Source of the DNA: an uncultured Ignavibacteriota bacterium | GTDB taxonomy: Bacteria > Bacteroidota > Ignavibacteria > UBA10030 > UBA8401 | Direction of reading: 5' to 3' | Assembly (NCBI GenBank): GCA_903884005.1 | Contig: CAISDA010000040.1 | Span: 1,539 to 65,538 of the forward strand | DNA: 64,000 nt | Program-made: the position numbers and the translations under genes | Shown here: piece after piece, positions 1-64,000 of the stretch | Position numbering within the stretch: position 1 is the stretch's first letter | Layout of the letters: each line of letters opens with the position of its first letter | Notes under the pieces: model-generated | The model's input: the letters and a program-made list of their open reading frames with translations, nothing else | The model's database searches: none | Told to the model about the DNA's origin: nothing

Positions 1-2
1 CT

Positions 3-1256
3 ATGCAGCAGGCCGGCGTCACATTGAGCTTCAGCGACCTCGTGCAGAATTTTGAGATCGCAAACATCGTGAACGACAGGACCATCAACACAAAATACGG
101 ATACGTGTATCCGACGATCGTCAAGGCAGCCGGAACAACGTTTATGTCGCCGGGGTATACGTCGGCGGGCGACCCGGATATCATACAGCCGTACGGCGCG
201 ATGTACATGAAATTCAAGGCCGGGTCGAATCTGAAGGCGCTGTTCACGGCAGATCCGAATCTTGTCGTGAAGGCGCTGGAGATCACCGCGAGTTCACAAA
301 AACTTGTTGATATCACAAGCGGCGTCCAGTTTGCAGAGCCCGGGTTCGGTTCGACATATCCGGAAATCGATTTTATGATTATCAACCGGGACGCCAGTCA
401 GCATTCGGTCACGTCTGTCATCACAGGTACCGGCGTATCCGCCGTGGAATTAAAATATGAGATTTTCGAACCGTCAGGGTATCTGTCCAACGCCGAGAAC
501 GACACCACATGCGTGACATTCGATGGCGTCTCGGGCGCCAGGCTCGATTCTGTCAAGATCGCATTGCGGCGTCCGGGTTCGATGACGGGCGGCATCTGGA
601 GTCTCAACACGACGACGCGCCGTCCCTTGGGAACACCGCTGGCGGTTCCGATGACCGCAACCAGTACGATGGCCGCGCCGCCCGTGCCGTACCCCGTGCC
701 ATGGCCGAGCTGGGCGACACTCGATGTGCGGTCCAAAAATATCGACGCGTCGAATCCCTTTGTTGTGGCCGTACGGAACGAAGGTGTATACACTGCCGCG
801 CCCCGTGTGATGGTGAGCAAGTACGCAAGCAGCTCGTCGTATCATAGTTTCACATTCCAAAGTACGAACGCAACGCCGGACTGGTATTATTTGAGCGCAA
901 CGGCGGAACCGGACAGCATCTGGCTCTACCATATTCGCGCCTATGTGAGTTTCGGCCCGACCGATGTGCGCAAGCCGATGGAACTCATGCCGTCGACGAC
1001 TGCGCTGGCGCAAAATTATCCGAATCCGTTCAATCCCTCGACAACACTGCAGTTTTCGCTTGCTGCGCGTCAATTTGTGTCGCTGAAAATATACGATGTG
1101 CTCGGTAAGGAGGTAGCCGCCATCGTGAATGACGAACTGCCGGCGGGTACCTATTCCCGCACCTGGAATGCCTCAGCAATGCCGAGCGGCGTGTATTTCT
1201 CGACTCTGAAGGCGGGGGGCGTGACGGAAACAAAGCGCATCGTACTGACAAAGTAA
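3..1256 (+). CDS. Secreted protein (5'-truncated by window edge) with type IX secretion C-terminal sorting domain
   Basis: The long ORF ends in a Por_Secre_tail-like motif (NYPNPFNPSTTLQFSLA...GVYFSTLKAGG...KRIVLTK). The upstream part is Thr/Ser/Pro-rich. Confidence 0.75.
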   Translation: MQQAGVTLSFSDLVQNFEIANIVNDRTINTKYGYVYPTIVKAAGTTFMSPGYTSAGDPDIIQPYGAMYMKFKAGSNLKALFTADPNLVVKALEITASSQKLVDITSGVQFAEPGFGSTYPEIDFMIINRDASQHSVTSVITGTGVSAVELKYEIFEPSGYLSNAENDTTCVTFDGVSGARLDSVKIALRRPGSMTGGIWSLNTTTRRPLGTPLAVPMTATSTMAAPPVPYPVPWPSWATLDVRSKNIDASNPFVVAVRNEGVYTAAPRVMVSKYASSSSYHSFTFQSTNATPDWYYLSATAEPDSIWLYHIRAYVSFGPTDVRKPMELMPSTTALAQNYPNPFNPSTTLQFSLAARQFVSLKIYDVLGKEVAAIVNDELPAGTYSRTWNASAMPSGVYFSTLKAGGVTETKRIVLTK

Positions 1257-1435
1257 CAGCGCCGACCCATGTCTGAACGTGATCGAAGCGGTGGAGGGCG
1301 AAATAGTATTTCGCTCGGGGCGAGGTACAGTCTCGCCCCGCACTGTGACGATGTGTTTGGAAATTTCAAAAAATATTAAAAAATATACGAAGAGCGCTTG
1401 CCTTCATACTGCAAGTTTCTTATATTTGAAGGCAA

Positions 1436-1518
1436 GCGGAACTGGTGGAATTGGCAGACACACTATCTTGAGGGGGTAGCGCCCAAAAGGCGTGCGGGTT
1501 CAAGTCCCGCGTTCCGCA
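1436..1518 (+). tRNA. tRNA-Leu (anticodon GAG), class II with long variable arm
   Basis: Acceptor stem GCGGAAC pairs with GTTCCGC and the discriminator is A. Anticodon arm is CTATC-TTGAGGG-GGTAG, variable hairpin CGCC-CAAAA-GGCG, T-arm GCGGG-TTCAAGT-CCCGC. No encoded CCA. Confidence 0.85.
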
Positions 1519-1630
1519 CTACATGACAGGGGAAGTTGAAAATATTTTGAGGTCATAGTCGCATCAAACGGTACGATGTGCCGGTCTTCAATTGTTTGTA
1601 TTGTTTGCATAGTAAAGTAGAGGAGCGATC

Positions 1631-2035
1631 ATGAAAACGCTCGTAGTGGTTTTGGTATTGGCCGTGGTGAGCACTGCGCTTGCAGTGGCTCTTCCCATTA
1701 AAAGCGGCTCGCTCGTGGCCCGTTCAGACGGGAACAACGTGACCATTCAATGGGGCACGACGGACGAATCGGCGGTAAAGGAATTCGGCATCGAACGCCG
1801 TCCCGCAACCGGAAGTGATTTTGTGCTCGTTGCCACCGTGGCGGCGAAAGGCAGCAACTCGTCGTATGAATACGTGGACCAGACCGCGTTTAAGACCACC
1901 GGCTCGGTGTATCAGTACCGCATCAGGATCGTCGACACCAATTCGGGCGTCAGTTATTCTGAACCGATCAGCGTGTCGCACAATGTCTCGAGTGTGAAGA
2001 GGACGTGGGGAAGTTTGAAGGCGATGTTCCGGTAA
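1631..2035 (+). CDS. Small secreted hypothetical protein, fibronectin-III/Ig-like fold suspected
   Basis: N-terminal signal peptide MKTLVVVLVLAVVSTALAVA; beta-rich sequence (QWGTTDES...YQYRIRIVD); RBS-like GAGGAG upstream of the ATG. Confidence 0.55.
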   Translation: MKTLVVVLVLAVVSTALAVALPIKSGSLVARSDGNNVTIQWGTTDESAVKEFGIERRPATGSDFVLVATVAAKGSNSSYEYVDQTAFKTTGSVYQYRIRIVDTNSGVSYSEPISVSHNVSSVKRTWGSLKAMFR

Positions 2036-2074
2036 CACTTCGGGTGCACTGATAAACATAAAGTTTACACAAAA

Positions 2075-2106
2075 GCCTCTGCACTGTCCCATGCAGAGGC
2101 TTTTGT
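2075..2106. terminator. Bidirectional intrinsic terminator hairpin between convergent genes
   Basis: gcctctgcaCTGTCCCAtgcagaggc stem-loop followed by TTTTGT, with AAAA upstream. It lies between the convergent ORFs at 1631-2035 (+) and 2114-2491 (-). Confidence 0.5.
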
Positions 2107-2113
2107 GTTCATA

Positions 2114-2491
2114 TCACAGATTCGCGAACTTCCACGCGCCGATCCCGCCCTTCAGATTGCCGACGGTAAATCCCGCTTTCTTCAGTTGCACCGCAGCGCT
2201 GCTGCTTCTGCTCCCGCTCGCGCAATAGAGAATCACCTCGCGCGTTTTGTGTTTCTCCAGCGTTTTGATCTTTGCGGACAGTTCGTGCAACGGGATGTGC
2301 AGCGAGCCGGCGATCGACGACTGCTTGCGTTCCGCCGCCGTCCTGACATCCAGGAGCACGCTGCCGGCGCTGACGCGTTCTCTGGCTTCGCCGGGTGTAT
2401 ACTGCGCAATGCCGCGGGACTGCATTTTTTTCCATCCATACACGAGCACGACTGCTCCGGCAAGGACATAATAAAAGGTGAGTGAATCCAT
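2114..2491 (-). CDS. Rhodanese-domain sulfurtransferase with N-terminal membrane anchor
   Basis: Rhodanese fold with active-site Cys context (ILYCASGSRSSSAA) and an N-terminal hydrophobic helix. Confidence 0.8.
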   Translation of the reverse strand: MDSLTFYYVLAGAVVLVYGWKKMQSRGIAQYTPGEARERVSAGSVLLDVRTAAERKQSSIAGSLHIPLHELSAKIKTLEKHKTREVILYCASGSRSSSAAVQLKKAGFTVGNLKGGIGAWKFANL

Positions 2492-2680
2492 GGTGTGCGA
2501 TCTTTCGATAAGGTGTGGAAAGAGAACGTGCTATATCCTATAGGATGCAGGCTGCGGGTGAAACGATTCATTCGGTTGACGGCCTGCTGTTCTCCCGGAC
2601 ACGGGAGTGTTCGGTGCGCATGTACGGTGGAACCCCGGGCACGGTTCGCGTGCGTGGCGTGCAATGCGCGTGCTGCATTG

Positions 2681-2733
2681 AATGAGAAAAAGAGTTTAAA
2701 TGAGAGAAAGAGTTTGAACGAGAAAGTGTTGAC
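2681..2733. repeat. Tandem direct repeat, 18-bp unit x about 2.8 (AATGAGARAAAGAGTTTR)
   Basis: Units aatgagaaaaagagttta / aatgagagaaagagtttg / aacgagaaagtgttgac lie immediately upstream of a -35-like TTGACT. Confidence 0.6.
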
Positions 2734-2757
2734 TTAAAAAAAAATATTAAGTATTTT
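2729..2757 (+). promoter_or_regulatory. Candidate sigma70-like promoter (TTGACT-N17-TATTTT) reading toward the carbamoyltransferase operon
   Basis: TTGACT at 2729-2734, a 17-nt A-rich spacer, TATTTT at 2752-2757. The same architecture recurs upstream of prs (50473-50501) and the nif3-like gene (41058-41086). Confidence 0.35.
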
Positions 2758-3139
2758 GCTCACGAACATTAGAGGACGATTCACACCACGGGGACGAATG
2801 TTCACGAGAGCCTCACCCATACCCGTCGAAGTATACTGCTTCCAGTGAAGTGCATCAGAGTCCGTTCCGCACGACGGGGACTCAGACCGCGAAGCACTTC
2901 AGCCTAGATCGATCCTACCCGGGATCATGTTCTGCATTGCATCCGGTAGTGAATTCAATACAAAATACACCACACTGCGCTCTCCGGCTGCGGCATTGAC
3001 CCGGACTGAGCACCGCGTGTTCAAGAGTAGGGGTATTCTGTTTCTATCGCCGGTGTTTTTCCGGTACATCAACCAACACGCGCTGCGCTCGCCCATGAGC
3101 GCCGGGCAGGCAGTTGACCATCAACCAAGGAGCATCATT

Positions 3140-4060
3140 GTGAAGGCACAAGATTTTCTTTCCGTTCGTGACATGGATGCAGAAGAAATTCATGAAACGT
3201 TCCGCATTGCGCGGGACATGAAGGCTGACCGTAACAAATATTCCGCCGCTTTAAAGGGAGAAACGCTCGCGCTCATTTTCGAGAAGCCGTCGCTGCGCAC
3301 GCGCACATCGTTCGATGTGGGCATTCAGCAGCTGGGCGGATTTTCGCTCTATCTGTCTCCCGCAGAGATCAGCCTCGGCAAGCGCGAATCGGTGCACGAT
3401 GTGGCGAAGAACCTCGAGCGGATGGTGCAGGGCATCATGATCCGGACGTTCGCCCACCAGATCGTGGTGGATATGGCGAAGTATGCGTCGATCCCCGTGA
3501 TCAACGGGCTGACCGATTATTCCCATCCCTGTCAGGCGATGGCCGATTTTTTGACCATCCTCGAACACAAGAAGACCCTGGAAGGGCTGAAACTATGTTA
3601 TGTCGGCGACGGAAATAATGTCGCGCACTCGCTGATGTTCGCGGGCGCGCTGCTCGGCGTCAGCGTCACGGTGTTGTGTCCGCCTGATTTCGAGCCGGAC
3701 CCCGCGGCGCTCACGCAGGCCGTTGAGGACGCGCAAAAAACAGGCGCCGTGATAGAGGTTGTTCATGATCCGATCGAGGGAGTGAAGAACGCGGATGTGA
3801 TCTATACGGATGTGTGGGCCTCGATGGGACAGGAAAGCGAAACGGAAAAACGGAAAAAAATATTTCAGCCGTACCAGGTCAACAGCGGGTTGATGGCGCA
3901 TGCGAAAAGCGATGCGTTGTTCATGCACTGTCTGCCGGCGCACCGGGGCGACGAAGTCACGGATGCGGTGATCGACTCGCCGCAGTCCGTCGTGTTCGAC
4001 GAGGCGGAGAACCGCCTGCATGTGCAGAAGGCGATCATGTACCAGCTGATGAAACCATAA
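3140..4060 (+). CDS. argF: Ornithine carbamoyltransferase (anabolic ArgF or catabolic ArcB)
   Basis: STRTR carbamoyl-phosphate motif, HPCQ and HCLPAHRG ornithine-binding motifs. GTG start is preceded by AAGGAG at -7. An alternative upstream ATG at 3095 has no RBS. Confidence 0.88.
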   Translation: MKAQDFLSVRDMDAEEIHETFRIARDMKADRNKYSAALKGETLALIFEKPSLRTRTSFDVGIQQLGGFSLYLSPAEISLGKRESVHDVAKNLERMVQGIMIRTFAHQIVVDMAKYASIPVINGLTDYSHPCQAMADFLTILEHKKTLEGLKLCYVGDGNNVAHSLMFAGALLGVSVTVLCPPDFEPDPAALTQAVEDAQKTGAVIEVVHDPIEGVKNADVIYTDVWASMGQESETEKRKKIFQPYQVNSGLMAHAKSDALFMHCLPAHRGDEVTDAVIDSPQSVVFDEAENRLHVQKAIMYQLMKP

Positions 4061-4090
4061 CGTCAATACACCCAGTGTGAAAGAAACAGT

Positions 4091-5032
4091 ATGCCTAAAA
4101 CGGCACTCATAGCAATCGGCGGCAACTCGCTCATTCGCGCAGGCGAACGCGGGACGATCGACGAACAGCTCGGCAACGCGCATGCGACAGCCAGAAGCAT
4201 GGTCCAGTTGGTGGCGCGGGGCTGGCGTCTGGTGATCACACACGGCAACGGCCCGCAGGTGGGCGCGGCGCTGCTTCGCTCCGAGCGCGCTGCCGGCGAA
4301 GTCTACTCGCACCCGCTCGACGTCTGCGTAGCGACAACGCAAAGCGAGATCGGCTACATTATACAGCGGGCAGTGGAATACGAACTGCGCCAGATCGGCC
4401 TGTTCACGCCCGTGATGACGGTACTGACGCAGGTGCGCGTGGACGAACACGATCCGGCGTTCCTGCATCCTACGAAACCGATCGGGCCGTTCTATTCGAA
4501 GGCTGACGCCGAAGAAAAGGAACGGACCCTGGGATGGAGCATCGTTGAAGATGCATCCCGCGGCTATCGACGTGTGGTTCCGTCTCCTGAGCCCGTTGAA
4601 GTGTTCGAGCAGGACATTATCCGGAAAATTCTTGACCTGGGCATGATCGTCATCGCCGTCGGAGGCGGGGGAATACCCGTCATAGAAAAAGACAATTATC
4701 TTGTGCTCGGCAGGGAAGCGGTGATCGACAAGGACCGCGCATCGTCACTGCTCGCATCAGAACTCAACACGGACCTCTTTATTATCAGCACCGACGTGCA
4801 ACAGGTGTTTATCGACTATAAGCAGCCGACGCAGCGGGCGGTCGGGAACACGACGGTGAGTGAAATGGAAGGGTACCTGGCGCAAAAGCAGTTCGCCGCG
4901 GGCAGCATGGGACCGAAAGTGGAATCGGCGATCCGCTACATCAAAAAAGGAGGGCAGGAGGCGATCATCACATCGTTCGAGTGCCTTCTGGACGCGGTCG
5001 ACGGAAAAACCGGCACGCATGTGTTTCCCTGA
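4091..5032 (+). CDS. arcC: Carbamate kinase
   Basis: N-terminus MPKTALIAIGGNSL; VITHGNGPQVG motif; amino-acid kinase fold; 313 aa. Directly downstream of the OTC gene. Confidence 0.9.
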   Translation: MPKTALIAIGGNSLIRAGERGTIDEQLGNAHATARSMVQLVARGWRLVITHGNGPQVGAALLRSERAAGEVYSHPLDVCVATTQSEIGYIIQRAVEYELRQIGLFTPVMTVLTQVRVDEHDPAFLHPTKPIGPFYSKADAEEKERTLGWSIVEDASRGYRRVVPSPEPVEVFEQDIIRKILDLGMIVIAVGGGGIPVIEKDNYLVLGREAVIDKDRASSLLASELNTDLFIISTDVQQVFIDYKQPTQRAVGNTTVSEMEGYLAQKQFAAGSMGPKVESAIRYIKKGGQEAIITSFECLLDAVDGKTGTHVFP

Positions 5033-5083
5033 GCACACAGCCGGACACGGTTCCTGACTACATTATTCTGGAGAGACATCCCT

Positions 5084-6001
5084 ATGAAACTCACCCATGT
5101 CATCGAATCTCAACAGTTCACCGTTCCTTCGTTGATGGAATTATTTGACCGCGCCCAGCTGATGGAAAAGATCGCTGCCCGGGGCGGCACCCGCGACTAC
5201 GAGAACAAGATCATGGCGACGCTGTTCTACAAATCGTCGACGCGGACGCGCTTCTCGTTCGAAGCCGCGATGTACCGGCTCGGCGGGAAGGTGCTGGCGA
5301 CCGAGCACGCCAACGAATTTTCTTCGGAGATCGACGGCGGGCAGCTTGAGGATACCATCCGCATCATTGCGAATTGCAGCGATGTCATCGTGCTTCGGCA
5401 TACGGATGAAGGCGCGGCAAAACGTGCGTCGCTCGTGTCGACCGTACCCGTCATCAATGCGGGGGAAGGCGCAGGTGGGCAGCATCCGACGCAGGCGCTC
5501 CTCGACCTCTACACGATCTACAGGGAATGCAAGGCGCTCAACGGGCTGTCCGTTGCACTCATGGGCGAGTTGGACAACGGACGGACCGCGCGGTCGCTGG
5601 CGTACTTGCTCAGCAAATTCGACCGAGTGAAATTGTATTTTATCGCGCCCTCGGAGATACAGATCAAGCCGGACATCCTGGCATATCTGGACAGCCACCG
5701 GGTGCAGTATGAACTTGCCGAGAGCCCGGAACATATTCTCTCGCATGTCGATGTCGTGTATCGCACGCACATTGACCGCGAACGTCTTCAGCGCCGCGAC
5801 ATCGACCTGACGCCATACAACATCAACGCCGGCGTGCTCTCGACGATGAAATCCAATGCGATCATCATGCATCCGCTGCCGCGCTCGGTCGAGATCGATC
5901 CGGCTGTGGACAACGATCCGCGCGCCGTGTATTTTCGCCAGTCGCGCAACGGCCTGTTTGTGCGCATGGCGCTGTTGACAATTCTTTTCGATCAGGGATA
6001 A
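5084..6001 (+). CDS. pyrB: Aspartate carbamoyltransferase-type transcarbamylase (PyrB-like catalytic chain)
   Basis: STRTR, HPTQ and HPLPR motifs are diagnostic of the ATCase branch rather than OTC (HPCQ / HCLP); 305 aa. GGAGAG RBS. Confidence 0.8.
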   Translation: MKLTHVIESQQFTVPSLMELFDRAQLMEKIAARGGTRDYENKIMATLFYKSSTRTRFSFEAAMYRLGGKVLATEHANEFSSEIDGGQLEDTIRIIANCSDVIVLRHTDEGAAKRASLVSTVPVINAGEGAGGQHPTQALLDLYTIYRECKALNGLSVALMGELDNGRTARSLAYLLSKFDRVKLYFIAPSEIQIKPDILAYLDSHRVQYELAESPEHILSHVDVVYRTHIDRERLQRRDIDLTPYNINAGVLSTMKSNAIIMHPLPRSVEIDPAVDNDPRAVYFRQSRNGLFVRMALLTILFDQG

Positions 6002-6063
6002 GCACAGACAACTGAAGGATAGTACGTCGCGTCAATGGAATCATACACAAAGGATATTCCAGC

Positions 6064-7260
6064 ATGAATACGAACGACTATATCGCCCTCGAAGAAGAAT
6101 ACGGCGCGCACAATTATCATCCACTTGATGTGGTGATCGAACGGGCTGAAGGCGTGTGGGTGACGGATGTCGAGGGCCGCCGGTATCTCGACTGCCTCGC
6201 GGCATACTCGGCGCTGAATCAGGGGCATTGCCATCCGAAGATCATGGAGGCATTTGTTGCCCAGGCGAAGAAGGTGACTCTGACAAGCCGTGCGTTCCGT
6301 AACGATCAACTCCCGCTCCTTTATAAGATGCTGCACGACATGACGGGATATGAGATGTCGCTGCCCATGAACTCGGGCGCCGAGGCGGTCGAGACGGCGA
6401 TCAAAGCCGCACGCAAATGGGGCTATACGGTGAAGGGGATCCCCGAGAACAAGGCGGAGATCATCTGCGCCGCCGATAATTTTCACGGGCGGACGACAAC
6501 GATCGTGGGATTTTCGACGGAGGAACAGTACAAAAAAGATTTTGGTCCGTTCACGCCGGGATTCCGCATCGTGAAATTCGGCGACATCGATGCCCTGAAG
6601 AGCGCCATCACGCCGAACACCGCCGCCTTTCTCGTGGAGCCTATACAGGGAGAGGCGGGGATCATTGTGCCGCCCGAGGGGTATCTTCGTGAGGCGGCGC
6701 GGATCTGCAAAGAGCAGAACGTGCTCCTGATCTGCGACGAGATCCAATCGGGCCTCGGCCGCAGCGGCAAGCTCTTCGCATTCGAGTACGACAACATTCG
6801 TCCCGACATGGTCGTCATCGGCAAGGCATTATCAGGAGGTTTCTATCCCGTTTCCGCGGTACTTGCGGACAACAACATCCTCGGCGTCTTCAAGCCCGGC
6901 GAGCACGGCTCGACATTCGGCGGCAATCCGCTTGCCGCGGCCGTCGCCTGTGCCGCGCTGCGCGTGCTTGCGGACGAGGATTTGATCGCGAAATCGTTCG
7001 AGCTCGGCGCATATTTTATGGCGAAGCTCCGCGCGATCGACAGCCCGCATGTCAAGGAGATCCGCGGCCGCGGACTGTGGATAGGATTTGTGCTCGACAC
7101 GCCTGCGCGCCCGTACTGCATCGCGCTGATGAACGAAGGAATTCTCTGCAAGGAGACGCACGAGAATGTCATCCGGTTCGCGCCGCCGCTGGTCATCACG
7201 CGGGAAGAGATCGACTGGGCATGCGAGCGCATTCAAAAAGTTGTCTATGCGATTCACTAA
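6064..7260 (+). CDS. rocD: Ornithine--oxo-acid aminotransferase (class III PLP aminotransferase)
   Basis: OAT-like N-terminus (EYGAHNYHPLDVV), PLP-lysine region (VVIGKALSGG), 398 aa. Confidence 0.85.
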   Translation: MNTNDYIALEEEYGAHNYHPLDVVIERAEGVWVTDVEGRRYLDCLAAYSALNQGHCHPKIMEAFVAQAKKVTLTSRAFRNDQLPLLYKMLHDMTGYEMSLPMNSGAEAVETAIKAARKWGYTVKGIPENKAEIICAADNFHGRTTTIVGFSTEEQYKKDFGPFTPGFRIVKFGDIDALKSAITPNTAAFLVEPIQGEAGIIVPPEGYLREAARICKEQNVLLICDEIQSGLGRSGKLFAFEYDNIRPDMVVIGKALSGGFYPVSAVLADNNILGVFKPGEHGSTFGGNPLAAAVACAALRVLADEDLIAKSFELGAYFMAKLRAIDSPHVKEIRGRGLWIGFVLDTPARPYCIALMNEGILCKETHENVIRFAPPLVITREEIDWACERIQKVVYAIH

Positions 7261-7323
7261 TAATGAACGATCCTCTTTTCGCACTAAAGAGTGAAGCACG
7301 TCAATTATCATTAGGAGCAATCA

Positions 7324-8658
7324 ATGACGAATGCACAGCGAATCACGACGATCATCGTCGGTGCCGCAGGCCGCGATTTTCATAATTTCAATATGATCTA
7401 TCGGGGCAATGAAGCATATGATGTCGTCGCCTTTACGGCCGCGCAGATTCCGAATATTGCAGGCAGAAAATATCCCGCTTCGCTGGCCGGCTCGCTGTAT
7501 CCCTCCGGCATCCCGATCTTCGAGGAACGCGACCTCGAAAAGCTCATCGCAAAATTCAACGTGGAAGAGGTCGTCTTCTCGTACAGCGATGTCACCTATA
7601 ACCACGTCATGAGCATCGGCTCGCGGGTGACGGCGGCCGGCGCGCATTTCAAGCTGCTGAGCGCCGCTCAGACCATGATCAAAAGCACCAAGCCCGTCGT
7701 GTCTGTGTGCGCCGTGCGCACAGGCAGCGGTAAAAGCCAGACAACACGCCGTGTCTCCGCGATCCTGCAGAACCTGGGATACAGTGTGGCGGCAGTGCGT
7801 CATCCGATGCCGTACGGAGACCTTGAAAAACAAAAAGTGCAGCGCTATGCCACACTCGGTGATCTGAAGAAGCACAAATGCACGATCGAGGAGATGGAAG
7901 AGTACGAGCCGCACATTGTGAGCGGCACCATCATCTATGCCGGCGTCGATTACGCGGCGATCCTGGAGCAGGCGGAGAAGGATGCCGACGTGATCATCTG
8001 GGACGGGGGGAATAACGATCTGCCGTTCTATGCGCCCGACCTTCATATCGTCGTAGCCGATCCGCTTCGCACGGGCGACGAGTTGAAATATTTTCCGAGC
8101 GAGGCGAACCTCCGGCTCGCCGATGTTGTCATCATCAACAAGATCGATTCGGCCCTGCCGGACAATGTGACGAAATTGCGCGCCAACATACGCAGCGTCA
8201 ACACAACGGCGAAGATCATCGATGCCGCATCGCCGATCGCGCTCGAGGCGAGCCACACGATCGCCGGCAAGCGCGTGCTGGTGATAGAGGACGGGCCGAC
8301 CTTGACGCACGGTGAAATGAAATTCGGCGCAGGCACAGTCGCCGCGCTTAAATTCGGCGCCGGCGAGATCGTCGATCCGCGTCCGTACGTGAGCGGCGAG
8401 ATGAAGAAAACCTATGAGACCTATCCGAAGATCGGCGTGCTGCTGCCGGCCATGGGGTACAGCAACAAGCAGATCAAAGACCTTGAAGCAACGGTGAACC
8501 GCGTGCCCTGCGATGTTGTCATTATCGGCACGCCGATCGATCTCAGCCGCATCATCAAGATCACGAAACCGGCGCTTCGCGTTACGTACGACCTTCAGGA
8601 GATAGGCCAGCCCGACCTGCTGGCTGTGCTCAGCGACTTCGCCAGAAAAATACACTAA
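7324..8658 (+). CDS. P-loop NTPase, cyclic 2,3-diphosphoglycerate synthetase (cPGS)-like family, function unknown
   Basis: Walker A (VCAVRTGSGKSQTT) and Walker B-like (DVIIWDGG), 444 aa, AGGAG RBS. Operonic with the genes at 3140-7260. Family assignment is from memory of the domain architecture, not a search. Confidence 0.5.
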   Translation: MTNAQRITTIIVGAAGRDFHNFNMIYRGNEAYDVVAFTAAQIPNIAGRKYPASLAGSLYPSGIPIFEERDLEKLIAKFNVEEVVFSYSDVTYNHVMSIGSRVTAAGAHFKLLSAAQTMIKSTKPVVSVCAVRTGSGKSQTTRRVSAILQNLGYSVAAVRHPMPYGDLEKQKVQRYATLGDLKKHKCTIEEMEEYEPHIVSGTIIYAGVDYAAILEQAEKDADVIIWDGGNNDLPFYAPDLHIVVADPLRTGDELKYFPSEANLRLADVVIINKIDSALPDNVTKLRANIRSVNTTAKIIDAASPIALEASHTIAGKRVLVIEDGPTLTHGEMKFGAGTVAALKFGAGEIVDPRPYVSGEMKKTYETYPKIGVLLPAMGYSNKQIKDLEATVNRVPCDVVIIGTPIDLSRIIKITKPALRVTYDLQEIGQPDLLAVLSDFARKIH

Positions 8659-8661
8659 CGC

Positions 8662-9258
8662 ATGCCAAAACTCCCGGACACGATCATTTTAGCCTCACGG
8701 TCGCCGAGGCGGGCGCAGCTGCTGCGCCAGATCGGCGTCGCATTTGAAACATCGGTATGCGATATCGATGAACTCTTCGACCCCGCGATGACACCCGTAG
8801 AAAATGCGCGGGCGCTTTCCTATATGAAGGCGGCAGATGTCGCCAGCCGCTACAGGCGGGGTATCGTGCTCGGATCCGATACGATCGTCGTGCTGGACGG
8901 CATGCTGCTGGGAAAGCCCGTGTCGGAGGAGGATGCCCGGCGCATGCTGCGCACGCTCAGCGGCAGAACGCACACCGTCGTTACCGGATTTGCGCTTGTT
9001 GATGCGGAGTCAAAAAAATCATATATTGATTGCGAACAGACCGATGTTACATTCCGGTCGCTTGACGACGACGAGATCGCCGCATATGTTGCCGCAGGGT
9101 CGCCCATGGATAAAGCGGGGGCGTACGGCATCCAGGACGATTTCGGCGCCGTATTCGTCGAACGCATCGCGGGTGATTACTACACCGTGGTCGGCCTGCC
9201 ATTATCGAAAGTTTACTGTGCGTTACAGCAGTTCATGACATTACTACAAAAAGGATAA
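8662..9258 (+). CDS. maf: Maf-like nucleoside triphosphate pyrophosphatase
   Basis: N-terminus IILASRSPRRAQLL and overall Maf/Ham1 signature; 198 aa. Confidence 0.9.
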   Translation: MPKLPDTIILASRSPRRAQLLRQIGVAFETSVCDIDELFDPAMTPVENARALSYMKAADVASRYRRGIVLGSDTIVVLDGMLLGKPVSEEDARRMLRTLSGRTHTVVTGFALVDAESKKSYIDCEQTDVTFRSLDDDEIAAYVAAGSPMDKAGAYGIQDDFGAVFVERIAGDYYTVVGLPLSKVYCALQQFMTLLQKG

Positions 9259-9261
9259 GCA

Positions 9262-9663
9262 ATGGAGAAAAAAATTCGAATATTGATCGCGAAGGCCGGT
9301 TTGGACGGCCACGATCGCGGTGCGAAAGTGATCGCGGCGGCACTGCGCGATGCAGGCATGGAAGTGATTTATACCGGATTGCGCAAGTCTCCGGAAATGA
9401 TCGTTGAATCCGCGCTGCAGGAAGATGTGGACGGGATAGGGATCAGTTCTCTCAGCGGCGCCCATATGACCATCTTCCCGAAGGTTGTTGCGCTCATGAA
9501 GGAAAAGGGGATCAGCGACATCATTCTCTTCGGCGGGGGAATCATTCCTCAGGCGGACATTGACGCATTGAAGGCGCTCGGCGTGGGCGAATTATTCACG
9601 CCCGGCACGCCGACGCAAGCCATCGTCGAGTACCTCACGACGGCCTGCGGCGTCACCACGTAA
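9262..9663 (+). CDS. Stand-alone cobalamin (B12)-binding domain protein (methylmalonyl-CoA mutase C-terminal-domain-like)
   Basis: DxHxxG B12-binding motif ([11 protein letters not shown]), Rossmann-like fold, 133 aa. Confidence 0.8.
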
Positions 9664-9821
9664 GCGCTTCGTTCCGGGGACTGCGCGATGTGCGCGTTCC
9701 CCGGAGCGTCTGCTCCATCCTGCAGTTCCTCCCCCCACCGAGTGTGCAATGCTTCAGCCGGTTCGCTTCTTCAGATTGGCAGGGAAGGACGGTCCGCGCG
9801 ACGCGGCGTTCTCTATATCCG

Positions 9822-12170
9822 TTATTGTGATTCGTCCAATTCAATGGGCGCATGGCCCGGGAGCGTTTCGGCCGGAGTGTCTGTGCGCGTGTTCCGGATG
9901 CGGATGCCCGACGCATCGAATCCGAACAGATCGTCGCTGGTAAAGATCTGCTGAAAGTCCTTCTCCGCAAAGAAGACGCGGAATTTATCCGAAAGCTCAT
10001 CGAGGCGTTTCAGGTAAAAGCCGGTGTTCTCGTCGGGAAAATTTTCGTCCCACAGGAATGCTTCCTTGACGTTCCTGAAGCCGGTGATCGAGGCGTCCTT
10101 TCCCGTGAAGTAATAGGCGACCCGTTCGCCGAGCCTCACGGGGCGTTTCGACTGAATGACCGCTTCATAGACCGCCGCCCGGTTGCGCCTTCCCGTCCTG
10201 ACTCCGTCTTCATAGTCTTCCAGCGTCTCTTTGATCGTGTCGGTCCGTGTAAAGTCTGCTGCAGTCATTTCGTGGAAACGGAGCGAGTGGACGAGCTCGA
10301 TATAAAACCGGTGCATGTCGCCGAATTGCTCATTCAACAAGCATTCGATGCACTGCCGGAGGAATACCCGCCCGAAGCGTTCGATATTCCTGGACAGGAG
10401 GGACGAGCCCTTGATCGTCACCTTGTTGCGGTGGTCGAGCAGCGCGTAGTTCTTTTTTTTGTAACTGAGCATCTTCGTATACCTGCCGCTGAATCCGAGC
10501 GTGATGCCGTCGGGAAGAAGTGATGAAAGCCGGCCGACGAACTCCCGTTCCGCATGGGTGCCCGCGACATTATCGGGCGGAATACAATAGAGCCCGTCTG
10601 TGTCCACCTCTATGACGGTGCCGTTGTTCAACGTGATATCGTGGATAAGCCGGCGCAGCAGTTCCTGGCCCGATGTGGTGACTTCATCGGCCCGGTCATA
10701 GTCGTTGAACAGCGCCCTTGAATATCCCAGGTATCCGTAAAATGAATTGATCAGCACTTTGAGCGATGACTGCAGCGCGTCGGTTTGCGCGAGCGCGGAT
10801 GCATCGGTCAGCGTCTGGAGTTCCCGTTTCGCCTCGAGCCGTTTCGTTGTGAGAAACCGGAGCGCGGTCGTGAACACATCCAGTGCATCGGTGGCGGGCC
10901 TGATGCCGCGGGTCAGCATGAGAGAGGGGTACAGGGAATCGACATCCGCGTGGACGATCGGCCCGAATACGCCGGTGGCGAAGATATCGGTGTAGCCGCC
11001 CGATGTCTGGAAGCCCTGCTGTGGCTTCGGAAGAGAATGGCGCTGGCGGATGTACGCACGCAGAAAGATCGCTTCGATCTTTGCGGCGGAGCCGAGTTTT
11101 GCCAGCGTTCCGAAATTGAACGGGAGCATCTGCGCCAGGTAGAAGGCCGACCCGAGCAGCGTGTCGCTGACGGCTCGCGTGTCTCTCGCATTCTCCGCCG
11201 CATGCCGGTGGAGAGCACCGGGATCGTGTTCCCACGACCAGGAGACCTTGTCGTCGGGAATGTACTCGCGTCCGGCTGCGGCAGCCCCGAAAAATTGCGC
11301 CGCGTAGTGCAGGCTGTAGCTCTCCATCGAGTGCCGGGATGCGTCGTACGACTGCAAGAGCAACCATGTGTCTATGATGTGCCGGCCGGCGATCTCGAAA
11401 CTCGTGTATTCCACGGTGGTCTCGGCAAACATTGTCCGTGTTGAATGCGTGGAGGGGACCGTTCCGTCGCGCCCCAGGGCGCATTCGATCGAGTGCAGTT
11501 CGCAGCGTTTCATGATGTAGGGCAGCACGGCCGAATAGCAATGATGCGCCTCGATGACGTCGGGATCCTTCTCGCGGACGAGTGCGATGAATTCGGCAAG
11601 GAGTTTTTGTTCGCCGCCGCGCCTGTTTCCCAGCACCTTCTCCCAACCGCGGTTGTCCGACAGCGCGATCACGACGATGCTGTCGTCGAGGCGCTCGGCA
11701 TTGCTCGTGCGGTGCGCCTTCGAGTACGTCTCGATGTCGATCTGCATGCGGTACAGGTCGCCGGCCTCCATCCCCTTGAAGAGCGTCTTGCCCGACTGGA
11801 GCAGGTATTGCGTCGTCATGTCCGGACGGAAGAATATGTGTTCCGTGTCCAGGTACGATGTGACAGGCGTTTGGTAATATGCGCTGATTTTGCGCAGGGC
11901 GAATTGCACCGCTTCCCACGCATCGAAGGAGGATTGAAACGCGCACAGGTACTGATAAAAATTCGTGCCGTCGAGTTTCTTCAGCCAGAATTTTTTGGGA
12001 AAGCCGTCCATGAACCGCGAATCGGACAGGTGGAAGAAGGGGAAAAATTCGACATCACTCGATTCCACGGCGGCGCTTGTCCGCTTGTACACGCGGATCG
12101 ACGAGCCTCCCACCGGGTGGAGAGCGACGATGTGTGTCTCATCGTTATGTCCGAAGAGCAGTGAATCCAT
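9822..12170 (-). CDS. polB: Family B DNA polymerase (E. coli Pol II-like)
   Basis: Exo I DIETYS; motif A DVDSLYPSLM; motif B KVLINSFYGYLG; motif C VIEVDTDGLY; KKRY-like SYKKKNYALL. Length 782 aa (E. coli Pol II is 783 aa) with co-linear DPDVI and LGRD regions. Confidence 0.85.
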   Translation of the reverse strand: MDSLLFGHNDETHIVALHPVGGSSIRVYKRTSAAVESSDVEFFPFFHLSDSRFMDGFPKKFWLKKLDGTNFYQYLCAFQSSFDAWEAVQFALRKISAYYQTPVTSYLDTEHIFFRPDMTTQYLLQSGKTLFKGMEAGDLYRMQIDIETYSKAHRTSNAERLDDSIVVIALSDNRGWEKVLGNRRGGEQKLLAEFIALVREKDPDVIEAHHCYSAVLPYIMKRCELHSIECALGRDGTVPSTHSTRTMFAETTVEYTSFEIAGRHIIDTWLLLQSYDASRHSMESYSLHYAAQFFGAAAAGREYIPDDKVSWSWEHDPGALHRHAAENARDTRAVSDTLLGSAFYLAQMLPFNFGTLAKLGSAAKIEAIFLRAYIRQRHSLPKPQQGFQTSGGYTDIFATGVFGPIVHADVDSLYPSLMLTRGIRPATDALDVFTTALRFLTTKRLEAKRELQTLTDASALAQTDALQSSLKVLINSFYGYLGYSRALFNDYDRADEVTTSGQELLRRLIHDITLNNGTVIEVDTDGLYCIPPDNVAGTHAEREFVGRLSSLLPDGITLGFSGRYTKMLSYKKKNYALLDHRNKVTIKGSSLLSRNIERFGRVFLRQCIECLLNEQFGDMHRFYIELVHSLRFHEMTAADFTRTDTIKETLEDYEDGVRTGRRNRAAVYEAVIQSKRPVRLGERVAYYFTGKDASITGFRNVKEAFLWDENFPDENTGFYLKRLDELSDKFRVFFAEKDFQQIFTSDDLFGFDASGIRIRNTRTDTPAETLPGHAPIELDESQ

Positions 12171-12359
12171 GCACTAATATATACGCCAGCGGGATAAAAG
12201 CAAAAAATAATGAAGGGGAACGACATCGTATCGTGCGGCCTGCCTCAGCCGCTTTGCTCCGAAGGAAATGACAGTGAATGAGAACTGATCGCTTGTGGCC
12301 GGGCGGTTTAAAACACAACACGTCCGGAGCGTTGCCCGGACGTGTTGTGACATGTACAG

Positions 12360-12446
12360 CGGAGAGGGTGGGATTCGAACCCACGGAACGCTTTCACGTT
12401 CACACACTTTCCAGGCGTGCCAGTTCAACCACTCCTGCACCTCTCC
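12360..12446 (-). tRNA. tRNA-Ser (anticodon GGA), class II
   Basis: On the minus strand the sequence reads GGAGAGG...CCTCTCC+G. Anticodon arm is CACGC-CTGGAAA-GTGTG, with a long variable arm and T-arm CGTGG-GTTCGAAT-CCCAC. Confidence 0.85.
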
Positions 12447-12491
12447 GGGATAAAACGGATGTGTGTACACCTGCCTTGCTTTATTTCCTAG

Positions 12492-12578
12492 CGGAGAGGG
12501 AGAGATTCGAACTCTCGATACCCTTACGAGTACACTAGTTTTCGAGACTAGCTCTTTCAACCACTCAGACACCTCTCC
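12492..12578 (-). tRNA. tRNA-Ser (anticodon CGA), class II
   Basis: Minus-strand sequence GGAGAGGTGTCTGAGTGGTTGAAAGAGCTAGTCTCGAAAACTAG...GAGAGTTCGAATCTCTCCCTCTCCG; anticodon loop CTCGAAA. Confidence 0.85.
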
Positions 12579-12755
12579 GTGGTATCCCGTTGAACGTCTT
12601 TCCTCGACGGGGAATTTTAATTTACACAATCTTGATAAATAATGCAATAGGAGGCGCGCACATTTCGCCGAGTTAACCGTCTTCCCGGCGCATGCGCACG
12701 ATTCGGGGGAGAGATCGCCAATCCCCATAAAAGACCGTCATTGTGAATTATTTAG

Positions 12756-12784
12756 TTGCGGTTGCGGATTAACTTCGCTATATT
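12756..12784 (+). promoter_or_regulatory. Candidate promoter for the rimP-nusA-infB operon (TTGCGG-N17-TATATT)
   Basis: -35-like TTGCGG at 12756-12761, 17-nt spacer, TATATT at 12779-12784. A leader hairpin follows immediately downstream. Confidence 0.3.
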
Positions 12785-12798
12785 TAAATCGTTGATGA

Positions 12799-12827
12799 GG
12801 TCCCGCCGGTTGCGGGACTTTTTTTTG
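12799..12827 (+). terminator. Intrinsic-terminator-like hairpin plus U8 in the rimP leader (probable attenuator)
   Basis: ggtcccgcCGGTtgcgggac followed by TTTTTTTT, 14 nt before the rimP ATG. There is no co-directional gene upstream; the tRNA-Ser genes and polB are on the minus strand. Confidence 0.55.
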
Positions 12828-12840
12828 GGCATTACTTATT

Positions 12841-13311
12841 ATGACGCAAATACTTCAAAAAATAGAAGAAATCGCAGTGCCGATCATCGAGCGGCACGGG
12901 GCGTTTCTCGCCGAGCTCGTGCTGCGGGGGGAACTTCGCAGCAAGGTTGTGGAAGTCTACGTCGACACCGATGCCGGCATCACGATCGATACCTGCACCT
13001 CGATCAGCCGCGAACTCTCCGAGGCGCTCGATGCGCAGGAGATCATCATGGGCGCGTACAGGCTCGATGTCTCCTCGCCGGATCTCGGCAGACCGATCCA
13101 CGTGCTGCGTCAGTACAAGAAAAACATCGGCCGGATGCTCTCTGTCACCTTCATCGAAGAGGGAACACCGCAGACCGTCGACGGGGAGGCTGAAGCAGCG
13201 GATGACGCCGGCCTCACGCTGCGTACGAGCGGTACGGCCGTCCGGACAATTCCCATGGCTGCGATCACCAAAGCATTTATCGTCCCTCAATTGAAAAAAA
13301 AAAGTAAGTAG
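12841..13311 (+). CDS. rimP: Ribosome maturation factor RimP
   Basis: RimP/YlxS family sequence and the conserved position before nusA. Confidence 0.9.
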   Translation: MTQILQKIEEIAVPIIERHGAFLAELVLRGELRSKVVEVYVDTDAGITIDTCTSISRELSEALDAQEIIMGAYRLDVSSPDLGRPIHVLRQYKKNIGRMLSVTFIEEGTPQTVDGEAEAADDAGLTLRTSGTAVRTIPMAAITKAFIVPQLKKKSK

Positions 13312-13340
13312 ATCACCATTTATATTTTTGGAGTGCTGCA

Positions 13341-14627
13341 ATGAATCATGAAATAGTCGAATCTTTTTCCGGACTCGTGCGTGAAAAGAGCATAGATAAA
13401 GATATTCTCGCAGGTATCGTGGAAGATATCTTCGGTATGATGGTCCGCAAGAAATTCGGCCCGACCGCCAAATTTGATGTTGTCGTCAACATGGATAAAG
13501 GCGACATTGAAATTTATCTCGAGCGCGAAGTCGTCGAAGTGGTCGAAGACCCCGTGCGGCAGATCGATCCGGCGACGGTGAAAAAGATCTCCGGCGAAGA
13601 CATGGACATCGGCGAAGACTATGTTGAAATTCTGCCGCTGGAAGATTTCGGGCGCAGGCTCATCACGACGGCGAAACAGAACTTCACGCAGCGCGTGAAG
13701 GAAATAGAAAAGGAACTGGTCTTCAACGAGTACAACAACTCGCTCGGAGAGATCATCGTGGACGAGGTCTACCAGATCCGCAACAACGACATCATGGTGA
13801 TGCACAACAAGACGGAACTGCTCCTGCCCAAGAGCGAACAGATATTCAAAGAGCGGTATAAAAAGGGCGACACGGTCCGCGCGATCGTGAAGGAAGTGCG
13901 CAAGAACGCGACAAACCCGACGGTGATCATTTCCCGTTCGGCTCCGCAGTTTTTGGAGCGCCTCTTCGAAATTGAAATTCCCGAGATCTACGACGGCATC
14001 ATCGAGATCAAGTGCATTGCACGCGAACCGGGCGAGCGGGCAAAGGTGGCGGTCGAGTCGCACGATGACCGCATCGATGCCGTCGGCGCCTGCGTCGGCA
14101 TGAAAGGCGTCCGCATTCATGCGATCGTCCGCGAATTGAACAATGAGAACATCGACGTCATCAATTACAGCGACGAACCGGCAGTGTTCATTCAGCGCGC
14201 CCTTGCGCCGGCGAAGCTTAAAAGCATACAAATTGACCATGACACCAAGAAAGCAACCGTGCTGGTGGACGAAGATCAGGTATCGCTGGCGATCGGCAAA
14301 GGCGGTCAGAACATACGACTGGCCAGCAAGCTGAGCGGGTACGACCTGCAATTGGTGAAGGAAAGCAGCGAATACGACATCGATCTCGAAGAATTCAAGG
14401 AAGAGATCGGCGACGAAATCCTCGCGAAGTTCACCGAGAACGGCTATTCGACGGCCAAAGCGGTGATCGATGCGTCCGTTGCCGAACTGGTGCGCACGCT
14501 GGATCTTCCGCAGGAAAAAGTTGAAGAGATTGTAACGTTGATTAAGACAGAGTTTGAAGAAGCCGAAGAAGAAGACGACGACGAATCCTCCGAGCAGGAA
14601 GAAGAGGAGACGAGCCAGCCATCGTAA
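13341..14627 (+). CDS. nusA: Transcription termination/antitermination factor NusA
   Basis: NusA N-terminal domain plus S1 and KH domains, with an acidic C-terminal tail. Confidence 0.95.
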   Translation: MNHEIVESFSGLVREKSIDKDILAGIVEDIFGMMVRKKFGPTAKFDVVVNMDKGDIEIYLEREVVEVVEDPVRQIDPATVKKISGEDMDIGEDYVEILPLEDFGRRLITTAKQNFTQRVKEIEKELVFNEYNNSLGEIIVDEVYQIRNNDIMVMHNKTELLLPKSEQIFKERYKKGDTVRAIVKEVRKNATNPTVIISRSAPQFLERLFEIEIPEIYDGIIEIKCIAREPGERAKVAVESHDDRIDAVGACVGMKGVRIHAIVRELNNENIDVINYSDEPAVFIQRALAPAKLKSIQIDHDTKKATVLVDEDQVSLAIGKGGQNIRLASKLSGYDLQLVKESSEYDIDLEEFKEEIGDEILAKFTENGYSTAKAVIDASVAELVRTLDLPQEKVEEIVTLIKTEFEEAEEEDDDESSEQEEEETSQPS

Positions 14628-14696
14628 TGTAACGGAATCGTCCGGCCGTCTGTGATCTAACGCTGTTTCGCACGACACTTAACTCAAAGGAATGCA

Positions 14697-17483
14697 ATGC
14701 CTGAGGCAATTGAGAAAAAAATCAAGTTGTACAAGCTCGCAACCGAACTGAACCTCGCCAGCGATACCCTCATCGAATTCTTGATGAAGAAAGGGTACAA
14801 GATAAAGAATCACATGTCGCCGATCGAAGACGACATGTTGAAGGATATCATGTCCCACTTCAAAAAAGAGAAGGAAGTCGCCGATAAGTTTCAAAAGAAA
14901 CTGACAGAGATCAAGGAAACGCGGCGCCGTGCGACTGAAGCAAAAAAAACGGAAGTCCTTCCGGCGGAAGTCGTGTCGAAAGCCGTGTCCGCACCGGGTG
15001 AGCAGGAACCTGAAACAGCAGAGCATCCTTTGGCGGAGACCTCAGGGGCCATCGCTGCGGAACCTTCTGAAGAGACCGTTGAAGCTGGCTCGAACGTCGA
15101 GACTTCCGAACCCATGGCGGCTCGGGAGCCGTCGGAAGCGGCTCCCGATACACACACGCCCGCCGAGAAGCCATCAGAGGCGCATGCTCCGGCGAAAGCA
15201 CATGTTCCTGACACTTCCGCCAAGCCGCATGCGGAAGCGGGTCCCGTGGTTGGACAGCCGGGAGCACCGGTGAAAGCCGCTGAAGGCAGGATCGGAATCG
15301 AGACGAAGGATTTCCGGACACGCACTCCTGAAAAAGGCAAAAAATTCGGCCTGACGATCAAAGGCAAGATGGATCTTACCAAGCCCGCAGCCAAACCTGC
15401 CCCAGGAAAGAAAGCAGAACTGTTAGCCGCCGAAGAGGAGGCGAAGAAGAAGAAGAAGAAAAAGAAGAAAGTAAAGGACGAGAAGCCGAAAGTGAAGACC
15501 GCCATCGAGATCGAGGCGGAAGCGGCGGCATCGAAGAAGAAAAAGAAGAAAAAGAAGCTCCGTCACCACGAAGTGAACGATGTGCAGGTGAACGAAGCCA
15601 TCAAGCGCACGCTCGCCGAGATGGAAGAATCGGGCGCCGTCAGCACGCGCGCCGTGCACAGGAAGAAGAAGAAAGAGAAGCGCGAAGAGCAGGAAGCGCT
15701 CGCCAAAGAAGCGGCATTGATTGAAGCAGGCATTCTGCGCGTTACGGAATTTGTGACCGTGGGAGAGCTCGCAAACCTCATGAAGGTCTCGGTTGCCGAG
15801 ATCATTCAAAAGTGCATCGGCCTCGGCATGATGGTGTCCATCAACCAGCGCCTGGACAAGGACACGATCGTTCTTGTGGCCGACGAGTACGGCTATGCCG
15901 TCGAGTTCCAGGATGAATTCACGGTCGACGTTCTTGAGGATACACCCGACGCGCCCGATCTGCTGAAACCCCGCGCACCGGTGGTGACCATCATGGGCCA
16001 TGTCGATCACGGCAAAACTTCGCTCCTTGATTATATCCGCCGCACGAACGTCGTGGCGGGCGAATCGGGCGGTATCACGCAGCACATCGGTGCGTACGAA
16101 GTGACGACCGAAAAAGGGAAACACATTACGTTCCTCGATACGCCGGGCCATGAAGCGTTCACGGCCATGCGCGCGCGCGGTGCGCAGTTGACGGACATCG
16201 TCGTCCTCGTCGTTGCTGCGGAAGACAACGTCATGCCTCAGACACTCGAGGCCATCAGCCATGCTAAGGCGGCCGGCGTGCCGATCATCATCGCGATGAA
16301 CAAGATCGATAAGCCCGAAGCGAACCCGGACCGCATACGCCAGCAATTGGCGGATAAGGACGTGCTCGTGGAAGAATGGGGCGGCAAGTATCAGTCGGTG
16401 GAAGTGTCCGCGCGAAACGGAAAAAACGTCGACCTCCTGCTGGAAAAAATATTATTGGAAGCAGAAGTGCTGGACACGCGGGCCAATCCCGACCGTCTTG
16501 CGCGCGGCGCCGTGGTTGAAGCGCAGCTCGACAAGGGCAAGGGTATTCTCGCGACCATCCTTATTCAAAAAGGAACGCTGAAGATCGGCGATTCCTTCCT
16601 TGCCGGCATCTACAGCGGCAAAGTGAGGGCGATGTACGACGAACGCGGCAACCGCCTCGAATCGGCGGGACCCTCGGTGCCCGTGCAGCTCCTGGGCTTC
16701 GACGGCATTCCGCAGGCGGGCGATCAATTCATCGCAATGGTCACAGACCGCCAGGCGCGCGAGATCAGTTTGAAACGTCAGCAGCTCAAGCGCGAACAGG
16801 ATTTCAGGCAGATACGGTTCGTTACGCTGGACGACATCTCGGAACAGATCCAGGCAGGCAAGAAGATACAGGAATTGTCCATCATCGTCAAAGGCGACGT
16901 GGACGGCTCGGTCGAAGCGTTGTCCGATTCACTCTTGAAACTCTCGACCGAAGAGGTCAAGATCCGCGTGATCCACAAGGGCGTCGGCGCCATCTCGGAA
17001 ACCGACGTGCTGCTGGCTGCGGCATCGAATGCGATCATTGTCGGCTTCCAGGTTCGTCCGAACCTGAATGCGCGGCGCCTGGCGGAGAAGGAAAAAGTCG
17101 ACCTGCGCCTCTACAACATCATCTACAATGCGATCAACGAACTGAAAGACGCGCTCGAAGGCATGCTCGCTCCTGCATTGTCCGAAGAGATCACGGCAAC
17201 GGTCGAGGTCCGCGACATCTTCAAGGTGCCGAAGATCGGCACTATCGCCGGCTGCTATGTCACCGACGGCAAGATCATCCGCAACAATCGGGTGCGCGTC
17301 GTACGCGACGGCATTCCGGTCTTTGAGGGCGGCATCGGTTCGTTGAAGCGTTTCAAGGAAGATGTGAAGGAAGTTGAAACGGGATTTGAATGCGGCATCG
17401 GCCTCGATAATTTCAACGATGTGAAAGCGGGCGATATCATCGAAGCGTTCAAAACAGTGGAAACAAAACGGAAACTGATCTAA
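14697..17483 (+). CDS. infB: Translation initiation factor IF-2
   Basis: GTP-binding domain ([24 protein letters not shown]) and C-terminal beta-barrels. The N-terminal region has poly-Lys tracts (KKKKKKKK). Confidence 0.95.
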
Positions 17484-17534
17484 CACAGTGCGATCGTCAC
17501 CTGCGGCCTTTGCTGCGCCGGGGGGTGGGATTGC

Positions 17535-17939
17535 ATGAGCAGAAGAGGAGTGATAGTCGTGGGGTTGCGAATAGAGAAAGTAGCATCGATGCTGCACCGT
17601 GAACTCGGGGCGATCATTTCCACCGAGTGCTCCGGCGGCGGTTTCGGGTTCACCACGGTGACCGAGGTTCGCATGACGCCGGATCTGCGGCTGGCAAAAG
17701 TATACGTCAGCATCTTCGGCGACGCAAAGGCCAGGGAAAAAACCCTGAAGCACCTTGAGTCGCGAAAGAAAGAGATCCGTCATGAGATGGCACACCGCGT
17801 GTCCATGAAATATGTGCCCGCGCTGCAGTTCTATCATGATGCGACGCTCGATAACGTGATGCATCTCGAACAACTGATCAAAGAAATTCACAAGGATGAC
17901 CCGGTGAAGCCGGCAGAGGAAGAAACAGAACACGAATGA
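17535..17939 (+). CDS. rbfA: Ribosome-binding factor A
   Basis: RbfA family, conserved position after infB. The exact start is uncertain. Confidence 0.85.
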   Translation: MSRRGVIVVGLRIEKVASMLHRELGAIISTECSGGGFGFTTVTEVRMTPDLRLAKVYVSIFGDAKAREKTLKHLESRKKEIRHEMAHRVSMKYVPALQFYHDATLDNVMHLEQLIKEIHKDDPVKPAEEETEHE

Positions 17940-18646
17940 TCGAGACGGCAGTAATGAAAACGACACTCGATTTTCACGAGGGCGAAATCCTGTTCATAGA
18001 CAAGCCTGCAAAATGGACGTCCTTCGACGTGGTGAGCCGCGTGCGCGGAACGTTCCGCGTGAAAAAAGTGGGACATGCGGGCACGCTCGATCCGAATGCA
18101 ACGGGACTGCTGATCATTTGCACGGGAAAAAAAACCAAGATCATCGACGAGTTTTCGGGATTGGACAAGGAATATGTTGCGACCATGGAACTGGGCGCGC
18201 GCACGGCCAGCTTCGACGGCGAGACGGAGGTGATCGAGCAGAAGGACGTTGCTCATCTCACGGACGAGGCGATACGGGCGGCTCTCGCGGGATTTCTCGG
18301 AACGCAGCAGCAAGTGGCGCCCATGTATTCGGCGGTGAAGCATCTCGGCAAGCCGCTTTATAAGTATGCACGAAAGGGCCGGGAGGTCGAACGGAGGCCG
18401 AGGGAGGTCACCGTGTCGGAACTCGAGGTCGTTTCGATCGCTCTGCCGCTGGTGACGTTCCGGATCGTTTGTTCAAAGGGGACCTATATCCGCTCCATCG
18501 CCGACGAATGCGGCATGCGACTGGGATGCGGTGCGTACCTCAAGGAACTGCGTCGAACGCGTATCGGCGAGCATCATGTGCGCGATGCGATCGGCGTCGA
18601 ACAGCTCCATACGTTAGAGGCCAAAATCATGAAGAGCGTCGAATAA
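17936..18646 (+). CDS. truB: tRNA pseudouridine(55) synthase TruB
   Basis: TruB catalytic motif (GHAGTLDPNATGLL); ATGA overlap with the rbfA stop. Confidence 0.95.
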   Translation: MIETAVMKTTLDFHEGEILFIDKPAKWTSFDVVSRVRGTFRVKKVGHAGTLDPNATGLLIICTGKKTKIIDEFSGLDKEYVATMELGARTASFDGETEVIEQKDVAHLTDEAIRAALAGFLGTQQQVAPMYSAVKHLGKPLYKYARKGREVERRPREVTVSELEVVSIALPLVTFRIVCSKGTYIRSIADECGMRLGCGAYLKELRRTRIGEHHVRDAIGVEQLHTLEAKIMKSVE

Positions 18647-18649
18647 GCC

Positions 18650-19588
18650 ATGGACATCATCCGAAGTCTTGACGATATCCGGTACGATAAGAATTCCATC
18701 ATTACGATCGGTGCGTTCGACGGAGTTCACGCGGCGCATCAGGAGATTCTGAACGAAGTCGTCGAACGGGCGCACGCCGTGCACGGCAGGAGTGTTGTGG
18801 TGACGTTCGAACCGCATCCGAAAGAGATCGTCGGCGGCGGCGACCGCAAGGTCGCCATACTGACGACGCTCGAGGAAAAATTGGCGCGCATTGCGGCGCT
18901 GGGCATCGATACGGTGTTCGTGGTCCCGTTCACGTATGAGTTTTCGCGCAAGACGCCGATGGAATTTTATCTCGACTACATCGTGAACGGCACCGGTGTC
19001 ACAGAGGTGATCGAAGGATACAATCATCATTTCGGCAGGGACAGGGAAGCCGGCATGAACGATGTCGTGCAACTGGGCAATCAGTACAATTTTTCCGTTT
19101 CTGCCGTGAAGATGATGCAGGTGGACGGCGCTCCGGTGAGCAGTTCACGCATTCGATACGCGATACGCGACGGCTCCATGGAACAGGCTGCGGAGATGCT
19201 CGGATACCGCTACGAGTTTTCGGGCGTCATCGTTCGCGGGCACGGCAGGGGCAAGGCGCTCGGCTATCCGACGGCAAATATCGCGCTGGACGATCCGCGC
19301 AAGGCCGTGCCGAAGATCGGGGTCTATGCCGTACATGCGACGATACACGGCACGCGCTACGGCGGCATGATGAGCGTCGGCGTGCTTCCCACATTCTTTG
19401 AAACGCATGATCGCACGATCGAAGTCAATATCTTCAATTTCGACGAGGATGTGTACGACGAGACGCTGCACGTGGAGTGCATCCAACGCACACGCGATGA
19501 AAAAAAATTTTCCTCGGTGGCCGAGCTGGTGGCCGAAATGGGGAACGATAAAAGTGTAATTCAAAATATTGTACTACAAATTCAATAA
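18650..19588 (+). CDS. ribF: Bifunctional riboflavin kinase / FAD synthetase
   Basis: FAD synthetase N-terminus (ITIGAFDGVHAAHQ) and riboflavin kinase C-terminus. Confidence 0.95.
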   Translation: MDIIRSLDDIRYDKNSIITIGAFDGVHAAHQEILNEVVERAHAVHGRSVVVTFEPHPKEIVGGGDRKVAILTTLEEKLARIAALGIDTVFVVPFTYEFSRKTPMEFYLDYIVNGTGVTEVIEGYNHHFGRDREAGMNDVVQLGNQYNFSVSAVKMMQVDGAPVSSSRIRYAIRDGSMEQAAEMLGYRYEFSGVIVRGHGRGKALGYPTANIALDDPRKAVPKIGVYAVHATIHGTRYGGMMSVGVLPTFFETHDRTIEVNIFNFDEDVYDETLHVECIQRTRDEKKFSSVAELVAEMGNDKSVIQNIVLQIQ

Positions 19589-19612
19589 ACTTTCTATATT
19601 CAAGGAGCTATT

Positions 19613-19882
19613 ATGGCGATCACAAAATCCATGAAGCAAGAGTTGATCACAAAATTCGGCAAGAACGAAAAAGACACCGGCACGCCCGAGGTTCAAATTG
19701 CCATTCTGACGAAGAATATCAATGAACTGGCGGAGCATTTCGGCTCGCACAAAAAAGATCATCATTCACGTCATGGCCTTCTCCGCATGGTCGGCAAGCG
19801 TCGCAGCCTGCTCGATTATCTGGTGGAAAAAGATATCAATCGGTACCGCAAGATTATTGCCGAATTAAACATTCGTAAATAA
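19613..19882 (+). CDS. rpsO: 30S ribosomal protein S15
   Basis: 89 aa S15 signature ([27 protein letters not shown]). Confidence 0.95.
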
Positions 19883-19935
19883 CATTTCGGGGCAGCGAGC
19901 AATATTGCTCAAAACATTACTGACACAGAAAAACA

Positions 19936-22044
19936 ATGGTAACAAAAGAAATTACAATCGGCACACAGACGATGTCGCTCGAAACCGGCCGTTTTGCAAA
20001 ACAGGCCAACGGCGCCGTCATGGCGCGCTACGGCGATACAATGGTGCTTGCCACAGTCGTCGCATCGCGCGACCGCGGCGATGAAATAGATTATTTTCCG
20101 CTTCAGGTGGAATTCAGAGAAAAAATGTCTGCAGCCGGAAAGATCCCCGGCGGATTCCTGAAACGCGAAGGACGTCCGACGGACAAGGAAATCCTGACCG
20201 CCCGGTTGATCGACCGTCCAATCCGTCCGATGTTCCCCGACGGCTATCGCCGCGAAACGCAGATCATTGTGACGGTGTTCTCGTCCGATCAGCAGAACGA
20301 CGCCGACGTGCTCGGCGCCTGCGCCGCATCCGCCGCGCTGATGGTTTCAGAGCTTCCATTCGACGGCCCGATCGCCGAAGTGCGCATCGGCCGCGTGAAC
20401 GGTGAAATGATCATCAACCCGACGTTCGCAGAGCTCGAAACAAGCGACATGGATATCACCGTCGCCGGCACCGCAGATTCCATCCTCATGGTGGAAGGCG
20501 AATCGAAGGAAATATCCGAAGACGTCATGCTGACCGCACTCAAGTTCGGCCACGAAGCGATCAAAAAGATCTGCGCACTGCAGAGCGAGTTCGCCGCCGC
20601 TGTCGGTAAAGAAAAAATGGCGCTCGTGCTGCCGGTTGTCGACGCTGCAATGATGGCCGATGTGAAAGCCATCGCCGAAGCGACATACCGCACGACGGTC
20701 GCGACCGTGCTCAAAAAAGAAGAGCGCGCAGCAGCCAACGAAGCGATCGAAGTGGAAACGCAGGCCAAGCTTGCCGAGAAATACCCGAACCAGACGAAGG
20801 CCATCCACCAGATCCTGCATGACATTGAAAAAGTAGAAATGCGCGAAATGATCCTGCGCGACAAGAAACGCCTCGACGGCCGTTCGCTCACCGAAATCCG
20901 CCCGATCTCGATCGAAGTCGGACTGCTTCCGCGCACGCACGGGTCGGCGCTGTTCACACGCGGCGAAACACAGTCGCTCACAACAGTCACACTCGGCACG
21001 AAATCTGACGAACAGATCACGGACGGATTGAACACCGTGCTGCCGCGCCGCTTCATGCTGCACTATAATTTCCCCCCGTTCTCGGTCGGTGAAACAGGCC
21101 GCCTCATGACCGGAAGGCGCGAAGTGGGCCACGGAAACTTGGCAGAACGCGCACTCAAGATCCTGATGCCGAACGAAAAAGAATTTCCGTACACAATCCG
21201 TATCGTGTCCGATATCCTTGAATCGAACGGTTCAAGCTCGATGGCAACGGTCTGCGCAGGAACACTCGCCATGTACGACGGCGGTGTGCCCCTGAAAAAA
21301 CCCGTCGCCGGTATTGCAATGGGTCTGGTGAAAGAAGGCGAACGTGTCGCCGTGTTAAGCGACATCCTCGGCAACGAAGATCACCTCGGCGACATGGACT
21401 TCAAGGTCTGCGGCACTGCCGACGGCATCACGGCGTTCCAGATGGACATCAAGATCAAAGGCATCACGCTTGAGATCATGGAAACCGCACTCAGCCAGGC
21501 AAAAGACGGACGCATGCACATCCTCGGCAAAATGAACGCCGTTATTTCCACCCCGCGCACAGACATCAGCCAGTACGCGCCGCGCTTGACGACGATCAAG
21601 GTTCCTATCGATACGATCGGCGCCATCATCGGACCGGGCGGAAAAAATATACGCGCGATCGTTGCCGCATCTGGTGCGGAGATCAACATCGAAGACGACG
21701 GCTCTGTCGTGATCGCCGCTACGACCGTTGAATCGGCTAACATAGCGATCGCGATGATCCAGGGCATCTCGGCATCGCCGGAGATCGGCAAGATCTACAA
21801 GGCGACAGTCAAGAAGATCATGGACTTCGGCGCATTCGTCGAGATCCTTCCCGGCAAGGAAGGCCTCGTCCACGTGTCGCAGCTCGATACAAAACGGATC
21901 GAGAAAGTGGCTGACCATTTCAAAGTCGGAGATCAATTCGAAGTGAAATTGATGGAGATCGACGACAAGGGACGTCTCAACCTGAGCCGCAAGGCCGTCT
22001 TGATCGCTGAAAAAGCAAAAGAAGAACCGGTTCAGCCGGCGTAA
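19936..22044 (+). CDS. pnp: Polynucleotide phosphorylase
   Basis: Two RNase PH domains, KH and S1 domains; 702 aa. Confidence 0.95.
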
Positions 22045-22055
22045 GTGATGGACAC

Positions 22056-22091
22056 CAATCCCCGCACGATCCAAAAGATCTGCGGGGATTG
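22056..22091 (+). terminator. Terminator-like hairpin after pnp (weak U tract)
   Basis: caatccccgca...tgcggggattg stem 11 nt after the pnp stop. The downstream T-run is poor. Confidence 0.35.
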
Positions 22092-22135
22092 TCGTATCTA
22101 TACCAGACCAATGATTTTCAATCAATGCTACCATT

Positions 22136-23422
22136 ATGCAGCGAGCACTCAGACCAGCGTCCGTTTTGCGCGGGGATATTTCCGTCCCCGGAGATAAATC
22201 CATTTCCCACCGTGCGGTGATGCTCGGTGCTATTGCCAACGGGGTTACCGAAATTACGGGATTCCTGCAGGCGGCCGATCCAATAAGCACCGTCAATTGC
22301 ATGCGCCGCCTTGGCGTAGAAATCGATGCAGGTGAAAGCAGAATCATCATACACGGCAAGGGTTTGCACTCATTAATGAAACCCGATGCTATGCTCGACG
22401 CCGGGAATTCGGGAACCACCATGCGGCTGCTTTCGGGAATACTCGCCGGACAGAAATTTCCTACGATGATCTCCGGCGACAAGTATCTCGTGAAGCGTCC
22501 CATGAAACGCATCGTGGAACCGCTGCGGCAGATGGGCGCCGACGTGCGTTCACGCGCCGAGGGTACGGCTCCGCTCGAATTCTATCCCGCACCAACTGGT
22601 CTTCACGCCATACGCTACGAGTTGCCGATCCCGAGCGCTCAGGTCAAATCGGCAATACTGCTGGCCGGTTTGTTCGCCGAAGGGACCACGCAGGTCGTCG
22701 AAACGACGCCGTCACGCGATCATACCGAACGCATGCTCGGGCTCACGCCGGTGCAAGACGGTGGAGTGACGGTGATCTCCGTTGTGGGAGGAACTGAACG
22801 TGCTGCCGTGCCATTTGCCGTGCCCGGAGATCCTTCCTCAGCGGCGTTTTTTATCGTGGCCGCGCTCGTTGCGAAGGATGCCGAGATCGTCGTGCGCTCG
22901 ATCGGGCTCAACCCGACACGCATCGGCTTTCTGGATGTGCTCACGCGGATGGGCGGTGCCATTACGATCGACAATGAACGCGTCGTGGGTGGTGAACGCA
23001 TCGGCGATGTTGTTGTGAAAAGCTCAGTCCTGAAAAATCAGGGGCCGCTCTCAGGCGGCATCATTGCGAACATCATCGATGAGATACCGGTGCTCGCCGT
23101 TGCAGGTGCATTCGCCGAGGGTGTGTTCGAAGTCCGCGATGCCCGCGACCTGCGCGCCAAAGAATGCGACCGCATCGCCGCCGTCTGCCACAATCTGCGC
23201 GCGCTCGGCATCACGGTCGAGGAATACGAGGATGGTTTTGCATTTGAACCAAAAAGAATCGTATCTTCCACAGTGTTCGAGAGTTTCGGCGACCACCGCA
23301 TCGCCATGGCGTTCGGTGTTGCGGCCCTTGCTCTGCAGGAAGAATCGGTGATGAACGATGCGGACTGCGTCGACATTTCATTTCCGCCGTTTTGGGAACT
23401 GCTTCACTCACTCATACACTAA
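22136..23422 (+). CDS. aroA: 3-phosphoshikimate 1-carboxyvinyltransferase (EPSP synthase)
   Basis: EPSPS N-terminal region (LRGDISVPGDKSISHRAVMLGA), 428 aa. Confidence 0.9.
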   Translation: MQRALRPASVLRGDISVPGDKSISHRAVMLGAIANGVTEITGFLQAADPISTVNCMRRLGVEIDAGESRIIIHGKGLHSLMKPDAMLDAGNSGTTMRLLSGILAGQKFPTMISGDKYLVKRPMKRIVEPLRQMGADVRSRAEGTAPLEFYPAPTGLHAIRYELPIPSAQVKSAILLAGLFAEGTTQVVETTPSRDHTERMLGLTPVQDGGVTVISVVGGTERAAVPFAVPGDPSSAAFFIVAALVAKDAEIVVRSIGLNPTRIGFLDVLTRMGGAITIDNERVVGGERIGDVVVKSSVLKNQGPLSGGIIANIIDEIPVLAVAGAFAEGVFEVRDARDLRAKECDRIAAVCHNLRALGITVEEYEDGFAFEPKRIVSSTVFESFGDHRIAMAFGVAALALQEESVMNDADCVDISFPPFWELLHSLIH

Positions 23423-23433
23423 CGAGGTGGATC

Positions 23434-24537
23434 GTGGCAAGCGTTCAGATATCGAATGTGTCAAAGGTCTATGATGGCGGCGTCGTTGCCGTTCAGGATG
23501 TCAGCATCGACATTCAGGATAAGGAATTTGTGGTGCTCGTCGGCCCATCGGGCTGCGGGAAATCCACAACGCTGCGCATGGTCGCCGGCCTCGAAGAGAT
23601 CACGGGCGGACCGATATCGATAGACGGGAAGATCGTGAACGAGGTGGCTCCGAAGGATAGGGACATCGCGATGGTCTTTCAGAATTATGCGCTCTATCCC
23701 CATATGACGGTGTATGAGAACATGGCCTTCGGGCTCAAGCTTCGGAAATTTCCGAAGGCCGAGATCGAGTCTCGCGTGCGCGAAGCGGCGCAGATCCTGG
23801 GCATTGAAGAGTACCTCCAGCGCAAACCAAAGGCGCTCTCGGGCGGTCAGCGGCAGCGAGTGGCCGTGGGACGCGCCATTGTGCGGAAGCCGAAAGTGTT
23901 CCTTTTCGACGAGCCGCTCTCGAACCTGGACGCGAAACTGCGCGTGCAGATGCGCACCGAAATTTCAAAACTGCATCACCGTCTTGAAGCGACAATGATC
24001 TATGTGACGCACGACCAGACCGAAGCCATGACCATGGGCGACCGTATCGTGGTGATGAAAGACGGCATTGTGCATCAGACGGACACACCTCTGAACCTCT
24101 ACAATTTTCCGGAGAATAAATTTGTCGCAGGGTTCATCGGCAGTCCCGCCATGAATTTTATGGAAGGAGTCGTCGAGCAGAACGGCGGCCTGCATTTCCG
24201 CGAAAAAAATTCGCCGCTCACGCTCAGTGTTCCGAAGGAAAAGGAAGATACGCTTAAAAGCATGGTCGGCAGGGACGTGTGGATGGGGATACGGCCGGAA
24301 CACATCATCGACGCGCACGCCGCCCCGGCGCAGGCGGCGAAAGCTGCTGTGAAAGTGGAAGTCGTTGAACCGATGGGGAATGAGATCTTCGTCTATTTTT
24401 CCACTGCTTCGGACACGCAGTATGTGGCCCGCATCCATGCCTCTGTGGCGCCGAAGACCGGACAGGCAATGGAGTTCGGATTCGATATGACGAAAGCGCT
24501 CTTCTTCGACAAGGCAACGGAAAAAGTGCTTCGATAA
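23434..24537 (+). CDS. ABC transporter ATP-binding protein, MalK/UgpC-like with C-terminal TOBE domain
   Basis: Walker A GPSGCGKST, signature LSGGQRQR, Walker B LFDEPLSNLD. GTG start with GAGGTGG RBS. Confidence 0.85.
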   Translation: MASVQISNVSKVYDGGVVAVQDVSIDIQDKEFVVLVGPSGCGKSTTLRMVAGLEEITGGPISIDGKIVNEVAPKDRDIAMVFQNYALYPHMTVYENMAFGLKLRKFPKAEIESRVREAAQILGIEEYLQRKPKALSGGQRQRVAVGRAIVRKPKVFLFDEPLSNLDAKLRVQMRTEISKLHHRLEATMIYVTHDQTEAMTMGDRIVVMKDGIVHQTDTPLNLYNFPENKFVAGFIGSPAMNFMEGVVEQNGGLHFREKNSPLTLSVPKEKEDTLKSMVGRDVWMGIRPEHIIDAHAAPAQAAKAAVKVEVVEPMGNEIFVYFSTASDTQYVARIHASVAPKTGQAMEFGFDMTKALFFDKATEKVLR

Positions 24538-24670
24538 GAATTAATCGGCACGCAGCATCAGAGAAGGGCCGTTCTCAACTACGCCTCTCAGTGCGTATTC
24601 CATAAGAAACGCCGTCACGCACCGTGAAAAGTGCATGACGGCGTTGTCATTCTAATCGGAACGAATAGTA

Positions 24671-26319
24671 CTAGAGCTGCAGCACCTGGTGTTCGAAACG
24701 GTCGATGGTGATTTCGCTCATCAGCCACTTCGTGAATTCCAGCCCGTACTTGTTCATGAACTGGAGTGAAGTGAATTCCCGTTCCTGAAAATTTTCGTTC
24801 GGGAATATCGCGGCCGCCGCTTTCATGATCTGTTTGAGCGAGATATCCTGTTTCTGCTGCTGTGCTTTGTGCGTTTTTTCCTTCAGTCCCTGCAGCTGCT
24901 GCTCGAATTTCACGAGTGTCGAGTCCACCGCTCCTTTGAGCGTCGGATCGATCTGCTGAATGCCGAAGCTCGCCTCGGTCACCGCCGCCTGGATCTTCTC
25001 GTTCATCGTACCGAAGACTGTGTCCACTTTTACTTCCGCCACCTGTTCCGCGATCCGCTGCAGTACGCTGTCCAGATCGCCCGCAAGATCGGGTATGGTC
25101 AGCGAATATTTTTCGAGCACCTTGTTGATCTTGTCCTCAAGGATCGTGGCCGACGCGCGCGGGTACACGATCGGCATCTGCAGCTCGAACAGTGCGTACA
25201 CCGTTTTTAATTGCGCGAAGTATGCGATCTCGCCGGGACCGCCGACGTAGGCGACTGTGGGCAGTATGGTATCCTGACAGATGGGGCGAAGGGCGACGTT
25301 CGCCGAAAACACTTCGGGCGTCGTCTCGACCAGCTGCAGCAGTTCCTCCTTCGTGTAGCGCTGCCGCGTGCCTTTCAGGTAATAATCGTTCTCCGACGGT
25401 TCGAGAGGGAAGCGTCCGCCTTTATGGAACATGAACAAATTGAGCGACTTCGGTTTGATCTGCGCATGATAGCGCTCTTCGAGCTCGACGCTTTTTTCGA
25501 TGATGAGCCGCGAGACGGCCGAGTCCGATTCGATCTCTCTGCGGAAGACCGGTTTCATGAGCGCCTTGAGCTCCGGCGTGTTCGCATTCAAGAGCACGAG
25601 TCCCGTGTCTTCGAATAACCGGTTGATCACCCCCGCAAACGCCTCCATCAATGTCGCCCCGGGCTTGTAATACCCGCGCATCAACTCCAGCACCTGTGTT
25701 GTGTATTCCGTCTGCGTGATGGCGCTGCCGAGCCCCGCGAAGAGTGCGTCGATGGTCTCGTCGATGACGATCAGGCCTGTCGCGCCCGGATTTTTGTCGA
25801 ATGGCTGACCGCCGATGAAATAGTTGAACTTCTGCAGCTCGTTCTGCGCGTTGAGCACGGTGATGTTGTTGATCTCGTCGAAATCGTGGTCCTCGCCTTC
25901 GAGCCAGAACACCGGCACGAAATTGAACGCGGGGAAATCTGCCGAGAGTTTTTCGGCCAGCTTCAGTGTCGTGATGATCTTATAGACCGTATACAAGGGC
26001 CCGGAAAAGAGTCCCAATTGCTGCCCGGTGACAATGGCTACGGTGTTCTCATTATCGAGCAGATCGATGTTGGCGAGCGTCCGCACGCTGCAGTGCACCG
26101 CCCGGTTTTGTTCGTGCAGCACCCTCACGAGCGGCGCCCGGTCCATTTTCCGTTCCACGGTCCGGTCGATTGTCCTCTGCCAATCGGCAACGGTTGTATA
26201 CCCGCCCGCGAAGAATTCGGACACTCGTTCAAAATTATTCAAGTAATCAACATATAACTGAGAAAATCCAGCATCTGAACGCTGCAATTGGTCGGTATTG
26301 ATCCATTTCATCGATGTCA
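24671..26319 (-). CDS. bshC: Bacillithiol biosynthesis protein BshC
   Basis: BshC/YllA signature (VTGQQLGLFSGPLYTVYKIITTLKLA), about 550 aa. Start trimmed to MTSMKW. Confidence 0.8.
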
Positions 26320-26585
26320 TCCTGCCGTAAGTAAAAAAAATGTCGACGCAGCACTCTGCCCTCAATGAAAAAAAAGAGTGAAGAGGAGTGTGCGGCGAAC
26401 CGCGAGAGGGGATGAAGCGCATTCGAGGGAGACCGCGCGCTGCCCATGTCGGTTTGAAAGCCTAGCAAATGTACAAGTTAATCGGCGGAGAAGCAACTCT
26501 GCAATTGCTTTTCGGATGCTGATGTGATATATTTATACGTAGCAAGCGCAGGATGAACTCTCGCATTCATTTATGAAATGACCCT

Positions 26586-27032
26586 ATGGCACTGACACAA
26601 CAAATCTCTGAAGATCTGAAACTCGCTATGAAGGCGGGTGATAAAACACGTATCGACACGCTCCGCATGGTGCGCGCACAGATACTGGAATTCGAAAAAA
26701 AAGGCGGAAATCCCGAAATGACGCCCGATGATGAGCTGTCACTCTTGTCCACGGCCGTCAAGAAGCGAAAAGAGTCCATCGAACAGTACGAAAAAGCGGG
26801 CCGCATGGACCTAGTCGCTCAGGAGGCCGCCGAAGTGGCGATCATCACAGAATACCTGCCGAAACAAATGGATAAGGCCGATGCCGAGAGGATCATCTAT
26901 GCGATCATCGAACAATCAGGCGCAGTGACCTCGAAGGATATGGGGAAGGTGATGCCCCTCATCATGAAGGAACTGAAGGGCAAGATCGACGGTAAAACCA
27001 TCAACGAAATCGTAAAAACCAAACTGGTCTGA
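26586..27032 (+). CDS. GatB/YqeY domain protein
   Basis: YqeY family (KAGDKTRIDTLRMV...), 148 aa. Confidence 0.85.
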   Translation: MALTQQISEDLKLAMKAGDKTRIDTLRMVRAQILEFEKKGGNPEMTPDDELSLLSTAVKKRKESIEQYEKAGRMDLVAQEAAEVAIITEYLPKQMDKADAERIIYAIIEQSGAVTSKDMGKVMPLIMKELKGKIDGKTINEIVKTKLV

Positions 27033-27580
27033 TGATGAAGAGCGCTCTCGATATCACGCTGTTGGTCGCATGCGGTCTTTTTGCCGTCGGCGGATGGCGC
27101 AATGGCTTTGTCAAGAAAATTTTTTCGCTCTTCTCGCTCATTGCGGCGTTCGCGCTGGCGGCGAAATTCGGCTCAGCCCTGGCCCACGTGGCATTCGTGC
27201 CGCTGGGACTTCGAGCCGGCGTGGCCACATTGTTCGCCTATTTCGCCATTATTGGCGGCATTATATTCGCTCAAACCATTCTCTACAGCATGCTTGTGCG
27301 GAACATCGTTGAAGGCGTCTGGAACCACATTGCCGGTATGCTGCTTGGGATTGCAGAGGGAGCTCTCGCGGTGAGCGTTGCACTCATCTTCCTGTCCATC
27401 TATTTGGGCATACCGTCCGAAGAAACCAAAGCCACCTCGACGCTCTATATACCCGTAAAGAATGTTGCGCCTCGTGTGTATGACACGGCATACGCGCTCT
27501 TTCCCGAAGTGGAAGATTTTTATCAGCAATTATTCAACGCTTTTTCAGACCAAAGCAATACAGGAGCGACGAAAAAGTAG
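27032..27580 (+). CDS. CvpA family membrane protein
   Basis: Four predicted TM helices and a CvpA-like N-terminus. Confidence 0.75.
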   Translation: MMKSALDITLLVACGLFAVGGWRNGFVKKIFSLFSLIAAFALAAKFGSALAHVAFVPLGLRAGVATLFAYFAIIGGIIFAQTILYSMLVRNIVEGVWNHIAGMLLGIAEGALAVSVALIFLSIYLGIPSEETKATSTLYIPVKNVAPRVYDTAYALFPEVEDFYQQLFNAFSDQSNTGATKK

Positions 27581-29941
27581 ATGAAAGCCTTCGTCACCGC
27601 ATGCGACAGACTCGATTATAGGAAAATACTCCACCAGATCGCCCATTTTGCCCCATCACGGCTCGGACAGGAGGCGATCGAGAGCCTGCTGCCCACAAAC
27701 GACAGCGCCCGAATCTCGGTCGATCACAATCGCGTCTCCGAACTCAAACGAATGATCGAATCGGAACACGGATTTCCCATCGACGGCATCAAAGACATCC
27801 GTTTGGCCCTCAACCGCGCCACGATCGAGAATAACAGCCTCACCACACACGAACTTTTGGAAATCGCTTCCACGCTCCACGCCAGCGCCGCACTCAAATC
27901 ATTCATCGAAAAACGCCGAGACCATTATCCGGAACTCATGTCTCTCTGCCGCTCCCTTGCCCCCAATAAGGTGCTGGAGTATAACATCACACAGGCGATC
28001 GATGAAAATGGGTATGTAAAAGATTCGGCTAGCAGGGAGTTACGTGAAGTAAGGCGGTCTATCATCTCTTTACATAACCTTTTAAGCAAAAGACTTGAAA
28101 AAATACTTCGTGATGTGTCCGAGCAGGGGATGGCGCAGGACGACATCATTACCACGCGCGAGGGACGCATGGTGCTGCCTATTAAAGCCGAAAAAAAGAA
28201 CATGGTGCCCGGTTTCATACACAGCGCTTCCGCTACCGGGCTCACCGTGTTCATTGAGCCGGCCGAAACGCTCTCCCTGAATAACGAAATCTCCGAACTT
28301 CATTTCAGAGAGAAGCGTGAAATAGAAAAGGTGCTGCTCGCTCTGACCGTTCAGGTGGCTGAATGTCGAACGGACTTGAAAGAAAATGTTAGAATACTGA
28401 CTATAATAGAATATACTTATGCAATAGCAATGTATTCAATTGATATAAAAGGAAATAAACCATTTCTATTAGAAAATGGTTCGCTGATGCTCTTGCAAGC
28501 CAGGCACCCCCTTTTGATGCAGAAACACGGCAGGGAGGGGGTGGTTCCTCTTGATGTGGAAATCGGCAGCGCGTACACAACGCTCCTCATTACCGGTCCT
28601 AATGCCGGCGGAAAAACTGTCGCACTCAAGACTGTCGGACTCCTGACGCTCATGGTGCAGTCGGGTATCCATATACCTGCCGCGGCAGACTCTGAGTTTC
28701 CGATATTCAACAATGTTTTCGTGAATATTGGCGATAATCAGTCCATTGAGGACGATTTGAGCACCTACAGTTCCCAAATGCTTCAATTGAAGGAAATTGT
28801 GGATGAAGCGGACGAGCACAGTCTCGTGCTCATCGATGAAATCGGAGCCGGCACTGATCCCACCGAAGGCAGCGCCATTGCGGCGGCGCTCTTGCGCACG
28901 TTGACCGAAAGCGGCGCGCGAACCATTGCCACCACGCACCACGGTTCGCTGAAGGCTTTCGCTTACGAGACGCCTGGCATTCAAAATTCTGCCATGGAAT
29001 TCAATCAGTCCACGCTCCAGCCGACGTATAAATTCCGCGTGGGCATTCCCGGCTCCAGTTATGCGCTCGTGATCGCGCGGCGCCTGGGCATGTCCGATAT
29101 CGTTCTGAACGACGCCCAGTCGATGCTGGGCGACCAGCAATCGAATTTGGAACGCTTGCTCCTGGACCTGGAATCCAGGCTGCAGGAAGCCGAGAATGAA
29201 CGCCGGTTGCTTGCCGCTGAACGGTTGGAGAATAAGAACTTACACGATGAGTACGAAACAAAAATAAAGCACCTGAAGCAGGAAGTCAAAGAGGTCAAAG
29301 CCCAGGCGTTGAAGCATGCACAGGAGATCATTGACCGTGCGCATGCGGCCATTGAGAACAGCGTTCGCGAGATCAAATTGCAGAATGCCGAAAAGACCAT
29401 CGTGAAACAATGGCGCTCCGAGATCGAGGCAATAGACGAGTTCATACAGAAAGAGACCGCGGCCATGGCCGAATCCGGTTCGCTGTCGGATGAGCGTCTG
29501 AGCGAGATCGGGATCGGCGCAGACGTTCAACTTCTGTCCAACCGTCAGACTGGAAAGGTGCTCACTCGTCCCGATGCGCAGGGCAATCTGACGGTGGCGT
29601 TCAATTCGGTGAAGATGAGGGTCAATGTAAGGCAACTCGCTGTCGGCAGTGCCGAGGTCAAGGAGTCTCCGGAGTCCTCGTATTTTGTAAAACCCGTCTC
29701 TGCCACCGAAATCGATTTGCGCGGCATGTATGGTGATGAGGGCGCGGCAGCGGTCGACAAATTTATCGACGACGCGGTCATGAGCGGATTGCACCGTATC
29801 GACATCATACACGGGAAGGGAACCGGCGCGCTGCGCAAACGCATTCATATGTTCCTGAAGGAAGATAAACGAGTCGCAAGCTTCAAAGTAGGGGAATGGA
29901 ACGAGGGAGGCACCGGCGTCACGGTGGTTGAACTCCAGTGA
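27581..29941 (+). CDS. mutS2: Endonuclease MutS2 (MutS domains plus C-terminal Smr)
   Basis: Walker A GPNAGGKT, coiled-coil linker, Smr domain at the C-terminus (DLRGMYGDEG...HGKGTGALR). Confidence 0.9.
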   Translation: MKAFVTACDRLDYRKILHQIAHFAPSRLGQEAIESLLPTNDSARISVDHNRVSELKRMIESEHGFPIDGIKDIRLALNRATIENNSLTTHELLEIASTLHASAALKSFIEKRRDHYPELMSLCRSLAPNKVLEYNITQAIDENGYVKDSASRELREVRRSIISLHNLLSKRLEKILRDVSEQGMAQDDIITTREGRMVLPIKAEKKNMVPGFIHSASATGLTVFIEPAETLSLNNEISELHFREKREIEKVLLALTVQVAECRTDLKENVRILTIIEYTYAIAMYSIDIKGNKPFLLENGSLMLLQARHPLLMQKHGREGVVPLDVEIGSAYTTLLITGPNAGGKTVALKTVGLLTLMVQSGIHIPAAADSEFPIFNNVFVNIGDNQSIEDDLSTYSSQMLQLKEIVDEADEHSLVLIDEIGAGTDPTEGSAIAAALLRTLTESGARTIATTHHGSLKAFAYETPGIQNSAMEFNQSTLQPTYKFRVGIPGSSYALVIARRLGMSDIVLNDAQSMLGDQQSNLERLLLDLESRLQEAENERRLLAAERLENKNLHDEYETKIKHLKQEVKEVKAQALKHAQEIIDRAHAAIENSVREIKLQNAEKTIVKQWRSEIEAIDEFIQKETAAMAESGSLSDERLSEIGIGADVQLLSNRQTGKVLTRPDAQGNLTVAFNSVKMRVNVRQLAVGSAEVKESPESSYFVKPVSATEIDLRGMYGDEGAAAVDKFIDDAVMSGLHRIDIIHGKGTGALRKRIHMFLKEDKRVASFKVGEWNEGGTGVTVVELQ

Positions 29942-30259
29942 TCGCGATCGCTTTTAAATAAACGCATCGCAGGCGAACAGACTGCGCTCCCTGGTATTTC
30001 GCAGAAACCAGCACCGCTTTGCTCGAACGGGCGAGAAAACTTTTTTGCCCTGCTATGAAAATACTCGGCGGCATATGTGGTGCGTGTAGGGTGAGCTGTT
30101 AGCTCGCCCATGCTTCACCTTTTTAACTGTAGCGAGCTGTTAGCTCGTCCCTGGTAAAATAACATTTCGCCCTATATTCCATTAATGACGTAACGACTGA
30201 ATTTGCACAGATGAACCACAAAGAGCCGAACTATTCGCGCTCTACACCATCGGAAAATT

Positions 30260-32503
30260 ATGAACCAGGAACCCGAAGTAACACTCGCAAGCGCGCTTCA
30301 CCATGGATTAACTGAAGCAGAATATAACCGTGTGCTGGACATTCTGGGACGCACTCCGTCCTTCACCGAACTCGGCATTTACAGTGTGATGTGGAGCGAA
30401 CATTGTTCCTATAAAAATTCCATTGCACAGTTGAAGACGCTGCCCCGAACGGGAAAAAAATTGCTCGTCGGTGCGGGCGAAGAGAACGCCGGCCTGGTGG
30501 ATATTGGCGACGGACTTGCCGTTGCATTCAAGATTGAAAGTCACAATCATCCCTCCGCTGTCGAACCGTATCAAGGAGCGGCCACGGGTATCGGAGGCAT
30601 CATGCGCGATATATTCACGATGGGCGCGCGGCCGATAGCCGGACTGAACTCGCTGCGCTTCGGCAGCCTCGATGCCATGCGCACCCGATGGCTCTTTAAG
30701 GGGATCGTGAAGGGGATAGGCGATTATGGGAACAGTTTCGGAGTGCCGACTGTGGCCGGTGAGGTCTATTTCGATCCCTGTTATCAGACGAACCCACTCG
30801 TGAATGCGATGTCTGTCGGCATCGTGCAGCACTCGAAGGTCGCCTCGGCCATTGCCAAGGGTGAAGGGAATACGGTGATGATTGTCGGCGCCTCAACCGG
30901 ACGCGACGGCATACACGGCGCCACGTTTGCCTCCGAGGAAATTTCTGAGAAGTCCGAAGCGAAGCGACCGAGCGTGCAGGTCGGCGACCCGTTCACCGAA
31001 AAACTGCTGCTGGAAGCGACGCTTGAGGTGATTCACGGAGATCTGCTCGTTGGCATACAGGACATGGGTGCGGCGGGCATCACCTGCTCCACAATGGAGA
31101 TGAGCGCGAAGGGAAATTCGGGCATGGTCATAGACCTGGACAAGGTGCCGGTGCGCGAATCAGGCATGAGCGCCTACGAAATCATGCTGTCCGAATCGCA
31201 GGAACGCATGCTCCTGGTCTCCAAGCCGGGTATGGAAGAGAAGATCAGGGAAGTCTTCGCAAAATGGGACCTCCATTGCGTGGCCATCGGCACCGTCACA
31301 AACGACGGGATCGTCAGGATCTATCATCACGGAGTGCTGAAGGCGGAGGTTCCGGCAGAGACCTTGGTGCTCGGCGGTGGTGCTCCAATATACATCCGGG
31401 AAACATTGGAACCGGTATATTTACAAGCAGTACGGTCTATTGATGTAAAGTTAATTCCTGAACCTACTGAGTACGGCGCCGCCATTGACGCGCTATTGCG
31501 TTCGCCGAATATTGCGAGCAAACGCTGGGTCTACGAACAATACGATTCAATGGTGAGGACGAACACGATTGCGTATCAGGGATGCGACGCGGCCATTGTG
31601 AAGATCAAGGACACTGAAAAATATTTGTCCATGAAAACCGATTGCAACGGCCGCTATGTGTACCTTAATCCGCGAAAGGGTGCAATGATCGCCGTGGCAG
31701 AGTCGGCCCGGAATGTCGTGTGTTCGGGTGGAACACCGCTGGCGATCACCAATTGCCTGAATTTTGGCAATCCCTATAAGCCTGAGATGTACTGGCAGTT
31801 CAGTGAAGCCGTAGCCGGTGTCGGAGAAGCCTGCCGCGTGCTCGATACGCCGGTAACAGGCGGCAATGTGAGCTTCTACAATGAAAGTCCCACGGCGGCC
31901 GTGTATCCGACGCCGGTGATCGGCATGGTCGGATTGATCGAAAACAGGAAATTCATTACACCGTCAGCATTCCAGTCGGCTGGAGACGATATAGTGCTCT
32001 TGGGCACCAATCGTGGTGATATCAATGGGAGTGAATATGTGTCCGCGTTGCACGGCATATGCGGTGCCGATGCGCCGTATTTTGACATCCAGGAGGAAAA
32101 AAGGCTCCACGAGTGCACTCTGGAATTGATCCATGCCGGATTGATCCGTTCTGCGCATGATGTGTCAGACGGCGGCATCATTGTCACGCTCATCGAATCC
32201 GCGACGTGCGGCGTGGAGTGCACGGGATTCTCGGTAGAAGTGCGAAACGGCATGCGCATGGACCATGTATTGTTCGGAGAAGAACAATCCAGGATAGTCG
32301 TATCGGCCCAGAGATCGAAGCGTGAGACAATCATGGACGTCTGCACGAGGCACGGCGTGCCGGCTGCGGTCATCGGCAGCGTCACAAACGATGCAACGGG
32401 ACATATACAAGAGTGTGTGACGATAGACCTGCATGCGGCAAAGAACATCATGAGTGTGGCGATCGGCGAAAGAATGGAAGAAGTGGTCAGCGCAATTCTC
32501 TAA
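30260..32503 (+). CDS. purL: Phosphoribosylformylglycinamidine synthase subunit PurL (small type)
   Basis: 747 aa with duplicated AIR-synthase-like domains. purS and purQ are encoded elsewhere in the window. Confidence 0.95.
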
Positions 32504-32745
32504 GATCGGTGTATCGAAGCATTGTAGCGTGCATGAACCGGCGTACACCACGCCGGATGAAATTTGCGATTTTACGCTAATTTGGGGTCGTGTTATTCTA
32601 TTTTCATAGCAGGGCGAAATGTTATAGTCTCTGTTCGTTATTGAAGAGGGCAGTACGTTCGTCAGCGCTGCGAGTTTCGCTAGTGATATTCAGGGCGCAC
32701 TTGTATCCTACTTAACATAACATATATTATATCGGATTCAACGAA

Positions 32746-32822
32746 ATGCTGAAAAACACTCTGCGCGCCAACCGGATGCAATGCTGAATGCTGAAAAACA
32801 CTCTGCGCGCCAACCGGATGCA
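32746..32822. repeat. Perfect tandem duplication of a 35-bp block, period 42 bp, x2
   Basis: atgctgaaaaacactctgcgcgccaaccggatgca occurs at 32746-32780 and again at 32788-32822, separated by atgctga. Confidence 0.7.
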
Positions 32823-32839
32823 CTGCTGAAATCATCCGA

Positions 32840-33712
32840 TCAATTCCGTGCGACGATCGCGTCACGCTCCGCATCGTACACGATCGTTCCCTCATACACA
32901 ATCTCCGCGCCGCCTTCGAGCGACACATGACTGATATGTCCGCTTCCATCATCCGTAAAATCGATGTGCAGCAATTCTCCGCTCCGTACACGCACCGATA
33001 CCGGCGGCACTGTCTGCTTCACGAAATGCGCTACGATCGACGACGCTACCGATCCCGTCCCGCATGCCAGCGTTTCTTCTTCAACGCCGCGTTCGTATGT
33101 CCGCTGCACCAGGCTGTTGTGCGACTCGGCCTGAACGAAATTGACGTTTGTTCCGACGGGCGCAAATGCCTCGTGATGCCTGAGCGTGCGGCCGAGCTTC
33201 GTGATATCCGCTTCTTCGAACGGCGCTCCAAGCAACTCCGGATTCTCGTCCATAAAAATGACGCAATGAGGCGTGCCTGTATCCGCATAATGATACAGAA
33301 TCGGTTTTCCTTCCACACTCAACGTCTTGCCAAGTTGCACGTCAACCGGATCCTTCATCGATAACACCACGGTCCCGTCCACAATATCCGCACGATACCG
33401 GTACCCCAGCGCCTCAAAATGCATGACGCGTCCTGTTACAATGTGCGTCCGAAATGCGAACATGGCGATGCATCTGCCGCCGTTGCCGCACATGCCGCCG
33501 TAGGATCCGTCTGCATTGTAATACTTCATGGCGAAGTCTGCGTCCGCACTCTTTTCAACCAGCAACAACCCGTCCGCACCAATGCCCAAACGGCGGTCGC
33601 AGAGTCTCTGCGCGGCTGCCGACGCATGGATCACAAAGTCCTGCCGATTGTCGATGACCACAAAGTCGTTGCCGGCTCCGCTCATTTTCGCAAACGTGAT
33701 ATATTGAACCAT
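32840..33712 (-). CDS. dapF: Diaminopimelate epimerase
   Basis: N-terminus FAKMSGAGNDFVVID and the two active-site Cys regions; 290 aa. Confidence 0.9.
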   Translation of the reverse strand: MVQYITFAKMSGAGNDFVVIDNRQDFVIHASAAAQRLCDRRLGIGADGLLLVEKSADADFAMKYYNADGSYGGMCGNGGRCIAMFAFRTHIVTGRVMHFEALGYRYRADIVDGTVVLSMKDPVDVQLGKTLSVEGKPILYHYADTGTPHCVIFMDENPELLGAPFEEADITKLGRTLRHHEAFAPVGTNVNFVQAESHNSLVQRTYERGVEEETLACGTGSVASSIVAHFVKQTVPPVSVRVRSGELLHIDFTDDGSGHISHVSLEGGAEIVYEGTIVYDAERDAIVARN

Positions 33713-33731
33713 AGACGGTGTCTGTGTGTAG

Positions 33732-34283
33732 TTAATGAAGGACAGGCGTGTGCATCAGGAGTTTCCGTGCCATCGCCAGCGCCGCCAGCGTCATCCCATC
33801 CCAAATTTGATTCGATGCCACCATCGCATCGATGTCGTCGAGCGACCTCGAGAGCACTTCAAATTCTTCTGTGCTGTCGCATGACGCTGATACCGGACGC
33901 AAATCGCGCGCCACATAGATGTCGCACATTTCATTGGTGACGCCATTAAAAGGATTGAACGCGCCCAGGTAACTCAATGATCCGCATGTAATTCCGGTTT
34001 CTTCTTCAAGTTCTATCTTGGCCATTGCCTCGGATGTTGTCCCCGATTTCACGCCGCCGCACGGCAGTTCAATGCTCTCCTTGTCGCAGAGAAACCGGTA
34101 CTGGTTCACCAGTATGATGTTGCCGTTCTCCTCGATCGGAATGATCATGCATGAGCCGTTCGTATGGACGTAGTGATACTCTCCACTGATGCCGTCGGGG
34201 ATCCGGAACGTGTCCAGTTTGTACGTCCACCAGGGATTACGGTGAACTATTGTTGTCGTCAGCTGTTTCCAATGCCGGAGCAT
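33732..34283 (-). CDS. NUDIX hydrolase
   Basis: Nudix box GGVKSGTTSEAMAKIELEEETGI. Start trimmed to MLRHWKQ with an AGGA RBS. Confidence 0.8.
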   Translation of the reverse strand: MLRHWKQLTTTIVHRNPWWTYKLDTFRIPDGISGEYHYVHTNGSCMIIPIEENGNIILVNQYRFLCDKESIELPCGGVKSGTTSEAMAKIELEEETGITCGSLSYLGAFNPFNGVTNEMCDIYVARDLRPVSASCDSTEEFEVLSRSLDDIDAMVASNQIWDGMTLAALAMARKLLMHTPVLH

Positions 34284-34400
34284 GAGATCCTTTTTTTTAT
34301 TGACACTCGTTAACGAATAGTACAAAAAAAATGCAGAGGAACAAAATTCCTCTGCATGTATTTTTATTCCGCGTTCCTGTGCGGGCCATGTCCTGCTCGG

Positions 34401-34820
34401 TCAGAGCAATTCAGTCTGAGCAAAGAAATAGGATACTTCAATGATCCCGTTCTCCGCCGAATCGGAACCGTGCACGATGTTTTCTCCCTTGTTGTCTGCA
34501 AAGTCCTTCCTGATCGTGCCTGGTGCGGCATCCTTCGGGTCGGTTGCGCCGATGAGCGTCCGATAATCGGCCACGGCATTGTCTTTTTCCAACGCCACCG
34601 GCACGCACGCCCCGGATGTCATGAACTCGACGAGTCCGTCGAAGAACGGCCTGCCCTTATGAACGGCATAAAATCCCTCCGCCATCGCTTTCGTCATGTT
34701 GATCTGTTTCATGCCCACAACGGTGAAGCCCGCTTGTTGTATGCGTGCGAGAACTTCGCCTTGCAGATTTTTTCGGACACAGTCCGGTTTCATGATGCAT
34801 AATGTTCGTTCAAGAGCCAT
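34401..34820 (-). CDS. ndk: Nucleoside diphosphate kinase
   Basis: [14 protein letters not shown]-terminus and active-site His region (NIVHGSDS); 139 aa. Confidence 0.9.
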
Positions 34821-35018
34821 GAGTCTATCGTTTCCTTTGGCGGACACAGCGCGCGGTATGCGCGAGTGCCCATGGTGAATGATGGATAAATTAGTTGACC
34901 TCAGTGCGTATACACACTGGTCAATCATGGCAGCATACGATATGCACCATCATCGACGCAATGCAGTGCGAAACGTCATATCATCCTGCAATTTTTTGGT
35001 GAGGTACGTATGATACAA

Positions 35019-36116
35019 TTATTTTTTCTTCTTCACAGCCGCCGATTTGTTCCCGGCTTTGGCTGCGGTCTTCTTTTTCGGCGCGACCGCTTTTTTCGAC
35101 ACCGGTGCCGTTTGTGCCTTGACCGGTTTTTTCTTCGAAACGGGTTTTGGCTTCACTGCCGCCTTCGGTTTCGCTTTGACTGCCCTGGCAACGCTCACCG
35201 ATACTTTTCGCTTGTACATTTTGGCGAGCGCCTTCTGCATCGTATCGCCGAGTTCGGCCGGACTCTCGCACACATGAATGCCGGCGTCGCGCATGGCTTC
35301 CATTTTTTCGGCCGCTGTCCCCTTCCCTCCTGAAATAATTGCCCCTGCATGGCCCATGCGGCGTCCGGCCGGTGCGGTGCGCCCGGCAATGAATCCGACC
35401 ACGGGCTTCTTCACGTGCTTCCGTATATAGTCTGCGGCTTCTTCCTCGGCCGTGCCACCGATCTCGCCGATCATGATGATGCCGTCCGTTTTATCGTCGG
35501 CATTATAGAGCGCCAGCGCATCGACGAACCGCGTGCCGATGATCGGATCTCCGCCAATGCCTATGCAGGTGGATTGGCCAATGCCCCGTTCCGTCAGCTG
35601 CCACACCGATTCGTACGTCAGCGTGCCGCTGCGCGAAATGACCCCGACGTGCCCCGGTTTGTGTATGAATGCGGGCATGATGCCGATCTTGCATTCCCCG
35701 GGCGTGATGATGCCCGGACAATTCGGCCCGATCAAACGAACGCCTTTGCGCTGTATAAAATCGTAAGCCGTCACCATGTCTTTGACGGGAATGCCCTCGG
35801 TGATGCAGACAATCAGTGTGATGCCCGCGTCGGCTGCTTCCATGATCGCGTCTGCGGCGAAAGCGGCGGGGACGAAAATGATCGATGTGTCCGCTGCCTG
35901 TGCTCTGACCGCGTCGGAGACGGTATTGAACACCGGAACGGCCAACGGAAACGCATCTCTCTCGTTCCCTTTATAGGACGTGCCGCCTTTGCCCGGAGTC
36001 ACCCCGGCCACGACGTTGGTCCCGTACTGCAGCATTTGCGATGTGTGGAATGTGCCTTCGCCGCCGGTGAGTCCCTGCACCACAAGCCGTGTTTTTTTAT
36101 TTACGAGTATGCTCAT
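35019..36116 (-). CDS. sucD: Succinate--CoA ligase [ADP-forming] subunit alpha with C-terminal Lys/Ala/Pro-rich histone-H1-like extension
   Basis: CoA-binding N-terminus ([12 protein letters not shown]), phospho-His region ([19 protein letters not shown]). A roughly 70-aa tail ([50 protein letters not shown]) is in frame. Confidence 0.88.
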
Positions 36117-36195
36117 ATTGTGGAGGATTTTGTGTGAATGAATACGAACGTCAATTGTTGTCAGCGTGAATACGTCGCGGATACGCGACGGTGTC

Positions 36196-37623
36196 TCATG
36201 AGTGGGTCCGTTCCAGAAAGTCGGCGATATTCAGGAGCGTCGACTCGTCGAATTGTTTTCCCAGGAGCTGGAGGCCGATCGGCAGTCCCTGTGCATCGAC
36301 GCCGGCGGGCACGCTGATGCCCGGGATTCCTGCAAGGTTGGCCGAGACGGTGTAGATGTCGCTGAGGTACATCTGCAGCGGGTCGCTCATTTTTTCGCCG
36401 AGTTTGAATGCCGTCGTCGGCGAGATCGGCGTGAGCAGACAATCGACCTTCGTGAATGCTTCGAAGAAATCGTTTTGTATGAGGCGGCGGACCCGCTGTG
36501 CTTTTTTATAGTATGCGTCATAGTACCCGGCGGACAGCACGTACGTCCCGAGCATGATGCGGCGCTTCACTTCGGCGCCGAAGCCCTCGCTGCGCGATTT
36601 CGTGTACATCTCTGTCAAATCCTTCGCACCGTCGGCGCGGAATCCATATCGGGCTCCGTCGAAGCGTGCAAGGTTCGACGACGCTTCGGCCGTCGCCAGT
36701 ATGTAATACGCGGCAATGGTGTATTCGGAATGCGGCAGCGACACCTCGATGATCTCCGCGCCGTGCGCCTCGAGTATCACGATCTTCGTTTCGAGCGCTC
36801 GGCGGATCTCGGCCGAGAGCGCGTCGTTGAAATATTCTTTCGGTACACCGATCTTTACCCCGTCCACGCTCCCCGTGATCGCCGCCAGGTAGTCCGGCAC
36901 CGGAACGCGTGCCGAGGTTGAATCCCGTTCGTCATGTCCTGCGATCACCTGCAGCACGCGCGCGCAATCGCGCACGGTCTGGGCGAACGGACCGATCTGG
37001 TCGAACGACGACGCGTAGGCGACGAGTCCATACCGGGACACGCGTCCGTACGTCGGTTTCATGCCGACGATTCCGCACAGTCCCGCAGGCTGACGGATCG
37101 ATCCGCCTGTGTCGCTGCCGAGCGATGTTGTCGCCATGCCGGCGGCAACCGCCACGCACGATCCGCCGCTGGAACCGCCGGGCACGCGCGTTTCATCCAG
37201 GGGGTGTTTCACCGGACCATACGCCGAATTTTCATTCGACGAACCCATGGCGAATTCATCCATATTCGTCTTGCCGATAATGACGGCATCGGCGTCGCGC
37301 AATTTTTCAATCACCGCGGCATCATAGACAGCCTCGTGGTGCTCGAGTATCTTCGAGCCGCACGTGGTGATCGTGCCTTTCATGCAGAGCACATCCTTCA
37401 CCGCCATGACCATGCCCGCAAGCGGACCGGCCGTGCCGGCTGCAATTTTTACGTCGATCGCCCTTGCCTGCTCATGCGCTTCAGATCCGAAGACGCAGAG
37501 AAATGCGTTCAGCGTCTGCCGTTCGGCAAGCACTGAGAGATAGGCACCGACGCGCGCTTCGCATGTTTCCTCTCCGGAAGAGAGTTTAGAGCGGTACGTG
37601 TCGAACGGTTCGCGTGTGTTCAT
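36196..37623 (-). CDS. gatA: Glutamyl-tRNA(Gln)/aspartyl-tRNA(Asn) amidotransferase subunit A
   Basis: Amidase signature (GGSSGGS...), 475 aa. Confidence 0.9.
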
Positions 37624-37934
37624 TCGGTTGCGGAAGATTGGTTCTCGTGCGGCAGCGGATTGGCCGTTTGTACTTGTGCGCCATACGGCAACGTCTCGGC
37701 CGTAACGGATTGTGTCTTGTGAGGCGGCGGTTCGGGCCGCGCGATCGTCTGGTCGTCGACCGGCATGTGCGTCATCTTGGTGATTTCGCCCTGCACCTCG
37801 TTCATCGCCTTCTTGAATTCACGCACTCCCCGGCCGATCCCATTCATGAGCTCGGGAATTTTTTTCGGTCCGAAAAAAACGATGAACACGACGGCGATCA
37901 GGGTTATTTCCTGGAACCCAAGGTTCTCAAACAT
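37620..37934 (-). CDS. tatA: Twin-arginine translocase TatA/E family protein (paralog 2)
   Basis: N-terminal TM helix plus amphipathic helix (FGPKKIPELMNGIGRGVREFKKA) and a Pro/Gln-rich tail. Confidence 0.8.
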   Translation of the reverse strand: MFENLGFQEITLIAVVFIVFFGPKKIPELMNGIGRGVREFKKAMNEVQGEITKMTHMPVDDQTIARPEPPPHKTQSVTAETLPYGAQVQTANPLPHENQSSATE

Positions 37935-37935
37935 G

Positions 37936-38205
37936 TTATTTGTTCTCTTCGAGTTTTTTGCGCAGTTCCTGCTCGCGTTTGATCAGCTCGAGTTCGCGCT
38001 TGTCCAGATTCCGCTCGCGTTCGGTGTCCGTGGAGGTCGTCGCAGAATCGTTCTCGATGTCGGTCTGAACGTCCTTGATCCCTTTGCGGAATTCCTTGAT
38101 GCCCTTGCCGAGTCCCTGCGCCATCTCCGGTATTTTTTTCGCGCCGAAGAAGATCAAAAAAACAACGACGATTAAAATTAATTCAGGTGTGCCTAATCCC
38201 ATCAT
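37936..38205 (-). CDS. tatA: Twin-arginine translocase TatA/TatB family protein (paralog 1)
   Basis: [23 protein letters not shown] motif and a charged coiled-coil tail. Confidence 0.8.
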
Positions 38206-38216
38206 TGCCGTATCCT

Positions 38217-38936
38217 TTATGAACTGTGATGAAGAACATTATTGATGATCGATGTAAAAATGGTCCGTCCGTCCGTCGAGCCGAGTTCGGACTCCACTGC
38301 CCGTTCCGGGTGAGGCATCATGCCGAGCACATTGCCCTGTTTGTTCACGATCCCCGCTATATTCAACAGCGAGCCGTTTGGATTCGTTTCGTCGGTCGTG
38401 TTCCCATGCTCGTCGCTGTAGCGGAACACGATCTGACCGTTGTCGCAGAGTTCGGCAAGCGTGTCGTCGTCGGCAAAATAATTCCCCTCCCCGTGCGCGA
38501 TCGGTATCTTCAGCAGACCGCCCGGCGTACAGGCGCTCGTGAAGCGCGTGTGCGCGTTCTCCACCTTCAGCGTGACATATTTGCAGATGAACTTGAGCGA
38601 ACGGTTCCGGAGCATCGCTCCCGGCAGCAAACCCGCCTCGAGAAGGATCTGGAAGCCGTTGCATATGCCGATCACCGTTCCGCCTGCTTCCGCAAACTTG
38701 ACGACCTCGCGCATGACCGGAGAGAAACGCGCGATCGCCCCTGTGCGGAGATAATCGCCGTACGAAAATCCGCCCGGCAGGATCACCGCATCCACATCGC
38801 CAAGCGTGGTATTTTTGTGCCAGATAAATTCCGCGTCCTGCTGCATCACGTGCTTGAGCGCATGATACGCATCATGGTCGCAATTGGATCCGGGAAATAC
38901 CACAACGCCGAATTTTTTCACCGATTCTCGTCCCAT
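38217..38936 (-). CDS. purQ: Phosphoribosylformylglycinamidine synthase subunit PurQ (glutaminase)
   Basis: [17 protein letters not shown]-terminus and a class I glutamine amidotransferase triad. Start set just after the purS stop. Confidence 0.85.
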
Positions 38937-38944
38937 GAGCGTGA

Positions 38945-39193
38945 TCAGACCTTTGCCACTGTGTATGAATAATCCTCCATCACCGAATTGGCAAGTATTT
39001 TCCTGCACGCTTCGTCGGTGATCCGTGCGGCGTCCTCGTCGCTGTGCGCGTCGATCTCGAGCTGCACCTGCTTGCCGATGCGGACGTTCGACACAGTCGT
39101 CATGCCGAGCGAATGGATGCCGTGTTCGACGGCTTTGCCCTGCACATCGAGTATCGATGTGCGCAGTGTGATGATGATCGTTGCCTGATACAC
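38945..39193 (-). CDS. purS: Phosphoribosylformylglycinamidine synthase subunit PurS
   Basis: 82 aa PurS family; immediately upstream of purQ. Confidence 0.85.
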
Positions 39194-39290
39194 GAACGCT
39201 CCGGTGATTCTACCCGCCGTACAAGCGGCTGGGTAATGTGATTCGTATAATTTCTTAAATGCCGTGAACTGTAACTACTCGGTGTGCAGT

Positions 39291-39478
39291 AAAATCATTG
39301 TCATCCTGAGGTAAGGCATCTTGACTAAGGTCAAGAATCTTCATGCATATGACATACGTTCTCTGTCATTCTGAGCGCAAGCGAAGAATCGTGCATCGTG
39401 TGAGCAGCCGGCAAGATTCTTCGGTCGCTATGCTCCCTCAAAATGACACGTACTATAGATTATGCTGAGTTGTTGCTG
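39291..39478. repeat. MITE-like dispersed repeat, copy 1 (terminal inverted repeats TGTCATYCTGAGCG...CCCTCARAATGACA)
   Basis: Starts with the same AAAATCATTGTCATCCTGAG as copy 2 at 59289. Contains tgtcattctgagcgcaagcgaagaatc ... gattcttcggtcgctatgctccctcaaaatgaca and ends with gattatgctgagttgttgc, which resembles the end of copy 2. Confidence 0.6.
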
Positions 39479-39483
39479 TGAAC

Positions 39484-40284
39484 TTAGAGGTCGTAGCTCG
39501 TGGCCTCTTCCGTTTCGTCCGCCGCCGGTTCCGCCAGCGTTCCGCCCGTGATCTGCCTGGCGAAGCGCACGCAATACCGCGCGATGCCGAAGAGAATGAA
39601 CGCGCTGAAAAGATAAAAGAGCATGCCGCCCCTGGTCGCGACAATGACAACCGCAGCCGTGGCGTAGACGCCGACCTTCACCGGATGTTTCTTCAGATCC
39701 TTCTTCGAAAACTTGGGCAGCGTGTCGTACTTCACGGTGCTCACCATGAGCAGCGACACGATTACGATCATCGGGGCGAACCATTGCGCCGCGGCGCCCT
39801 CGAGTACCATGCGGCCCGGTGTTCCGTCGATCCCCGGCGCCATGTGCTGCGCGAATGTCAGCACATAGGCGATCACGGCTATGGCGCTCGCCGGTATCGG
39901 GAGTCCGGTGAAATAATCTTTGTCGAACCCGACAAGTTGCACGTTGAACCGCGCAAGGCGGATGCCGCCGAGGATCAGCAGGAGCGAACTGACCAATAGC
40001 CCCCAGGTCTCCCACTGGTGCATGTGCAGCTGGTATGCCATGAAGGCCGGAGCCGCGCCGAACGACACCACATCGGATAACGAATCGATCTCAACGCCGA
40101 ACTGGCTGCTCGTTTTCGTGAGCCTCGCCATGAACCCGTCGAGCGAGTCGAACACACCCGCAAGAATAATGAAGTATGCCGCTTCCTCGAACTTGCCGTT
40201 GCTGGACGACACGATAGATAAAAATCCGCAAAACATGTTCAGCACGGTGAAGAGACTCGGTATGACTGCTCGTGTAATTCTCAT
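39484..40284 (-). CDS. pssA: CDP-diacylglycerol--serine O-phosphatidyltransferase
   Basis: CDP-alcohol phosphatidyltransferase motif (DSLDGFMAR...G...D...D), multiple TM helices. Confidence 0.85.
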   Translation of the reverse strand: MRITRAVIPSLFTVLNMFCGFLSIVSSSNGKFEEAAYFIILAGVFDSLDGFMARLTKTSSQFGVEIDSLSDVVSFGAAPAFMAYQLHMHQWETWGLLVSSLLLILGGIRLARFNVQLVGFDKDYFTGLPIPASAIAVIAYVLTFAQHMAPGIDGTPGRMVLEGAAAQWFAPMIVIVSLLMVSTVKYDTLPKFSKKDLKKHPVKVGVYATAAVVIVATRGGMLFYLFSAFILFGIARYCVRFARQITGGTLAEPAADETEEATSYDL

Positions 40285-40296
40285 GCTATTTTGCTA

Positions 40297-40950
40297 TCAA
40301 TGTACCACTGCCAGAATTGTTTCACCGGCAACGGTTTTTTGTTGGAGGGTTGCGCGGACCGCTGCTGAGGCCGGCACATAAATGTCGACCCGCGACCCGA
40401 ATTTGATCATGCCGAACCGTTTCCCCGCAATCACCTGCTCGCCTTCGGTGAGAGGACACACGATGCGCCTTGCCACGAAGCCCGCGATCTGCTTGAAGAA
40501 GATCCGTGTTCCGTTTGCTGTCTCGATGCCGATGTGCGTCTGTTCGTTCTTCAACGATGCCTTCTCTTCAAAGGCGGCAAAATATTCGCCGGCAATGTGT
40601 CGCACGTAGCGCACCGTTCCCGTGACCGGAATTCTGTTCACATGCACGTTCAGCGGCGACATGAAAATACTGATCTGTGTCGCCTTGCCGTGCATGAAGA
40701 TTGTTTCATCGACTTCGGTAATGCCGATCACGGTGCCGTCTGCTGGAGAGAGGATCTGGGAACTGCCTGGAGGCGATACGCGCTCGGGGTCGCGGAAAAA
40801 ATAGGCGGTGAAAATGAAAAACACACCCGCCGCAGCGATCAGCGTGTATTTCAAAAATAGATGCGAGACAAAAAAATAGGAGCCAAGGATAAGTAGAACG
40901 CACAGCGCCGTTATCGTAACAAAAACATCAAAGCCGTATTCTGTAATCAC
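40297..40950 (-). CDS. psd: Phosphatidylserine decarboxylase proenzyme (short archaeal-type)
   Basis: The self-cleavage FGS motif (KFGSRVD) and Psd fold; 217 aa. Confidence 0.85.
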   Translation of the reverse strand: MITEYGFDVFVTITALCVLLILGSYFFVSHLFLKYTLIAAAGVFFIFTAYFFRDPERVSPPGSSQILSPADGTVIGITEVDETIFMHGKATQISIFMSPLNVHVNRIPVTGTVRYVRHIAGEYFAAFEEKASLKNEQTHIGIETANGTRIFFKQIAGFVARRIVCPLTEGEQVIAGKRFGMIKFGSRVDIYVPASAAVRATLQQKTVAGETILAVVH

Positions 40951-41057
40951 TCGGTGAACTCCGCCCTGCTGTCAAAAAAAATCGCGTGAAATTGTACAAT
41001 TGCCTGAGAATGATACCAAATAATGGGTGCAAAGTCAAGGTGTAGCCGCTCGAGGTA

Positions 41058-41086
41058 TTGATTTTAATCCATGATTTCATTATTTT
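41058..41086 (+). promoter_or_regulatory. Candidate promoter TTGATT-N17-TATTTT for the nif3-like operon
   Basis: Same architecture as the candidates at 2729 and 50473. Located in the AT-richer divergent region between psd and the nif3-like gene. Confidence 0.3.
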
Positions 41087-41203
41087 AATACAATGATAAA
41101 CCAAATGAGTACACGACTTGTGAAGACAAGGATCCTGACAATCATAACAGACTGCGGAACGAGCAATTTTTCTGCCGTGAGTGAGCAACGTAAATTTTAA
41201 GAA

Positions 41204-41236
41204 TGTCCCGACTATAAAGAGCGGGACATTTTTTTT
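41204..41236 (+). terminator. Terminator-like hairpin plus U8 in the leader, 15 nt upstream of the nif3-like start
   Basis: tgtcccgACTATAAAGAgcgggaca followed by TTTTTTTT. The GTCCCG/CGGGAC stem is the same as in the rimP leader hairpin. Confidence 0.5.
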
Positions 41237-41251
41237 GACCGGACCTGTGCC

Positions 41252-42358
41252 ATGACGATCGCCGAATGCACGCAGCTCTTTGAACGAACGACGCCGCCGG
41301 GCACCGCGTGGAAGCACGACAATATCGGCCTGCTCGTCGGGCGCAGCGACGCCGTCATCACGAATATTCTTGTCACGCTCGATGTGACGATGGACACGGC
41401 GAAAGAGGCCCTGCGCAGGAAGGCGAATCTGATCGTCGCACATCATCCGGTCATTTTCCGTCCGCTCTCGGCGGTGACGTCGTCGAGCCGCACCGGGGCG
41501 CTGGTGATGTTTCTCATCGAAAACAATATCGCCGTCTATGCGGCGCATACGAATTTCGACAGCGTCCGTCACGGCGTCAGCTTCGCTCTCGCGGCCGCTC
41601 TCGGTCTGCAGTCGTGTGTCGTCCTGTCTCCGATGAAGGACAGTTTCACGAAGATCACGGTCTTCGTTCCCGCATCGCACGCCGAACAGGTCGCCCGCGC
41701 GATGCACGCTGCGGGCGGCGGCATGTTTTCGAACTATGAGCACTGCAGTTTCCGCGCTGAAGGCGTGGGCACGTTCACGGCCATTGGAGATGCGCGTCCG
41801 TACATCGGACACCGCGGGGTGCCTGAAACAACGCCGGAGATCAGGCTCGAGATGCTTGTCGAACGCTGGAAGGTGAACGCCGTCGTCGCGGCGATGCGCC
41901 AGGCGCATCCGTACGAGGAGATCGCCTTCGACGTGTATGCGCTGGAAAACACAAACAGCGAATACGGTCTCGGTGCACTCGGCATGCTGCCTCGCGCCGT
42001 GGCGGGGCGGAAATTGCTGTCGCTTGTCAAAGGCGCGCTCGGCGCCGAAGGACTCCGGTATGCCGGAGATGTACAGCGGCAGGTCACGCGCGTAGCCGTC
42101 TGCGGCGGCGGCGGAGGCGATCTTTTCGCCGATGCGCTCGCCGGCAATGCGGATGCCTTTGTGACGGCGGATCTGAAATATCATCAGATGCAGGACGCCT
42201 CCGCCGGCATGCTGGTGATCGATGCGGGACATTTTGAAACTGAACATATCGCGCTCGCCCCTCTCGCCGCACAACTGCGGAAGATCGGCATTGCAGCCGG
42301 CGCGCGCACGAAGACTTTTGTTGCACACAGCTCCACGAACCCGATTCATTTTTGTTAA
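41252..42358 (+). CDS. Nif3-family dinuclear metal center protein (YqfO/YbgI-like)
   Basis: Nif3 motifs (VAHHP, TNFD...) with an inserted PII-like domain; 368 aa. Confidence 0.85.
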   Translation: MTIAECTQLFERTTPPGTAWKHDNIGLLVGRSDAVITNILVTLDVTMDTAKEALRRKANLIVAHHPVIFRPLSAVTSSSRTGALVMFLIENNIAVYAAHTNFDSVRHGVSFALAAALGLQSCVVLSPMKDSFTKITVFVPASHAEQVARAMHAAGGGMFSNYEHCSFRAEGVGTFTAIGDARPYIGHRGVPETTPEIRLEMLVERWKVNAVVAAMRQAHPYEEIAFDVYALENTNSEYGLGALGMLPRAVAGRKLLSLVKGALGAEGLRYAGDVQRQVTRVAVCGGGGGDLFADALAGNADAFVTADLKYHQMQDASAGMLVIDAGHFETEHIALAPLAAQLRKIGIAAGARTKTFVAHSSTNPIHFC

Positions 42359-42421
42359 TGTTAACGGCGGCATGCGCTGAATCCACAGCGCCTTGCCGCC
42401 AATGAAGCTAAGGAGAGACCA

Positions 42422-43156
42422 TTGGAAGAAAGACTTCGTACATTGTACACGCTCCAAATGATCGATGCGAATTTATTTAAACTCGAAGAATCAAAAGGAG
42501 ATTTGCCGGGTATCGTTCGCCAGCTGCGCGAGGACGTCGCCGTGCTGGAAGATTCGATCAAACAAAAGCGGGACCTTATGTCGGAGACCGTCGCTGCCCG
42601 CAATAAAGCCGACGAAGACCTGATCGAGTTCACCGAAAAACTCGAACGCTACAAATCGCAGCAGTACCAGGTCCGCAACAATAAAGAGTACGACGCGATC
42701 ACCAAAGAGATCGAATTTGCGGTGGAATCGATCGCGACCCTTCAGAGCCAGTTTCTGTCATTTGAAGCCACCATGAGCTCGGCCACATTGGACATCGATG
42801 CGCTGACGTTGAAACTGGACGAGAAGCAGGAAGAACTCGCCGAGAAGGCGGTTGAACTGGCGAAAGTATCCGAGACGACCGAAGAAGAGGAGTCGAAACT
42901 CCGCTCGGCACGCGATACGGTTGCGGCCCTCGTCTCGCCGGAGGATATTGCGCAGTACGAACGCATCAGGAGCGCTCGAGGCATCGTTTCCGTCGCCGTG
43001 ATCTGGAAAAATAAATGCTGCAGCGGATGCAAGAACCAGATCCCGCCCCAGCACCTGATCGAGATCAGGAAGAATGACGCACTCTATATGTGCCAGCACT
43101 GCGGCCGCATGATCGTGTCCGATCAGCTTGCCACGACGGTGGACGCCGAAGTATGA
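42422..43156 (+). CDS. C4-type zinc-ribbon domain protein (DUF164 family) with coiled coil
   Basis: Long coiled-coil N-terminus and a C-terminal CxxC...CxxC ribbon (CSGCKNQI...CQHCGRMIV). Typical partner of nif3. Confidence 0.8.
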   Translation: MEERLRTLYTLQMIDANLFKLEESKGDLPGIVRQLREDVAVLEDSIKQKRDLMSETVAARNKADEDLIEFTEKLERYKSQQYQVRNNKEYDAITKEIEFAVESIATLQSQFLSFEATMSSATLDIDALTLKLDEKQEELAEKAVELAKVSETTEEEESKLRSARDTVAALVSPEDIAQYERIRSARGIVSVAVIWKNKCCSGCKNQIPPQHLIEIRKNDALYMCQHCGRMIVSDQLATTVDAEV

Positions 43157-43566
43157 AGCTTCGGGCATGGACAGACGGAGCGTCGCGCGGAAATCCGGGC
43201 GACGCAGGTATCGGTGTGATCGTGAAGGACGAAGCCGGCGTTGTTGTGCTGGAAGAGCGGCGCTATCTGGGCAAGACGACGAATAATCAGGCCGAGTATA
43301 CGGCACTCATTGTCTGCCTCGAAGCCGTCATCGCACGGAAGGAAACGCTGCAGTGCAGCGATCTCGCCGTCTTCGCCGACAGCGAACTCATGGTTAAGCA
43401 GCTCAAGGGCGAATATAAGGTGCGCGACGAGGGATTGAAGACGCACTACGCGCATGCGCGTCAGCTCCTGAGCACTGCGGGGTTCACGTTTTCGATCACC
43501 CATGTGCCCCGCGCCCAGAACAAGGAAGCCGACAAGCTCGCCAACGAAGGCATCGATTTCCGGTAA
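43153..43566 (+). CDS. rnhA: Ribonuclease HI
   Basis: RNase H fold with DEDD residues (TDGASRGNPG, NQAEYTAL, ADSELMVKQ, HVPRAQNKEADKLA). ATGA overlap with the upstream gene. Confidence 0.85.
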   Translation: MKLRAWTDGASRGNPGDAGIGVIVKDEAGVVVLEERRYLGKTTNNQAEYTALIVCLEAVIARKETLQCSDLAVFADSELMVKQLKGEYKVRDEGLKTHYAHARQLLSTAGFTFSITHVPRAQNKEADKLANEGIDFR

Positions 43567-43677
43567 GGTGCGCGACTGACATTCCGGGGTTAAAAGCATA
43601 ATGTCCGGCCTGCACTGCGAAGTGCATCACCGGCGCCGAACGAACCGACCGCGACATACTATTTTTTACGGAGGGAG

Positions 43678-43718
43678 CGCGTATGTGTCTGATGCCTGGT
43701 GCATCACACACATACGCG
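43678..43718. other. Long near-perfect hairpin (18-bp stem, 5-nt loop) in the rnhA-rnpB intergenic region
   Basis: cgcgtatgtgtctgatgc-CTGGT-gcatcacacacatacgcg. No trailing U tract on either strand. Confidence 0.4.
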
Positions 43719-43837
43719 CTTCATCTGCCGGCGCCTGCCCTCGTTGGCATAGCGCCCCAAACACAGAATTAATTCATTCATCTCTCATACTCACGCTGAC
43801 GTCACGGCTATCCACACCGGCAGACGGTGTGCGCACG

Positions 43838-44340
43838 TCAGGCAATCGCGTTAGTTGCATTTGTCAATTAAGGAGGAAAGTCCGAACTCTCTTCTCTTCT
43901 TTCACAAGAAGACAAGGGGCACGGTGCCGGATAACATCCGGGGGGAGCGATCCTACGGAAAGTGTCACAGAAAATATACCGTCCCGTCTGTACGACGGGA
44001 TAAGGGTGAAATGGTGCGTCCTGCAATCAAGCGGGATTAAAGTAAGAGCGCACCGCGTTTCCAGCAATGGAAACGGCATGACAAACCCCACCGAGAGCAA
44101 GACCATGTAGGTTCCGTTGTTCTCCCCGCGTTGAAAGCGCGGGAGAACGAAGAGATGCCCACTCAACGCTGTGCTCGACGCGCGGTGACGGAACGGGTAG
44201 GTCGCTTGAACCGCGCAGCAATGCGTCGGTCAGAGAAATGATTGCCTCTTCCCCCTTCCGCTGTGTGTCTATGGCGGTTGTAGGAACAGACAGAATTCGG
44301 CTTATCGACGCGCCGCTTCGGCTCGCCGGTCTGGAATGCC
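43838..44340 (+). ncRNA. rnpB: RNase P RNA (bacterial type A); boundaries approximate (+/- 30 nt)
   Basis: Recalled type A conserved blocks: AGGAGGAAAGTCCG (P4 5' strand); GGGCACGGTGCCGG and ATAACATCCGGGGGG; AGGGTGAAATGGTGCG...GTAAGAGCGCACC; ACAAACCCCACCGAGAGCAAG; ACAGAATTCGGCTTAT (P4 3' strand). Confidence 0.8.
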
Positions 44341-44427
44341 TTGATGTCACGTGAGATGGTGATGCTTTTTTTCATGCGGTGCCGGTTGTGATGCCTTGCG
44401 CATACGCCGTCATCTACTGGAGAAGGC

Positions 44428-46164
44428 ATGACAACAAAAAAAGAATACCGGTGGAGAACTGCCGCTCCGCCGCCCCTATCAGCTGTCGATCAGTTGGCAA
44501 AAGAACTGTCGCTGGCCCCGTCCCTCGCGTCGGTGCTGGTGAACCGCGGCATCGACACATTCGAGAAGGCACGGCTGTACTTTCGCCCGTCCCTGGACCA
44601 GCTCTATGATCCCTTCCTCATGGACGGCATGCATCTGGCTGTCACGCGGCTGCTCGCCGCACGGGCGCACAAGGAAAAGGTCGTTGTCTACGGCGATTAC
44701 GACGTGGACGGCACCAACAGCGCGGCGATGCTCTACTCGTTCTTCCTGGATATCGGCTGCGATACGTCGTACTATATTCCCGACCGCATCAAGGAGGGAT
44801 ATGGCATCACCAATTTCGGCATCGACCAGGCAAAAAATGCCGGCGCTTCGCTCATGGTCGCCATCGACTGCGGCATCACGGCAGCCGAGCAGGTGAAGTA
44901 TGCCACGAGCATCGGCATCGAGATGATCATCTGCGACCATCACGAACCGAGCGAGGATATTCCGCAAGCCATCGCAGTGCTCGATCCCCTGAAGCCCGGC
45001 TGCCTGTATCCGTTCAAGTATCTTTGCGGCTGCGGCGTCGGATTCAAATTCATCCAGGCCATTGCCCGCACGCTCGGCAACGAGTCCATGATTTTCCAGT
45101 ACACGGATTTTGTCGCGCTGGCAACCACGGCGGATATCGTTCCGCTCGTGTCCGAGAACAGGATCCTCGTCAAGTTCGGCCTCGACCTCATCAACGACAA
45201 ACCGCGGCCGGGCATTCGTGCGCTTATCGAAGGCGCCGGCCTCAAAGTCGGTTCGGTCCAGACGGGACAGATCGTGTTCGGCCTCGCGCCGCGCATCAAT
45301 GCTGTCGGCAGGCTCGGCGACGCCAAGCGCGCGGTGGAAATGCTCATCAGCAAGGATTACTACGCAGCCGTCGACATGGCGCGCGTACTCGAAGAAGAGA
45401 ATCTCACGCGCCGCAAGATCGACGAGGACGTGTTCATCCATGCGCAGCAACTGGCCAAAGACTATCTCGAAGTCGATGGGGCCATCATCCTCCATCAGGA
45501 GCAATGGCATCCCGGCGTCATCGGCATCGTGGCCTCGCGCATGGTCGAAAAATATTATCGTCCCGCCATCATGATGACGACCGTGGACGGCGTGGCCAAA
45601 GGGTCGGCGCGCAGCATCTCCGGCTTCAACATCCATCAGGCCCTCAAACGCGTGGAGGACAAGCTCCTGCAGTTCGGCGGACACAAGTACGCAGCCGGGT
45701 TGAGCGTGGCGATCGACCGGCTCGACGAATTCAAGGAGGCGTTCAATGCCGTCGTCAAGGAACTGCTTACCGACGATATCCTGACGCCGGAGATCATCAT
45801 CGATGCAGAATTGGATCTTGCGGATCTCACGCCGAAATATCTGCGCGTGCTCAAACAATTCGCCCCGTTTGGCCCGAAGAACATGCGGCCCGTGTTCGTT
45901 GCGCGCGGCGTCGAACTTGCCTCCGTCCCCCGCATTGTCGGGAAGAATCATCTCCGGATGAAAGTGAAACGCAACGGCCTCACATTCGATTGCATCGGCT
46001 TCGGCCTCGATTATCTCCGCGAACGCATCGAGCCGAGGCATTCGTTGTACGACATCGTCTTCTCGATCGACGAAAGCGATTTCACCGGATCGCAGGTGCC
46101 CCAGCTGAAAATGAAAGACCTGCGTCCGTCCGTTCCCCCCGTCACTGCCGATGTCCCGGACTGA
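44428..46164 (+). CDS. recJ: Single-stranded-DNA-specific exonuclease RecJ
   Basis: DHH (VYGDYDVDGTNS, ICDHHEP) and DHHA1 domains; 578 aa. Confidence 0.9.
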   Translation: MTTKKEYRWRTAAPPPLSAVDQLAKELSLAPSLASVLVNRGIDTFEKARLYFRPSLDQLYDPFLMDGMHLAVTRLLAARAHKEKVVVYGDYDVDGTNSAAMLYSFFLDIGCDTSYYIPDRIKEGYGITNFGIDQAKNAGASLMVAIDCGITAAEQVKYATSIGIEMIICDHHEPSEDIPQAIAVLDPLKPGCLYPFKYLCGCGVGFKFIQAIARTLGNESMIFQYTDFVALATTADIVPLVSENRILVKFGLDLINDKPRPGIRALIEGAGLKVGSVQTGQIVFGLAPRINAVGRLGDAKRAVEMLISKDYYAAVDMARVLEEENLTRRKIDEDVFIHAQQLAKDYLEVDGAIILHQEQWHPGVIGIVASRMVEKYYRPAIMMTTVDGVAKGSARSISGFNIHQALKRVEDKLLQFGGHKYAAGLSVAIDRLDEFKEAFNAVVKELLTDDILTPEIIIDAELDLADLTPKYLRVLKQFAPFGPKNMRPVFVARGVELASVPRIVGKNHLRMKVKRNGLTFDCIGFGLDYLRERIEPRHSLYDIVFSIDESDFTGSQVPQLKMKDLRPSVPPVTADVPD

Positions 46165-46226
46165 ACGGTGTAACAGGCGATATTTAAATTCATTCGTCAC
46201 TACGACAAGCCAAGGAGAAATATTTT

Positions 46227-46976
46227 ATGTCCGGACATTCCAAATGGGCAACGATCAAACGGAAGAAAGCCGTCACCGATTCGCGGCGCGGGAAACTTTT
46301 CACGCAGCTCATTAAAGAGATCACGATCGCGGCAAAGGCGGGCGGCGGCGATCCGGGAGGCAATCCGCGGCTGCGCCTGGCGATCGACAAAGGCAAGGCG
46401 GCCAACATGCCCGCCGAGAACATCAAGCGCGCCGTGCAAAAAGGCACCGGCGAACTTCCCGGCGTCAATTACGAAGAAATCACCTACGAAGTCTATGGAC
46501 CGGGCGGCACGGCCATCATCGTTGAGGTCGTGACAGACAACAAGAACCGGACGATCGCCGAACTGCGCTTCATGCTCGAACGCAAGGCCGGCAAACTCGC
46601 AGCCAGCGGTTCCGTCGCCTACCTGTTCCATAAAAAAGGCACCATCCACATTCCCCACGCCGGTTTGACCGAGGATGATGTGCTCGCCGTTGTGCTCGAT
46701 GCCGGCGCCGAAGACCTGGTCGCCGAGGGCGATGCGTTCGAGGTCACAACGTCCGTCGAGACGTTCGAGTCCGTCAAGAAAGCCCTGGAAGCGAAGAACA
46801 TTCCGATCGAGGACGCCGAATTGAGCATGGTCCCCGAGACTACCGTGCGGGTGGAAGGCCATGACGCCGAAAGAGTGCTGACGCTCATGGAAGCCCTCGA
46901 GGATCACGACGATACGCAGCACGTGTATGCGAATTTCGATATCGACGAAAAAGTGCTCGCCTCGTTTGGCGGCTGA
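46227..46976 (+). CDS. yebC: YebC/PmpR family DNA-binding transcriptional regulator
   Basis: MSGHSKWATIKRKKA N-terminus; 249 aa. Confidence 0.9.
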   Translation: MSGHSKWATIKRKKAVTDSRRGKLFTQLIKEITIAAKAGGGDPGGNPRLRLAIDKGKAANMPAENIKRAVQKGTGELPGVNYEEITYEVYGPGGTAIIVEVVTDNKNRTIAELRFMLERKAGKLAASGSVAYLFHKKGTIHIPHAGLTEDDVLAVVLDAGAEDLVAEGDAFEVTTSVETFESVKKALEAKNIPIEDAELSMVPETTVRVEGHDAERVLTLMEALEDHDDTQHVYANFDIDEKVLASFGG

Positions 46977-47008
46977 TGATTCCATCGTGCGTTCACCGTC
47001 ATTTTACT

Positions 47009-47551
47009 ATGATCATACTCGGTATCGACCCCGGCACACTGGTGACCGGATACGGCGTGGTTGAACGGAAGGGATCGGCGGTCAGGATGATCGCCTGCGG
47101 CATGGCGCGCAGTGCCCAGACCGACCCGATGCCGAAGCGCTTGAAAGCGATGTACGACGTTCTCTGCGCGGCGATCGAGCGATGGCATCCGGACGAGGCG
47201 GCGATCGAAACGGCATTCTACGGAAAGAACATCCAGTCCTCGCTTAAGATCGGACAGGCGCGCGGCGTCGCGATGCTCGCGGCCGTGAATCACGGCATGC
47301 CGGTCGCAGAATACGCTCCGCGTGAGATCAAGCGGGCGGTCACCGGCAACGGCGCAGCGACGAAGGAACAAGTGCAGTTCATGATCATGAAGATGCTCGC
47401 ACTGACAGCGCCGCCCGACGCGCTGGACATCTCGGACGCGCTCGCGACCGCCGTCACCCATGCGTTCCGCATCACCGCCGCACCCAGGTCGGGACACGCC
47501 GATTGGAAATCATTCATCGCGGCGCACCCCGAACGGGTGCTCTCGCAATAA
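47009..47551 (+). CDS. ruvC: Crossover junction endodeoxyribonuclease RuvC
   Basis: MIILGIDPGTLVTGYGVV N-terminus. Start trimmed from the ORF-track start. Confidence 0.9.
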   Translation: MIILGIDPGTLVTGYGVVERKGSAVRMIACGMARSAQTDPMPKRLKAMYDVLCAAIERWHPDEAAIETAFYGKNIQSSLKIGQARGVAMLAAVNHGMPVAEYAPREIKRAVTGNGAATKEQVQFMIMKMLALTAPPDALDISDALATAVTHAFRITAAPRSGHADWKSFIAAHPERVLSQ

Positions 47552-47576
47552 CGGATATACAGAAAGCAGCTCCATC

Positions 47577-48185
47577 ATGTCGCTCATCGCCCATCTCTCC
47601 GGCACGCTCGCAAAAAAAACGCCAACCGACGTCGTCATCGACGTCCAGGGCGTGGGGTATGCCGTCTGCATCTCGCTCTCGACGTACGAACAGCTGCCGG
47701 CCGAGCAGGCTCCCGTCACGCTCCTGACCCATCACCACATACGCGAAGAGAGTCAGCAGCTCTTCGGGTTCAGCACCGAAGGCGAACGCGATATATTCAG
47801 GCTCCTGATCTCCGTCTCCGGCATCGGCCCGAAAACGGCACAGACCATTCTCTCCGGCGTTGCTGCAAAGGATGTCGCACAAATGATCGCCGACAGCAAT
47901 GCATCGGGACTCACCTCGCTTCCGGGCATCGGAAAAAAAACGGCGGAACGCATGATCCTGGAACTTCGCGATAAGGTCGTGCGTATCGAGGCGGGGCCGA
48001 CATCGATGCGCTCGCCGTCATCGCCGACCGGGATGCGCGCCGATGCGGTGGCTGCGATCGTCTCACTCGGCTATTCTCGCGATCGGGCGGAAACTGCCGT
48101 GAATGCTGCGTTCTCCGAGCTGCGCGATGCGTCCCCCACGCTCGAAACGCTCTTGAAGCACGCGCTCAAAGCGGGCTCGCGCTGA
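47577..48185 (+). CDS. ruvA: Holliday junction DNA helicase RuvA
   Basis: MSLIAHLSGTL N-terminus and HhH motifs (SVSGIGPKTA, LPGIGKKTAERM). Start trimmed. Confidence 0.9.
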   Translation: MSLIAHLSGTLAKKTPTDVVIDVQGVGYAVCISLSTYEQLPAEQAPVTLLTHHHIREESQQLFGFSTEGERDIFRLLISVSGIGPKTAQTILSGVAAKDVAQMIADSNASGLTSLPGIGKKTAERMILELRDKVVRIEAGPTSMRSPSSPTGMRADAVAAIVSLGYSRDRAETAVNAAFSELRDASPTLETLLKHALKAGSR

Positions 48186-48258
48186 CACCGTTGTTCCTGG
48201 CGCCCGATGTGTTCTGTACGCCATTTTGTACTCGGACAAATTTATACTATAATATATC

Positions 48259-49416
48259 ATGCAAAGACAAAAACTGATCATCCTGTTCACCGTGTTCGTC
48301 GATGTCATCGGATTCGGCATCGTCATTCCGATCCTGCCATTTTATGTCTCCGAGTTCGGGGCGTCCGCGCTCATGGTGACGCTGCTCTTCTCCGCCTATT
48401 CGGTGTGTTCGTTCCTCAGCAGCCCGTTCCTCGGCGCGCTCTCCGACCGTGTCGGGAGACGCCCGGTGCTCCTGTTCAGCATCGCGTCGACGGCGGTGGG
48501 ATGGTTCGTCTTCGCCAGTGCCGCTGCGCTGCCCATGCTGTTTCTGGGAAGTATCATCGATGGCCTGGCCGCCGGAAATTTTTCTATCGCCCAAAATTAT
48601 CTCATCGACCTCTCGAAAGATGAAAAAGACAGAACGGCGAATATCGGTTTGCTCGGAGCGGCGTTCGGCATCGGGTTCACGCTCGGCCCCATGATCGGCG
48701 GCATGCTCAGCAAATTTTCACACGCCACCCCGTTCTGGTTCGCCGGCGGCCTCGCGACGGCGAATGTCATCATCGCCTATTTCACGCTTCCTGAAACCAA
48801 CTTCACACGCAGCACTAAAAAATTATCGTACCATCCGTTTGCGCCGCTCAAGAGCGCGCTGAAGGCAAAATATCTCCATCCGATGCTCCTCACGTGGATA
48901 TTTTTCGCGATCGCGCAGGTCGCAAGCCAGTCGCTCTTTGCGCTCTTCACGCATCGCGTGTTCGGGTTCACCTCGTTCACCACGGGACTCCTCTTCACCT
49001 GTCTCGGCGTCGTCGTCATCATCAATCAGGCTGCGCTGTTGAAGCGGTTTTGGCTGCCGAATTTTTCAGACGTTCAATTGGAAATGATCATGTTCGCCGG
49101 CCTCGCACTCGCCGTGGTCATGATCGCCTCCAAGCAGGAATGGCTCTTCCTCGCCGCGATCCCTCTTCTCGGCACGGGCCAGGGTATTTTGCGGACGGTC
49201 ATCACAAGCCGTATCGCCGGCGCCGTCGATGCGACGATGAAGGGAGAAGCGCTGGGAATCACAGCGTCCCTCATGTCCGCCTCCATGGCCATCGTCCCCG
49301 TCGCGGCCGGCGCCCTCTTCGAGATCAATCCCGCTATTCCCTATCTTCTCTCGGGCGTCGTGCTGCTGGGCGGCGTTTTCCTGTCGCGTATTAAACCACT
49401 TGTCGCCCCAGTCTGA
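48259..49416 (+). CDS. MFS transporter (DHA1-like)
   Basis: Twelve TM helices and the MFS motif GALSDRVGRRPVLL. Confidence 0.85.
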   Translation: MQRQKLIILFTVFVDVIGFGIVIPILPFYVSEFGASALMVTLLFSAYSVCSFLSSPFLGALSDRVGRRPVLLFSIASTAVGWFVFASAAALPMLFLGSIIDGLAAGNFSIAQNYLIDLSKDEKDRTANIGLLGAAFGIGFTLGPMIGGMLSKFSHATPFWFAGGLATANVIIAYFTLPETNFTRSTKKLSYHPFAPLKSALKAKYLHPMLLTWIFFAIAQVASQSLFALFTHRVFGFTSFTTGLLFTCLGVVVIINQAALLKRFWLPNFSDVQLEMIMFAGLALAVVMIASKQEWLFLAAIPLLGTGQGILRTVITSRIAGAVDATMKGEALGITASLMSASMAIVPVAAGALFEINPAIPYLLSGVVLLGGVFLSRIKPLVAPV

Positions 49417-49521
49417 AGGCAAAAATAAATATCGCCCCAGAGTAACTCACAGAAATTCGCAATGCTGCGTCCGCGAAACTAGTATTTTCATGCGGGGTGG
49501 TGAACCCCATATTCATGCACA

Positions 49522-50385
49522 CTACAGGACCGAGTGCAGCCACGCGCCGGTGAGTTCTACAATATGCGTCAGTGTCGCGCTTTCAGTGCGGTAGGGATGC
49601 TTCGCCCCGTACATATGTCCGACGCCGTCAAGACGCACAAACTGCGTCAGATGCTTGTCCGCATTGTCATACAGCAGTTCGGCCTCACGGATCTTTACCG
49701 GCACATCTTCCGTCCCGTGAACGATCAGGAGCGGCCTGCCAAGATGCGCTGCAGCGGCAACGAGATCGAACCTCTCCCTGTTATTCTGCGCGTCGGTGAG
49801 CAGGTCGATCCCCATGCGGAATGTGCTCTTGCCCGCCACTGAGTGCAGTTCCATGTATCCCTTCTCCTGCCACCGCTTCACCTGCTCCGGACTGTACCGG
49901 CTGAATGTGGACACGGAAGACCACAGCACTGCAGCATGCACGCGGAGATCTTCCCTTGCCGTCACCAGCGCGATCCCTCCGCCCCGCGAATGGCCCACGA
50001 TGCCGATCCGCGCCGGATCCATTCGGTCGCACGGCAGCGCGGCACGTGCAATGGCATCGAGGATCGTCCGCACATCCACTATCTCCAGGCTGATGGTGTT
50101 CCGTTCAAAGAGTTCGTGCTCTGTGAATTTCCGCGGGTCAACACCGATCCCGTTATGCGAAAAATTAAACACGATCGACACGAATCCCTGATCGGCTAAC
50201 CGTCTGCCGATGTGCGGGAACGGTCCCCAGTCTTTGAATGCTTTGAATCCGTGGCAGACTATGACCACGGGCAGAGGGCCCGGCCCGGCCGACGGCTTCC
50301 AGCGGATATCCCCGCGAAGCACCGCGCCCGAGGGCGTCGTGAGTTCACACTGTGTTTCACTGATAGTTGTTTCCATGGCACACAA
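49522..50385 (-). CDS. Alpha/beta hydrolase (dienelactone hydrolase / esterase-like)
   Basis: Nucleophile elbow GHSRGG, HGF oxyanion region, 287 aa. Confidence 0.75.
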   Translation of the reverse strand: MCAMETTISETQCELTTPSGAVLRGDIRWKPSAGPGPLPVVIVCHGFKAFKDWGPFPHIGRRLADQGFVSIVFNFSHNGIGVDPRKFTEHELFERNTISLEIVDVRTILDAIARAALPCDRMDPARIGIVGHSRGGGIALVTAREDLRVHAAVLWSSVSTFSRYSPEQVKRWQEKGYMELHSVAGKSTFRMGIDLLTDAQNNRERFDLVAAAAHLGRPLLIVHGTEDVPVKIREAELLYDNADKHLTQFVRLDGVGHMYGAKHPYRTESATLTHIVELTGAWLHSVL

Positions 50386-50472
50386 GATACAAAAATATCT
50401 TCACACCGTCGAGGATTCAAAGAAGGAAAGCCGGTAAAAAGTGCGGGCATCGGCATATGCAGTGAAAATTAA

Positions 50473-50501
50473 TTGACTTTTTCACAAAAATTTAATATTT
50501 T
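50473..50501 (+). promoter_or_regulatory. Candidate promoter TTGACT-N17-TATTTT for prs
   Basis: TTGACT at 50473-50478, 17-nt spacer, TATTTT at 50496-50501, about 45 nt upstream of the prs ATG. Confidence 0.35.
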
Positions 50502-50544
50502 ATGGTTCTTAAGTTCCAAAATTATTTGGAAAGAGGACCATACG

Positions 50545-51489
50545 ATGCCTCAGCTAAAAGTGTTTTCAGGCCGTGCAAACCGCCCCCTCGCAGAATTGAT
50601 CTGTCATCGACTCGGCGAGCCGCTGGGGCGTCTGGATATACGAAATTTCTGCGACGGTGAAATTTGGGTGAAGTTCAACGACAATGTACGCGGATGCGAT
50701 GTGTTCATCATCCAATCCACGCAGCCGCCCACGGATAATCTGTTCGAACTGTTGATGTGCATCGACGCGGCGAAACGCGCATCGGCACGAAAAGTGACGG
50801 CAGTGATCCCGTACTTCGGGTATGCCCGGCAGGACCGCAAGGACCAGCCGCGCGTCGCGATCACCTCGAAGCTCGTGGCCAATTTGCTGACGAAAGCCGG
50901 AGCCGACAGGATCATTACGATGGACCTGCATGCGCCGCAGATACAGGGTTTCTTCGATATTCCGATGGATCATTTGTACTCATCGGTCGTGTTCGTGGAT
51001 TATCTGCGGAAGAAAAATATTCCGAATCTTGCCGTTGTGTCGCCCGATATCGGCGGCATCAAAATGGCTCGCGCGTATGCGAAACGATTGGATGGCGAAT
51101 TGGTGCTCATAGACAAGCGCCGCCCCGCTCCCAATCAGGTCGAAGTGATGAACATCATCGGCAATGTGTCGGGCAAGAATGTGCTGATCGTGGACGACTT
51201 GATAGACACCGCCGGCACATTCTGCAACGCCATTTCCGCGCTGCGAGAAGCGGGCGCACAGACGGTGTACGGCGCCACGACCCATCCCCTGCTCTCGGGG
51301 AACGCGTACGATCGGGTCAATGAGTCGGATGTCGATATGTTGTTGGTGTGCGATACGATTCCCCTGAAACAAGAATCGTCTAAAATTGAAGTGATGACCG
51401 TCGCCGGCATTTTCGCCGAAGCGATCGAACGGACGTTCGAAAACAAGTCCATCTCTTCCCTGTTCGATGTTGATAAAGATAAATTATAA
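50545..51489 (+). CDS. prs: Ribose-phosphate pyrophosphokinase
   Basis: MPQLKVFSGRANRPLAE N-terminus and PRPP-binding loop (DDLIDTAGT). Start trimmed; AAGAGGA RBS. Confidence 0.9.
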   Translation: MPQLKVFSGRANRPLAELICHRLGEPLGRLDIRNFCDGEIWVKFNDNVRGCDVFIIQSTQPPTDNLFELLMCIDAAKRASARKVTAVIPYFGYARQDRKDQPRVAITSKLVANLLTKAGADRIITMDLHAPQIQGFFDIPMDHLYSSVVFVDYLRKKNIPNLAVVSPDIGGIKMARAYAKRLDGELVLIDKRRPAPNQVEVMNIIGNVSGKNVLIVDDLIDTAGTFCNAISALREAGAQTVYGATTHPLLSGNAYDRVNESDVDMLLVCDTIPLKQESSKIEVMTVAGIFAEAIERTFENKSISSLFDVDKDKL

Positions 51490-51527
51490 CCTGTTCATTT
51501 ACGTGATCCATCTCGAAGGAGTGCTCC

Positions 51528-52187
51528 ATGTCTGAAATAGTATTGAAAGCAGAAGTTCGCACGTTAATCGGCTCACACGCCAACAAGGTCCGCTTTGCGG
51601 GCAAGATCCCCGGCGTGTTTTACGCGCACGGCGAAGAAAATATCAGCGTCACGGTTTCGCCGCTCGGGTTGAAACCGCTGATCTACACCTCGGATACGCA
51701 TCTTGTGAACCTTCAATTGGATAACGGCATCAGCAAGACCTGCATCCTGCGCGATGTCCAGTTCGACCCCCTCACCGACAAGCCGATCCATTTCGACTTG
51801 CAGGGCGTCAAAGAGGATGAAGAATTGACGATCGAAGTTCCCGTGGTGCTCGTCGGTTCGCCCAAAGGCGTGAAAGACGGCGGCACGCTGCAGCATGTTA
51901 TTCATAAACTGAAGGTCATGTGCCTGCCGAAGTTCATTCCCGAGAACATCAAGATCGATGTGTCGGAACTTGCCATCAACGACTCGGTTCACGTGCGCGA
52001 TCTGCCGCTGCCGAATGTGACCGTGCTTGAAAATGCGTCGAGCACCGTGGTGGCTGTTGTGCCGCCGACAGTCGTGAAAGAAGCTGAGGGTGCAGTCGCC
52101 GGTGCCGTTGTTGAAGGCGCCGCAACATCTGCCGAACCCGAAGTGATCATTAAAGGCAAAAAGCCTGCTGATGAAGCTAAAGCGTAA
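51528..52187 (+). CDS. rplY: 50S ribosomal protein L25 / general stress protein Ctc
   Basis: L25/Ctc N-terminal domain plus an Ala/Val-rich C-terminal extension; 219 aa. Confidence 0.9.
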   Translation: MSEIVLKAEVRTLIGSHANKVRFAGKIPGVFYAHGEENISVTVSPLGLKPLIYTSDTHLVNLQLDNGISKTCILRDVQFDPLTDKPIHFDLQGVKEDEELTIEVPVVLVGSPKGVKDGGTLQHVIHKLKVMCLPKFIPENIKIDVSELAINDSVHVRDLPLPNVTVLENASSTVVAVVPPTVVKEAEGAVAGAVVEGAATSAEPEVIIKGKKPADEAKA

Positions 52188-52202
52188 TTCGGGCCGGCCG
52201 GA

Positions 52203-52805
52203 GTGAAATGCATCATCGGTTTAGGCAATCCCGGATTCGACTATGCATCGACACGGCACAACATCGGCTTCAGGGTCATTGAAACGCTTGCCGCCGGCGC
52301 AAAGATCGGTCTTCGTGAGGGCAGCGGCGAGTATTTCAGCGCGGTAGTCCCGAGCGACCGAGGCGATATTCTGCTGGCGCTGCCGACAACATACATGAAC
52401 AACAGCGGCGTCGCCGTTCGCGAACTGTGCGAGACATACGGCCTCTCACCCGGCGACCTGCTTGTCGTGTTCGACGATTTTCAGCTTCCCTTCGGAACAT
52501 TGCGGATCCGTCCCAAGGGAAGCGACGGCGGGCACAACGGACTGGGATCGATCATGTACCATATAGAAACAGACATCCTCGCCCGGCTGCGCGTGGGTGT
52601 TGCAGGCGCAACGATCCCCGAAGAGCATACGCATGAATCGATGGCCGCGTATGTGCTGACGGAGTTTGAACCGGAGGAAGAACGCCAGCTGCCGGTGCTG
52701 CTGCAAAAGGCGGCGGACGCTTGTCTCTGTTGGGCGCGCGATGGCGTCCCGGCGGCAATGAATGCGTTCAACAAAAATTTTTTCAGCGACTCAGTCGAGT
52801 CGTGA
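52203..52805 (+). CDS. pth: Peptidyl-tRNA hydrolase
   Basis: GLGNPG and TRHNIGF motifs; 200 aa. Confidence 0.9.
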   Translation: MKCIIGLGNPGFDYASTRHNIGFRVIETLAAGAKIGLREGSGEYFSAVVPSDRGDILLALPTTYMNNSGVAVRELCETYGLSPGDLLVVFDDFQLPFGTLRIRPKGSDGGHNGLGSIMYHIETDILARLRVGVAGATIPEEHTHESMAAYVLTEFEPEEERQLPVLLQKAADACLCWARDGVPAAMNAFNKNFFSDSVES

Positions 52806-52886
52806 GTTTTAGCGTTAAAAACTACAGTACAACCCTGCCCCATTGAACTTCGCGACGATGGGGCCTTATGTCCACAGGAGGATAGC

Positions 52887-53354
52887 TTGAAACACGAACC
52901 GCGAATCTACGAAACTGTTTTCATCGTGAACGCCAATCTGGAAGATGTGCAGGTTGAAGTGATCATCGAGAAAACAAAGGATGTCATTCTCAAATACGGC
53001 GGCGAAATTCTTGCCGTTGAAAAATGGGGACGCCGACGTCTTGCGTATGCCATTAAGAAGAAGAACAACGGCTACTACACGCTCATCGAATTCAAAGCCC
53101 CGGGCGATGCCCTGACGCGCTTGAACCGCTTCTTCCAGCTGGAAGAGGAAGTCATGCGCCATCTGGTGCTGCAATTGGACAAGAAAGCGTTGAAAGCCAA
53201 AGAAGTTGCGCTGAAGGCCGCCGCCGATCTGGCAGCGACAGCAGAACCCGTTGCCGCGGCTCCCGTTGCGGCCCCTGCACCTGCACCTGCGCCAGCACCT
53301 GCAGTTGCAACCGCAACCGTTTCCGAAAAACCTATTGAGCAGACAAAGGACTAA
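52887..53354 (+). CDS. rpsF: 30S ribosomal protein S6 with Ala/Pro-rich C-terminal extension
   Basis: S6 core (YETVFIV...[10 protein letters not shown]) plus the tail [22 protein letters not shown]. Confidence 0.9.
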
Positions 53355-53358
53355 CACC

Positions 53359-53667
53359 ATGAAATCATTTACATCACGACCCGCAGACGGCGGCGGCAGA
53401 CCCGGAGAAGGCTACATCGAACGCCGCGAAAAGCGCGACTCACAGGCGATCCGGAAAAAACGGACCTGTCGCTTCACCGAAGCCAAAACCATTTACATCG
53501 ACTACAAAGATGAAAAGCTCCTTCGCCGGTATGTGACCGAACAAGGGAAGATCATTCCCAAACGCATCACAGGCACCAGCGCGAAATATCAGCGTCAGCT
53601 TGTGCTTGCCATCAAACGGGCGCGCCATCTTGCGCTGCTTCCGTTCGTGTCCGATACCATTAAATAA
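53359..53667 (+). CDS. rpsR: 30S ribosomal protein S18
   Basis: S18 core ([45 protein letters not shown]). Start trimmed to MKSFTS. Confidence 0.9.
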
Positions 53668-53690
53668 TATTGAGCCAGGAGATCACAGCA

Positions 53691-54134
53691 ATGAAAGTCA
53701 TATTACGTCAAAATTACGAAGGACTCGGCGTCATCGGCGATGTTGTCACGGTGAAAGACGGATACGCGAGGAACTATCTTGTTCCCCGCAAAATCGCTTA
53801 CCGCGCTACTGCCGGCAGCCTGAAGGCCCTGGAAGAAGAAAAGAAGCAGCATCAACGCAAGGAAGTGAAATCGGTGAAAGAGGCCGAAACGCTGTCGGCA
53901 AAACTCGGCAGTGTCTCCCTCACCATCACGATGAAGGTCGGCGAAGACGAAAAACTCTTCGGCTCGGTCACGTCGCAGATGATCGCCGACGCACTTGCCA
54001 CACAGAACTTCACGGTCGACAAACGCGATATCACTCTCGAGGAGCCGATCAAGGCTCTGGGCATTTTTGAAGTGCCTGTGAAGGTGCACTCGAAAGTCAC
54101 GGCGAAGGTTAAAGTGTGGGTCGTGCGCGAGTGA
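53691..54134 (+). CDS. rplI: 50S ribosomal protein L9
   Basis: MKVILRQNYEGLG N-terminus; AGGAG RBS. Start trimmed. Confidence 0.9.
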   Translation: MKVILRQNYEGLGVIGDVVTVKDGYARNYLVPRKIAYRATAGSLKALEEEKKQHQRKEVKSVKEAETLSAKLGSVSLTITMKVGEDEKLFGSVTSQMIADALATQNFTVDKRDITLEEPIKALGIFEVPVKVHSKVTAKVKVWVVRE

Positions 54135-54164
54135 GTTCCCTGCATGGCTACGTTTGAATTCTCA

Positions 54165-54199
54165 CCTGACTGTCGGTTTCGACAGTCAGGTTTTTTTTT
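54165..54199 (+). terminator. Intrinsic terminator after rplI
   Basis: cctgactgtcgGTTTcgacagtcagg followed by TTTTTTTTT. Confidence 0.65.
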
Positions 54200-54228
54200 C
54201 CCGACAACGAAGAAAGGAAGTACCGGCT

Positions 54229-55623
54229 ATGGCTCACACCAAATTACTCTGGACCGGACGGTTCTCGCAGCCGCTGTCTGAGATCGCGCTTCGCTTCTCC
54301 TCCAGCATCGAATTGGATAAGGAAATGTACCGGGAGGATATTCTCGGCAGCATTGCGCACGTCGAAATGCTCGCCTCGGCAAAAATATTGACCGCGGCCG
54401 AAGCCAGACGCATCCGCACGGCGCTCAACGCGATCGGCACGGAGATAGAGAACGACAAGCTCGCCCTGACCTGGGACAAAGAGGACATTCACACCGCGGT
54501 CGAACAGCGCTTGACGCAAAAGATCGGCGCGCTCGGCGGCAAGCTCCATACCGCGCGCAGCCGCAACGACCAGGTCGCGCTCGACGAACGCCTCTACCTC
54601 CGCGGAGCCATACGCGAATTGCAGAAACTCATCGTGCAGCTGCAGCGCGTGCTGCTCTACAAGGCTGAGAAAAATTTCAGCACGATCATGCCGGGCTACA
54701 CCCATATGCAGCGCGCCCAGCCCGTGCTTCTCTCGCACCACCTGCTCGCCTATGCCGGCATGTTCGAACGCGACTTTGAGCGCCTGAACGACGTCTACAA
54801 GCGCATCAATAAGATGCCGCTCGGTTCTGCAGCGCTGGCTGGCACCTCGTTCGCAATCGACCGCGCTTCGGTGGCGAAAAAATTGGGCTTCGACGGCATC
54901 GTCGAGAACAGCATGGACGCCGTGAGCGACCGCGACTATCTCATCGAATACATCGCCGCATGCAGCATCACTATGATGCATCTCAGCCGCTTTGCGGAGG
55001 AACTCGTGCTCTGGAGCTCGCAGGAATTCGCATTCGCCCGCACCGACGACGCCTACACGACCGGCAGCAGCATCATGCCGCAGAAAAAAAACCCCGACAT
55101 GGCGGAACTCGTCCGCGGCAAAGCGGGACGCGTCTTCGGCGATCTTGTGAATCTTCTCACGACAATGAAGGGCCTGCCGCTTGCCTACAACCGCGACATG
55201 CAGGAAGATAAGGTCCCGATGTTCGGCACCACCGCCACAACGCGCCAGTGCCTGTTCATCTTCTCGCATATTCTCGTGCACACGCAGTTCGACGCGAAAC
55301 GCTTCGAGGAAGAATTGAAGAACGATTTTCTCACCGCCACTGAACTCGCCGACTTCCTCGTGAAAAAAGGCATGGCGTTCCGCGACGCTCATGCGGCAAC
55401 GGGAAAAGTCGTCGCCTTCTGCATCCAGCATCAACGGTCAATGGCCGACCTGACGCTCGACGAGTTGCAGAAATTCTCCGACAAATTCGATGTGTCATCG
55501 CAGGCGCTGCTCGATCCGCGGCACAGCATCGAAAACAAAAAATCCGCCGGCAGCACGTCGTCGCAGGAAGTGAAGAAACAGATCGTCCATTGGATGAGAA
55601 TATTGAAAGCCAGGAAGGTGTAA
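54229..55623 (+). CDS. argH: Argininosuccinate lyase
   Basis: Fumarase/ASL family motifs (TGSSIMPQKKNPD). Start trimmed to MAHTKLLWTGRF with a GAAAGGAAG RBS. Confidence 0.9.
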   Translation: MAHTKLLWTGRFSQPLSEIALRFSSSIELDKEMYREDILGSIAHVEMLASAKILTAAEARRIRTALNAIGTEIENDKLALTWDKEDIHTAVEQRLTQKIGALGGKLHTARSRNDQVALDERLYLRGAIRELQKLIVQLQRVLLYKAEKNFSTIMPGYTHMQRAQPVLLSHHLLAYAGMFERDFERLNDVYKRINKMPLGSAALAGTSFAIDRASVAKKLGFDGIVENSMDAVSDRDYLIEYIAACSITMMHLSRFAEELVLWSSQEFAFARTDDAYTTGSSIMPQKKNPDMAELVRGKAGRVFGDLVNLLTTMKGLPLAYNRDMQEDKVPMFGTTATTRQCLFIFSHILVHTQFDAKRFEEELKNDFLTATELADFLVKKGMAFRDAHAATGKVVAFCIQHQRSMADLTLDELQKFSDKFDVSSQALLDPRHSIENKKSAGSTSSQEVKKQIVHWMRILKARKV

Positions 55624-55681
55624 ACGTAGCGTGGAGGGCGAGCGTGTCGTCTCGCCCTCTGCAGAGCGGACAGGTCAATCG

Positions 55682-55715
55682 AAAAAAAAAGCTCATCATT
55701 TGATGAGCCTTTTTT
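55682..55715. terminator. Bidirectional intrinsic terminator between argH and a convergent small ORF
   Basis: AAAAAAAAA-gctcatcaTTTgatgagc-CTTTTTTG. Confidence 0.5.
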
Positions 55716-55718
55716 GTG

Positions 55719-56009
55719 TCATGCCGTTTGTACGGCGTCCTGTTCTGCGTCGTCGCTCTCTTGCCGCAACGGCGTTTTCTTTCGATAAATGATGCCTGCA
55801 GGCACGATAACGCAGTACCCCAGCACCAGCAATATCGGGGCAACCGTCAACGGAACGAACCCGTCCCACGGTCCCATGCTCAACGCTCCGTATCCCAGAA
55901 GGATGACGGCAACACCGGCAAGTAAGATGTAATAATTGACCGGCTCGAGTGCAAGCAGATCCGTTCGTTTCACTTTCCGCGTGACGCGCGGCGCGTTTTG
56001 CTTCGCCAT
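55719..56009 (-). CDS. Small membrane protein (DUF3098-like, two TM helices)
   Basis: 96 aa; basic N-terminus, then two hydrophobic helices (YYILLAGVAVILLGYGAL, PLTVAPILLVLGYCVIV). Confidence 0.55.
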   Translation of the reverse strand: MAKQNAPRVTRKVKRTDLLALEPVNYYILLAGVAVILLGYGALSMGPWDGFVPLTVAPILLVLGYCVIVPAGIIYRKKTPLRQESDDAEQDAVQTA

Positions 56010-56396
56010 TGTTGAATTCCTTATACCGTGTGATCGGAGCTTCTATACAATAAAAAAGCCTGGTGTTGGGGGGTGCACCAGGCTTGGACCTGTAAGTATG
56101 CAACAATCAGGGGAGGAATTGTTGCATAGGTCTAAACAAATATACAAAGAATAAAACAAATGTCAATACCAAAAATACTGTAAAAATAAAAACTAAAAAT
56201 AAATACCTGATCATCCGATGCACTCGTCCGTCGGCCGAACGACGGGCTCTTACTTTCTGCAGAAAATTGTCTTCCGTCGTGTGTGCTATCGTAATTAATA
56301 GTTATGTCATAGGACTTAATTGAACTTTCTGTGTAGTATATTATAGTATCTCTATCCGACAGCATCATTTATGGCACTCATTTGAAAGGAAATTCA

Positions 56397-59216
56397 ATGA
56401 AATATTTGCAGTATGTTCGTTTTATGGTGGTTGTCGGTTTCCTCTTCTGCAACTCTCCTGCGGCTCAATCTCAAAAAATATATGGACTGAGTGACACGCT
56501 CTCCCCTTCATCTCAAATTCTGATTGGAAAACTTCCCAACGGGTTGACGTATTATATACGGGAGAACAGGAAACCGGAAAAACGCATGGAGCTCCGCCTC
56601 GCCGTCAAAGCCGGGTCCGTTCTGGAAGACGACGACCAGCAGGGGCTTGCGCACTTCGTTGAACACATGCTGTTCAACGGAACAAAAAATTTTCCAAAAT
56701 TCGACATTGTGAATTTCCTGGAGCGGACCGGCGTACGTTTTGGCGCCCACTTGAATGCGAATACGAGTTTCGACGAAACCGTGTACATGCTGCAGGTTCC
56801 TACGGACTCGCCGATGGTCGTTCAAAAATCCATAAACATTCTGCAGGAATGGAGCAGTGCCGTCCTGTTTGAAAATTCAGAGATCGACAAGGAACGCGGC
56901 GTGATCGGCGAAGAATGGCGGCTCGGACGCGGCGCTGCCGAACGCATTAACTACAAACACTATCCGCTCATTTTTTACAAATCCAAATATGCCGACCGCC
57001 TGCCCATCGGCAAAAAAGAAGTGATTGATACCTCTGCGTACGATGCCGTGAAACGGTTTTACCGCGACTGGTACAGGCCCGACTTGATGGCGGTGGTCGC
57101 GGTCGGAGATTTCGATAAAAATGAGATGAAAAAAATGATCGTCGATCGTTTTTCATCATTAAGGAATCCGGAGCATGAACGTCCGCGCGCGGAATTCACC
57201 ATCCCTGACCATAAAGCCCCCCTCGTCTCTGTGGCATCGGATAAAGAACTCCCGGGATCGTCGGTCGCCATTTATTTCAAACGCAATGCGACTCCTCCCG
57301 TGACGGTGCACGACTACAGAAGTCACATTCTTGACGGATTGTTCTCGGGCATGCTCAATGCGCGCCTGCAGGAACGATTGCAAAAGGCTGATCCTCCCTT
57401 CATCACGGGCAGCGTCGGCACTATTCAGTTCGTCGGCGAGAAGGTCGCCTTCGGTATGATCGCAACGGTGAAAGAGACGGACATCGTGCGCGGATTGGGC
57501 GCCCTGGTGACTGAAGCGTTTCGTGTGAAGCAACACGGCTTCACGCAAACGGAACTTGACCGGCAAAAATTGCAGCAGCTGCGCATGGTGGAACAAACAT
57601 TCACCGAGCAGGGGAAAACCGAATCGAAAAACTATGCCAATGAGTATATCCGGCATTATTTGGATGGTGAATCGATCCCGGGTATCGCCGTGGAATTCGC
57701 CTTGTATAAGCAGCTCCTTCCGACCATCACACTGGCGGATATGAAAACGCTCACAGACGAACGCATCGCGGACAGCAACCGTGTCATTACTGTCTCGGTG
57801 CCTGAAAAAAAAGGTGTCGTCGTTCCGACCACGGAAGAGATCATCCGCGTTCTGGATGAGATCGGAACACGGCCGCTGCAGGCATACGTCGATATGGTCA
57901 ATTCAAAACCGCTTGTTGCCGTTCAGCCTGCACCGGGAAAAGTCGTAGCCAAAAAATACATACAGGAATTGGATACGTGGGAATGGAAATTATCGAACGG
58001 TGCAACCGTGGTGTTGAAATCGACCGACTTCAAGAACGATGAGGTCGCTTTTGTCGCCTTCAGTCCCGGCGGCCACTCTCTTGTTTCAAACAAAGATTTT
58101 GTCTCTGCGAGCATGGCCGGACAGCTTGCATCGTTGAGCGGTGTCGGAGAATTCGATGCCATCGCATTGCAAAAAATGCTGGCAGGAAAAATCGTTCGCG
58201 TCAATCCGTTCATTTCGGATCTGGCCGAGGGATTCATCGGCAATTCTTCACCGAAGGATATTGCTACATTGCTGCAGCTCGTGTACCTGAATTTTACCTC
58301 GCCCAGAAGCGATTCATCCGCCATTCGTGCATTTTTATCCCGCGTTAAATCCTCTCTTCAGAACGCGTCGGTATCACCCGAGCAGGCATTCAAGGATACG
58401 GCACAGGTGACGCTTGCGCAATACCATTATCGGGCGCGTCCGCAGACTCCGGCGATGATCGACGAAGTCGATCCCGCCCGAGCATTCGCAATATTTAAAG
58501 ACCGCTTTGCCGATGCACGCGATTTCAAATTCTTTTTCGTTGGTAATTTCACGCCCGACAGCATTCAAGCGCTGGTCGAAACGTACATTGCGTCTCTCCC
58601 GTCCACCAACCGCAAGGAACAATGGAAGGATGTGGGGATGCAGGCGCCGAAAGGCCGCATCGTCAAGGAAGTGATCAAAGGCGTCGAGCCGAAGAGTTCT
58701 GTGCTGCTTGCCTATAGTGGCGCGTTCGAATGGTCGGCTCAAAATCGCTTCGATTTTTCTGCTATGCTCGAAGTGCTGCGCATCAAGCTCCGCGAAGTTC
58801 TGCGCGAAGATAAAAGCGGCGTCTATGGCATCAACATCACCGGTAGCCCCACGTTCATCCCGCGCAAAGAGTACACCATCCGCATCAGTTTCGGCTGCAA
58901 CCCGGACCGGGTCGCGGAATTGGTAGCGACTGTTGCGCAGCAAATTGACAGCCTCAAGCGTACGCCGGTGGATGCGGGCTACATCGATAAGATTCAACAA
59001 CTGCAGCGCCGTGACCGGGAAGTGAACCTGAAGGAGAACAATTACTGGATCGGTCTCTTCAGGTCGAATTATACCTATGGCGAGGATCCGCGCGGCATGC
59101 TGAAGATCCCGGAACGGATCGATAAATTGTCTGCGGCCGCCGTGCAAAAGGCTGCCAAGACCTATTTCGATTCCAACAATGTCGTCACAATAATCTTAAA
59201 ACCTGAAAAAAAATAA
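56397..59216 (+). CDS. M16 family zinc peptidase (tandem M16 units, PqqL-like), secreted
   Basis: Inverted zinc motif HxxEH (LAHFVEHMLFNGT) and a signal peptide. About 939 aa, consistent with two M16 active/inactive unit pairs. AGGA RBS. Confidence 0.85.
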   Translation: MKYLQYVRFMVVVGFLFCNSPAAQSQKIYGLSDTLSPSSQILIGKLPNGLTYYIRENRKPEKRMELRLAVKAGSVLEDDDQQGLAHFVEHMLFNGTKNFPKFDIVNFLERTGVRFGAHLNANTSFDETVYMLQVPTDSPMVVQKSINILQEWSSAVLFENSEIDKERGVIGEEWRLGRGAAERINYKHYPLIFYKSKYADRLPIGKKEVIDTSAYDAVKRFYRDWYRPDLMAVVAVGDFDKNEMKKMIVDRFSSLRNPEHERPRAEFTIPDHKAPLVSVASDKELPGSSVAIYFKRNATPPVTVHDYRSHILDGLFSGMLNARLQERLQKADPPFITGSVGTIQFVGEKVAFGMIATVKETDIVRGLGALVTEAFRVKQHGFTQTELDRQKLQQLRMVEQTFTEQGKTESKNYANEYIRHYLDGESIPGIAVEFALYKQLLPTITLADMKTLTDERIADSNRVITVSVPEKKGVVVPTTEEIIRVLDEIGTRPLQAYVDMVNSKPLVAVQPAPGKVVAKKYIQELDTWEWKLSNGATVVLKSTDFKNDEVAFVAFSPGGHSLVSNKDFVSASMAGQLASLSGVGEFDAIALQKMLAGKIVRVNPFISDLAEGFIGNSSPKDIATLLQLVYLNFTSPRSDSSAIRAFLSRVKSSLQNASVSPEQAFKDTAQVTLAQYHYRARPQTPAMIDEVDPARAFAIFKDRFADARDFKFFFVGNFTPDSIQALVETYIASLPSTNRKEQWKDVGMQAPKGRIVKEVIKGVEPKSSVLLAYSGAFEWSAQNRFDFSAMLEVLRIKLREVLREDKSGVYGINITGSPTFIPRKEYTIRISFGCNPDRVAELVATVAQQIDSLKRTPVDAGYIDKIQQLQRRDREVNLKENNYWIGLFRSNYTYGEDPRGMLKIPERIDKLSAAAVQKAAKTYFDSNNVVTIILKPEKK

Positions 59217-59237
59217 AGTCGGTACGACATAAAAAAA

Positions 59238-59268
59238 GATGCCCCGATCGAATGGGGCATCTTTTTTT
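59238..59268 (+). terminator. Intrinsic terminator after the M16 peptidase gene
   Basis: gatgccccGATCGAAtggggcatc followed by TTTTTTT. Confidence 0.65.
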
Positions 59269-59288
59269 GTACCTACTCAGTGGACACC

Positions 59289-59447
59289 AAAATCATTGTC
59301 ATCCTGAGCGAAGCGAAGGATCTAAAACAGTGGTCGATACATGCGACACTAAATTCATGTTCCCCGTTGCCGATGTTTTTTAGATTCTTCGGTCGCTCGA
59401 GCTCCCTCAGAATGACAGGAAGTATGGATTACGCTGAGTAGTTGCCT
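59289..59447. repeat. MITE-like dispersed repeat, copy 2
   Basis: aaaatcattgtcatcctgagcgaagcgaaggatc ... gattcttcggtcgctcgagctccctcagaatgaca ... gattacgctgagtagttgc. The terminal inverted repeats and both ends are shared with copy 1 at 39291. Confidence 0.6.
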
Positions 59448-59477
59448 TTTTTATCATTGAACCACACGGCGAACGGG

Positions 59478-61703
59478 TTACGGAGTCACCGGATCATTGG
59501 CGCCGCCGGTCAGACGATTGATCGTCTTCAGGGCCTCCGACTTCACCTCCGGCGCATGCGATGCATCGGCGATGACAACACGGCACGCATCGATGAATTC
59601 ATCGCGCCGTGAAGAGAACGAATACCAGCCCATCGCTTCGATCGCGGCCGTGCGGACACGCGGATTATTTTTCATGTTCGTTGCGATGTTCACCAGCGCG
59701 GGTATCGCTTTCCGGTAATTGTACAGGCGGAACGTTCTGATCGTCGATACGCGCGCTTTCACCGACAGCGTATCGCTCAGGCTCAACGGGATCAGGTCGG
59801 AATCCACACGCGACCGTGAATACGCTAGAGAGCGCTTGAACGACGAAAGGAACGCCGTTTTCTGCGAACCATCGGCGACAGTACCTACCGTCCCCTGGAG
59901 CGACTCCGCCATAACGTCGAGACCGATCTTATCCATTGCATTGTGCGCGCCATACCGTACGCGCTCCGACGGGTCTGTCATTGCCGCCTTCAGGATCGCG
60001 GGTGCAAATTCCGATTTGCCTATCTCCCCCATCCACATGACGGACATCCGGCGAATGAACTCGTACGGATCGTCGATCCCTGCGGCCAGGGCCTTCTCGA
60101 ACGACGCGGAGCGCAGTGCCGCGAGACACTTCAAGGCAGACATCCGCACGTTGAACGAGGGATCGGCCTCGAAGATGGAGAGCAGTTCCTTATCAAACGC
60201 CTTCCCTTCGTTCTCGAACACCATGGTCACAGCCAGCGCGCGGAGCGTCACGTCTTGTTCCGTCAGCATTTTTCTCCACACGGCGTTGTCGCGCCTTTTC
60301 GTCGAGAGCAATGATTGAATGTCGGTTGTCGACCGGGACGTAAAACGAAATGTGGGATCGCCGATGATATGCGTCTCGAGCGCAGTGCGGAACCGATGCC
60401 ACGATCCGATGCGAACTCCGTACCCGTACAATCCGATCAATTCAGTCGACCATATATCCTGGAGGATATTGACGGAATTTCCCGCGGCGGCGACGGTTCT
60501 CCCGTTCCCGAATACGTATTTTCCGGCCATATAATCGAGTTCATGGAAACTGCCGTTAAAGCATTCGTCGAACATGACGAAATACGGCTGCGGCGCAATT
60601 CCGTCTATGTCTGCGGGATGGATATCCTGCTTTTCATCGTCAACGGAATCTGCAATCGTGACCGAATCGGTGAACGCGTCGGCGAACCATTCTCTTGGAA
60701 TTTTGTAATCGTCGGCGAAATGGCTGAGTTCCGCATCGGTCGATTTCTTGTGTCGTTTTGCAGTACGCAATTTTGACCGGACGAACCTCTTGATCGCCTG
60801 TATGTTGTGGTCCATCATGAACGTCGGCGGCTCGCCAACGATCAACTGGGCATCGACGGCGCCGTGCGCATGAAAGATCGCCAGATCCAGATCGGGATTC
60901 TGTAATTTCTGGAGCAGGACCGCTTTCATTTCATGATCGCTCGCATAATTAAGATTCTGGATTTTCCCCCCCGGCTGATAGAGCGAAGGAAACATCTCTC
61001 TCATCGCGAAACTGTTGCCTTCCCACGACGACAGCGACTCTGAATGATACCCGTGTCCGGTAAAGACGAGGGCATTATCCAGAACCCGGTGCTCCTTCTT
61101 TTCTTTGACAAGGCGCTCGAAATATTTTTTCAGCAGAGCATATTTCTTCTCGCCTTCAACGGGCGCTTTAATGCGTCCGCTGTACATGTCGCGGTCGACG
61201 CGCTGCGGCGATTCCGCATCGAGTGAGTAGTAGAAATACAGCTTCCGCACAGAATCCTGTTTCACGAACGTGAATTTCAATTCCAGATCGTCATAGAACC
61301 TGTCCGAAGGCACCGACGAGCGGATCCACGCCGCCTCCGGCGCCAATTTGAACGCGGTCGTCATATGCTGCGCATCCCGGATCATCGGTATCGGGATGTC
61401 GCCGACAAGCGCGAATCCTTCCAATCCGGGTTTCTTGCCGTAGAGCTCTGTGATGACCTGTTTCACCTGCTCGGGATTCTTCCAATCGTCGATGACAATA
61501 TAGGATGGGAGTCCGTCCTGTTCAACACTCGTCCGATACGCATCCACTGCATCGCCGATCGTGCGGTACGTCGCCGCGTCCACAATGATCGCAAATGTTG
61601 ATGCGCCTGTTGTGGTCGGCTTTTTGATCGTAACTTCGGCGTCAAGAGAGCCGACAATGCAACATAGTACTACTCCAAGCGCTATACGCTTCATAACAAA
61701 CAC
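59478..61703 (-). CDS. Secreted clan-CD (caspase / gingipain C25 / clostripain-like) cysteine peptidase homolog with C-terminal HEAT/PBS-lyase repeats
   Basis: Signal peptide; His-Gly and Cys dyad each preceded by a hydrophobic strand (LAIFHAHGAVD; YFVMFDECFNGSF). C-terminal HEAT repeats (DPSERVRYGAHNAMDKIG; NPRVRTAAIEAMGW). Confidence 0.55.
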   Translation of the reverse strand: MFVMKRIALGVVLCCIVGSLDAEVTIKKPTTTGASTFAIIVDAATYRTIGDAVDAYRTSVEQDGLPSYIVIDDWKNPEQVKQVITELYGKKPGLEGFALVGDIPIPMIRDAQHMTTAFKLAPEAAWIRSSVPSDRFYDDLELKFTFVKQDSVRKLYFYYSLDAESPQRVDRDMYSGRIKAPVEGEKKYALLKKYFERLVKEKKEHRVLDNALVFTGHGYHSESLSSWEGNSFAMREMFPSLYQPGGKIQNLNYASDHEMKAVLLQKLQNPDLDLAIFHAHGAVDAQLIVGEPPTFMMDHNIQAIKRFVRSKLRTAKRHKKSTDAELSHFADDYKIPREWFADAFTDSVTIADSVDDEKQDIHPADIDGIAPQPYFVMFDECFNGSFHELDYMAGKYVFGNGRTVAAAGNSVNILQDIWSTELIGLYGYGVRIGSWHRFRTALETHIIGDPTFRFTSRSTTDIQSLLSTKRRDNAVWRKMLTEQDVTLRALAVTMVFENEGKAFDKELLSIFEADPSFNVRMSALKCLAALRSASFEKALAAGIDDPYEFIRRMSVMWMGEIGKSEFAPAILKAAMTDPSERVRYGAHNAMDKIGLDVMAESLQGTVGTVADGSQKTAFLSSFKRSLAYSRSRVDSDLIPLSLSDTLSVKARVSTIRTFRLYNYRKAIPALVNIATNMKNNPRVRTAAIEAMGWYSFSSRRDEFIDACRVVIADASHAPEVKSEALKTINRLTGGANDPVTP

Positions 61704-61730
61704 CCTTCATGTGGAATATGTATAAATATT

Positions 61731-63591
61731 TTATTTCAGGAGCAGCATTTTCTTCGAAGCGGCAAAGGACCCTGCTTCGATGCGGTACATGTACATGCCG
61801 CTCGAGACCCGGGCTCCGTTATTGTTTTTGCCGTTCCACGTCGTTTCAAAATATCCCGCGTTCATCATGCCGTCGACGAGCGTGCACACTTCGCGGCCAA
61901 GCATGTCATAGACCGCGAGCTTCGCCATCGATTGCTGCGGCAGCGCAAAGCGGATCTGTGTTGTCGGGTTGAATGGGTTCGGATAATTATTGCCGAGTTC
62001 GTATGCCGTCGGTAATCCGTTGTGCACACTGTTTACGCCTGTGGCCTTAAGGGGCTTTGTGATGCTTTCATCGGCGCCCATATAGGGTAATGTCGCGCTC
62101 CGGGTATCTCCGTCGATATCAGTGGTAATGCCGAGCCCGGTCGTTCCGGCTAAATTCGAATTGCCGAGTGAGGCGCCGGCGAGATGAAGATCGGTCGATG
62201 AAACAAACACCACGGTATCGGTCTTCGAATTGGCATCGCCGGCCGACGCCGTCTGCCAATTGGCGAGCGAGATCTGCGCAACGGTTAAAAATCCAATGCG
62301 TCCGCTGACCGTCGAAATGTCGTTGTAGTCCGAGAGCAGTGTCGCAGTGGTCGTATTTTTATAGATCCCATACGACGACGTCGTGTTGTACGTATTGACG
62401 ATAATATTGTTTTTGAGCGTCACCTTTGTGACCGAACCGACAAACACACCGGCCACATTCCCTGTCGTATTGCAATTTGACGACAGCATGATCGTGTTGT
62501 GATACACGTTATACGTTCCCGAATCGGACGTGGCGCCTAAGGACATCGCATACTGCGCTGCCGTCGGAACGGTCGTGGTATAGAGATCGACCATGTCACC
62601 GATGAAATTATTATAAATATTTACCACCGTTGTGGGCGATCCCACAGTACAGGAGATCGCATTCGATCCCGAAGAGGCGGCATTCGATTTCAGCGTCACG
62701 ATTTTATTATTAAACACATTGGCGGTGCCGGCAAGAGTCCGCAATTGGATCCCATAGACGCTGAATGATGTTGCAATGGAAGGCGATGTTACCTTGTTGC
62801 CCGATATTTCAATGAATTTGCCCGCGGCGCCTAAATAATAGGCATAAATTCCTCTCCAGCGCGAGGTGACGGCATTATTCTTCACGGTCACCGATGTGCC
62901 ATAGATCTGAGGGGCTGTGATGTATCCCTGGATGCTGACGCCATACGTCGGCATGACAACCGTATCGGCGATCTGGCAATTCTCGATGGTGAAATTATCG
63001 GTCGCTCCCGCCGCCGTGCCGATCACGTTGATCGCGGAAGTCGGATCGCCCGCATTGACATTGGGATAAATTGCCTGGTAGAGCAGCTTTGTGTTCTTGA
63101 TGGAGATATTGTCGCAGTTCCCGTAGATGTTCACCACATTTCTGCCGGCCGCGACATCGCTGATCTGAAACGTCAGATCCCTTGTCGCTCCGCTCGCGGT
63201 ATTCGACCCGTCGATCGTGATGTAACTGGTGCACGAATCGGTAAAGCCGCTGTATTGATTGGCTCCGGAGGCGGAGGAACATCCGCTGATAGTGACAACC
63301 GGCGATTTCCCCGCGGCGGGTTTGAATGTAACGGTATTGGCAGCCGTTGGCGCATTGGTCACGGCCTTGATCAGCAGAGTGGCGCCGGTTTCAGCATACG
63401 CCGCGTCTGTAAGCGAAAAAACAACCGGTCCCGAAACACCATTGGCATTTAAGGCCGCGATCGCCGCGGCGATCGTGGTATAATCTCCGCCGGTGCCGAC
63501 TGTTTTTGTGCCGCTCAACTGCGCGTTACCCGCCACTGCATATGCAAGCACCAGTAATGTCACACGCGTCATGTATCGGAAGAATCTCATG
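61731..63591 (-). CDS. Secreted right-handed parallel beta-helix repeat protein with type IX secretion C-terminal sorting domain
   Basis: Signal peptide; repetitive N/G/T-rich beta-helix-like segments (NxxGxxxV...). C-terminus NYPNPFNPTTQIRFAL...YMYRIEAGSFAASKKMLLLK. Start trimmed to MRFFRY with an AGGAG RBS. Confidence 0.75.
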
Positions 63592-63645
63592 AGTGTTTCT
63601 CCTTTGAATGATAAAAAGTTATTTCGGTTTGTAGTATTCAAATAT

Positions 63646-64000
63646 TTATTTCATCAAGATCATTCTCTTTGCCGCCGTCAGGCCGGATGAAGTGAGTGTA
63701 TAGAAATAGACGCCGCTGGAGAGCGCATGCGCATCGAACACCGCTGAGTATCTTCCCGCTTCGTGCATGCCGAGGGAGAGTGTCGCAACTTCCTGCCCAA
63801 GCATGTTGAACACTTTTAAGGTCATCACTCCGCGTGTGGATGTCGAATACTTGATCGTCGTCGACGGATTAAAAGGGTTGGGATAATTCTGGTCCAGTGA
63901 GAATGTGCCCGGCACCGTACTTGCAGACGTAACACTCGTCGACGGGGCGTCCGTAAACACATTGCCGATCGACGTGCAGATCCACGCACTGCCGTCCGGT
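63646..64000 (-). CDS. Type IX secretion C-terminal-domain protein (N-terminal part lies beyond the window end)
   Basis: C-terminal region QNYPNPFNPSTTIKYS...GVYFYTLTSSGLTAAKRMILMK. The ORF runs off the window edge. Confidence 0.7.
   Translation of the reverse strand, partial: PDGSAWICTSIGNVFTDAPSTSVTSASTVPGTFSLDQNYPNPFNPSTTIKYSTSTRGVMTLKVFNMLGQEVATLSLGMHEAGRYSAVFDAHALSSGVYFYTLTSSGLTAAKRMILMK

Follow-up and report, generated by a model that had tools for sequence, protein, structure and literature searches.

The window analysed here, 64,000 nucleotides of DNA from an uncultured Ignavibacteriota bacterium, carries what is read, with a probability of roughly 0.8, as a bacterial arginine synthetase operon, arcB-arcC-pyrB*-oat-arcE, whose ATCase-branch transcarbamylase, PyrB*, most likely does not act as an aspartate carbamoyltransferase (ATCase). 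The locus is an arcB-arcC-X-oat-arcE operon encoding a pathway of a known kind, X being PyrB*. This pathway would degrade arginine with a yield of two ATP and no need for arginine deiminase.

Gene content of the operon

Five co-directional open reading frames (ORFs), all on the + strand, span positions 3140-8658 with intergenic gaps of 30, 51, 62 and 63 nt (Table 1), which bears out a preliminary description of such a gene string, at the same coordinates, with gaps of 30-63 nt. The ornithine carbamoyltransferase (OTC) matched NF001986 with 437.6 bits (cut-off 306) and TIGR00658 with 411 bits (cut-off 280.85), and contains the sequences DVWASMG and HCLP. A longer OTC ORF from 2927 was rejected in favor of the GTG at 3140, since the family match begins only at residue 73 of the longer ORF and a ribosome-binding site, AAGGAG, lies at 3128-3133, 5′ of this GTG. 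The ornithine aminotransferase (OAT), which matched the family named ornithine--oxo-acid transaminase (TIGR01885), also matched Pfam Aminotran_3, and the 444-aa protein encoded at 7324-8658 matched no Pfam or NCBIfam family. The scanned ORFs of the window include neither an arginine deiminase nor an antiporter of the ArcD type, in agreement with the preliminary description. Near the operon, no carAB and no further genes for arg biosynthesis were found among the window ORFs; argH is present elsewhere in the window (TIGR00838, 592 bits).

Table 1. Genes and candidate signals of the operon region (window positions).
Feature	Position	Strand	Details
Sigma-70-like promoter candidate, TTGACT-17-TATTTT	2729..2757	+	~380 nt upstream of arcB; consensus scan only
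arcB/argF, ornithine carbamoyltransferase (OTC)	3140..4060	+	306 aa, GTG start
arcC, carbamate kinase (CK)	4091..5032	+	313 aa; TIGR00746 equivalog 374.4 bits (cut-off 358.25)
pyrB*, ATCase-branch transcarbamylase paralog	5084..6001	+	305 aa; TIGR00670 278.8 bits (cut-off 236.95)
rocD/oat, ornithine delta-aminotransferase (OAT)	6064..7260	+	398 aa; TIGR01885 552.5 bits (cut-off 378.4)
arcE, arginine synthetase homolog	7324..8658	+	444 aa P-loop NTPase
maf, nucleotide pyrophosphatase	8662..9258	+	Pfam Maf 212 bits; TIGR00172 193.8 bits
Methylmalonyl-CoA-mutase-type B12-binding small subunit	9262..9663	+	TIGR00640 162.4 bits; Pfam B12-binding
Terminator-like hairpin	9794..9806	+	First on + strand past gene string; pattern scan

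Conservation of the module

The order OTC-CK-PyrB*-OAT-ArcE, or ArcE-OTC-CK-PyrB*-OAT, recurs in relatives, whose flanks are not conserved. Since the same gene order is found in Ignavibacteria/Bacteroidota and Acidobacteriota contigs amid unrelated flanking genes, the arrangement is far beyond chance; described earlier as unusual for an FCB-group bacterium, it proved to be common in Ignavibacteria-type and Acidobacteriota contigs. Among related metagenome loci, CK lies directly upstream of PyrB* in all 69, OTC lies upstream of CK-PyrB* in 49 of the 49 with room for it, and OAT follows PyrB* in 54 of the 62 with room; PyrB* was never seen in a pyr context in these loci.

In many phyla, genes of the ArcE family lie close to those for CK and OTC. 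Of 80 GTDB loci found with ArcE as the seed, 24 had CK nearby, in 18 cases directly downstream of ArcE; in 44 of the 80 ArcE stood alone, with no CK, OTC, OAT or pyrB homolog detected within ~9 kb. A natural CK-ArcE fusion (P0130) has a CK half that is 42% identical to the CK of the window, and a canonical pyrB-pyrI pair directly follows arcE in seven Bacteroidales-type loci.

The 444-aa protein is an ArcE homolog

By sequence, fold and context the 444-aa protein is a member of the family of ArcE, the arginine synthetase that was reported in 2024 from Thermococcus kodakarensis and catalyzes Arg + ADP + Pi -> citrulline + NH3 + ATP (PMC11032458). The protein has a Walker A motif (VRTGSGKSQ, residues 131-139) and a G4-like NKID (272-275), and is 48% identical over its full length to a homolog from Hyperthermus butylicus (E = 1e-146) and 45% identical to one from Pyrodictium occultum; both genera have been named as ArcE-carrying (PMC11032458). 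Membership was assigned through this chain of homology via Hyperthermus and Pyrodictium, plus context. A Foldseek search with an AF2 model (pLDDT 84.7) returned cyclic 2,3-diphosphoglycerate synthetase (cDPGS; 8oru, 1.3e-18) followed by LpxK (4ehy, 8.5e-9), and LpxK 4EHY has likewise been reported as a structural neighbour of TK2200p (PMC11032458).

More than 8000 homologs of the 444-aa protein are named 'predicted GTPase' or 'cyclic 2,3-DPG synthase' by NCBI and JGI. These names, the position of cDPGS at the top of the Foldseek list and the G4-like motif would fit a cDPGS or generic GTPase unrelated to arginine, but such an identity is extremely improbable, given an only marginal similarity to true cDPGS (~15% identity to the Methanothermus fervidus enzyme, phmmer E = 0.26), 45-48% identity to the Hyperthermus and Pyrodictium proteins of ArcE type, and the linkage of the gene to CK/OTC, including a CK fusion. 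The M. fervidus enzyme (8ORK/8ORU) is distantly related to ArcE and resembles it in length, P-loop fold and two-domain architecture; it differs in substrate and biology, and its TM-score is ~0.45. A weak sequence match to cDPGS (9sxb, E = 0.0024) makes the cPGS-like label first given to the protein fair as a remote likeness. The bacterial proteins that NCBI calls 'cyclic 2,3-diphosphoglycerate synthase' are most likely misannotated.

A complete NKxD (G4) motif is present in 119 of 120 close FCB-clade ArcE relatives and missing from 116 of 120 crenarchaeal homologs. Since TK2200p prefers ADP (GDP, 8.4%), this motif suggests that the nucleotide, and even details of the reaction, of FCB-clade ArcE could differ from those of TK2200p; the full motif in the ArcE of the window, set against T. 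kodakarensis, hints at use of GDP/GTP.

Proposed pathway and direction of flux

The preliminary description had found the arginine-to-citrulline step missing, but the P-loop NTPase is itself an ArcE/arginine synthetase homolog (PMC11032458), and its family membership explains the absent arginine deiminase. ArcE would turn arginine, NDP and Pi into citrulline, NH3 and NTP, standing in for arginine deiminase and conserving one extra ATP equivalent. Citrulline would then be phosphorolysed by OTC to ornithine and carbamoyl phosphate (CP), CK would make ATP, CO2 and NH3 from CP and ADP, and OAT would take ornithine away as glutamate semialdehyde/P5C. The ArcE step, which is near equilibrium, and the OTC step, which is unfavourable, would thereby be drawn forward by CK and OAT, and an arginine/ornithine antiporter would be dispensable because OAT consumes ornithine. 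We infer this pull and the direction of flux, as we do the ArcE nucleotide and any activity of PyrB*.

CK and rocD-type OAT equivalogs, both catabolic markers, occur in the operon. In organisms that have argininosuccinate synthetase and lyase, ArcE has been argued to be catabolic (PMC11032458), so that argH in the window favors the catabolic direction. Together CK, OAT and argH uphold the catabolic, ATP-yielding reading originally given to OTC, CK and OAT. The same findings, and the lack of carAB and other arg biosynthesis genes nearby, make it very unlikely that the operon is anabolic, with OTC making citrulline and ArcE (citrulline + NH3 + ATP -> arginine) replacing argininosuccinate synthetase and lyase, although ArcE is reversible and supports growth of T. 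kodakarensis on citrulline, and its authors suggest such a role where ArgG/ArgH are absent (PMC11032458).

Anabolic use of CK-like enzymes has been proposed for Pyrococcus, and the preliminary description had offered as one alternative that CK runs in reverse, supplying CP to OTC for arginine and to an ATCase for pyrimidine synthesis. This idea found no support and is scarcely probable: it leaves ArcE and OAT unexplained, PyrB* is without an aspartate site, and argH is in the window. The genetics of T. kodakarensis argue against anabolic CK even in that archaeon, where arcC disruption has little effect and CP comes from ArcE/ArcB or CPS rather than CK (PMC13260591).

The arginine synthetase pathway of T. 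kodakarensis, comprising ArcE (TK2200), ArcB (TK0871) and ArcC (TK2158) (Michimori et al. 2024, 2026; PMC11032458, PMC13260591), resembles the proposed catabolic pathway in its three enzyme families, in the absence of arginine deiminase, in a P-loop ArcE that carries a GTPase/cDPGS-like annotation and has LpxK and cDPGS as structural neighbours, in OAT acting downstream of ornithine and in a CP pool linked to an ATCase-type protein. The host here is instead a mesophilic FCB bacterium, and the bacterial version is predicted from its genes. Its genes, including OAT and the ATCase paralog, form one operon, whereas the tags TK0871, TK2101, TK2158 and TK2200 point to dispersed genes, and, since argH is present, arginine auxotrophy is not implied. 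The arginine deiminase pathway, arcABC(D), likewise runs through OTC and CK, makes ATP from arginine at the substrate level and is organised as an operon, but its hydrolytic ArcA (amidinotransferase fold) is replaced here by the unrelated, ATP-conserving ArcE; the window locus is without an ArcD antiporter, and ornithine would go to OAT rather than being exported.

PyrB* as a putative pseudo-ATCase

The best solved relative of PyrB* is Arabidopsis PYRB (6ypo, E = 7.7e-91), and PyrB* is 50-55% identical to genuine plant ATCase. All known ATCases are said to carry the signatures FxExSTR and RxQxER (PMC4581275); PyrB* has FYKSSTR (E50->K) and HIDRER in their place. In E. coli numbering it carries K50, D84, E162, H229 and D231 rather than E50, K84, D162, R229 and Q231, while the Arabidopsis, M. 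jannaschii, human and P. abyssi ATCases retain E50, K84, D162 and Q231. Across 121 PyrB* sequences the CP-site residues are invariant, and these four residues are lost or variable: position 231 is D/R/L/N and never Gln (0/121), position 50 is K/R/E/S/A/Q, and position 84 varies among E/K/R/H/D/Q, most orthologs having Glu, Asp, His, Arg or Gln there. K84 helps position the aspartate alpha-carboxylate, and E. coli ATCase mutants K84Q and K84R are essentially inactive. The catalytic residues R105, H134 and Q137 and the HPLP motif are all retained, and the 240s loop is shortened.

Comparison with Arabidopsis PYRB (6YPO; PMC7878868) leads to the same contrast. PyrB* has the plant-type E-F-S-S at the start of its CP loop, with the Phe on which UMP inhibition depends, and no regulatory subunit gene lies beside it, but the plant protein, a true ATCase, has E50, K84 (At K166), R229 and Q231, which PyrB* has lost, and a longer 240s loop. 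PyrB* might still be a working, atypical ATCase that sends arginine-derived CP to pyrimidines, possibly with plant-like UMP feedback. It passes the TIGR00670 equivalog cut-off, its nearest solved relative is a plant ATCase, the pyrB-pyrI pairs downstream of arcE in Bacteroidales-type loci are an independent ArcE-ATCase linkage, and in T. kodakarensis, where ArcE/ArcB supply CP for pyrimidines, their disruption causes pyrimidine auxotrophy. This reading is possible but doubtful, as both signatures fail, K84 is replaced in most orthologs and Q231 in all, and the gene is joined to CK rather than to pyr genes throughout. The motif failures and the linkage to CK agree with the earlier view that the gene is no ordinary pyrB.

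PyrB*, which would still bind CP, is read here as a pseudo-ATCase of a fourth kind that would move carbamoyl between CP and a non-aspartate acceptor, probably one with its alpha-carboxylate in place and a side chain that is neutral or cationic. It would work alongside CK, most plausibly by phosphorolysis feeding CP to CK, and phosphorolysis of another carbamoyl donor is the leading reading. Carbamoyl-aspartate, put forward earlier as such a donor, is unlikely because Q231 and, in part, R229 (the beta-carboxylate site) are lost along with K84.

A precedent for a pseudo-ATCase beside CK comes from Rubrobacter xylanophilus, in its ureidoglycine carbamoyltransferase, UGTCase (Barba et al. 2013, PMC4016543; review PMC4581275). 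Like the described pseudo-ATCases, PyrB* is annotated in databases as ATCase, keeps the STRT and HPTQ CP motifs and loses the RxQ aspartate motif, and, like group 1, it stands beside carbamate kinase in a catabolic cluster. It differs in having HPLP (HPLA, H[ST]LP and HSLP in groups 1-3) and [RH]-I-[DRLN] at the RxQ position rather than AIA, GxS or VxP, in a context of OTC, OAT and ArcE rather than allantoinase or xanthine dehydrogenase genes, and in its origin from the plant-type (UMP-inhibited) ATCase lineage. Judged by these features, PyrB* fits none of the three described groups and is what remains novel in the locus.

Channelling of CP between CK-like enzymes and transcarbamylases has been reported in Pyrococcus, and PyrB* could instead be a non-catalytic CP or UMP binder, acting as a sensor, a regulator or a scaffold through which CP passes between OTC and CK. 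The aspartate-contact positions 84, 231 and 50 drift with no new conserved set, the phosphate/CP ligands and UMP-related Phe are invariant, and adjacency to the CK gene is strict. Such a role is nevertheless unlikely: R105, H134, Q137 and HPLP are all kept, the overall identity, at 65-93%, is very high, as for an enzyme would be expected, and no fusions or overlapping genes point to a complex.

Flanking genes and signals

Six sigma-70-like sites were found in the region by consensus scan against 3.6 expected, so support for the promoter candidate at 2729..2757 is weak. The leader at 2760-3139 had no Rfam match, and its sequence is not conserved among relatives. Terminator-like sites in the region were fewer than expected by chance, and the hairpin at 9794..9806 is a weak candidate. 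Gaps of 3 nt separate the arcE stop from maf and the maf stop from the gene for the B12-binding subunit, and both genes are probably co-transcribed with arcE in the source genome. The arcE-maf arrangement is absent from other relatives and occurs only in one near-identical contig (L001); both genes lie outside the conserved module, the B12-binding gene being a species-specific passenger.

Operon layout and gene identities

The preliminary description had proposed a five-gene operon centred on carbamoyl phosphate (CP), and five co-directional ORFs separated by gaps of 30, 51, 62 and 63 nt were confirmed. The first four encode ornithine carbamoyltransferase (OTC, arcB), carbamate kinase (CK, arcC), an ATCase-type protein, here called PyrB*, and ornithine aminotransferase (OAT). 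Both the DVWASMG loop (DxxxSMG) and HCLP are present in the OTC translation, whose start was placed at GTG 3140 with AAGGAG ahead of it at 3128-3133; an upstream ATG at 2927 was rejected in favour of this start. The product of the fifth gene matched no Pfam or NCBIfam family in the profile scan. Neither arcA, for an amidinotransferase-fold arginine deiminase (ADI), nor arcD, for the antiporter, turned up in the operon or in the Pfam and NCBIfam scans of window ORFs.

Features of the operon and of the surrounding window (window positions)
Feature	Position	Strand	Basis or remark
T9SS C-terminal sorting domain protein	3-1256	+	
ORF	2105-2485	+	no family
ORF	2233-2664	-	no family
Promoter-like site	2729-2757		
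OTC	3140-4060	+	NF001986, 437.6 bits (cut-off 306); TIGR00658, 411 bits
CK	4091-5032	+	TIGR00746 equivalog, 374.4 (cut-off 358.25)
ATCase-type protein (PyrB*)	5084-6001	+	TIGR00670, 278.8 (cut-off 236.95)
Ornithine--oxo-acid transaminase (OAT)	6064-7260	+	TIGR01885 equivalog, 552.5 (cut-off 378.4)
ArcE homolog, 444 aa	7324-8658	+	family homology, fold, gene context
maf and B12-binding subunit gene	8662-9663	+	
Terminator-like hairpin	9794-9806	+	first on the + strand downstream of the gene string
Family B DNA polymerase, 782 aa	9822-12170	-	weak match to Pol II models; convergent with the operon
Two adjacent tRNA-Ser genes	12359-12578	-	anticodons GGA and CGA
ORF, 509 aa	40928-42457	-	no Pfam family
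Class A RNase P RNA	43831-44320	+	222.5 bits
ORF, 261 aa	46200-46985	-	no Pfam family
argH	54154-55623	+	TIGR00838, 592 bits
T9SS C-terminal sorting domain protein	61731-63641	-	

The ∼1.1 kb upstream of arcB (2035-3139) contains no confident gene. The promoter-like site in this region is followed by a leader of ∼380 nt, in which no riboswitch or other Rfam match and no conservation among relatives was found. At the other end of the operon, maf (nucleotide pyrophosphatase) and the gene for a methylmalonyl-CoA-mutase-type B12-binding subunit each begin 3 nt past the preceding stop and look co-transcribed with the fifth gene, an arrangement seen only in the window species and the near-identical contig L001, not in other relatives.

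The 444-aa protein is an arginine synthetase homolog

Hyperthermus butylicus (CP000493.1) encodes a single homolog of the 444-aa protein, and the two share 48% identity across 430 residues (E = 1e-146); with a Pyrodictium occultum homolog the identity is 45% (E = 1e-130). Both genera are named as carriers of the arginine synthetase ArcE, for which the published homology criterion is a BLASTP E <= 1e-10 to TK2200 of Thermococcus kodakarensis (PMC11032458). An AlphaFold2 model of the window protein (pLDDT 84.7) retrieved cyclic 2,3-diphosphoglycerate synthetase (cDPGS) first in a Foldseek search (8oru, E = 1.3e-18, 15% identity), followed by LpxK (4ehy, 8.5e-9). The AlphaFold model of TK2200p was also likened to LpxK (4EHY), its homologs being only weakly cDPGS-like (PMC11032458); no ArcE structure was found in the PDB. 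Identification of the window protein as cDPGS itself was rejected, since phmmer revealed no significant similarity to the M. fervidus enzyme (8ork/8oru, E = 0.26; 9sxb, E = 0.0024; over ∼110-145 residues).

Genes for ArcE, whose homologs had been listed as hypothetical or as putative GTPases, often lie near arcB/arcC, occur in a pattern complementary to the absence of ADI, and are spread over many bacteria, including Bacteroidota and Acidobacteria (PMC11032458). A GTDB scan was seeded with the ArcE family and the best 80 bacterial species loci were kept; CK was present in 24 and OTC in 9 of these 80, and in 18 of the 24 CK-containing loci CK lay directly downstream of ArcE. A natural fusion of 766 aa (database representative P0130) carries CK at its N-terminus, 42% identical to the window CK (E = 1e-76), and an ArcE domain at its C-terminus. 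Taken together, homology to the proteins of the listed genera, the predicted fold, linkage to CK and OTC and the fusion with CK identify the fifth gene as arcE with high confidence. The arginine-to-citrulline step, thought to be missing because the operon lacks ADI, is therefore present.

The window protein contains NKID at residues 272-275, a complete guanine-type G4 (NKxD) motif. This motif is complete in 119/120 close relatives of the FCB type (set P0001-P0120), and its Asp is missing in 116/120 crenarchaeal homologs (set P0290-P0408), most of which have [TN]K[VAI]S. TK2200p prefers ADP, with GDP at 8.4%. The motif suggests that the bacterial ArcE clade may depend on GDP/GTP instead of ADP.

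Proposed pathway and direction

In the proposed pathway, ArcE would convert arginine to citrulline with the gain of one NTP, OTC would split citrulline by phosphorolysis to ornithine and CP, CK would form a second ATP from CP, and OAT would remove ornithine as glutamate semialdehyde/P5C. Phosphorolysis of citrulline is thermodynamically unfavourable and, since the ArcE reaction is near equilibrium, the presence in the operon of CK and OAT, both of which remove products, makes thermodynamic sense; with products removed in this way, no arginine/ornithine antiporter would be needed. The ArcE reaction, Arg + ADP + Pi <-> Cit + NH3 + ATP with ADP preferred, has a delta-G°' of -6.8 kJ/mol (PMC11032458).

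Whereas the family assignments of the enzymes follow directly from the comparisons, we infer the direction of flux. ArcE is argued to run in the catabolic direction in organisms that have argininosuccinate synthetase and lyase (PMC11032458), and by the same reasoning the presence of argH (argininosuccinate lyase) in the window points to a catabolic direction for the window ArcE. ArcE therefore shares the window with the standard final step of arginine synthesis; argG was not seen within the 64 kb. The operon suggests that arginine fermentation with two ATP is widespread beyond archaea.

T9SS C-terminal sorting domain proteins in the window and in two related contigs (L002, 4695-6731; L007, 1679-3637) confirm an FCB-group host. 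Secreted peptidases with T9SS tails adjoin the module in relatives, with a secreted M1 aminopeptidase directly upstream, and these peptidases fit a peptide-degrading lifestyle combining peptide and arginine catabolism.

Conservation of the module

The order OTC-CK-PyrB*-OAT-ArcE recurs with unrelated flanks in other Ignavibacteriales/Bacteroidota contigs (L005, L007-L009, L011), a further one, L002, having the module without OAT, and the same five-gene order is found in Acidobacteriota/Vicinamibacterales contigs (L012-L014). The module was also recovered in two loci (L090, L091) by a search starting from PyrB*. Linkage was then quantified by scanning JGI metagenomes with PyrB*-specific peptide patterns as seeds, the best 80 loci being kept, so that the percentages describe the PyrB* subfamily and not all ATCase relatives. 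Where the contig left room, CK lay directly upstream of PyrB* in 69/69 of these loci, OTC upstream in 49/49 and OAT downstream in 54/62, while ArcE was inside the locus in 18 of the 22 with room on both sides, either leading the order ArcE-OTC-CK-PyrB*-OAT (12 loci) or standing last (6 loci). Among 93 loci, no sixth gene that could hint at the substrate of PyrB* recurred around the module in more than 6. Since no other flanking gene is conserved, the module stands on its own and seems to pass from one phylum to another.

The pathway to which the operon belongs was published in 2024, and this existing knowledge answers the main puzzle of the preliminary description, the lack of a deiminase; new are the conserved bacterial arrangement of five genes, which includes OAT, and PyrB*. 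No description of the cluster was found in literature on Ignavibacteria carbamate kinase or on the five-gene combination. Such a compact, self-contained operon offers a place for the first test of the bacterial enzyme.

PyrB* retains the carbamoyl phosphate site and has lost the aspartate site

The nearest relative of PyrB* with a known structure is Arabidopsis PYRB (6ypo, E = 7.7e-91). PyrB* exceeds the cut-off of one ATCase model, TIGR00670, while scoring below that of another (NF002032, 253.1 against 263). All CP ligands are kept (E. coli ATCase numbering): S52-T-R-T55 (STRTR), R105, H134-P-T-Q137 and HPLP; R167 is kept as well. Across 121 PyrB* orthologs the CP site is effectively invariant, the sole exceptions being two substitutions at R54. 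The ATCase-defining residues are changed (E50->K, K84->D, D162->E, R229->H, Q231->D) and the 240s loop is shortened. The motif FxExSTR fails, reading F-Y-K-S-S-T-R in the window, as does RxQxER, which reads H-I-D-R-E-R and is otherwise 'found in all known ATCases' (PMC4581275). In canonical enzymes the beta-carboxylate of aspartate is held by R229 and Q231, and placement of its alpha-carboxylate is aided by R167 and K84 (PMC4581275). Among the 121 orthologs, position 231 is D in 81, R in 19, L in 15, N in 3 and another residue in 3, and never Q; position 229 is R in 78, H in 42 and K in 1; position 84 is mostly E (64), followed by K (20), R (15), H (11), D (4) and Q (3); and position 50 is K in 51, R in 33 and E in 15, with others making up the rest. 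E50, K84, D162, R229 and Q231 are all kept in the ATCases of Arabidopsis, M. jannaschii, human CAD and P. abyssi and in the canonical pyrB of the collected loci.

No pyrI is present in the window, and the sampled PyrB* contexts are all OTC-CK-PyrB*. Judged from its sequence, 5084-6001 does not encode a standard PyrB. A decaying pseudogene was rejected, as the ORF is intact and identity across phyla is 65-93%. No published description was found of an ATCase paralog that is linked to CK and whose aspartate site has been lost.

Pseudo-ATCases are ATCase-annotated paralogs that keep STRT and HPTQ, are without RxQ and occur in a non-pyrimidine context; one of them, beside a carbamate kinase, is the ureidoglycine carbamoyltransferase (UGTCase) of Barba et al. 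(PMC4016543). PyrB* fits this general concept in all three respects. The published groups 1-3 have HPLA, H[ST]LP and HSLP, with RxQ replaced by AIA/AIS/SIA, Gx[SC] and VxP, respectively (PMC4016543), whereas every one of the 121 PyrB* sequences has HPLP and the RxQ position reads [RH]I[DRLN], in a different gene context. Assignment to UGTCase or to groups 1-3 was rejected on these motifs; because of the motifs and the context, PyrB* is placed in a further, undescribed pseudo-ATCase group.

Possible functions of PyrB*

The leading explanation for a conserved CP site beside a lost aspartate site and an invariable CK neighbour, though it falls somewhat short of even odds, is a transcarbamylase that works with CK on a partner other than aspartate. 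The second, an atypical but real ATCase passing arginine-derived CP to pyrimidines, is rather unlikely but has genuine evidence in its favour. In T. kodakarensis, ArcE and ArcB supply the CP used for pyrimidines (PMC13260591), and canonical pyrB-pyrI lie directly downstream of arcE, on the same strand, in seven Bacteroidales-type loci (L020, L027, L039, L049, L054, L055, L066; arcE at ∼9001-10300 or equivalent), with pyrB-pyrI ∼5 kb from arcE in two more (L044, L053). The pyrB of the seven loci has K84, R229 and Q231, the last never found in PyrB*, and these loci contain no CK or OTC; theirs is an independent ArcE-ATCase linkage. Less likely again is a regulator or scaffold that binds CP or UMP. 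PyrB* keeps the plant-type start of the CP loop, E-F-S-S, the Phe of which makes plant ATCase sensitive to inhibition by UMP (PMC7878868).

The most far-reaching reading, with a probability of roughly 0.45, is one in which PyrB* founds a fourth, widespread pseudo-ATCase family, derived from the plant-type UMP-binding ATCase lineage, that is an obligate partner of CK/OTC in bacterial arginine-synthetase modules and has a non-aspartate substrate, and in which the bacterial ArcE clade may, on the strength of NKxD, be GDP/GTP-dependent and not ADP-dependent. Within a fourth family, one possibility is that PyrB* conserves energy by phosphorolysis of an N-carbamoyl-alpha-amino acid or other ureido compound; another is that it is a CP/UMP-sensing pseudoenzyme. 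As a highly conserved ATCase look-alike, with its aspartate site missing and always linked to CK, PyrB* is a clean, testable orphan, the substrate of which, if solved, would extend the transcarbamylase family and could uncover a new way in which the CP pool is fed or controlled.

Database annotation

More than 8000 database relatives of the window ArcE are named 'predicted GTPase' or 'cyclic 2,3-diphosphoglycerate synthase', those from Bacteroidota/Ignavibacteriales MAGs being 75-100% identical to it. The locus ties this puzzling and very common 'GTPase / cDPG synthase' annotation, found in Ignavibacteria, Bacteroidota, Acidobacteriota and many other phyla of soil and sediment, to a defined energy-conserving reaction. 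As seen in the names of P0008, P0012, P0041, P0110, P0301 and others, NCBI gives many proteins of the ArcE family the synthase name, JGI uses 'predicted GTPase', and every PyrB* protein is named 'aspartate carbamoyltransferase'; these look like two systematic misannotations. One further ArcE homolog (P0218, 806 aa) is interrupted by a LAGLIDADG intein.

Follow-up and report, generated by a model that had tools for sequence, protein, structure and literature searches.

Background

Aspartate carbamoyltransferases (ATCases) are stated to share the two motifs FxExSTR and RxQxER in all known representatives (PMC4581275). UGTCase (Rxyl_2847) is an ATCase paralogue that has a different RxQ motif, is encoded next to a carbamate kinase and acts on another substrate (Barba et al. 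2013, PMC4016543). In the described pseudo-ATCases, for which three subgroups are distinguished (PMC4016543), the HxLP motif is changed too (H(T/S)LP in UGTCase), and the respective genes belong to purine or hydantoin clusters. Pairs of a transcarbamylase and a carbamate kinase are also found in ATP-yielding catabolic clusters with the catabolic ornithine carbamoyltransferase (OTC), putrescine carbamoyltransferase (PTCase) or YgeW, all of them members of the OTC or knotted branches of the family; a knotted proline-rich loop marks YgeW and AOTCase/SOTCase.

An arginine synthetase pathway consisting of the three enzymes ArcE, ArcB and ArcC was described in 2024 (Michimori et al., PMC11032458). 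There, ArcE (TK2200) appears as a 'putative GTPase' distantly related to cDPG synthetase and encoded beside arcB/arcC. According to a 2026 report, ArcE and ArcB provide carbamoyl phosphate (CP) for pyrimidines in T. kodakarensis, i.e. arginine-derived CP (PMC13260591).

Here we analysed an ATCase-like gene in a 64-kb stretch of DNA from an uncultured Ignavibacteriota bacterium (the window), together with its orthologues. Our literature search retrieved no description of this clade of ATCase-like proteins, none of a pyrB-like gene in arcE operons and no paper linking Ignavibacteria with carbamate kinase.

An ATCase-like gene in a probably arginine-catabolic operon

The open reading frame at positions 5084-6001 of the + strand is a genuine gene for a protein of 305 amino acids, with an ATG start and a Shine-Dalgarno-like box (GGAGAG) 8 nt upstream of it. 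The encoded protein contains the Pfam domains OTCace_N and OTCace (PF02729 and PF00185), i.e. the two-domain ATCase/OTCase fold, and is annotated as ATCase in both PGAP and IMG. As the initial annotation had proposed, the gene lies between those for carbamate kinase (CK, arcC; 4091-5032; TIGR00746, 374.4 bits at a cutoff of 358) and ornithine--oxo-acid aminotransferase (OAT, rocD; 6064-7260; TIGR01885, 552.5 bits, cutoff 378), both on the + strand; its neighbours are thus enzymes of arginine and ornithine metabolism, and no pyrI follows. The OTC with HPCQ and HCLP motifs that had been placed upstream is present as well and has DxxxSMG in addition, but it is located two genes upstream (3092-4060, + strand) and does not adjoin the ATCase-like gene. 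This arcB/argF-type protein scored 437.6 bits with NF001986 (cutoff 306) and 411 bits with TIGR00658 (cutoff 281); its start is uncertain, as the reading frame opens at 2927, and Met-56 at 3092 agrees with the length of the homologues. The genes for OTC and CK are adjacent.

Downstream of the OAT gene, a P-loop protein of 444 amino acids is encoded at 7324-8658 (+ strand). It has no match in Pfam or NCBIfam; its weak sequence match and its best structural match (Foldseek, E 5e-17) are both cDPG synthetase, and databases list it as 'predicted GTPase' or 'cyclic 2,3-diphosphoglycerate synthase'. By size, name, sequence and fold match and position this candidate fits the published description of ArcE. 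The operon is probably arginine-catabolic, because this neighbour fits ArcE and because argH is located elsewhere in the same window, following the logic set out in PMC11032458. Arranged in this way, the window has arcB, arcC and an arcE candidate in common with the described ArcE-ArcB-ArcC systems. Unlike these, it contains an ATCase-like gene, accompanied in most of the clade by rocD, between arcC and arcE, and neither is mentioned in the available portions of the two reports (PMC11032458, PMC13260591).

A scan for promoters and terminators yielded counts no higher than chance and no terminator-like site on the + strand between 2900 and 9790. A tblastn search of the 64-kb window gave no second ATCase.

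Conservation of the operon across phyla

Of 80 species-level genomes (GTDB species), about 76 have the gene inside the arrangement OTC-CK-X-(OAT)-(ArcE), where X denotes the ATCase-like gene, and this synteny spans at least three phyla (Ignavibacteria/Kapabacteria, Acidobacteriota and Gemmatimonadota). The order is also seen at loci L001-L007 and L010. Complete chromosomes with the gene include OY970334.1 (4.24 Mb), JAVSMQ010000001.1 (4.53 Mb), OY761611.1 (3.83 Mb) and CAVUJA010000001.1 (3.2 Mb). OTC is syntenic at about 70 of the 80 loci and CK directly precedes the ATCase-like gene at nearly all of them, while OAT follows immediately in most loci and the ArcE candidate is syntenic in most. 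All-against-all clustering of 1029 flanking reading frames revealed no conserved neighbours beyond OTC, CK, OAT and ArcE, and among the conserved flanking frames there was none for making a second ureido compound. No arginine deiminase was detected near the gene in the Kapabacteria loci lacking ArcE. At two loci (L029 and L088) the gene stands alone among unrelated neighbours, away from arc genes; pyr genes were absent from the vicinity in every context examined, including these two. In 20-kb flanks of the 80 genomes (about 1.3 Mb in total), tblastn found no other ATCase.

Fold and family assignment

The best match of the protein in the PDB was Arabidopsis PYRB, a plant-type (class-C) PyrB (phmmer, E 8e-91). 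An AlphaFold model (pLDDT 89.9) superposed on the Arabidopsis ATCase 6yw9 with a TM score of 0.92, and the closest structures were all ATCases; the sole segment of low confidence comprised residues 81-84 in the 80s loop. With Arabidopsis PYRB (PDB 6ypo/6ys6) the window protein shares the two-domain fold (TM 0.92), about 51% of the structurally aligned residues, identical CP-binding residues, HPLP, R167 and R234, and the lack of a regulatory chain. It differs from PYRB in the substitutions E50K, K84D, E86G, D162E, R229H and Q231D, in a one-residue insertion before HPTQ, in a 240s loop that is 3-4 residues shorter, and in the location of its gene in an arginine-catabolic operon and not among pyr genes.

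The PGAP equivalog model for ATCase, TIGR00670, gave 278.8 bits and hence exceeded its cutoff of 237; members of the clade reached 279-302 bits compared with 357-420 bits for genuine PyrB. With NF002032 the window protein stayed below the cutoff (253.1 vs 263 bits), clade members scored at the cutoff and canonical PyrB attained 318-332 bits. Pfam, TIGR00670, the PDB match and the AlphaFold model together assign the protein to the ATCase branch.

The comparison with related transcarbamylases that the initial annotation had recommended was carried out with family models, and none of these reached its cutoff: PTCase gave 98 bits (cutoff 500), YgeW 27 bits (cutoff 453) and AOTCase/SOTCase 50 bits (cutoff 288). 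An identity as OTC was rejected as well (HPLP present, SMG loop missing; TIGR00658, 128.9 bits vs 281), and DPTCase and DBTCase were dismissed on HMM scores and motifs. The scores far below the NCBIfam cutoffs separate the protein from catabolic OTC, PTCase and YgeW, although it shares with them the pairing of a transcarbamylase with CK in a catabolic cluster. UGTCase was rejected because HPLP is kept and the context is arginine/ornithine, the altered RxQ motif being the only common feature in this respect.

Acceptor-site residues are replaced throughout the clade

For comparisons, residues were numbered by alignment to E. coli PyrB. In ATCases, Glu50 takes part in the salt bridges of domain closure, Lys84 is contributed by the 80s loop of the adjacent chain, and R229 and Q231 bind the β-carboxylate of aspartate. 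Single mutations at K84, D162 or R229 of the E. coli enzyme lower the activity about 10^3- to 10^4-fold.

The CP-binding motifs of the window protein are kept, namely STRTR (residues 52-56, nt 5237-5251), HPTQ (134-137, nt 5483-5494) and HPLPR (263-267, nt 5870-5884, + strand), the last of which is invariant in the family and contains the cis-Leu-Pro motif that orients both substrates. The CP site in the N-domain is therefore intact (S52, T53, R54, T55, R105, H134, Q137, the HPLP motif and R296), and the clamp for the α-carboxylate (R105/R167) and R234 are kept, too. In contrast, the ATCase-invariant residues E50, K84, D162, R229 and Q231 are replaced by K, D, E, H and D. The earlier statement that the STRTR/HPTQ/HPLPR set is characteristic of ATCase and not of OTC was right in that the CP-binding motifs are of the ATCase type, but it was too strong, because two of the motifs by which ATCases are defined, FxExSTR and RxQxER (PMC4581275), are not present.

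The substitutions are distributed over several segments, all on the + strand. In FYKSSTRTR (5225-5251) the STRT that binds the CP phosphate is kept and the ATCase-defining Glu50 is Lys, i.e. FxExSTR has become FYKSSTR; in the close family this position is K in 74, R in 42 and N in 5 sequences and never E; among canonical representatives it is E (111) or Q (16). An alignment of the 80s and 240s loops, which had been advised along with the family comparison, showed Lys84 replaced by Asp and RxQxER by HIDRER. In the 80s loop, SSEIDGGQLEDT (5321-5356), Glu86 is Gly as well; position 84 is E40/K34/R19/H13/D5/A5 in the close family and K in 127 of 133 representatives. GGQHPTQ (5474-5494) carries the clade-specific one-residue Gly insertion ahead of the conserved HPTQ. 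Within GELDNGRTARS (5564-5596), Glu takes the place of Asp162, for which most of the clade has Ala, and Arg167 is kept. YRTHIDRER (5759-5785) replaces RxQxER in an ungapped alignment to the Arabidopsis, M. jannaschii, human and E. coli ATCases, with Arg229 changed to His, Gln231 to Asp and Arg234 kept; the 240s loop that follows is shorter than in ATCases by 3-4 residues.

By sequence comparison of about 190 distinct clade members with 121 canonical representatives, loss of the acceptor-site signature is a property of the clade and not confined to the window protein. Clade members are 59-100% identical to each other and show a median identity of 45% to canonical ATCases; across phyla they share 59-73% (median 66%), compared with a median of 43% among canonical ATCases. 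D162, present in 120 of 121 canonical sequences, never occurs in the clade, where the position is A (166) or E (9) in the Bacteroidota type and E in all 26 sequences of the Acidobacteria type. Q231 is found in 121/121 canonical sequences and is otherwise D, N, E or R in the clade, apart from three Korobacteraceae-like members (L070, L076, L085), which keep both R229 and Q231, and one Bacteroidota-type member (L051). K84 is replaced by E in the Acidobacteria type and is variable in the Bacteroidota type, and E233 is relaxed. R229 is kept in about three quarters of the members, whereas every CP residue, R167 and R234 are fixed across the clade. Further marks are a clade-specific TxDY motif and the Gly insertion before HPTQ (174/175 of the Bacteroidota type and 21/26 of the Acidobacteria type), which is missing in 116 of 121 canonical sequences.

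Summed over the five pocket positions that vary (50/84/162/229/231), the charge is mostly 0 to +2 in the clade and 0 in canonical enzymes; H229 occurs together with K/R/H84 and R229 with E84. Of all variants, that of the window protein carries the most negative charge (net -2). A negative pocket binding a cationic substrate was considered and rejected, since the Acidobacteria-type orthologues have Arg as residue 231 and the net charge stays about the same.

The nearest canonical relatives belong to unrelated taxa. When 20 representatives were looked up by cluster, they proved to be from plants, Bacilli and archaea, and P0122, the canonical representative closest to the clade, is PyrB of a Candidatus Dormibacteraeota, with no contig shared with the clade.

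Possible functions of the ATCase-like protein

We tentatively favour, at somewhat below an even chance, the reading that the protein is a predicted catalytically competent CP transferase of the ATCase branch which is not a canonical PyrB, would not bind aspartate in the canonical manner and would share the CP pool of the operon, making it a fourth kind of 'pseudo-ATCase'. The residues for aspartate β-carboxylate binding and domain closure (E50, K84, D162, R229/Q231, E233) are replaced and vary among the orthologues. The name 'pyrB' in the databases is probably wrong or incomplete, because these aspartate-binding residues are lost and the gene lies inside an arginine-breakdown operon in at least 80 bacterial species. 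The net -2 pocket of the window protein is hard to reconcile with the binding of a dicarboxylate. A point against this reading is residue 231, which changes from Asp to Arg among the orthologues and so may have no bearing on specificity instead of conferring a new one. An arginine/ornithine context is found in none of the three described pseudo-ATCase subgroups (PMC4016543), and the clade differs from these also in keeping HPLP. Like the clade, UGTCase is a paralogue from the ATCase branch that carries the annotation ATCase, has an altered RxQ and is encoded beside CK in a catabolic cluster; it is a precedent for a changed acceptor.

According to the mechanism we propose, OTC-CK-X-(OAT)-(ArcE) would degrade arginine to glutamate semialdehyde, with ATP gained via citrulline phosphorolysis and carbamate kinase. 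The ATCase-like enzyme would use the CP pool of OTC and CK and catalyse carbamoyl transfer between CP and the α-amino group of an amino-acid-type acceptor, whose carboxylate may be held by R105/R167 and whose side chain would go unread by the canonical aspartate pocket. Either a second CP-yielding phosphorolysis would feed carbamate kinase, or an N-carbamoyl amino acid would be made from arginine-derived CP. We put forward with reserve the possibility that the clade is a new transcarbamylase with a non-aspartate acceptor. It would then add a so far unrecognised step, the fourth or fifth, to the bacterial operon for arginine synthetase and ornithine catabolism, either as a second CP-yielding phosphorolysis with a higher ATP yield or by producing an N-carbamoyl amino acid that has not been described. 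The neofunctionalisation suggested by the initial annotation has real support, however not from the evidence given then but from the replaced acceptor-site invariants and a cross-phylum clade fixed in OTC-CK-X-OAT-ArcE. The regulatory link between pyrimidine and arginine carbamoylation suggested there may exist in the form of metabolic coupling, because arginine-derived CP feeds pyrimidine synthesis in T. kodakarensis (PMC13260591).

The main rival, a rather unlikely one in our view, draws on that same T. kodakarensis physiology and takes the protein for a rewired but genuine ATCase isozyme, an accessory unregulated trimer beside a housekeeping pyrB that would carbamoylate L-aspartate with CP from the catabolic OTC and so connect arginine breakdown to pyrimidine synthesis; the off-take of arginine-derived CP known from that organism counts against the preferred reading. 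In place of K84, R231 would supply the positive charge in the Acidobacteria type and K/R50 in the Bacteroidota type, and the D162-Q231 contact would be replaced by E162-R231 or A162-D231. Several features that speak for the isozyme weigh against the non-canonical transferase at the same time. No member has lost R105, R167 or R234 and most retain R229, as aspartate would need, and the pocket charges look relocated rather than lost, with a conserved net charge and H229 going together with K/R/H84, which would fit an anionic acceptor such as aspartate; these charge correlations are confounded by phylogeny, because independent events are few. RxQxER is kept in the three Korobacteraceae-like members, the curated TIGR00670 cutoff is still passed and the nearest structures are exclusively ATCases. 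An isozyme also requires no partner gene from the operon; for the non-canonical transferase, the operon offers no extra gene for a second ureido compound. Against the isozyme stands the joint loss of five residues that 120-121 of the 121 canonical ATCases share, three of which cost the E. coli enzyme most of its activity when mutated singly. Moreover, positions 50, 84, 231 and 233 still vary in the clade, which is unexpected for residues binding a fixed substrate, and with H229, D84, G86 and D231 the window protein is left with K50 as the only candidate ligand for the β-carboxylate.

It is improbable that the gene is an ordinary housekeeping pyrB, the only ATCase of these organisms, placed beside arc genes merely because all of them use CP. 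The PGAP and IMG names agree with this, as do the searches of the window and the flanks of the 80 genomes, in which no other ATCase was found, and the two copies standing apart from arc genes. Yet the defining ATCase motifs are lacking, pyr genes are absent from every context examined, the closest canonical ATCases are those of unrelated taxa, and identity across phyla (59-73%) is far from the canonical median of 43%. This high identity is similar over the whole five-gene block, which resembles an accessory operon open to transfer more than a housekeeping gene passed on vertically. We likewise give little credence to a non-catalytic or regulatory CP-binding subunit, either a CP sensor or a scaffold docking the OTC trimer or CK dimer for channelling of labile CP, akin to the inactive PyrC' needed by Pseudomonas ATCase. 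Relaxed acceptor-side residues opposite an invariant CP side, the tight and fixed place between CK and OAT and the CK-OTC channelling complexes described for P. furiosus (PMC6022934) would suit such a role. However, the catalytic residues are all invariant, including the carbonyl-polarising R105, H134, Q137 and the cis Leu-Pro, and so are R167 and R234 of the acceptor domain; this conservation exceeds what binding alone would need, and no fusion or interaction was seen.

Consequences for annotation

A conserved extra CP enzyme in a bacterial operon would mean either a dedicated branch of CP to pyrimidines or a new transcarbamylase reaction, and the clade represents a natural experiment in which an enzyme studied as thoroughly as few others has had 'invariant' residues of its active site moved or discarded. 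The name 'aspartate carbamoyltransferase' is attached to the protein in at least 164 species-level genomes and to hundreds of metagenomic proteins, although the residue-level definition of the enzyme fails; for this reason pyrimidine synthesis may be mis-scored in metabolic reconstructions of Ignavibacteria, Kapabacteria and Acidobacteriota. The arginine-fermentation module is missed in such reconstructions, too, since the databases call ArcE 'cDPG synthase' or 'GTPase'.

An ATCase-like gene within an arginine/ornithine gene array

The gene at 5084-6001 (+) starts with ATG, 8 nt downstream of a GGAGAG box, and encodes a 305-aa protein in which Pfam recognized both halves of the aspartate/ornithine carbamoyltransferase (ATCase/OTCase) fold (PF02729 and PF00185). 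Its best solved relative was Arabidopsis PYRB (phmmer E 8e-91), and an AlphaFold model (pLDDT 89.9) fitted that structure with a TM of 0.92. Ornithine carbamoyltransferase (OTC, ~3092-4060, with HPCQ, DxxxSMG and HCLP) and carbamate kinase (CK, 4091-5032) precede it and ornithine aminotransferase (OAT, 6064-7260) follows, all on the + strand and all above curated NCBIfam cutoffs. The arginine/ornithine neighbourhood described in the initial annotation was thus confirmed; its statement that no pyrI-like regulatory chain follows also holds at this locus. No second ATCase was detected by tblastn in the 64-kb window. Since the gaps between the genes are 30-63 nt and there is no + strand terminator-like site between 2900 and 9790, the genes form one co-directional array.

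The 444-aa P-loop protein encoded at 7324-8658 (+) had no family match in Pfam or NCBIfam. Cyclic 2,3-diphosphoglycerate synthetase matched it weakly in sequence (E 0.002) and ranked first in the structural comparison (Foldseek E 5e-17); PGAP names the protein 'cyclic 2,3-diphosphoglycerate synthase' and IMG 'predicted GTPase'. These features agree with the description of the arginine synthetase ArcE (TK2200) by Michimori et al. (PMC11032458): ArcE catalyzes arginine + ADP + Pi = citrulline + NH3 + ATP, is often found beside arcB/arcC and is listed for Bacteroidota and Acidobacteria. By such indirect matches in features and position, the protein is a candidate ArcE, and databases have probably misnamed it systematically (arginine synthetase was described in 2024).

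The window also encodes ArgH, argininosuccinate lyase (54154-55623, +; TIGR00838, 592 bits), so the organism has the classical arginine biosynthetic end-steps besides the ArcE operon. PMC11032458 argues that ArcE serves arginine breakdown in organisms possessing the ArgG/ArgH route; on this argument the array is probably an arginine-catabolic, ATP-yielding operon with the ATCase-like gene built in.

Aspartate-contacting residues are replaced

The three motifs reported initially, STRTR (residues 52-56), HPTQ (134-137) and HPLPR (263-267), are present, but the ATCase signature is incomplete: FxExSTR reads FYKSSTR and RxQxER reads HIDRER. In an ungapped alignment with the Arabidopsis, M. jannaschii, human and E. 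coli ATCases, the canonical E50, K84, E86, D162, R229 and Q231 (E. coli PyrB numbering) are replaced by K, D, G, E, H and D, respectively. In the E. coli enzyme, R229 and Q231 bind the aspartate β-carboxylate, K84 of the adjoining chain helps to place the α-carboxylate, and FxExSTR is given as an ATCase-characteristic motif (Shi et al., PMC4581275). The window protein departs from ATCases at four defining positions and lacks the published motifs; by these criteria it falls outside the canonical ATCases. All carbamoyl phosphate (CP) residues are kept (S52, T53, R54, T55, R105, H134, Q137, P/L of HPLP, R296), likewise R167 and R234. The net charge over five pocket positions is -2, an extreme within the clade of orthologues, and K50 is the sole possible carboxylate ligand left.

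The replacements characterize a clade

Among 5.8 billion proteins searched, 120 emerged as close homologues (72-93% identity), and their source names were Bacteroidota or Ignavibacteriales MAG proteins. Among 1.84 billion representatives at the 50% identity level there was a single close one, P0121 (66%), followed by canonical ATCases at ≤55%. Scanning one genome per GTDB species gave 164 relatives, the best 80 of which fell into two groups: Ignavibacteria, Kapabacteria and other Bacteroidota (68-88% identity), and Acidobacteriota, Gemmatimonadota and Vicinamibacterales (65-68%).

For a view position by position, 121 canonical representatives served as the reference for 190 distinct sequences of the clade. 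D162 (canonical in 120/121) is Ala, in a few cases Glu, in the Bacteroidota type and Glu in the Acidobacteria type. Q231 (121/121) is D/N/E in the former, with Q in one member (L051), and mostly R in the latter, with Q in three Korobacteraceae-like members. K84, found in 127 of 133 representatives, varies in the Bacteroidota type (E, K, R, H, D, A) and is Glu in the Acidobacteria type; position 50, canonically E or Q, is K/R and Q/E, respectively. E233 is also relaxed, a TxDY motif at residues 36-39 is common to clade members, and one Gly is inserted before HPTQ in 174/175 Bacteroidota-type and 21/26 Acidobacteria-type members. At the sequence level, the signature changes are thus a property of the clade and no local oddity. 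The two phylum groups shared a median identity of 66%; for the clade against canonical ATCases the median was 45%, and canonical ATCases compared with one another gave 43%. Clade members scored 279-302 bits against TIGR00670 (PGAP equivalog, cutoff 237; E. coli PyrB 420, Dormibacteraeota PyrB 357) and lay at the cutoff of NF002032, which explains why pipelines name them ATCases.

The sister group, comprising the farmland metagenome contig L010 (P0121) and the Acidobacteria-type loci L060-L090, has the same operon and different replacements (E84, E162, R231, with E/Q50 kept). In the three Korobacteraceae-like members that keep Q231, arcE lies upstream of OTC.

When the five window proteins were compared with the 80 loci by tblastn, the one-strand order OTC-CK-ATCase-like-(OAT)-(ArcE) was found in ~76; it is shared by L010 and by the metagenomic loci L001-L007. 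Kapabacteria loci with the first four genes had neither ArcE nor arginine deiminase within 10 kb. Since such ArcE-less loci keep OTC, CK and OAT, the ATCase-like gene is tied most tightly to these and not to ArcE. ArcE-less arrays were seen in L033, L048, L052, L055, L057, L058 and L065 (Kapabacteria and relatives). Clustering of 1029 flank ORFs gave no further conserved partner. The gene stands solitary among unrelated genes in L029 and L088. In a Terriglobia MAG (CAWGKF010000003.1; L090, 1-5050) the OTC-CK-ATCase-like block is duplicated in tandem, with the first copy fragmented; the duplication may be genuine or may have arisen in assembly.

The comparison with YgeW, PTCase and AOTC/SOTC proposed in the initial annotation gave HMM scores far under the cutoffs, as did that with OTC. 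DPTCase and DBTCase have an HDLP motif, and the three described pseudo-ATCase groups alter HxLP and belong to purine or hydantoin clusters; these identities were rejected. An ATCase-like member of arc operons is unmentioned in the transcarbamylase reviews PMC4581275 and PMC6022934 and in the available parts of the ArcE papers PMC11032458 and PMC13260591; we therefore class the clade, defined from sequence, as an undescribed, widely distributed subfamily of ATCase-like proteins.

Possible function

The window protein retains an ATCase-fold, trimer-type architecture with the CP site, the catalytic residues and the α-carboxylate clamp R105/R167, whereas the residues that specifically read the aspartate side chain and drive canonical domain closure are all lost or relaxed, and its gene is fixed in an operon of CP-making and CP-consuming enzymes. 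We tentatively rank first the reading that the clade is a new pseudo-ATCase whose acceptor would be bound otherwise than aspartate in PyrB. The enzyme would catalyze carbamoyl exchange of CP with an amino acceptor, drawing on a CP pool common with OTC and CK. A precedent is the ureidoglycine carbamoyltransferase (UGTCase) group, whose RxQ-altered paralogues beside carbamate kinase were shown to act on a different substrate (PMC4016543).

The main rival, a rewired ATCase isozyme, is somewhat less likely. R167 and R234 persist, R229 mostly so, and the charges at the variable positions add up to nearly the canonical total. Members with H229 tend to have K/R/H84 and those with R229 to have E84, charge correlations that rest on few independent events, and D162-Q231, E162-R231 and A162-D231 look like swaps in one contact. 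In the E. coli enzyme, however, mutating K84, D162 or R229 singly lowers activity by three to four orders of magnitude, and the variable positions are still drifting among orthologues. PMC13260591 does report that pyrimidine CP in T. kodakarensis comes from ArcE and ArcB, which suits an isozyme. That the gene is an ordinary sole pyrB is improbable: the whole five-gene block is alike across phyla, and the closest canonical relatives belong to unrelated taxa. Equally improbable is a non-catalytic CP-binding partner, against which the invariance of all catalytic residues argues.

Other features of the window

Spacers of 3 nt hint at co-transcription of arcE with the two genes behind it, which encode a Maf nucleotide pyrophosphatase (8662-9258, +) and a B12-binding domain protein of stand-alone form (methylmalonyl-CoA mutase C-terminal type; 9262-9663, +). 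The other loci do not keep this order, and L011 has Maf upstream of OTC. Convergent with the array, in bacterial chromosomal context, is a 782-aa family-B DNA polymerase (9822-12170, -; PF00136/PF03104). Long ORFs across 12174-12728 were rejected as artefacts of tRNA genes; two adjacent tRNA-Ser genes (GGA, 12359-12446; CGA, 12491-12578) lie on the - strand and tRNA-Leu(GAG) at 1436-1519 (+). By eye, the translated end of the first ORF (3-1256, +), NYPNPFNPSTTLQFSL, resembles a T9SS-type sorting tail, in keeping with an origin of the Bacteroidota/Ignavibacteria kind; no such tail was seen in the ORF at 1631-2035 (+). A BshC-type bacillithiol biosynthesis protein is encoded at 24671-26422 (-; PF10079, E 9e-116).

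Follow-up and report, generated by a model that had tools for sequence, protein, structure and literature searches.

Arginine synthetase (ArcE) was described by Michimori, Yokooji and Atomi as the product of TK2200 in Thermococcus kodakarensis (PNAS 2024; PMC11032458). The enzyme catalyzes the reaction Arg + ADP + Pi <-> citrulline + ATP + NH3. This reaction, its reversibility, the preference of the enzyme for L-arginine and ADP, and its role in vivo were all demonstrated in T. kodakarensis (PMC11032458). Arginine synthetase altered the textbook view of arginine-citrulline interconversion, and the demonstration comes from one hyperthermophilic archaeon only. The same authors noted that arcE homologs are annotated as putative GTPases, are weakly similar to cyclic 2,3-diphosphoglycerate synthetase (cPGS), lie near arcB or arcC in some genomes, and are present in Bacteroidota (PMC11032458).

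In this study, we analyzed a 64-kb stretch of bacterial DNA, hereafter the window. The ORF at 7324-8658 very probably encodes a bacterial ArcE, an arginine synthetase that most likely catalyzes the catabolic entry step of an arginine synthetase pathway encoded in the same operon. The enzyme family is already known from archaea since 2024; the bacterial ortholog and its operon setting are what is added here. The features of the locus are listed in Table 1.

Table 1. Coordinates of the features of the arcE locus and the evidence for each.
Feature	Position	Strand	Evidence or remark
Non-coding region upstream of arcB	2492..3139	+	Promoter-like site, direct repeat, leader of ~380 nt
arcB, ornithine carbamoyltransferase (OTCase), 306 aa	3140..4060	+	NF001986, 437.6 bits (cutoff 306)
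arcC, carbamate kinase	4091..5032	+	TIGR00746, 374.4 bits (cutoff 358.25)
ATCase-derived carbamoyltransferase, non-canonical aspartate site, 305 aa	5084..6001	+	TIGR00670, 278.8 (cutoff 236.95); PRK00856, 253 (below cutoff 263)
rocD, ornithine--oxo-acid aminotransferase	6064..7260	+	TIGR01885, 552.5 bits (cutoff 378.4)
arcE, probable arginine synthetase (ATP-forming arginine deiminase) ortholog	7324..8658	+	444 aa; Thermococci ArcE match, alignment, AF2 model
Walker A / P-loop VRTGSGKS, residues 131-138	7714..7737	+	Invariant residues in 56-sequence alignment
Walker B-like strand and signature DVIIWDGGNND, residues 222-232	7987..8019	+	Invariant residues in 56-sequence alignment
Shadow ORF antisense to arcE, non-gene	7321..8655	-	444 aa; no family match, inverted GC by codon position
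maf nucleotide pyrophosphatase	8662..9258	+	3 nt after arcE
Stand-alone B12-binding domain protein (methylmalonyl-CoA mutase small-subunit type)	9262..9663	+	TIGR00640, 162.4 bits; 3 nt after maf
argH, argininosuccinate lyase	54154..55623	+	Pfam Lyase_1, 269.5 bits; ASL_C2, 82.7 bits

Sequence relationships and coding strand of arcE

The ORF was confirmed with its ATG start and full length. In BLASTP, its product aligned over 441 aa with the ArcE ortholog of a Thermococci MAG (L001:2399-3745, minus strand) at 60% identity and 76% positives with 0 gaps (567 bits), and gave otherwise the same result at 570 bits with P0123, the representative of a 201-member Thermococcus cluster formed at a level of at least 90%; these figures refer to very close Thermococcus orthologs of TK2200 and not to the TK2200 sequence itself. 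The last 22 nt of TK2200 recur without change in the MAG gene, which was the only match to this 22-mer in the contig collection. The first 11 residues of P0123, MAEKKKKRVLI, are the translated TK2200 primer, and its C-terminus is KNCEKLKK. The 15 members listed for the P0123 cluster did not include T. kodakarensis. The TK2200 5' primer had no match in the contig collection searched, possibly owing to an engineered start codon or to the lack of this genome in the collection, so the comparison rests on very close Thermococcus orthologs.

Scans against Pfam, where the first-pass annotation had proposed a search of the CPGS and G3E families, and against NCBIfam gave no family above cutoff (cobW scored 18.4 bits against a cutoff of 20.7), which means that these libraries hold no ArcE model. 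A PDB sequence search with the target returned no ArcE structure and only remote cPGS and HypB matches. An alignment of 56 bacterial and archaeal sequences showed 71% mean column identity and ~100 invariant columns. The P-loop residues R132, T133, G134, G136, K137, and S138 were invariant across both domains, as were W226, D227, G228, G229, N230, N231, and D232, and the WDGGNND pattern was specific enough to be used for scanning for the arcE family. The first-pass annotation had recognized a P-loop NTPase with Walker A at about residue 130 and a Walker B-like DVIIWDGG; we located GSGKS at residues 134-138, inside VRTGSGKSQT, and DVIIWDGG at residues 222-229. Its guess of an ATP-dependent ligase was also essentially correct, the family being ArcE, and its statement that the family has no assigned function has been outdated since the 2024 description of TK2200. 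The gap-free identity, the invariant active-site motifs, the fold, and the conserved gene context together suggest that the bacterial protein has the same activity as the T. kodakarensis enzyme.

An ORF of equal length runs antisense to arcE, in exact codon register with it. The GC3 of arcE was 0.74, and that of the neighboring genes was 0.65-0.75 throughout. The antisense frame showed the mirror pattern, with GC1 of 0.74 and GC3 of 0.58, and an Arg/Asp/His-rich composition; Pfam and NCBIfam scans of it gave zero family matches. The coding strand is therefore the plus strand, on the basis of the neighbor-like GC3 and the mirrored antisense pattern. The antisense frame is open only because arcE has no TTA, CTA, or TCA codons (0 against 3.5 expected; P(0) ~0.03). 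All seven of the arcE orthologs checked contained 1-10 such codons, each interrupting the frame, so that it is not conserved. The antisense ORF is thus ruled out as a gene and represents a codon-usage shadow, as the earlier reading of it as an artefact had held.

The arc operon and the direction of the pathway

The genes of the module are ordered arcB, arcC, ATCase-like gene, rocD, and arcE, and arcB, arcC, and rocD were assigned at equivalog level. The mechanical ORF of arcB starts at 2927, and its true start is likely the GTG at 3140 behind AGGAG; in the long ORF, the Pfam domains do not start until residue 76, and arcB orthologs are 295-308 aa in length. Upstream of arcB, an AT-rich putative promoter-like element, TTGACT-17-TATTTT, was found at 2729-2757 by consensus match only, and the direct repeat AAAGAGTTT(A/G)AA lies directly upstream of it. 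An Rfam scan of the operon gave zero RNA elements.

The arcB-arcC-X-(rocD)-arcE arrangement was kept in three other Bacteroidota/Ignavibacteriales genomes (L003-L005) with unrelated flanks, and also at two metagenomic loci (L010 and L041). Among 80 diverse metagenomic loci, arcC and/or arcB adjoined arcE on the same strand at 24, in at least 8 gene orders; for loci flanked on each side by 1.5 kb or more, the count was 14 of 38. Carbamate kinase was the commonest partner of arcE across lineages (19 of the 80). In Thermotogota, Synergistota, and Aciduliprofundum, arcE stands alone, and the support from context is thus lineage-dependent. The functional tie to carbamoyl-phosphate enzymes that the first-pass annotation had proposed, together with a check of neighborhood conservation, is upheld by a linkage conserved across many lineages. 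The same annotation had called arcE the terminal gene. This holds for the module conserved across genomes, of which arcE is the last gene, but not for the window, where arcE is followed, with 3-nt gaps, by maf and the B12-binding gene.

In this window, maf is probably co-transcribed with arcE. No maf gene was found beside arcE in L003-L005 or at any of the 80 metagenomic loci, and the B12-binding gene, a lineage-specific neighbor of arcE, was likewise not conserved there. Membership of maf or the B12-binding gene in the system was rejected because their adjacency to arcE is not conserved.

In the proposed pathway, the first enzyme would be ArcE, with its P-loop kinase fold; it would couple the deimination of arginine, reversibly, to substrate-level phosphorylation, and its products would be citrulline and the first ATP. 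OTCase would then split citrulline by phosphorolysis into carbamoyl phosphate and ornithine, carbamate kinase would form the second ATP, and ornithine aminotransferase would convert ornithine to glutamate semialdehyde/P5C. Reasoning from cPGS and other P-loop amidoligases, we propose that in the synthetic direction the ureido oxygen of citrulline is phosphorylated by ATP, by way of a putative O-phospho-isourea intermediate, and the phosphate is displaced by NH3. In the catabolic direction, Pi may attack the guanidinium carbon with release of NH3, after which ADP would receive the phosphoryl group.

The role of arcE here is most likely catabolic, with two ATP per arginine. No arginine deiminase/amidinotransferase gene (arcA) was found among the ~49 ORFs of the window. 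Of the argG/argH pair, only argH was seen there; it encodes the final enzyme of the conventional arginine synthesis route in the same genome as the arcE operon, and the ArcE authors take argG/argH in a genome as a sign of a catabolic ArcE (PMC11032458). The same activity could be used anabolically, making arginine in one step from citrulline, ATP, and free ammonia and replacing or supplementing ArgG/ArgH. The ArcE reaction can run both ways and allowed T. kodakarensis to grow on citrulline, and such a role was proposed where CPS, arcB, and arcE are present but argG/argH are missing (PMC11032458); OTCase is also bidirectional. However, carbamate kinase and ornithine aminotransferase, the operon partners, are catabolic steps, carbamate kinase is the most frequent partner of arcE elsewhere, and argH is present in the window. 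Anabolic use is therefore unlikely.

The atypical ATCase-like carbamoyltransferase

The 'aspartate carbamoyltransferase' of the operon belongs to a clade without the canonical aspartate-binding Gln231. In an alignment with plant and E. coli PyrB, its product differed from E. coli PyrB by R229 to H, Q231 to D, and K84 to D. A motif census of 116 relatives showed Asp in place of Gln231 in 109 and Gln in none, and Lys84 and Arg229 are no longer conserved among them. All carbamoyl-phosphate-binding motifs are retained in the product. With these motifs kept, Gln231 replaced, and Lys84 and Arg229 unconserved, the enzyme could be a transcarbamylase of new specificity. We tentatively consider, as a minority possibility drawn from sequence, that it is such an enzyme and that the five-gene operon is a variant of energy-conserving arginine/ureido catabolism; if true, the operon would represent a novel form of this catabolism in bacteria. 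The enzyme might supply carbamate-kinase-linked ATP formation with a second ureido compound, or alternatively channel carbamoyl phosphate derived from arginine towards an acceptor other than aspartate. A plain pyrB that directs arginine-derived carbamoyl phosphate to pyrimidines is attractive and in line with PMC13260591, and two loci that pair arcE with a canonical ATCase also fit it, but for this clade it is weakened by the loss of Gln231.

An altered second-substrate site in a second carbamoyltransferase of a conserved operon could also mean that the ArcE-family enzyme itself has a shifted substrate, another guanidino/ureido pair, and is partnered with this carbamoyltransferase; no assay of any bacterial ArcE was found in the literature searched. 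Against this stand the 60% identity to the L-arginine-specific archaeal enzyme, the ~100 positions invariant across the family, the canonical OTCase in the same operon, and the occurrence of the same arcE clade with only arcC/arcB. A shifted substrate is thus quite improbable, and arginine remains the expected substrate of the ArcE encoded here.

Fold relatives and comparison with known systems

The AF2 model of the target had a pLDDT of 92.6, and its best folds were cPGS and LpxK. cPGS was the top Foldseek match and the nearest solved fold (E 1e-17, TM 0.42, 15% identity). LpxK of Aquifex aeolicus (4EHY) matched with E 1.6e-9, TM 0.69 on the target, and 13% identity, and was also found as a relative of TK2200p by the ArcE authors (PMC11032458). 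The target has the two-domain architecture of cPGS with an LpxK-like P-loop kinase domain, which, as seen in the predicted structure, establishes superfamily kinship and not family membership. In the VRTGSGKS of the target, Val stands in place of the first Gly of the cPGS Walker A pattern, GxxGxGK[T/S], and the remainder is kept. Full-length similarity to the Methanothermus fervidus cPGS family was not found: the profile match to cPGS covered ~110 residues (E 3.3e-10), and phmmer gave E 0.0024-0.26 with partial coverage. The earlier description of the protein as cPGS-like thus stands for distant kinship and goes no further than a remote relationship.

NCBI gives the name of cyclic 2,3-diphosphoglycerate synthetase to many homologs, and the source annotations ('cyclic 2,3-diphosphoglycerate synthase') and the closest solved structure agree with it. 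The low identity, the low TM-score, and the short profile match described above argue against this name, and the same label is carried by the Thermococcus cluster, for whose ortholog in T. kodakarensis arginine synthetase activity was established by experiment. The cPGS paper describes cDPG as occurring only in hyperthermophilic methanogens (PMC10690619), and the neighbors here are arginine-catabolism genes rather than glycerate-phosphate genes. We give a cPGS function hardly any credence. Equally little speaks for the metallochaperone role that the first-pass annotation had alternatively suggested, here as a G3E-type GTPase (CobW/HypB/UreG/MeaB-like) that might act for the B12-binding mutase subunit two genes downstream: the weak cobW and HypB matches, the NKID motif at residues 272-275, and the nearby B12-binding gene are set against a sub-cutoff cobW match (PF02492) to profile positions 117-179 of 180, the last third only, no CxCC motif in the target sequence, an NKxD Asp that is not invariant (NKEE and NKED in Thermotogota and Odinarchaeota members), the ADP preference of TK2200p, whose GDP activity is 8.4% of that with ADP (PMC11032458), and a B12-binding neighbor missing at all other arcE loci examined except the same-sequence contig L002.

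The ArcE assignment has consequences beyond this locus. A close ArcE ortholog is built into a complete arcB-arcC-rocD-arcE operon in bacteria of the FCB group, which implies two ATP per arginine, not one, for these bacteria. In public databases, thousands of homologs, including the Thermococcus orthologs of the characterized enzyme, still carry the label 'cyclic 2,3-diphosphoglycerate synthase' or 'GTPase', so that metabolic reconstructions of peptide-fermenting bacteria miss an ATP-yielding step. The locus is a natural first choice among bacteria for confirming ArcE biochemically.

Among known systems, LpxK (tetraacyldisaccharide 4'-kinase) has the atypical P-loop kinase core in common with the target but is a membrane-associated lipid kinase with unrelated chemistry and without the ArcE N-terminal domain. 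M. fervidus cPGS (PDB 8ORK/8ORU, 9SXB; PMC10690619) resembles the target in an N-terminal domain of ~120-130 aa followed by the LpxK-like domain, and its ATP-dependent phosphoryl transfer onto the substrate with subsequent Pi release is as proposed for ArcE. It differs from ArcE in substrate, pathway, and taxonomic range, and its sequence similarity to the target is confined to the Walker B to beta-strand region. In the classical ADI pathway, the place of ArcE is taken by arginine deiminase (ArcA), which converts arginine to citrulline and NH3 upstream of the arcB/arcC steps and has similar operon partners. In contrast to ArcE, ArcA has an unrelated fold (amidinotransferase superfamily) and is hydrolytic and irreversible, conserving no energy, so that the ADI pathway gives 1 ATP per arginine against 2 with ArcE. 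The closest system is TK2200 itself, which has about 448 aa against 444 aa here. The two share the invariant P-loop and WDGGNND, LpxK and cPGS as fold relatives, a genomic association with arcB/arcC, and misannotation as 'GTPase / cPGS'. The differences are that the host here is a bacterium (Bacteroidota/Ignavibacteria-like), presumably mesophilic, and not a hyperthermophilic archaeon, and that the pathway is encoded in a single compact operon, with an additional rocD and an atypical ATCase-like gene, whereas TK2200, TK0871, and TK2158 are dispersed.

Identity of the 444-residue protein

The plus-strand ORF of the first-pass annotation, with its GSGKS and DVIIWDGG motifs, is present; the motifs occupy residues 134-138 (in the context VRTGSGKSQT) and 222-229. 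Pfam and NCBIfam scans gave nothing above cutoff for the protein. A large protein database held more than 8,000 homologs, and many of these, 75-94% identical and from Bacteroidota/Ignavibacteriales, carried no label beyond 'predicted GTPase' or 'cyclic 2,3-diphosphoglycerate synthase'. The annotation had regarded the bacterial homologs as lacking an assigned function. The family has one, since TK2200 of Thermococcus kodakarensis, whose product was formerly annotated as hypothetical or as a putative GTPase, was shown to be the arginine synthetase ArcE (Michimori, Yokooji and Atomi, PNAS 2024, PMC11032458). The TK2200 product is weakly similar to cyclic 2,3-diphosphoglycerate synthetase (cPGS), and its gene adjoins arcB/arcC in some genomes (PMC11032458). 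The enzyme catalyzes arginine + ADP + Pi <-> citrulline + ATP + NH3 with a Keq of ~10 at 80 C. L-arginine is its specific substrate and ADP its preferred nucleotide, and cells need it to convert arginine to citrulline (PMC11032458).

Homology was examined using TK2200 primer sequences from the supplement of a follow-up paper (PMC13260591) as queries. The 5' primer had no match in the genome contigs searched. The 22-nt 3' end, present in two independent primers, matched one Thermococci MAG contig, where the gene encodes 448 aa starting with MAEKKRKRVVI and ending with KNCEKLKK; the primers translate to MAEKKKKRVLI and KNCEKLKK. The window protein aligned with this protein at 60% identity (76% similar, 567 bits) with no gaps over 441 residues. 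A search with the archaeal protein also retrieved P0123, the representative of a 201-member cluster (at least 90%) from Thermococcus/Palaeococcus. Residues 1-11 of P0123 equal the TK2200 primer translation, and the window protein matched it at 570 bits and 60% identity, again without gaps. Identity to ArcE was thus measured on close Thermococcus orthologs standing in for TK2200 itself. An alignment of 56 sequences from Bacteroidota, Thermotogota, Synergistota, Thermococcales, Aciduliprofundum and Asgard archaea showed a mean column identity of 71% and ~100 invariant columns, including P-loop residues R132, T133, G134, G136, K137 and S138 and the stretch W226-DGGNND-232. The protein is very probably a bacterial ArcE. 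The enzyme family and pathway have been known since 2024, and Bacteroidota were already among the arcE taxa of that paper (PMC11032458); no assay of a bacterial ArcE was found in the literature searched. Thermococcales orthologs (P0121-P0145 and the P0123 cluster; Thermococcus, Pyrococcus and Palaeococcus) are named 'cyclic 2,3-diphosphoglycerate synthase' or 'GTPase' in NCBI/UniRef, and such naming of ArcE orthologs looks like a misannotation propagated through thousands of entries.

The earlier description as cPGS-like holds at the level of the superfamily. An AlphaFold2 model built from the 56-sequence alignment (pLDDT 92.6, pTM 0.91) had cPGS 8ORU as its top Foldseek match in the PDB (E 1e-17, TM 0.42), at 15% identity. 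Second was LpxK 4EHY (E 1.6e-9, TM 0.69 on the target), the structure by which the ArcE authors predicted the nucleotide cofactor (PMC11032458), followed by DUF1611 proteins and SIMIBI NTPases (MinD, HypB, SRP). The family profile reached cPGS at E 3.3e-10 but over only ~110 residues, so the protein is not itself a cPGS; the PDB profile search returned no ArcE structure. The proposed metallochaperone (G3E) role was rejected: the match to Pfam CobW/HypB/UreG was confined to the tail of the model and below threshold (18.4 bits vs 20.7), a CxCC motif is missing from the sequence, the aspartate of the NKxD-like motif varies across the ArcE family, and characterized ArcE prefers ADP, with GDP giving 8.4% of the ADP activity (PMC11032458).

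Coding strand

The plus strand is the coding strand of arcE, and the strand call is unambiguous. GC by codon position is 0.58/0.40/0.74 in the sense frame, and the neighboring genes all have a GC3 of 0.65-0.75. The equally long antisense ORF shows the mirror pattern (0.74/0.40/0.58), its product is rich in Arg/Asp/His, and it had no family match in the Pfam or NCBIfam scans. Because it shares the exact codon register of arcE, only TTA, CTA or TCA codons of the sense gene can interrupt it. arcE contains none of these, compared to 3.5 expected from 23 other window genes (P(0) ~0.03). All seven orthologs examined contain 1-10 of them, and the antisense frame is therefore not conserved. These results bear out the earlier suspicion of an artefact. 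nusA likewise lacks these codons and has a long antisense ORF, which is the same artefact.

The operon and its proposed pathway

Features of the window and of related arcE loci (other Bacteroidota/Ignavibacteriales genomes, L003-L005)
Feature	Position	Strand	Remarks
Promoter-like region	2683-2760		AT-rich; TTGACT-17-TATTTT
OTCase (arcB)	ORF 2927-4060; probable start GTG 3140	+	306 aa from GTG
Carbamate kinase (arcC)	4091-5032	+	TIGR00746, 374 bits vs cutoff 358
ATCase-like carbamoyltransferase	5084-6001	+	305 aa; passes TIGR00670
Ornithine--oxo-acid aminotransferase (rocD)	6064-7260	+	TIGR01885, 552 bits vs cutoff 378
arcE (very probable)	7324-8658	+	ATG start, 444 aa
Antisense shadow ORF	7321-8655	-	444 aa, opposite arcE
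maf	8662-9258	+	
B12-binding domain gene, stand-alone	9262-9663	+	133 aa, methylmalonyl-CoA mutase small-subunit type
Family-B DNA polymerase (Pol II-like)	9822-12170	-	782 aa; converges on arcE/maf/B12-binding genes (+)
Two tRNA genes	12360-12446, 12492-12578	-	87 nt each; length suggests long variable arms
nusA	13341-14627	+	
Shadow ORF opposite nusA	13320-14678	-	452 aa, full-length
RNase P RNA, bacterial class A	43831-44320	+	
argH	54154-55623		
ATCase-like relatives at arcE loci	L003:6743-7660, L004:6443-7360, L005:7769-8686		also at metagenomic loci L010, L041

The genes upstream of arcE are separated by 30-63 nt. The mechanical OTCase ORF (377 aa) carries an N-terminal extension of ~71 aa without a domain; AGGAG precedes the GTG, and orthologs have 295-308 aa, so the GTG is probably the true start. 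arcE had been taken as the terminal gene, but in the window maf and then the B12-binding gene follow, each at 3-nt spacing. This adjacency was seen solely in this lineage (the window and a same-sequence contig), and no mutase large subunit lies near the orphan B12-binding gene. The convergent polymerase matches known models weakly (PF00136, 76 bits; NF004421, 79 bits vs a cutoff of 570) and is a divergent PolB in an FCB-group genome. Elsewhere in the 64 kb the chromosome is unremarkable, with nusA-infB-truB-ribF-pnp, purL/purQ, ruvCA, RNase P RNA and genes for T9SS-tail proteins, the last typical of the FCB group. The two tRNAs and the RNase P RNA are routine housekeeping RNAs. Upstream of the operon, a direct repeat, AAAGAGTTT(A/G)AA, precedes the promoter-like site, and a leader of ~380 nt comes after it. 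No Rfam family matched this region, which could be a regulator binding site.

The role of the putative ArcE is most likely catabolic. ArcE would convert arginine, ADP and Pi to citrulline, ATP and NH3; ArcB would form ornithine and carbamoyl phosphate from citrulline and Pi; ArcC would use carbamoyl phosphate and ADP to give ATP and carbamate; and RocD would convert ornithine to glutamate semialdehyde. The route would yield two ATP per arginine. We infer this direction because carbamate kinase and the aminotransferase are co-operonic and argH lies in the same window. The ArcE authors likewise read the presence of argG/argH as a sign of a catabolic role; of that pair, argH alone is present here, and no arginine deiminase, argG or carAB was found within the 64-kb window. 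By analogy with cPGS and other P-loop amidoligases, ArcE chemistry may involve an O-phospho-isourea intermediate. In cPGS, the gamma-phosphate is moved to the substrate and Pi is then released (PMC10690619).

The ATCase-like protein most closely resembles plant PyrB (6YPO, E 8e-91). Compared with E. coli PyrB, its carbamoyl-phosphate motifs are intact (STRTR, R105, HPTQ, R167, HPLPR), and its aspartate site is changed at R229 (His), Q231 (Asp) and K84 (Asp). Among 120 homologs of 72-93% identity, the Q231 position was Asp in 109 of 116, Asn in five, and His and Tyr in one each, never Gln; the R229 position was Arg in 64, His in 50 (~43%) and Lys in one, and K84 was unconstrained. When representatives were searched exhaustively, the motif of the nearest, at 66% identity, was TRIRPER; virtually every one of the rest (55% identity or less) has the canonical TR(I/V)Q(K/R)ER. 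The protein may be a transcarbamylase of altered specificity with a new acceptor, or may have remained an ATCase.

arcE neighborhoods and known systems

Gene-neighborhood conservation was a check that the annotation had called for. The order OTCase-carbamate kinase-ATCase-like-(aminotransferase)-arcE was found in three other Bacteroidota/Ignavibacteriales genomes with unrelated flanks, and neither maf nor the B12-binding gene lies beside arcE there. Scanning metagenomes with the family alignment yielded 80 diverse arcE loci (59-70% identity), whose flanks were searched by tblastn with the operon proteins of the window. In 24 of the 80, arcE had carbamate kinase and/or OTCase next to it on its own strand (kinase 19, OTCase 11); of the 38 loci flanked by at least 1.5 kb on each side, 14 were linked. 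At least eight gene orders occurred among linked loci, and the complete five-gene module in two of the 80 (L010, L041). The linkage to carbamoyl-phosphate enzymes recurs in several independent arrangements and is therefore strong evidence that arcE is functionally coupled to arcB/arcC.

At two unrelated metagenomic loci (L072, L089), a canonical ATCase (YMTRIQKER) lies ~1.4 kb downstream, directly after arcE, which points to an arcE-pyrB association that recurs. In T. kodakarensis the ArcE pathway is a source of carbamoyl phosphate for pyrimidines (2026, PMC13260591), and the arrangement at the two loci fits a flow of arginine-derived carbamoyl phosphate into pyrimidine synthesis. arcE stands alone in Fervidobacterium, a Synergistota bacterium and Aciduliprofundum, resembling the dispersed genes of T. 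kodakarensis.

Follow-up and report, generated by a model that had tools for sequence, protein, structure and literature searches.

A family-B DNA polymerase assigned to bacterial group G3 with a clade-specific loss of exonuclease catalytic residues at a vertically inherited locus

Background

Among the family-B DNA polymerases of bacteria, group G3 is the second largest. It has been reported in eight phyla (PMC7544198, PMC12926913) and in all Chlorobi (PMC12926913). For G3 as a whole an ancient transfer from viruses to bacteria has been proposed, and Salinibacter, Nostoc and crAss-like phages are listed with G3 and its clade (PMC7544198). A Glu preceding the DTD of motif C is regarded as the signature of G3 and of Pol-epsilon-N (Kazlauskas et al. 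2020, PMC7544198). No G3 PolB has been experimentally characterised, and the exonuclease active site is described as conserved in the group (PMC12926913), which published surveys call high-fidelity.

Several other systems invite comparison with the polymerase reported here. E. coli Pol II, of group G1, is likewise an accessory family-B enzyme; its length is about 780 aa, it shares motifs A, B, C and KxY and it has a clamp motif at the C-terminus, but it belongs to another clade and is an active DEDDy proofreader. Archaeal PolB2 and bacterial G2, which include the translesion-synthesis extender Sulfolobus Dpo2, are likewise B-family polymerases with an inactivated exonuclease domain, and their role is thought to be error-prone synthesis; G2/B2 enzymes lack a conserved Exo I and have no Exo III, and their motif C contains only one Asp (PMC7544198); the G2/B2 clade is B1-3-like whereas that of our polymerase is EpsilonN-like. 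Actinobacterial PolA2/APEX and eukaryotic Pol zeta and Pol alpha also retain a 3'-5' exonuclease domain that is vestigial and without catalytic activity, and PolA2 has a clamp-binding motif too. They follow the same pattern, with proofreading lost in an accessory polymerase, but they come from other families or clades and offer an analogy only.

In this study we analyse polB, a gene for a family-B polymerase in a 64-kb window, by which we mean the whole stretch of DNA that was analysed. Our reading, which we hold to be likely, is that of a chromosomal, vertically inherited G3 PolB whose proofreading site has decayed in a small lineage with the polymerase core left intact, so that the protein is most likely a proofreading-deficient accessory polymerase.

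Results

The gene product and its group

The gene polB (9822..12170, minus strand) is an open reading frame with an ATG start, and its 782-aa product is laid out as an N-terminal domain, a vestigial exonuclease domain and a polymerase domain. Pfam recognises both DNA_pol_B (PF00136; 76 bits against a cut-off of 23, 3e-21) and DNA_pol_B_exo1 (PF03104; 34.4 bits against a cut-off of 23, 2e-8). AlphaFold predicts a full PolB fold with a pLDDT of 87.8, and in Foldseek the predicted structure matches the 9N and KOD polymerases at TM 0.74-0.77 and E 4e-40. With these Pfam domains, the PolB fold and motifs A, B, C and KxY, the product is a family-B DNA polymerase. A second copy of PolB turned up neither in the 64-kb window nor in the relatives' loci examined. 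The relatives carry the labels Bacteroidota or Ignavibacteriales, and it is these labels and a T9SS-tail protein that suggest the taxon.

An earlier note on this DNA had called the polymerase Pol II-like, a label that does not hold. The NCBIfam equivalog of E. coli Pol II (NF004421) gives 79 bits, far short of its cut-off of 570, the PDB matches reach 9e-36 for archaeal B3 enzymes versus 2e-5 for Pol II structures, and the window PolB shows EAHH in the position of the Pol II residues IGWN, which contain the 'GWN' Exo II signature of G1. A Pol II orthologue of group G1 was accordingly rejected on the equivalog score and the missing signature. An inactivated PolB of the PolB2/G2 kind was rejected as well, given that Exo I is kept, the helix of Exo III is present, the DTD is intact and the best relatives are G3.

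By its sequence the product is placed in bacterial PolB group G3 (Pol-epsilon-N-like), a placement based on the signature Glu and on matches to named G3 members. Its motif C reads IEVDTDG, with E521 conserved family-wide. Salinibacter phage PolBs align with 98% of its length at 34% identity (E 1e-129), the other phage matches come only from Nostoc and crAss-like phages, and two loci from Chlorobi metagenome-assembled genomes (L010 and L011) encode full-length PolB relatives at 42-43% identity. With G3 the window PolB thus shares the N-terminal/Exo/Pol architecture, the Glu of motif C and a C-terminal xxxLF, as well as full-length homology to the Chlorobi and the Salinibacter and Nostoc phage PolBs. 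The difference lies in the exonuclease: surveys of complete genomes find conserved exonuclease and polymerase sites in G3, whereas the conserved exonuclease site is absent here, three of its five residues being replaced (D215V, Y323H and D327N). Since that site is a described property of G3 and not its phylogenetic definition, we file the protein as a G3 PolB with a derived, apparently inactivated exonuclease site. The statement in the earlier note that PolB is sporadic outside Proteobacteria is only roughly right and has to be qualified by the eight phyla from which G3 is reported and by its reported presence throughout the Chlorobi.

Loss of exonuclease catalytic residues

The exonuclease residues were read from two independent alignments that agree with each other, one made with HMMER against PDB and the other with MAFFT on a set of the window PolB, E. 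coli Pol II, a KOD fragment and 40 relatives. Exo I (IDIETY, residues 144-149; 11724..11741, on the minus strand like all polB motifs below) keeps D145 and E147, as had been noticed earlier from its DIETY. Exo II (HHCYSAVLPY, residues 209-218; 11517..11546) is degenerate with regard to the family consensus HNIFNFDLPY: N210 is changed to H, F214 to A and the catalytic D215 to V, and its HCYSAV is the counterpart of NVVQFD in E. coli Pol II and of NGDNFD in KOD. Exo III (HAAENARDT, residues 323-331; 11178..11204; family consensus YALDDVRET) is degenerate too, with Y323 changed to H and D327 to N, and it sits inside a helix predicted by AlphaFold at residues 317-338. Three of the five DEDDy residues are therefore replaced (V215, H323 and N327), D145 and E147 alone remain, and the full set that marks an active DEDDy proofreader is not there. 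The earlier suspicion that Exo II is non-canonical and has lost its catalytic Asp is borne out by both alignments, and the doubt then left over Exo III is settled by alignment, for both its Tyr and its Asp are replaced (YALDD to HAAEN).

The canonical D-E/N-F-D/Y-D exonuclease residues occur in 139 of 153 aligned family members. Among these 153 the loss is limited to the eight closest protein clusters, P0001-P0008, which form a clade with 100% bootstrap and comprise the branch of the window PolB (P0001-5) and a sister branch (P0006-8). The eight clusters come from NCBI, ENA, JGI and Logan assemblies, all of them metagenomes, and no additional member of the clade was found among 5.8 billion proteins. 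As the same kind of loss is met in eight independent clusters, it is not due to chance or sequencing error; the exonuclease catalytic residues have been lost, and the loss is clade-specific. That the product is proofreading-deficient, once raised as a possibility, is a well-founded prediction from the residues of Exo II and Exo III.

Polymerase core, C-terminal motif and selection

Motifs A, B, C and KxY, reported before as kept, were all located intact by alignment in the 782-aa frame. Motif A (DVDSLYPS, residues 409-416; 10923..10946) has L413, Y414, P415 and S416 invariant in alignment A1; motif B (KVLINSFYGYLG, residues 471-482; 10725..10760) contains the core KVLINSFYG, in the pattern KxxxNSxYG; motif C (EVDTDG, residues 521-526; 10593..10610) includes the G3/Pol-epsilon-N signature at E521 (PMC7544198); and the KxY motif is KKKNY (residues 571-575; 10446..10460). 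Every polymerase catalytic residue is kept throughout the window branch P0001-5, and DNA-synthesis activity is predicted to be retained.

Towards the C-terminus, conservation brings out DDLFGF (residues 746-751; 9918..9935) as a candidate beta-clamp or partner-binding motif. Its L748, F749 and F751 are invariant among 69 sequences, and the segment from S745 through DDLF to residue 749 is similar to QxxLF, the beta-clamp-binding consensus (PMC12926913), but without the Gln. The SDDLF region is modelled by AlphaFold with fairly high confidence and not as a disordered tail. The product may be tethered to the clamp through its C-terminal SDDLFGF.

The gene is functional and under purifying selection, with dN/dS of 0.05-0.10. 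We rely mainly on the unsaturated pair L052/L053, because dS is saturated in more distant pairs and their dN/dS is unusable; this pair gives 0.052 for polB (0.073 for the exonuclease domain and 0.035 for the palm), and pairs within the window branch give 0.08-0.10. Palm and fingers are the slowest-evolving part of PolB (dN/dS 0.035-0.07), and the exonuclease domain diverges about 1.8 times faster than they do, against a ratio of about 1.0 in the exo-intact clades.

Related proteins with eroded sites offer another view of what is being selected. In the sister branch P0006-8, the dead exonuclease site is accompanied by changes in motif A (D to E), motif B (K to R or K to T) and motif C (DTD to DAD or DAE). 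Two further clusters, P0159 and P0305, are positional orthologues (polB / B12 / Maf) that have neither exonuclease nor polymerase catalytic residues, yet they are full-length and still constrained (dN 0.21 at saturated dS, dN/dS of about 0.07 in the polymerase region) and keep SDDLFGF; indeed, relatives that are catalytically dead still retain DDLFGF. A wider survey turned up many related G3-type proteins whose exonuclease site, polymerase site or both are eroded. Among them are positional orthologues at the polB locus, which have repeatedly lost the exonuclease site and in some lines the polymerase site as well, and both sites were missing in 26 of the 112 representatives at 50% identity, which suggests that such erosion is common among metagenomic G3-type proteins. 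Taken together, the changes in P0006-8 and the constraint on P0159 and P0305 imply that catalysis may not be what selection preserves in the wider lineage. The protein could then be a non-catalytic scaffold or partner-binding factor, for example via DDLFGF, with both catalytic sites dispensable in the lineage and the window PolB at an earlier stage of erosion. We judge this unlikely, for all polymerase catalytic residues are conserved in P0001-5 and it is the palm and fingers that evolve slowest, as an active polymerase site would show.

A proofreading-deficient polymerase remains our preferred reading of the window branch, and it has to be weighed against the idea that proofreading persists there through a non-canonical site. 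Exo I is kept in all five window-branch clusters, by which residual or altered activity is conceivable; D145 and E147 might act together with H210 and H323 in a DEDDh-like manner, the change of Tyr to His in Exo III bears a superficial resemblance to DEDDh, and the exonuclease domain is under purifying selection (dN/dS 0.07-0.2). However, D215V and D327N remove half of the four metal-binding carboxylates and put no acidic residue in their place, and mutagenesis of DEDD polymerases has established that removing the Asp of either Exo II or Exo III cuts activity by orders of magnitude. The spacing is H-x3-N versus H-x4-D in DEDDh enzymes, the clade conserves neither of the two histidines, residue 323 being Phe in P0006-8 and residue 210 Asn in P0005-8, and the domain evolves 1.8 times faster than the palm. 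A DEDDh-type rescue by the new histidines was rejected for its wrong spacing and its lack of conservation within the clade, and persistence of proofreading in this form strikes us as very improbable.

Locus and inheritance

Two tRNA-Ser genes lie directly upstream of polB on the same minus strand, one with anticodon GGA (12359..12446) and one with CGA (12491..12578); ARAGORN and Rfam confirm both, and with them the adjacency that the earlier note had described. At the other end, a B12-binding-domain gene identified by Pfam (9262..9663, plus strand), convergent with polB, and maf (8662..9258, plus strand; Pfam and synteny) serve as conserved synteny markers. The order of two tRNA-Ser genes, polB, B12-binding gene and maf recurs in relatives, with infB-nusA-rimP upstream, and reaches as far as relatives at about 44-60% PolB identity. 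The shared locus spans relatives of 44-84% PolB identity, and the B12-binding gene adjoins polB in L001-L008, L012, L041, L051-53 and L057-61.

The earlier note, which called tRNA genes classic integration hotspots, had suggested that the Pol II-like polymerase may be horizontally acquired; the reading weighed here is a recent acquisition by integration beside the tRNA genes. Besides the adjacency itself, the ancient viral entry proposed for G3 (PMC7544198) and the presence of homologues of the window PolB on Deinococcus megaplasmids and in phages speak for such a history, but we give it only the slightest credence. In relatives with 44-84% PolB identity the orthologues share this location and its flanking genes, the very observation that the earlier note had itself held to tell against acquisition. 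The comparison with neighbouring genes yields no foreign signal, since the GC content of polB is 0.577 versus 0.558+/-0.027, its codon-usage distance is 0.085 versus 0.109+/-0.028 and its GC3 also matches. No integrase or mobile genes were seen near polB, where the neighbours are housekeeping genes, and no att-like repeats were found flanking it, the only repeat being the tRNA pair itself; in this the first description was correct. What is found at the tRNA genes is therefore a gene of native composition at a conserved locus, with none of the integrase or repeats of an integrated mobile element, and its product is not a Pol II orthologue. Even the direct adjacency has another source: in the sister clade a TonB-dependent receptor gene and a 285-aa ORF stand between the tRNAs and polB, and polB adjoins the tRNAs here because these two unrelated genes are missing. 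Taken as a whole, polB is vertically inherited.

This 285-aa ORF, whose place is directly before polB in the sister clade with an intact exonuclease site, was also weighed as a possible partner but discarded: Pfam does not recognise it, and it is confined to that clade, where it accompanies the TonB-dependent receptor in what looks like lineage-specific synteny.

Upstream elements and transcription

After tRNA-Ser(GGA), folding locates an intrinsic terminator (12310..12349, minus strand) with a 15-bp stem followed by UUUU. The hairpin has an energy of -29.5 kcal/mol (z = -4.6) and is kept in relatives despite differing stem sequences. It sets the tRNA unit apart from polB, which appears to be a transcription unit of its own. 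Alignment of orthologous upstream regions further reveals a promoter-like element (12176..12204, minus strand) made up of TTTG (12201-12204), about 19 nt and TATATT (12176-12181), with both boxes conserved in seven orthologous polB upstream regions; a scan for the sigma-70 consensus upstream of polB found nothing. The TATATT box ends 5 nt before the ATG of polB. This element suggests that polB has a promoter dedicated to it and that its mRNA is leaderless or nearly so.

That polB is a decaying pseudogene without function, as the lost catalytic residues and the accelerated substitution in the exonuclease domain might hint, is scarcely credible against a 782-codon frame intact in eight independent clusters, dN/dS of 0.05-0.10, invariant polymerase and C-terminal motifs and a conserved promoter-like element.

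Discussion

According to the reading that we favour, transcription of polB would start from a dedicated promoter right after the tRNA-Ser terminator. The 3'-5' proofreading site of its product has decayed by the changes D215 to V, Y323 to H and D327 to N, with only Exo I left, and the exonuclease domain would persist as a folded structural module next to an intact polymerase catalytic core. Possibly tethered via the invariant, QxxLF-like SDDLFGF at its C-terminus, where clamp binding is our supposition, PolB would work as a proofreading-deficient accessory polymerase in gap filling, repair or the extension step of lesion bypass. A role in translesion synthesis or restart, as the earlier note had proposed, is plausible by inference. 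What the analysis itself establishes is the family of the protein, the loss of exonuclease catalytic residues and its restriction to one clade, purifying selection and vertical descent; that the exonuclease is inactive, the polymerase active and the clamp bound, and what PolB does in the cell, we infer.

The novelty is modest: an exo-dead variant within G3 is new, and the enzyme family itself was already known. The effect on the field is incremental because exonuclease-dead polymerases of the B and A families are already known in other groups. It is doubtful that selection in the Bacteroidota/Ignavibacteriota-related lineage maintains G3 PolB as a non-catalytic, partner-binding protein and not for its catalysis; if it did, the lineage would offer a counterpart in bacteria to Pol epsilon, the relative of G3 in eukaryotes, whose non-catalytic role is essential, and the window PolB would represent an intermediate stage. 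Under the preferred reading of a proofreading-deficient polymerase, the polB locus would present a natural and long-maintained G3 lineage without a proofreading site, in a group described as proofreading. The natural pairs of exo-minus and exo-plus orthologues at one conserved locus could be used to study fidelity, lesion bypass and structural role.

Family assignment of the window polymerase

The polB gene of the window (9822-12170, minus strand) begins with ATG and encodes 782 aa, and its matches to DNA_pol_B (3.3e-21) and DNA_pol_B_exo1 (1.9e-8) both exceed the Pfam gathering score. An earlier note called the product Pol II-like, which could not be maintained: the NCBIfam Pol II equivalog gives 79 bits where the cut-off is 570, and in PDB archaeal B3 enzymes match at 9e-36 but Pol II at only 2e-5. 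Kazlauskas et al. defined a bacterial group G3 inside the Pol-epsilon-N-like clade, whose clearest synapomorphy is a Glu preceding DTD in motif C, and whose viral members come only from Salinibacter and Nostoc phages, with crAss-like phages in the same clade (PMC7544198). Judged from its sequence, the window protein is a G3 PolB on each count. Its motif C reads IEVDTDG with the signature residue E521; its phage relatives are confined to phages of Salinibacter (34% identity and 1e-129 at 98% coverage) and of Nostoc/Anabaena, and to crAssphage; and full-length relatives are carried by Chlorobi MAGs, G3 PolB having been found in every Chlorobi species in a 2026 survey (PMC12926913).

Two observations were made on these relatives. 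Full-length homologues on Deinococcus megaplasmids (plasmid matches H16-H25, 28-31% identity) are labelled only "3'-5' exonuclease" or "ribonuclease H-like", so these polymerases appear to be under-annotated. The last residues of the Chlorobi PolBs at L010:4226-6676 and L011:5962-8358 are EEEVPF and EDDIPF, similar to the acidic C-terminal tip of SSB (DDDIPF), whereas the window protein and its relatives have acidic IELDES/IEFDD tails.

Exonuclease and polymerase active sites

The active sites were aligned by HMMER to KOD polymerase and by MAFFT to 40 relatives together with a KOD fragment and E. coli Pol II, and the two alignments agree on the exonuclease residues. Exo I retains D145 and E147 (IDIET, reference FDIET). 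Exo II, which is NVVQFD in E. coli, NGDNFD in KOD and HNIFNFD in the family, reads HHCYSAV (N210H, F214A, D215V), which bears out the impression of the earlier note that its catalytic Asp is missing; Exo III, left unclear there, now resolves as HAAEN (Y323H, D327N) against YSMED in KOD and YALDD in the family. Of the five DEDDy residues, D215V, Y323H and D327N leave only two, and the site has lost two of its four metal-binding carboxylates. The polymerase motifs are intact (DVDSLYPS, KVLINSFYGYLG, EVDTDG and KKKNY), and the polymerase-core residues are invariant or nearly so among 69 relatives. A confident AlphaFold model built with the relatives' alignment as input (pLDDT 87.8, pTM 0.76) shows a well-folded exonuclease domain with the three Exo motifs on the expected strand and helices, and in Foldseek the model matches complete archaeal B3 polymerases at TM 0.74-0.77.

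Canonical D-E/N-F-D/Y-D residues occur in 139 of 153 aligned family members. The window protein and all seven nearest clusters (P0002-P0008, 62-84% identity) lack the Asp of Exo II and both Tyr and Asp of Exo III, and these eight clusters are monophyletic with 100% NJ bootstrap, grouping at 83% with an exonuclease-intact "Bacteroidota MAG" clade and the more distant P0159. A search of 5.8 billion proteins seeded with P0007 added no member to the exonuclease-dead clade. Loss of these catalytic exonuclease residues is clade-specific and old. One branch, P0006-P0008, which includes the genes at L002:6001-8343 (P0008) and L038:938-3286 (P0007), has in addition replaced the Glu of Exo I (E to Q) and carries polymerase substitutions in motifs A (D to E), B (K to R/T) and C (DTD to DAD/DAE), and is still constrained (dN/dS 0.14 for L002 against L038). 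All polymerase residues are kept in the window branch, P0001-P0005. The main rival reading, in which the conserved role of the window protein is non-catalytic, is accordingly given a small probability, and residual proofreading, despite the retained Exo I, is unlikely.

Genomic context and inheritance

Directly upstream of polB come two tRNA genes of its own strand, tRNA-Ser(GGA) (12359-12446) and tRNA-Ser(CGA) (12491-12578), followed by rimP, nusA and infB, while genes for a B12-binding-domain protein, Maf, a conserved 444-aa protein, an aminotransferase and OTCase are convergent with its 3' end. Together with pnp, mutS2, purL, bshC, recJ, RNase P RNA, argH and a T9SS-tail protein elsewhere, the flanking genes are housekeeping ones and the window is core chromosome of an FCB-group bacterium. 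The 444-aa protein (7324-8658, plus strand) has no Pfam match, is a "predicted GTPase" in one source, and stays in synteny with maf and the B12-binding gene throughout the close relatives. The bacterial class A RNase P RNA (43831-44320, plus strand) spans 490 nt against a 367-position model, which implies sizeable insertions.

In the exonuclease-dead clade, L001, L002 and L038 have tRNA-Ser(CGA), tRNA-Ser(GGA) and polB in the order and orientation of the window; L002 further shares infB-nusA-rimP upstream and the B12-binding gene and maf downstream, and, among close relatives, L051-L053 share the order downstream over up to 10 genes. The exonuclease-intact sister clade conserves polB, the B12-binding gene and maf, its tRNA-Ser pair lying 3-4 kb upstream beyond a TonB-dependent receptor and a conserved 285-aa ORF without Pfam match (L008:2779-5919; also L003, L004, L006, L007, L012 and L041); neither occupies this position in the exonuclease-dead clade, and no copy of either was found in the rest of the 64-kb window. 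The GC content of polB (0.577) matches that of its neighbours (0.558+/-0.027), as do GC3 and codon usage, and the only direct repeats nearby are the two tRNAs themselves. Acquisition at a tRNA hotspot, which the earlier note had considered in view of the adjacent tRNA genes, is therefore not supported, and recent horizontal transfer is unlikely. The independent metagenomic contigs L051, L052 and L053 of close relatives all break off at the tRNA-Ser genes, 120-320 bp upstream of polB; the tRNA pair is probably an assembly breakpoint.

Behind tRNA-Ser(GGA) there is a 15-bp hairpin followed by UUUU (-29.5 kcal/mol, z = -4.6), maintained in relatives despite differing stem sequences. Two boxes are conserved downstream of the hairpin, TTTG and, about 19 nt on, TATATT, which ends 5 nt before the polB ATG in the window and 5-7 nt before it in relatives. 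A sigma-70 scan gave nothing at this position; the boxes resemble a Bacteroidota-type promoter, from which we infer a leaderless or near-leaderless polB mRNA. Between terminator and boxes, about 75-95 nt (12205-12300) are inserted in the window relative to all six orthologous upstream regions, a lineage-specific addition.

Selection on polB

The least-diverged pair, L052 and L053 (dS 0.32), has a dN/dS of 0.052 over the whole gene, with 0.073 for the exonuclease domain and 0.035 for palm/fingers. Window-branch pairs give 0.08-0.10 overall, with the exonuclease domain roughly two-fold above the palm, and at the protein level that domain diverges 1.8 times as fast as palm/fingers in this branch, against a ratio of about 1.0 in exonuclease-intact clades. 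Such low values indicate a functional gene, so that a pseudogene, which the lost residues might suggest, is unlikely. Constraint on the retained exonuclease domain is relaxed but real, as would fit a structural remnant.

Recurrent erosion of active sites in the family

Published complete-genome surveys describe G3 active sites as fully conserved (PMC12926913). We searched 1.84 billion 50%-identity representatives and obtained 505 proteins at E<=1e-30. Among 112 full-length sequences from the best 150 (P0155-P0304), placed by a fast alignment whose calls are less certain for the most divergent proteins and whose flanking conserved blocks are clean for closer ones, both sites are intact in 59, the exonuclease alone is degenerate in 23, both are degenerate in 26, and the polymerase alone in 4 (e.g. 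P0167, P0172). Several relatives of 1000-1400 aa (P0158, P0163, P0176, P0192, P0203, P0204, P0218, P0227, P0236 and others) match the query in two stretches that break near residue 477 (motif B) or 525-535 (motif C), probably through intein insertions at classic PolB sites.

Two of the eroded proteins, from other lineages, occupy the polB / B12-binding / maf locus: P0157 (L057:9529-11886), in which the exonuclease site is dead but the polymerase site intact, and P0159 (L058:8031-10283), full-length and constrained with both sites dead and labelled a hypothetical protein of an Ignavibacteriales MAG by NCBI. In similarity to the window, their flanking genes equal those of the exonuclease-intact sister clade (B12-binding 78-81%, Maf 53-65%), yet their PolBs are only 44% identical to the window protein against 57-60% for that clade. 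The likewise full-length P0305 (L061:6001-8256) is 71% identical to P0159 (dN 0.21, dS saturated), with the same dead motifs and SDDLFGF kept. As these positional orthologues show, catalytic sites erode repeatedly in the lineage while the protein is retained.

Discussion

The best-supported reading is that the window protein would be a proofreading-deficient, polymerase-competent accessory polymerase, for which the established mutagenesis of DEDD polymerases provides the basis for predicting loss of exonuclease activity. Tethering may occur via the invariant SDDLF(G)F, a candidate that resembles the QxxLF clamp motif. As a proofreading-deficient accessory polymerase it would be analogous to PolB2/G2, PolA2/APEX and Pol zeta. 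What stands of the earlier interpretation is the predicted proofreading loss, not the Pol II-like family or the horizontal origin. G3 PolB was already known; new here is a clade, found only in metagenomes, whose exonuclease appears inactivated, and the active-site erosion seen across the family is somewhat more interesting than the single window gene.
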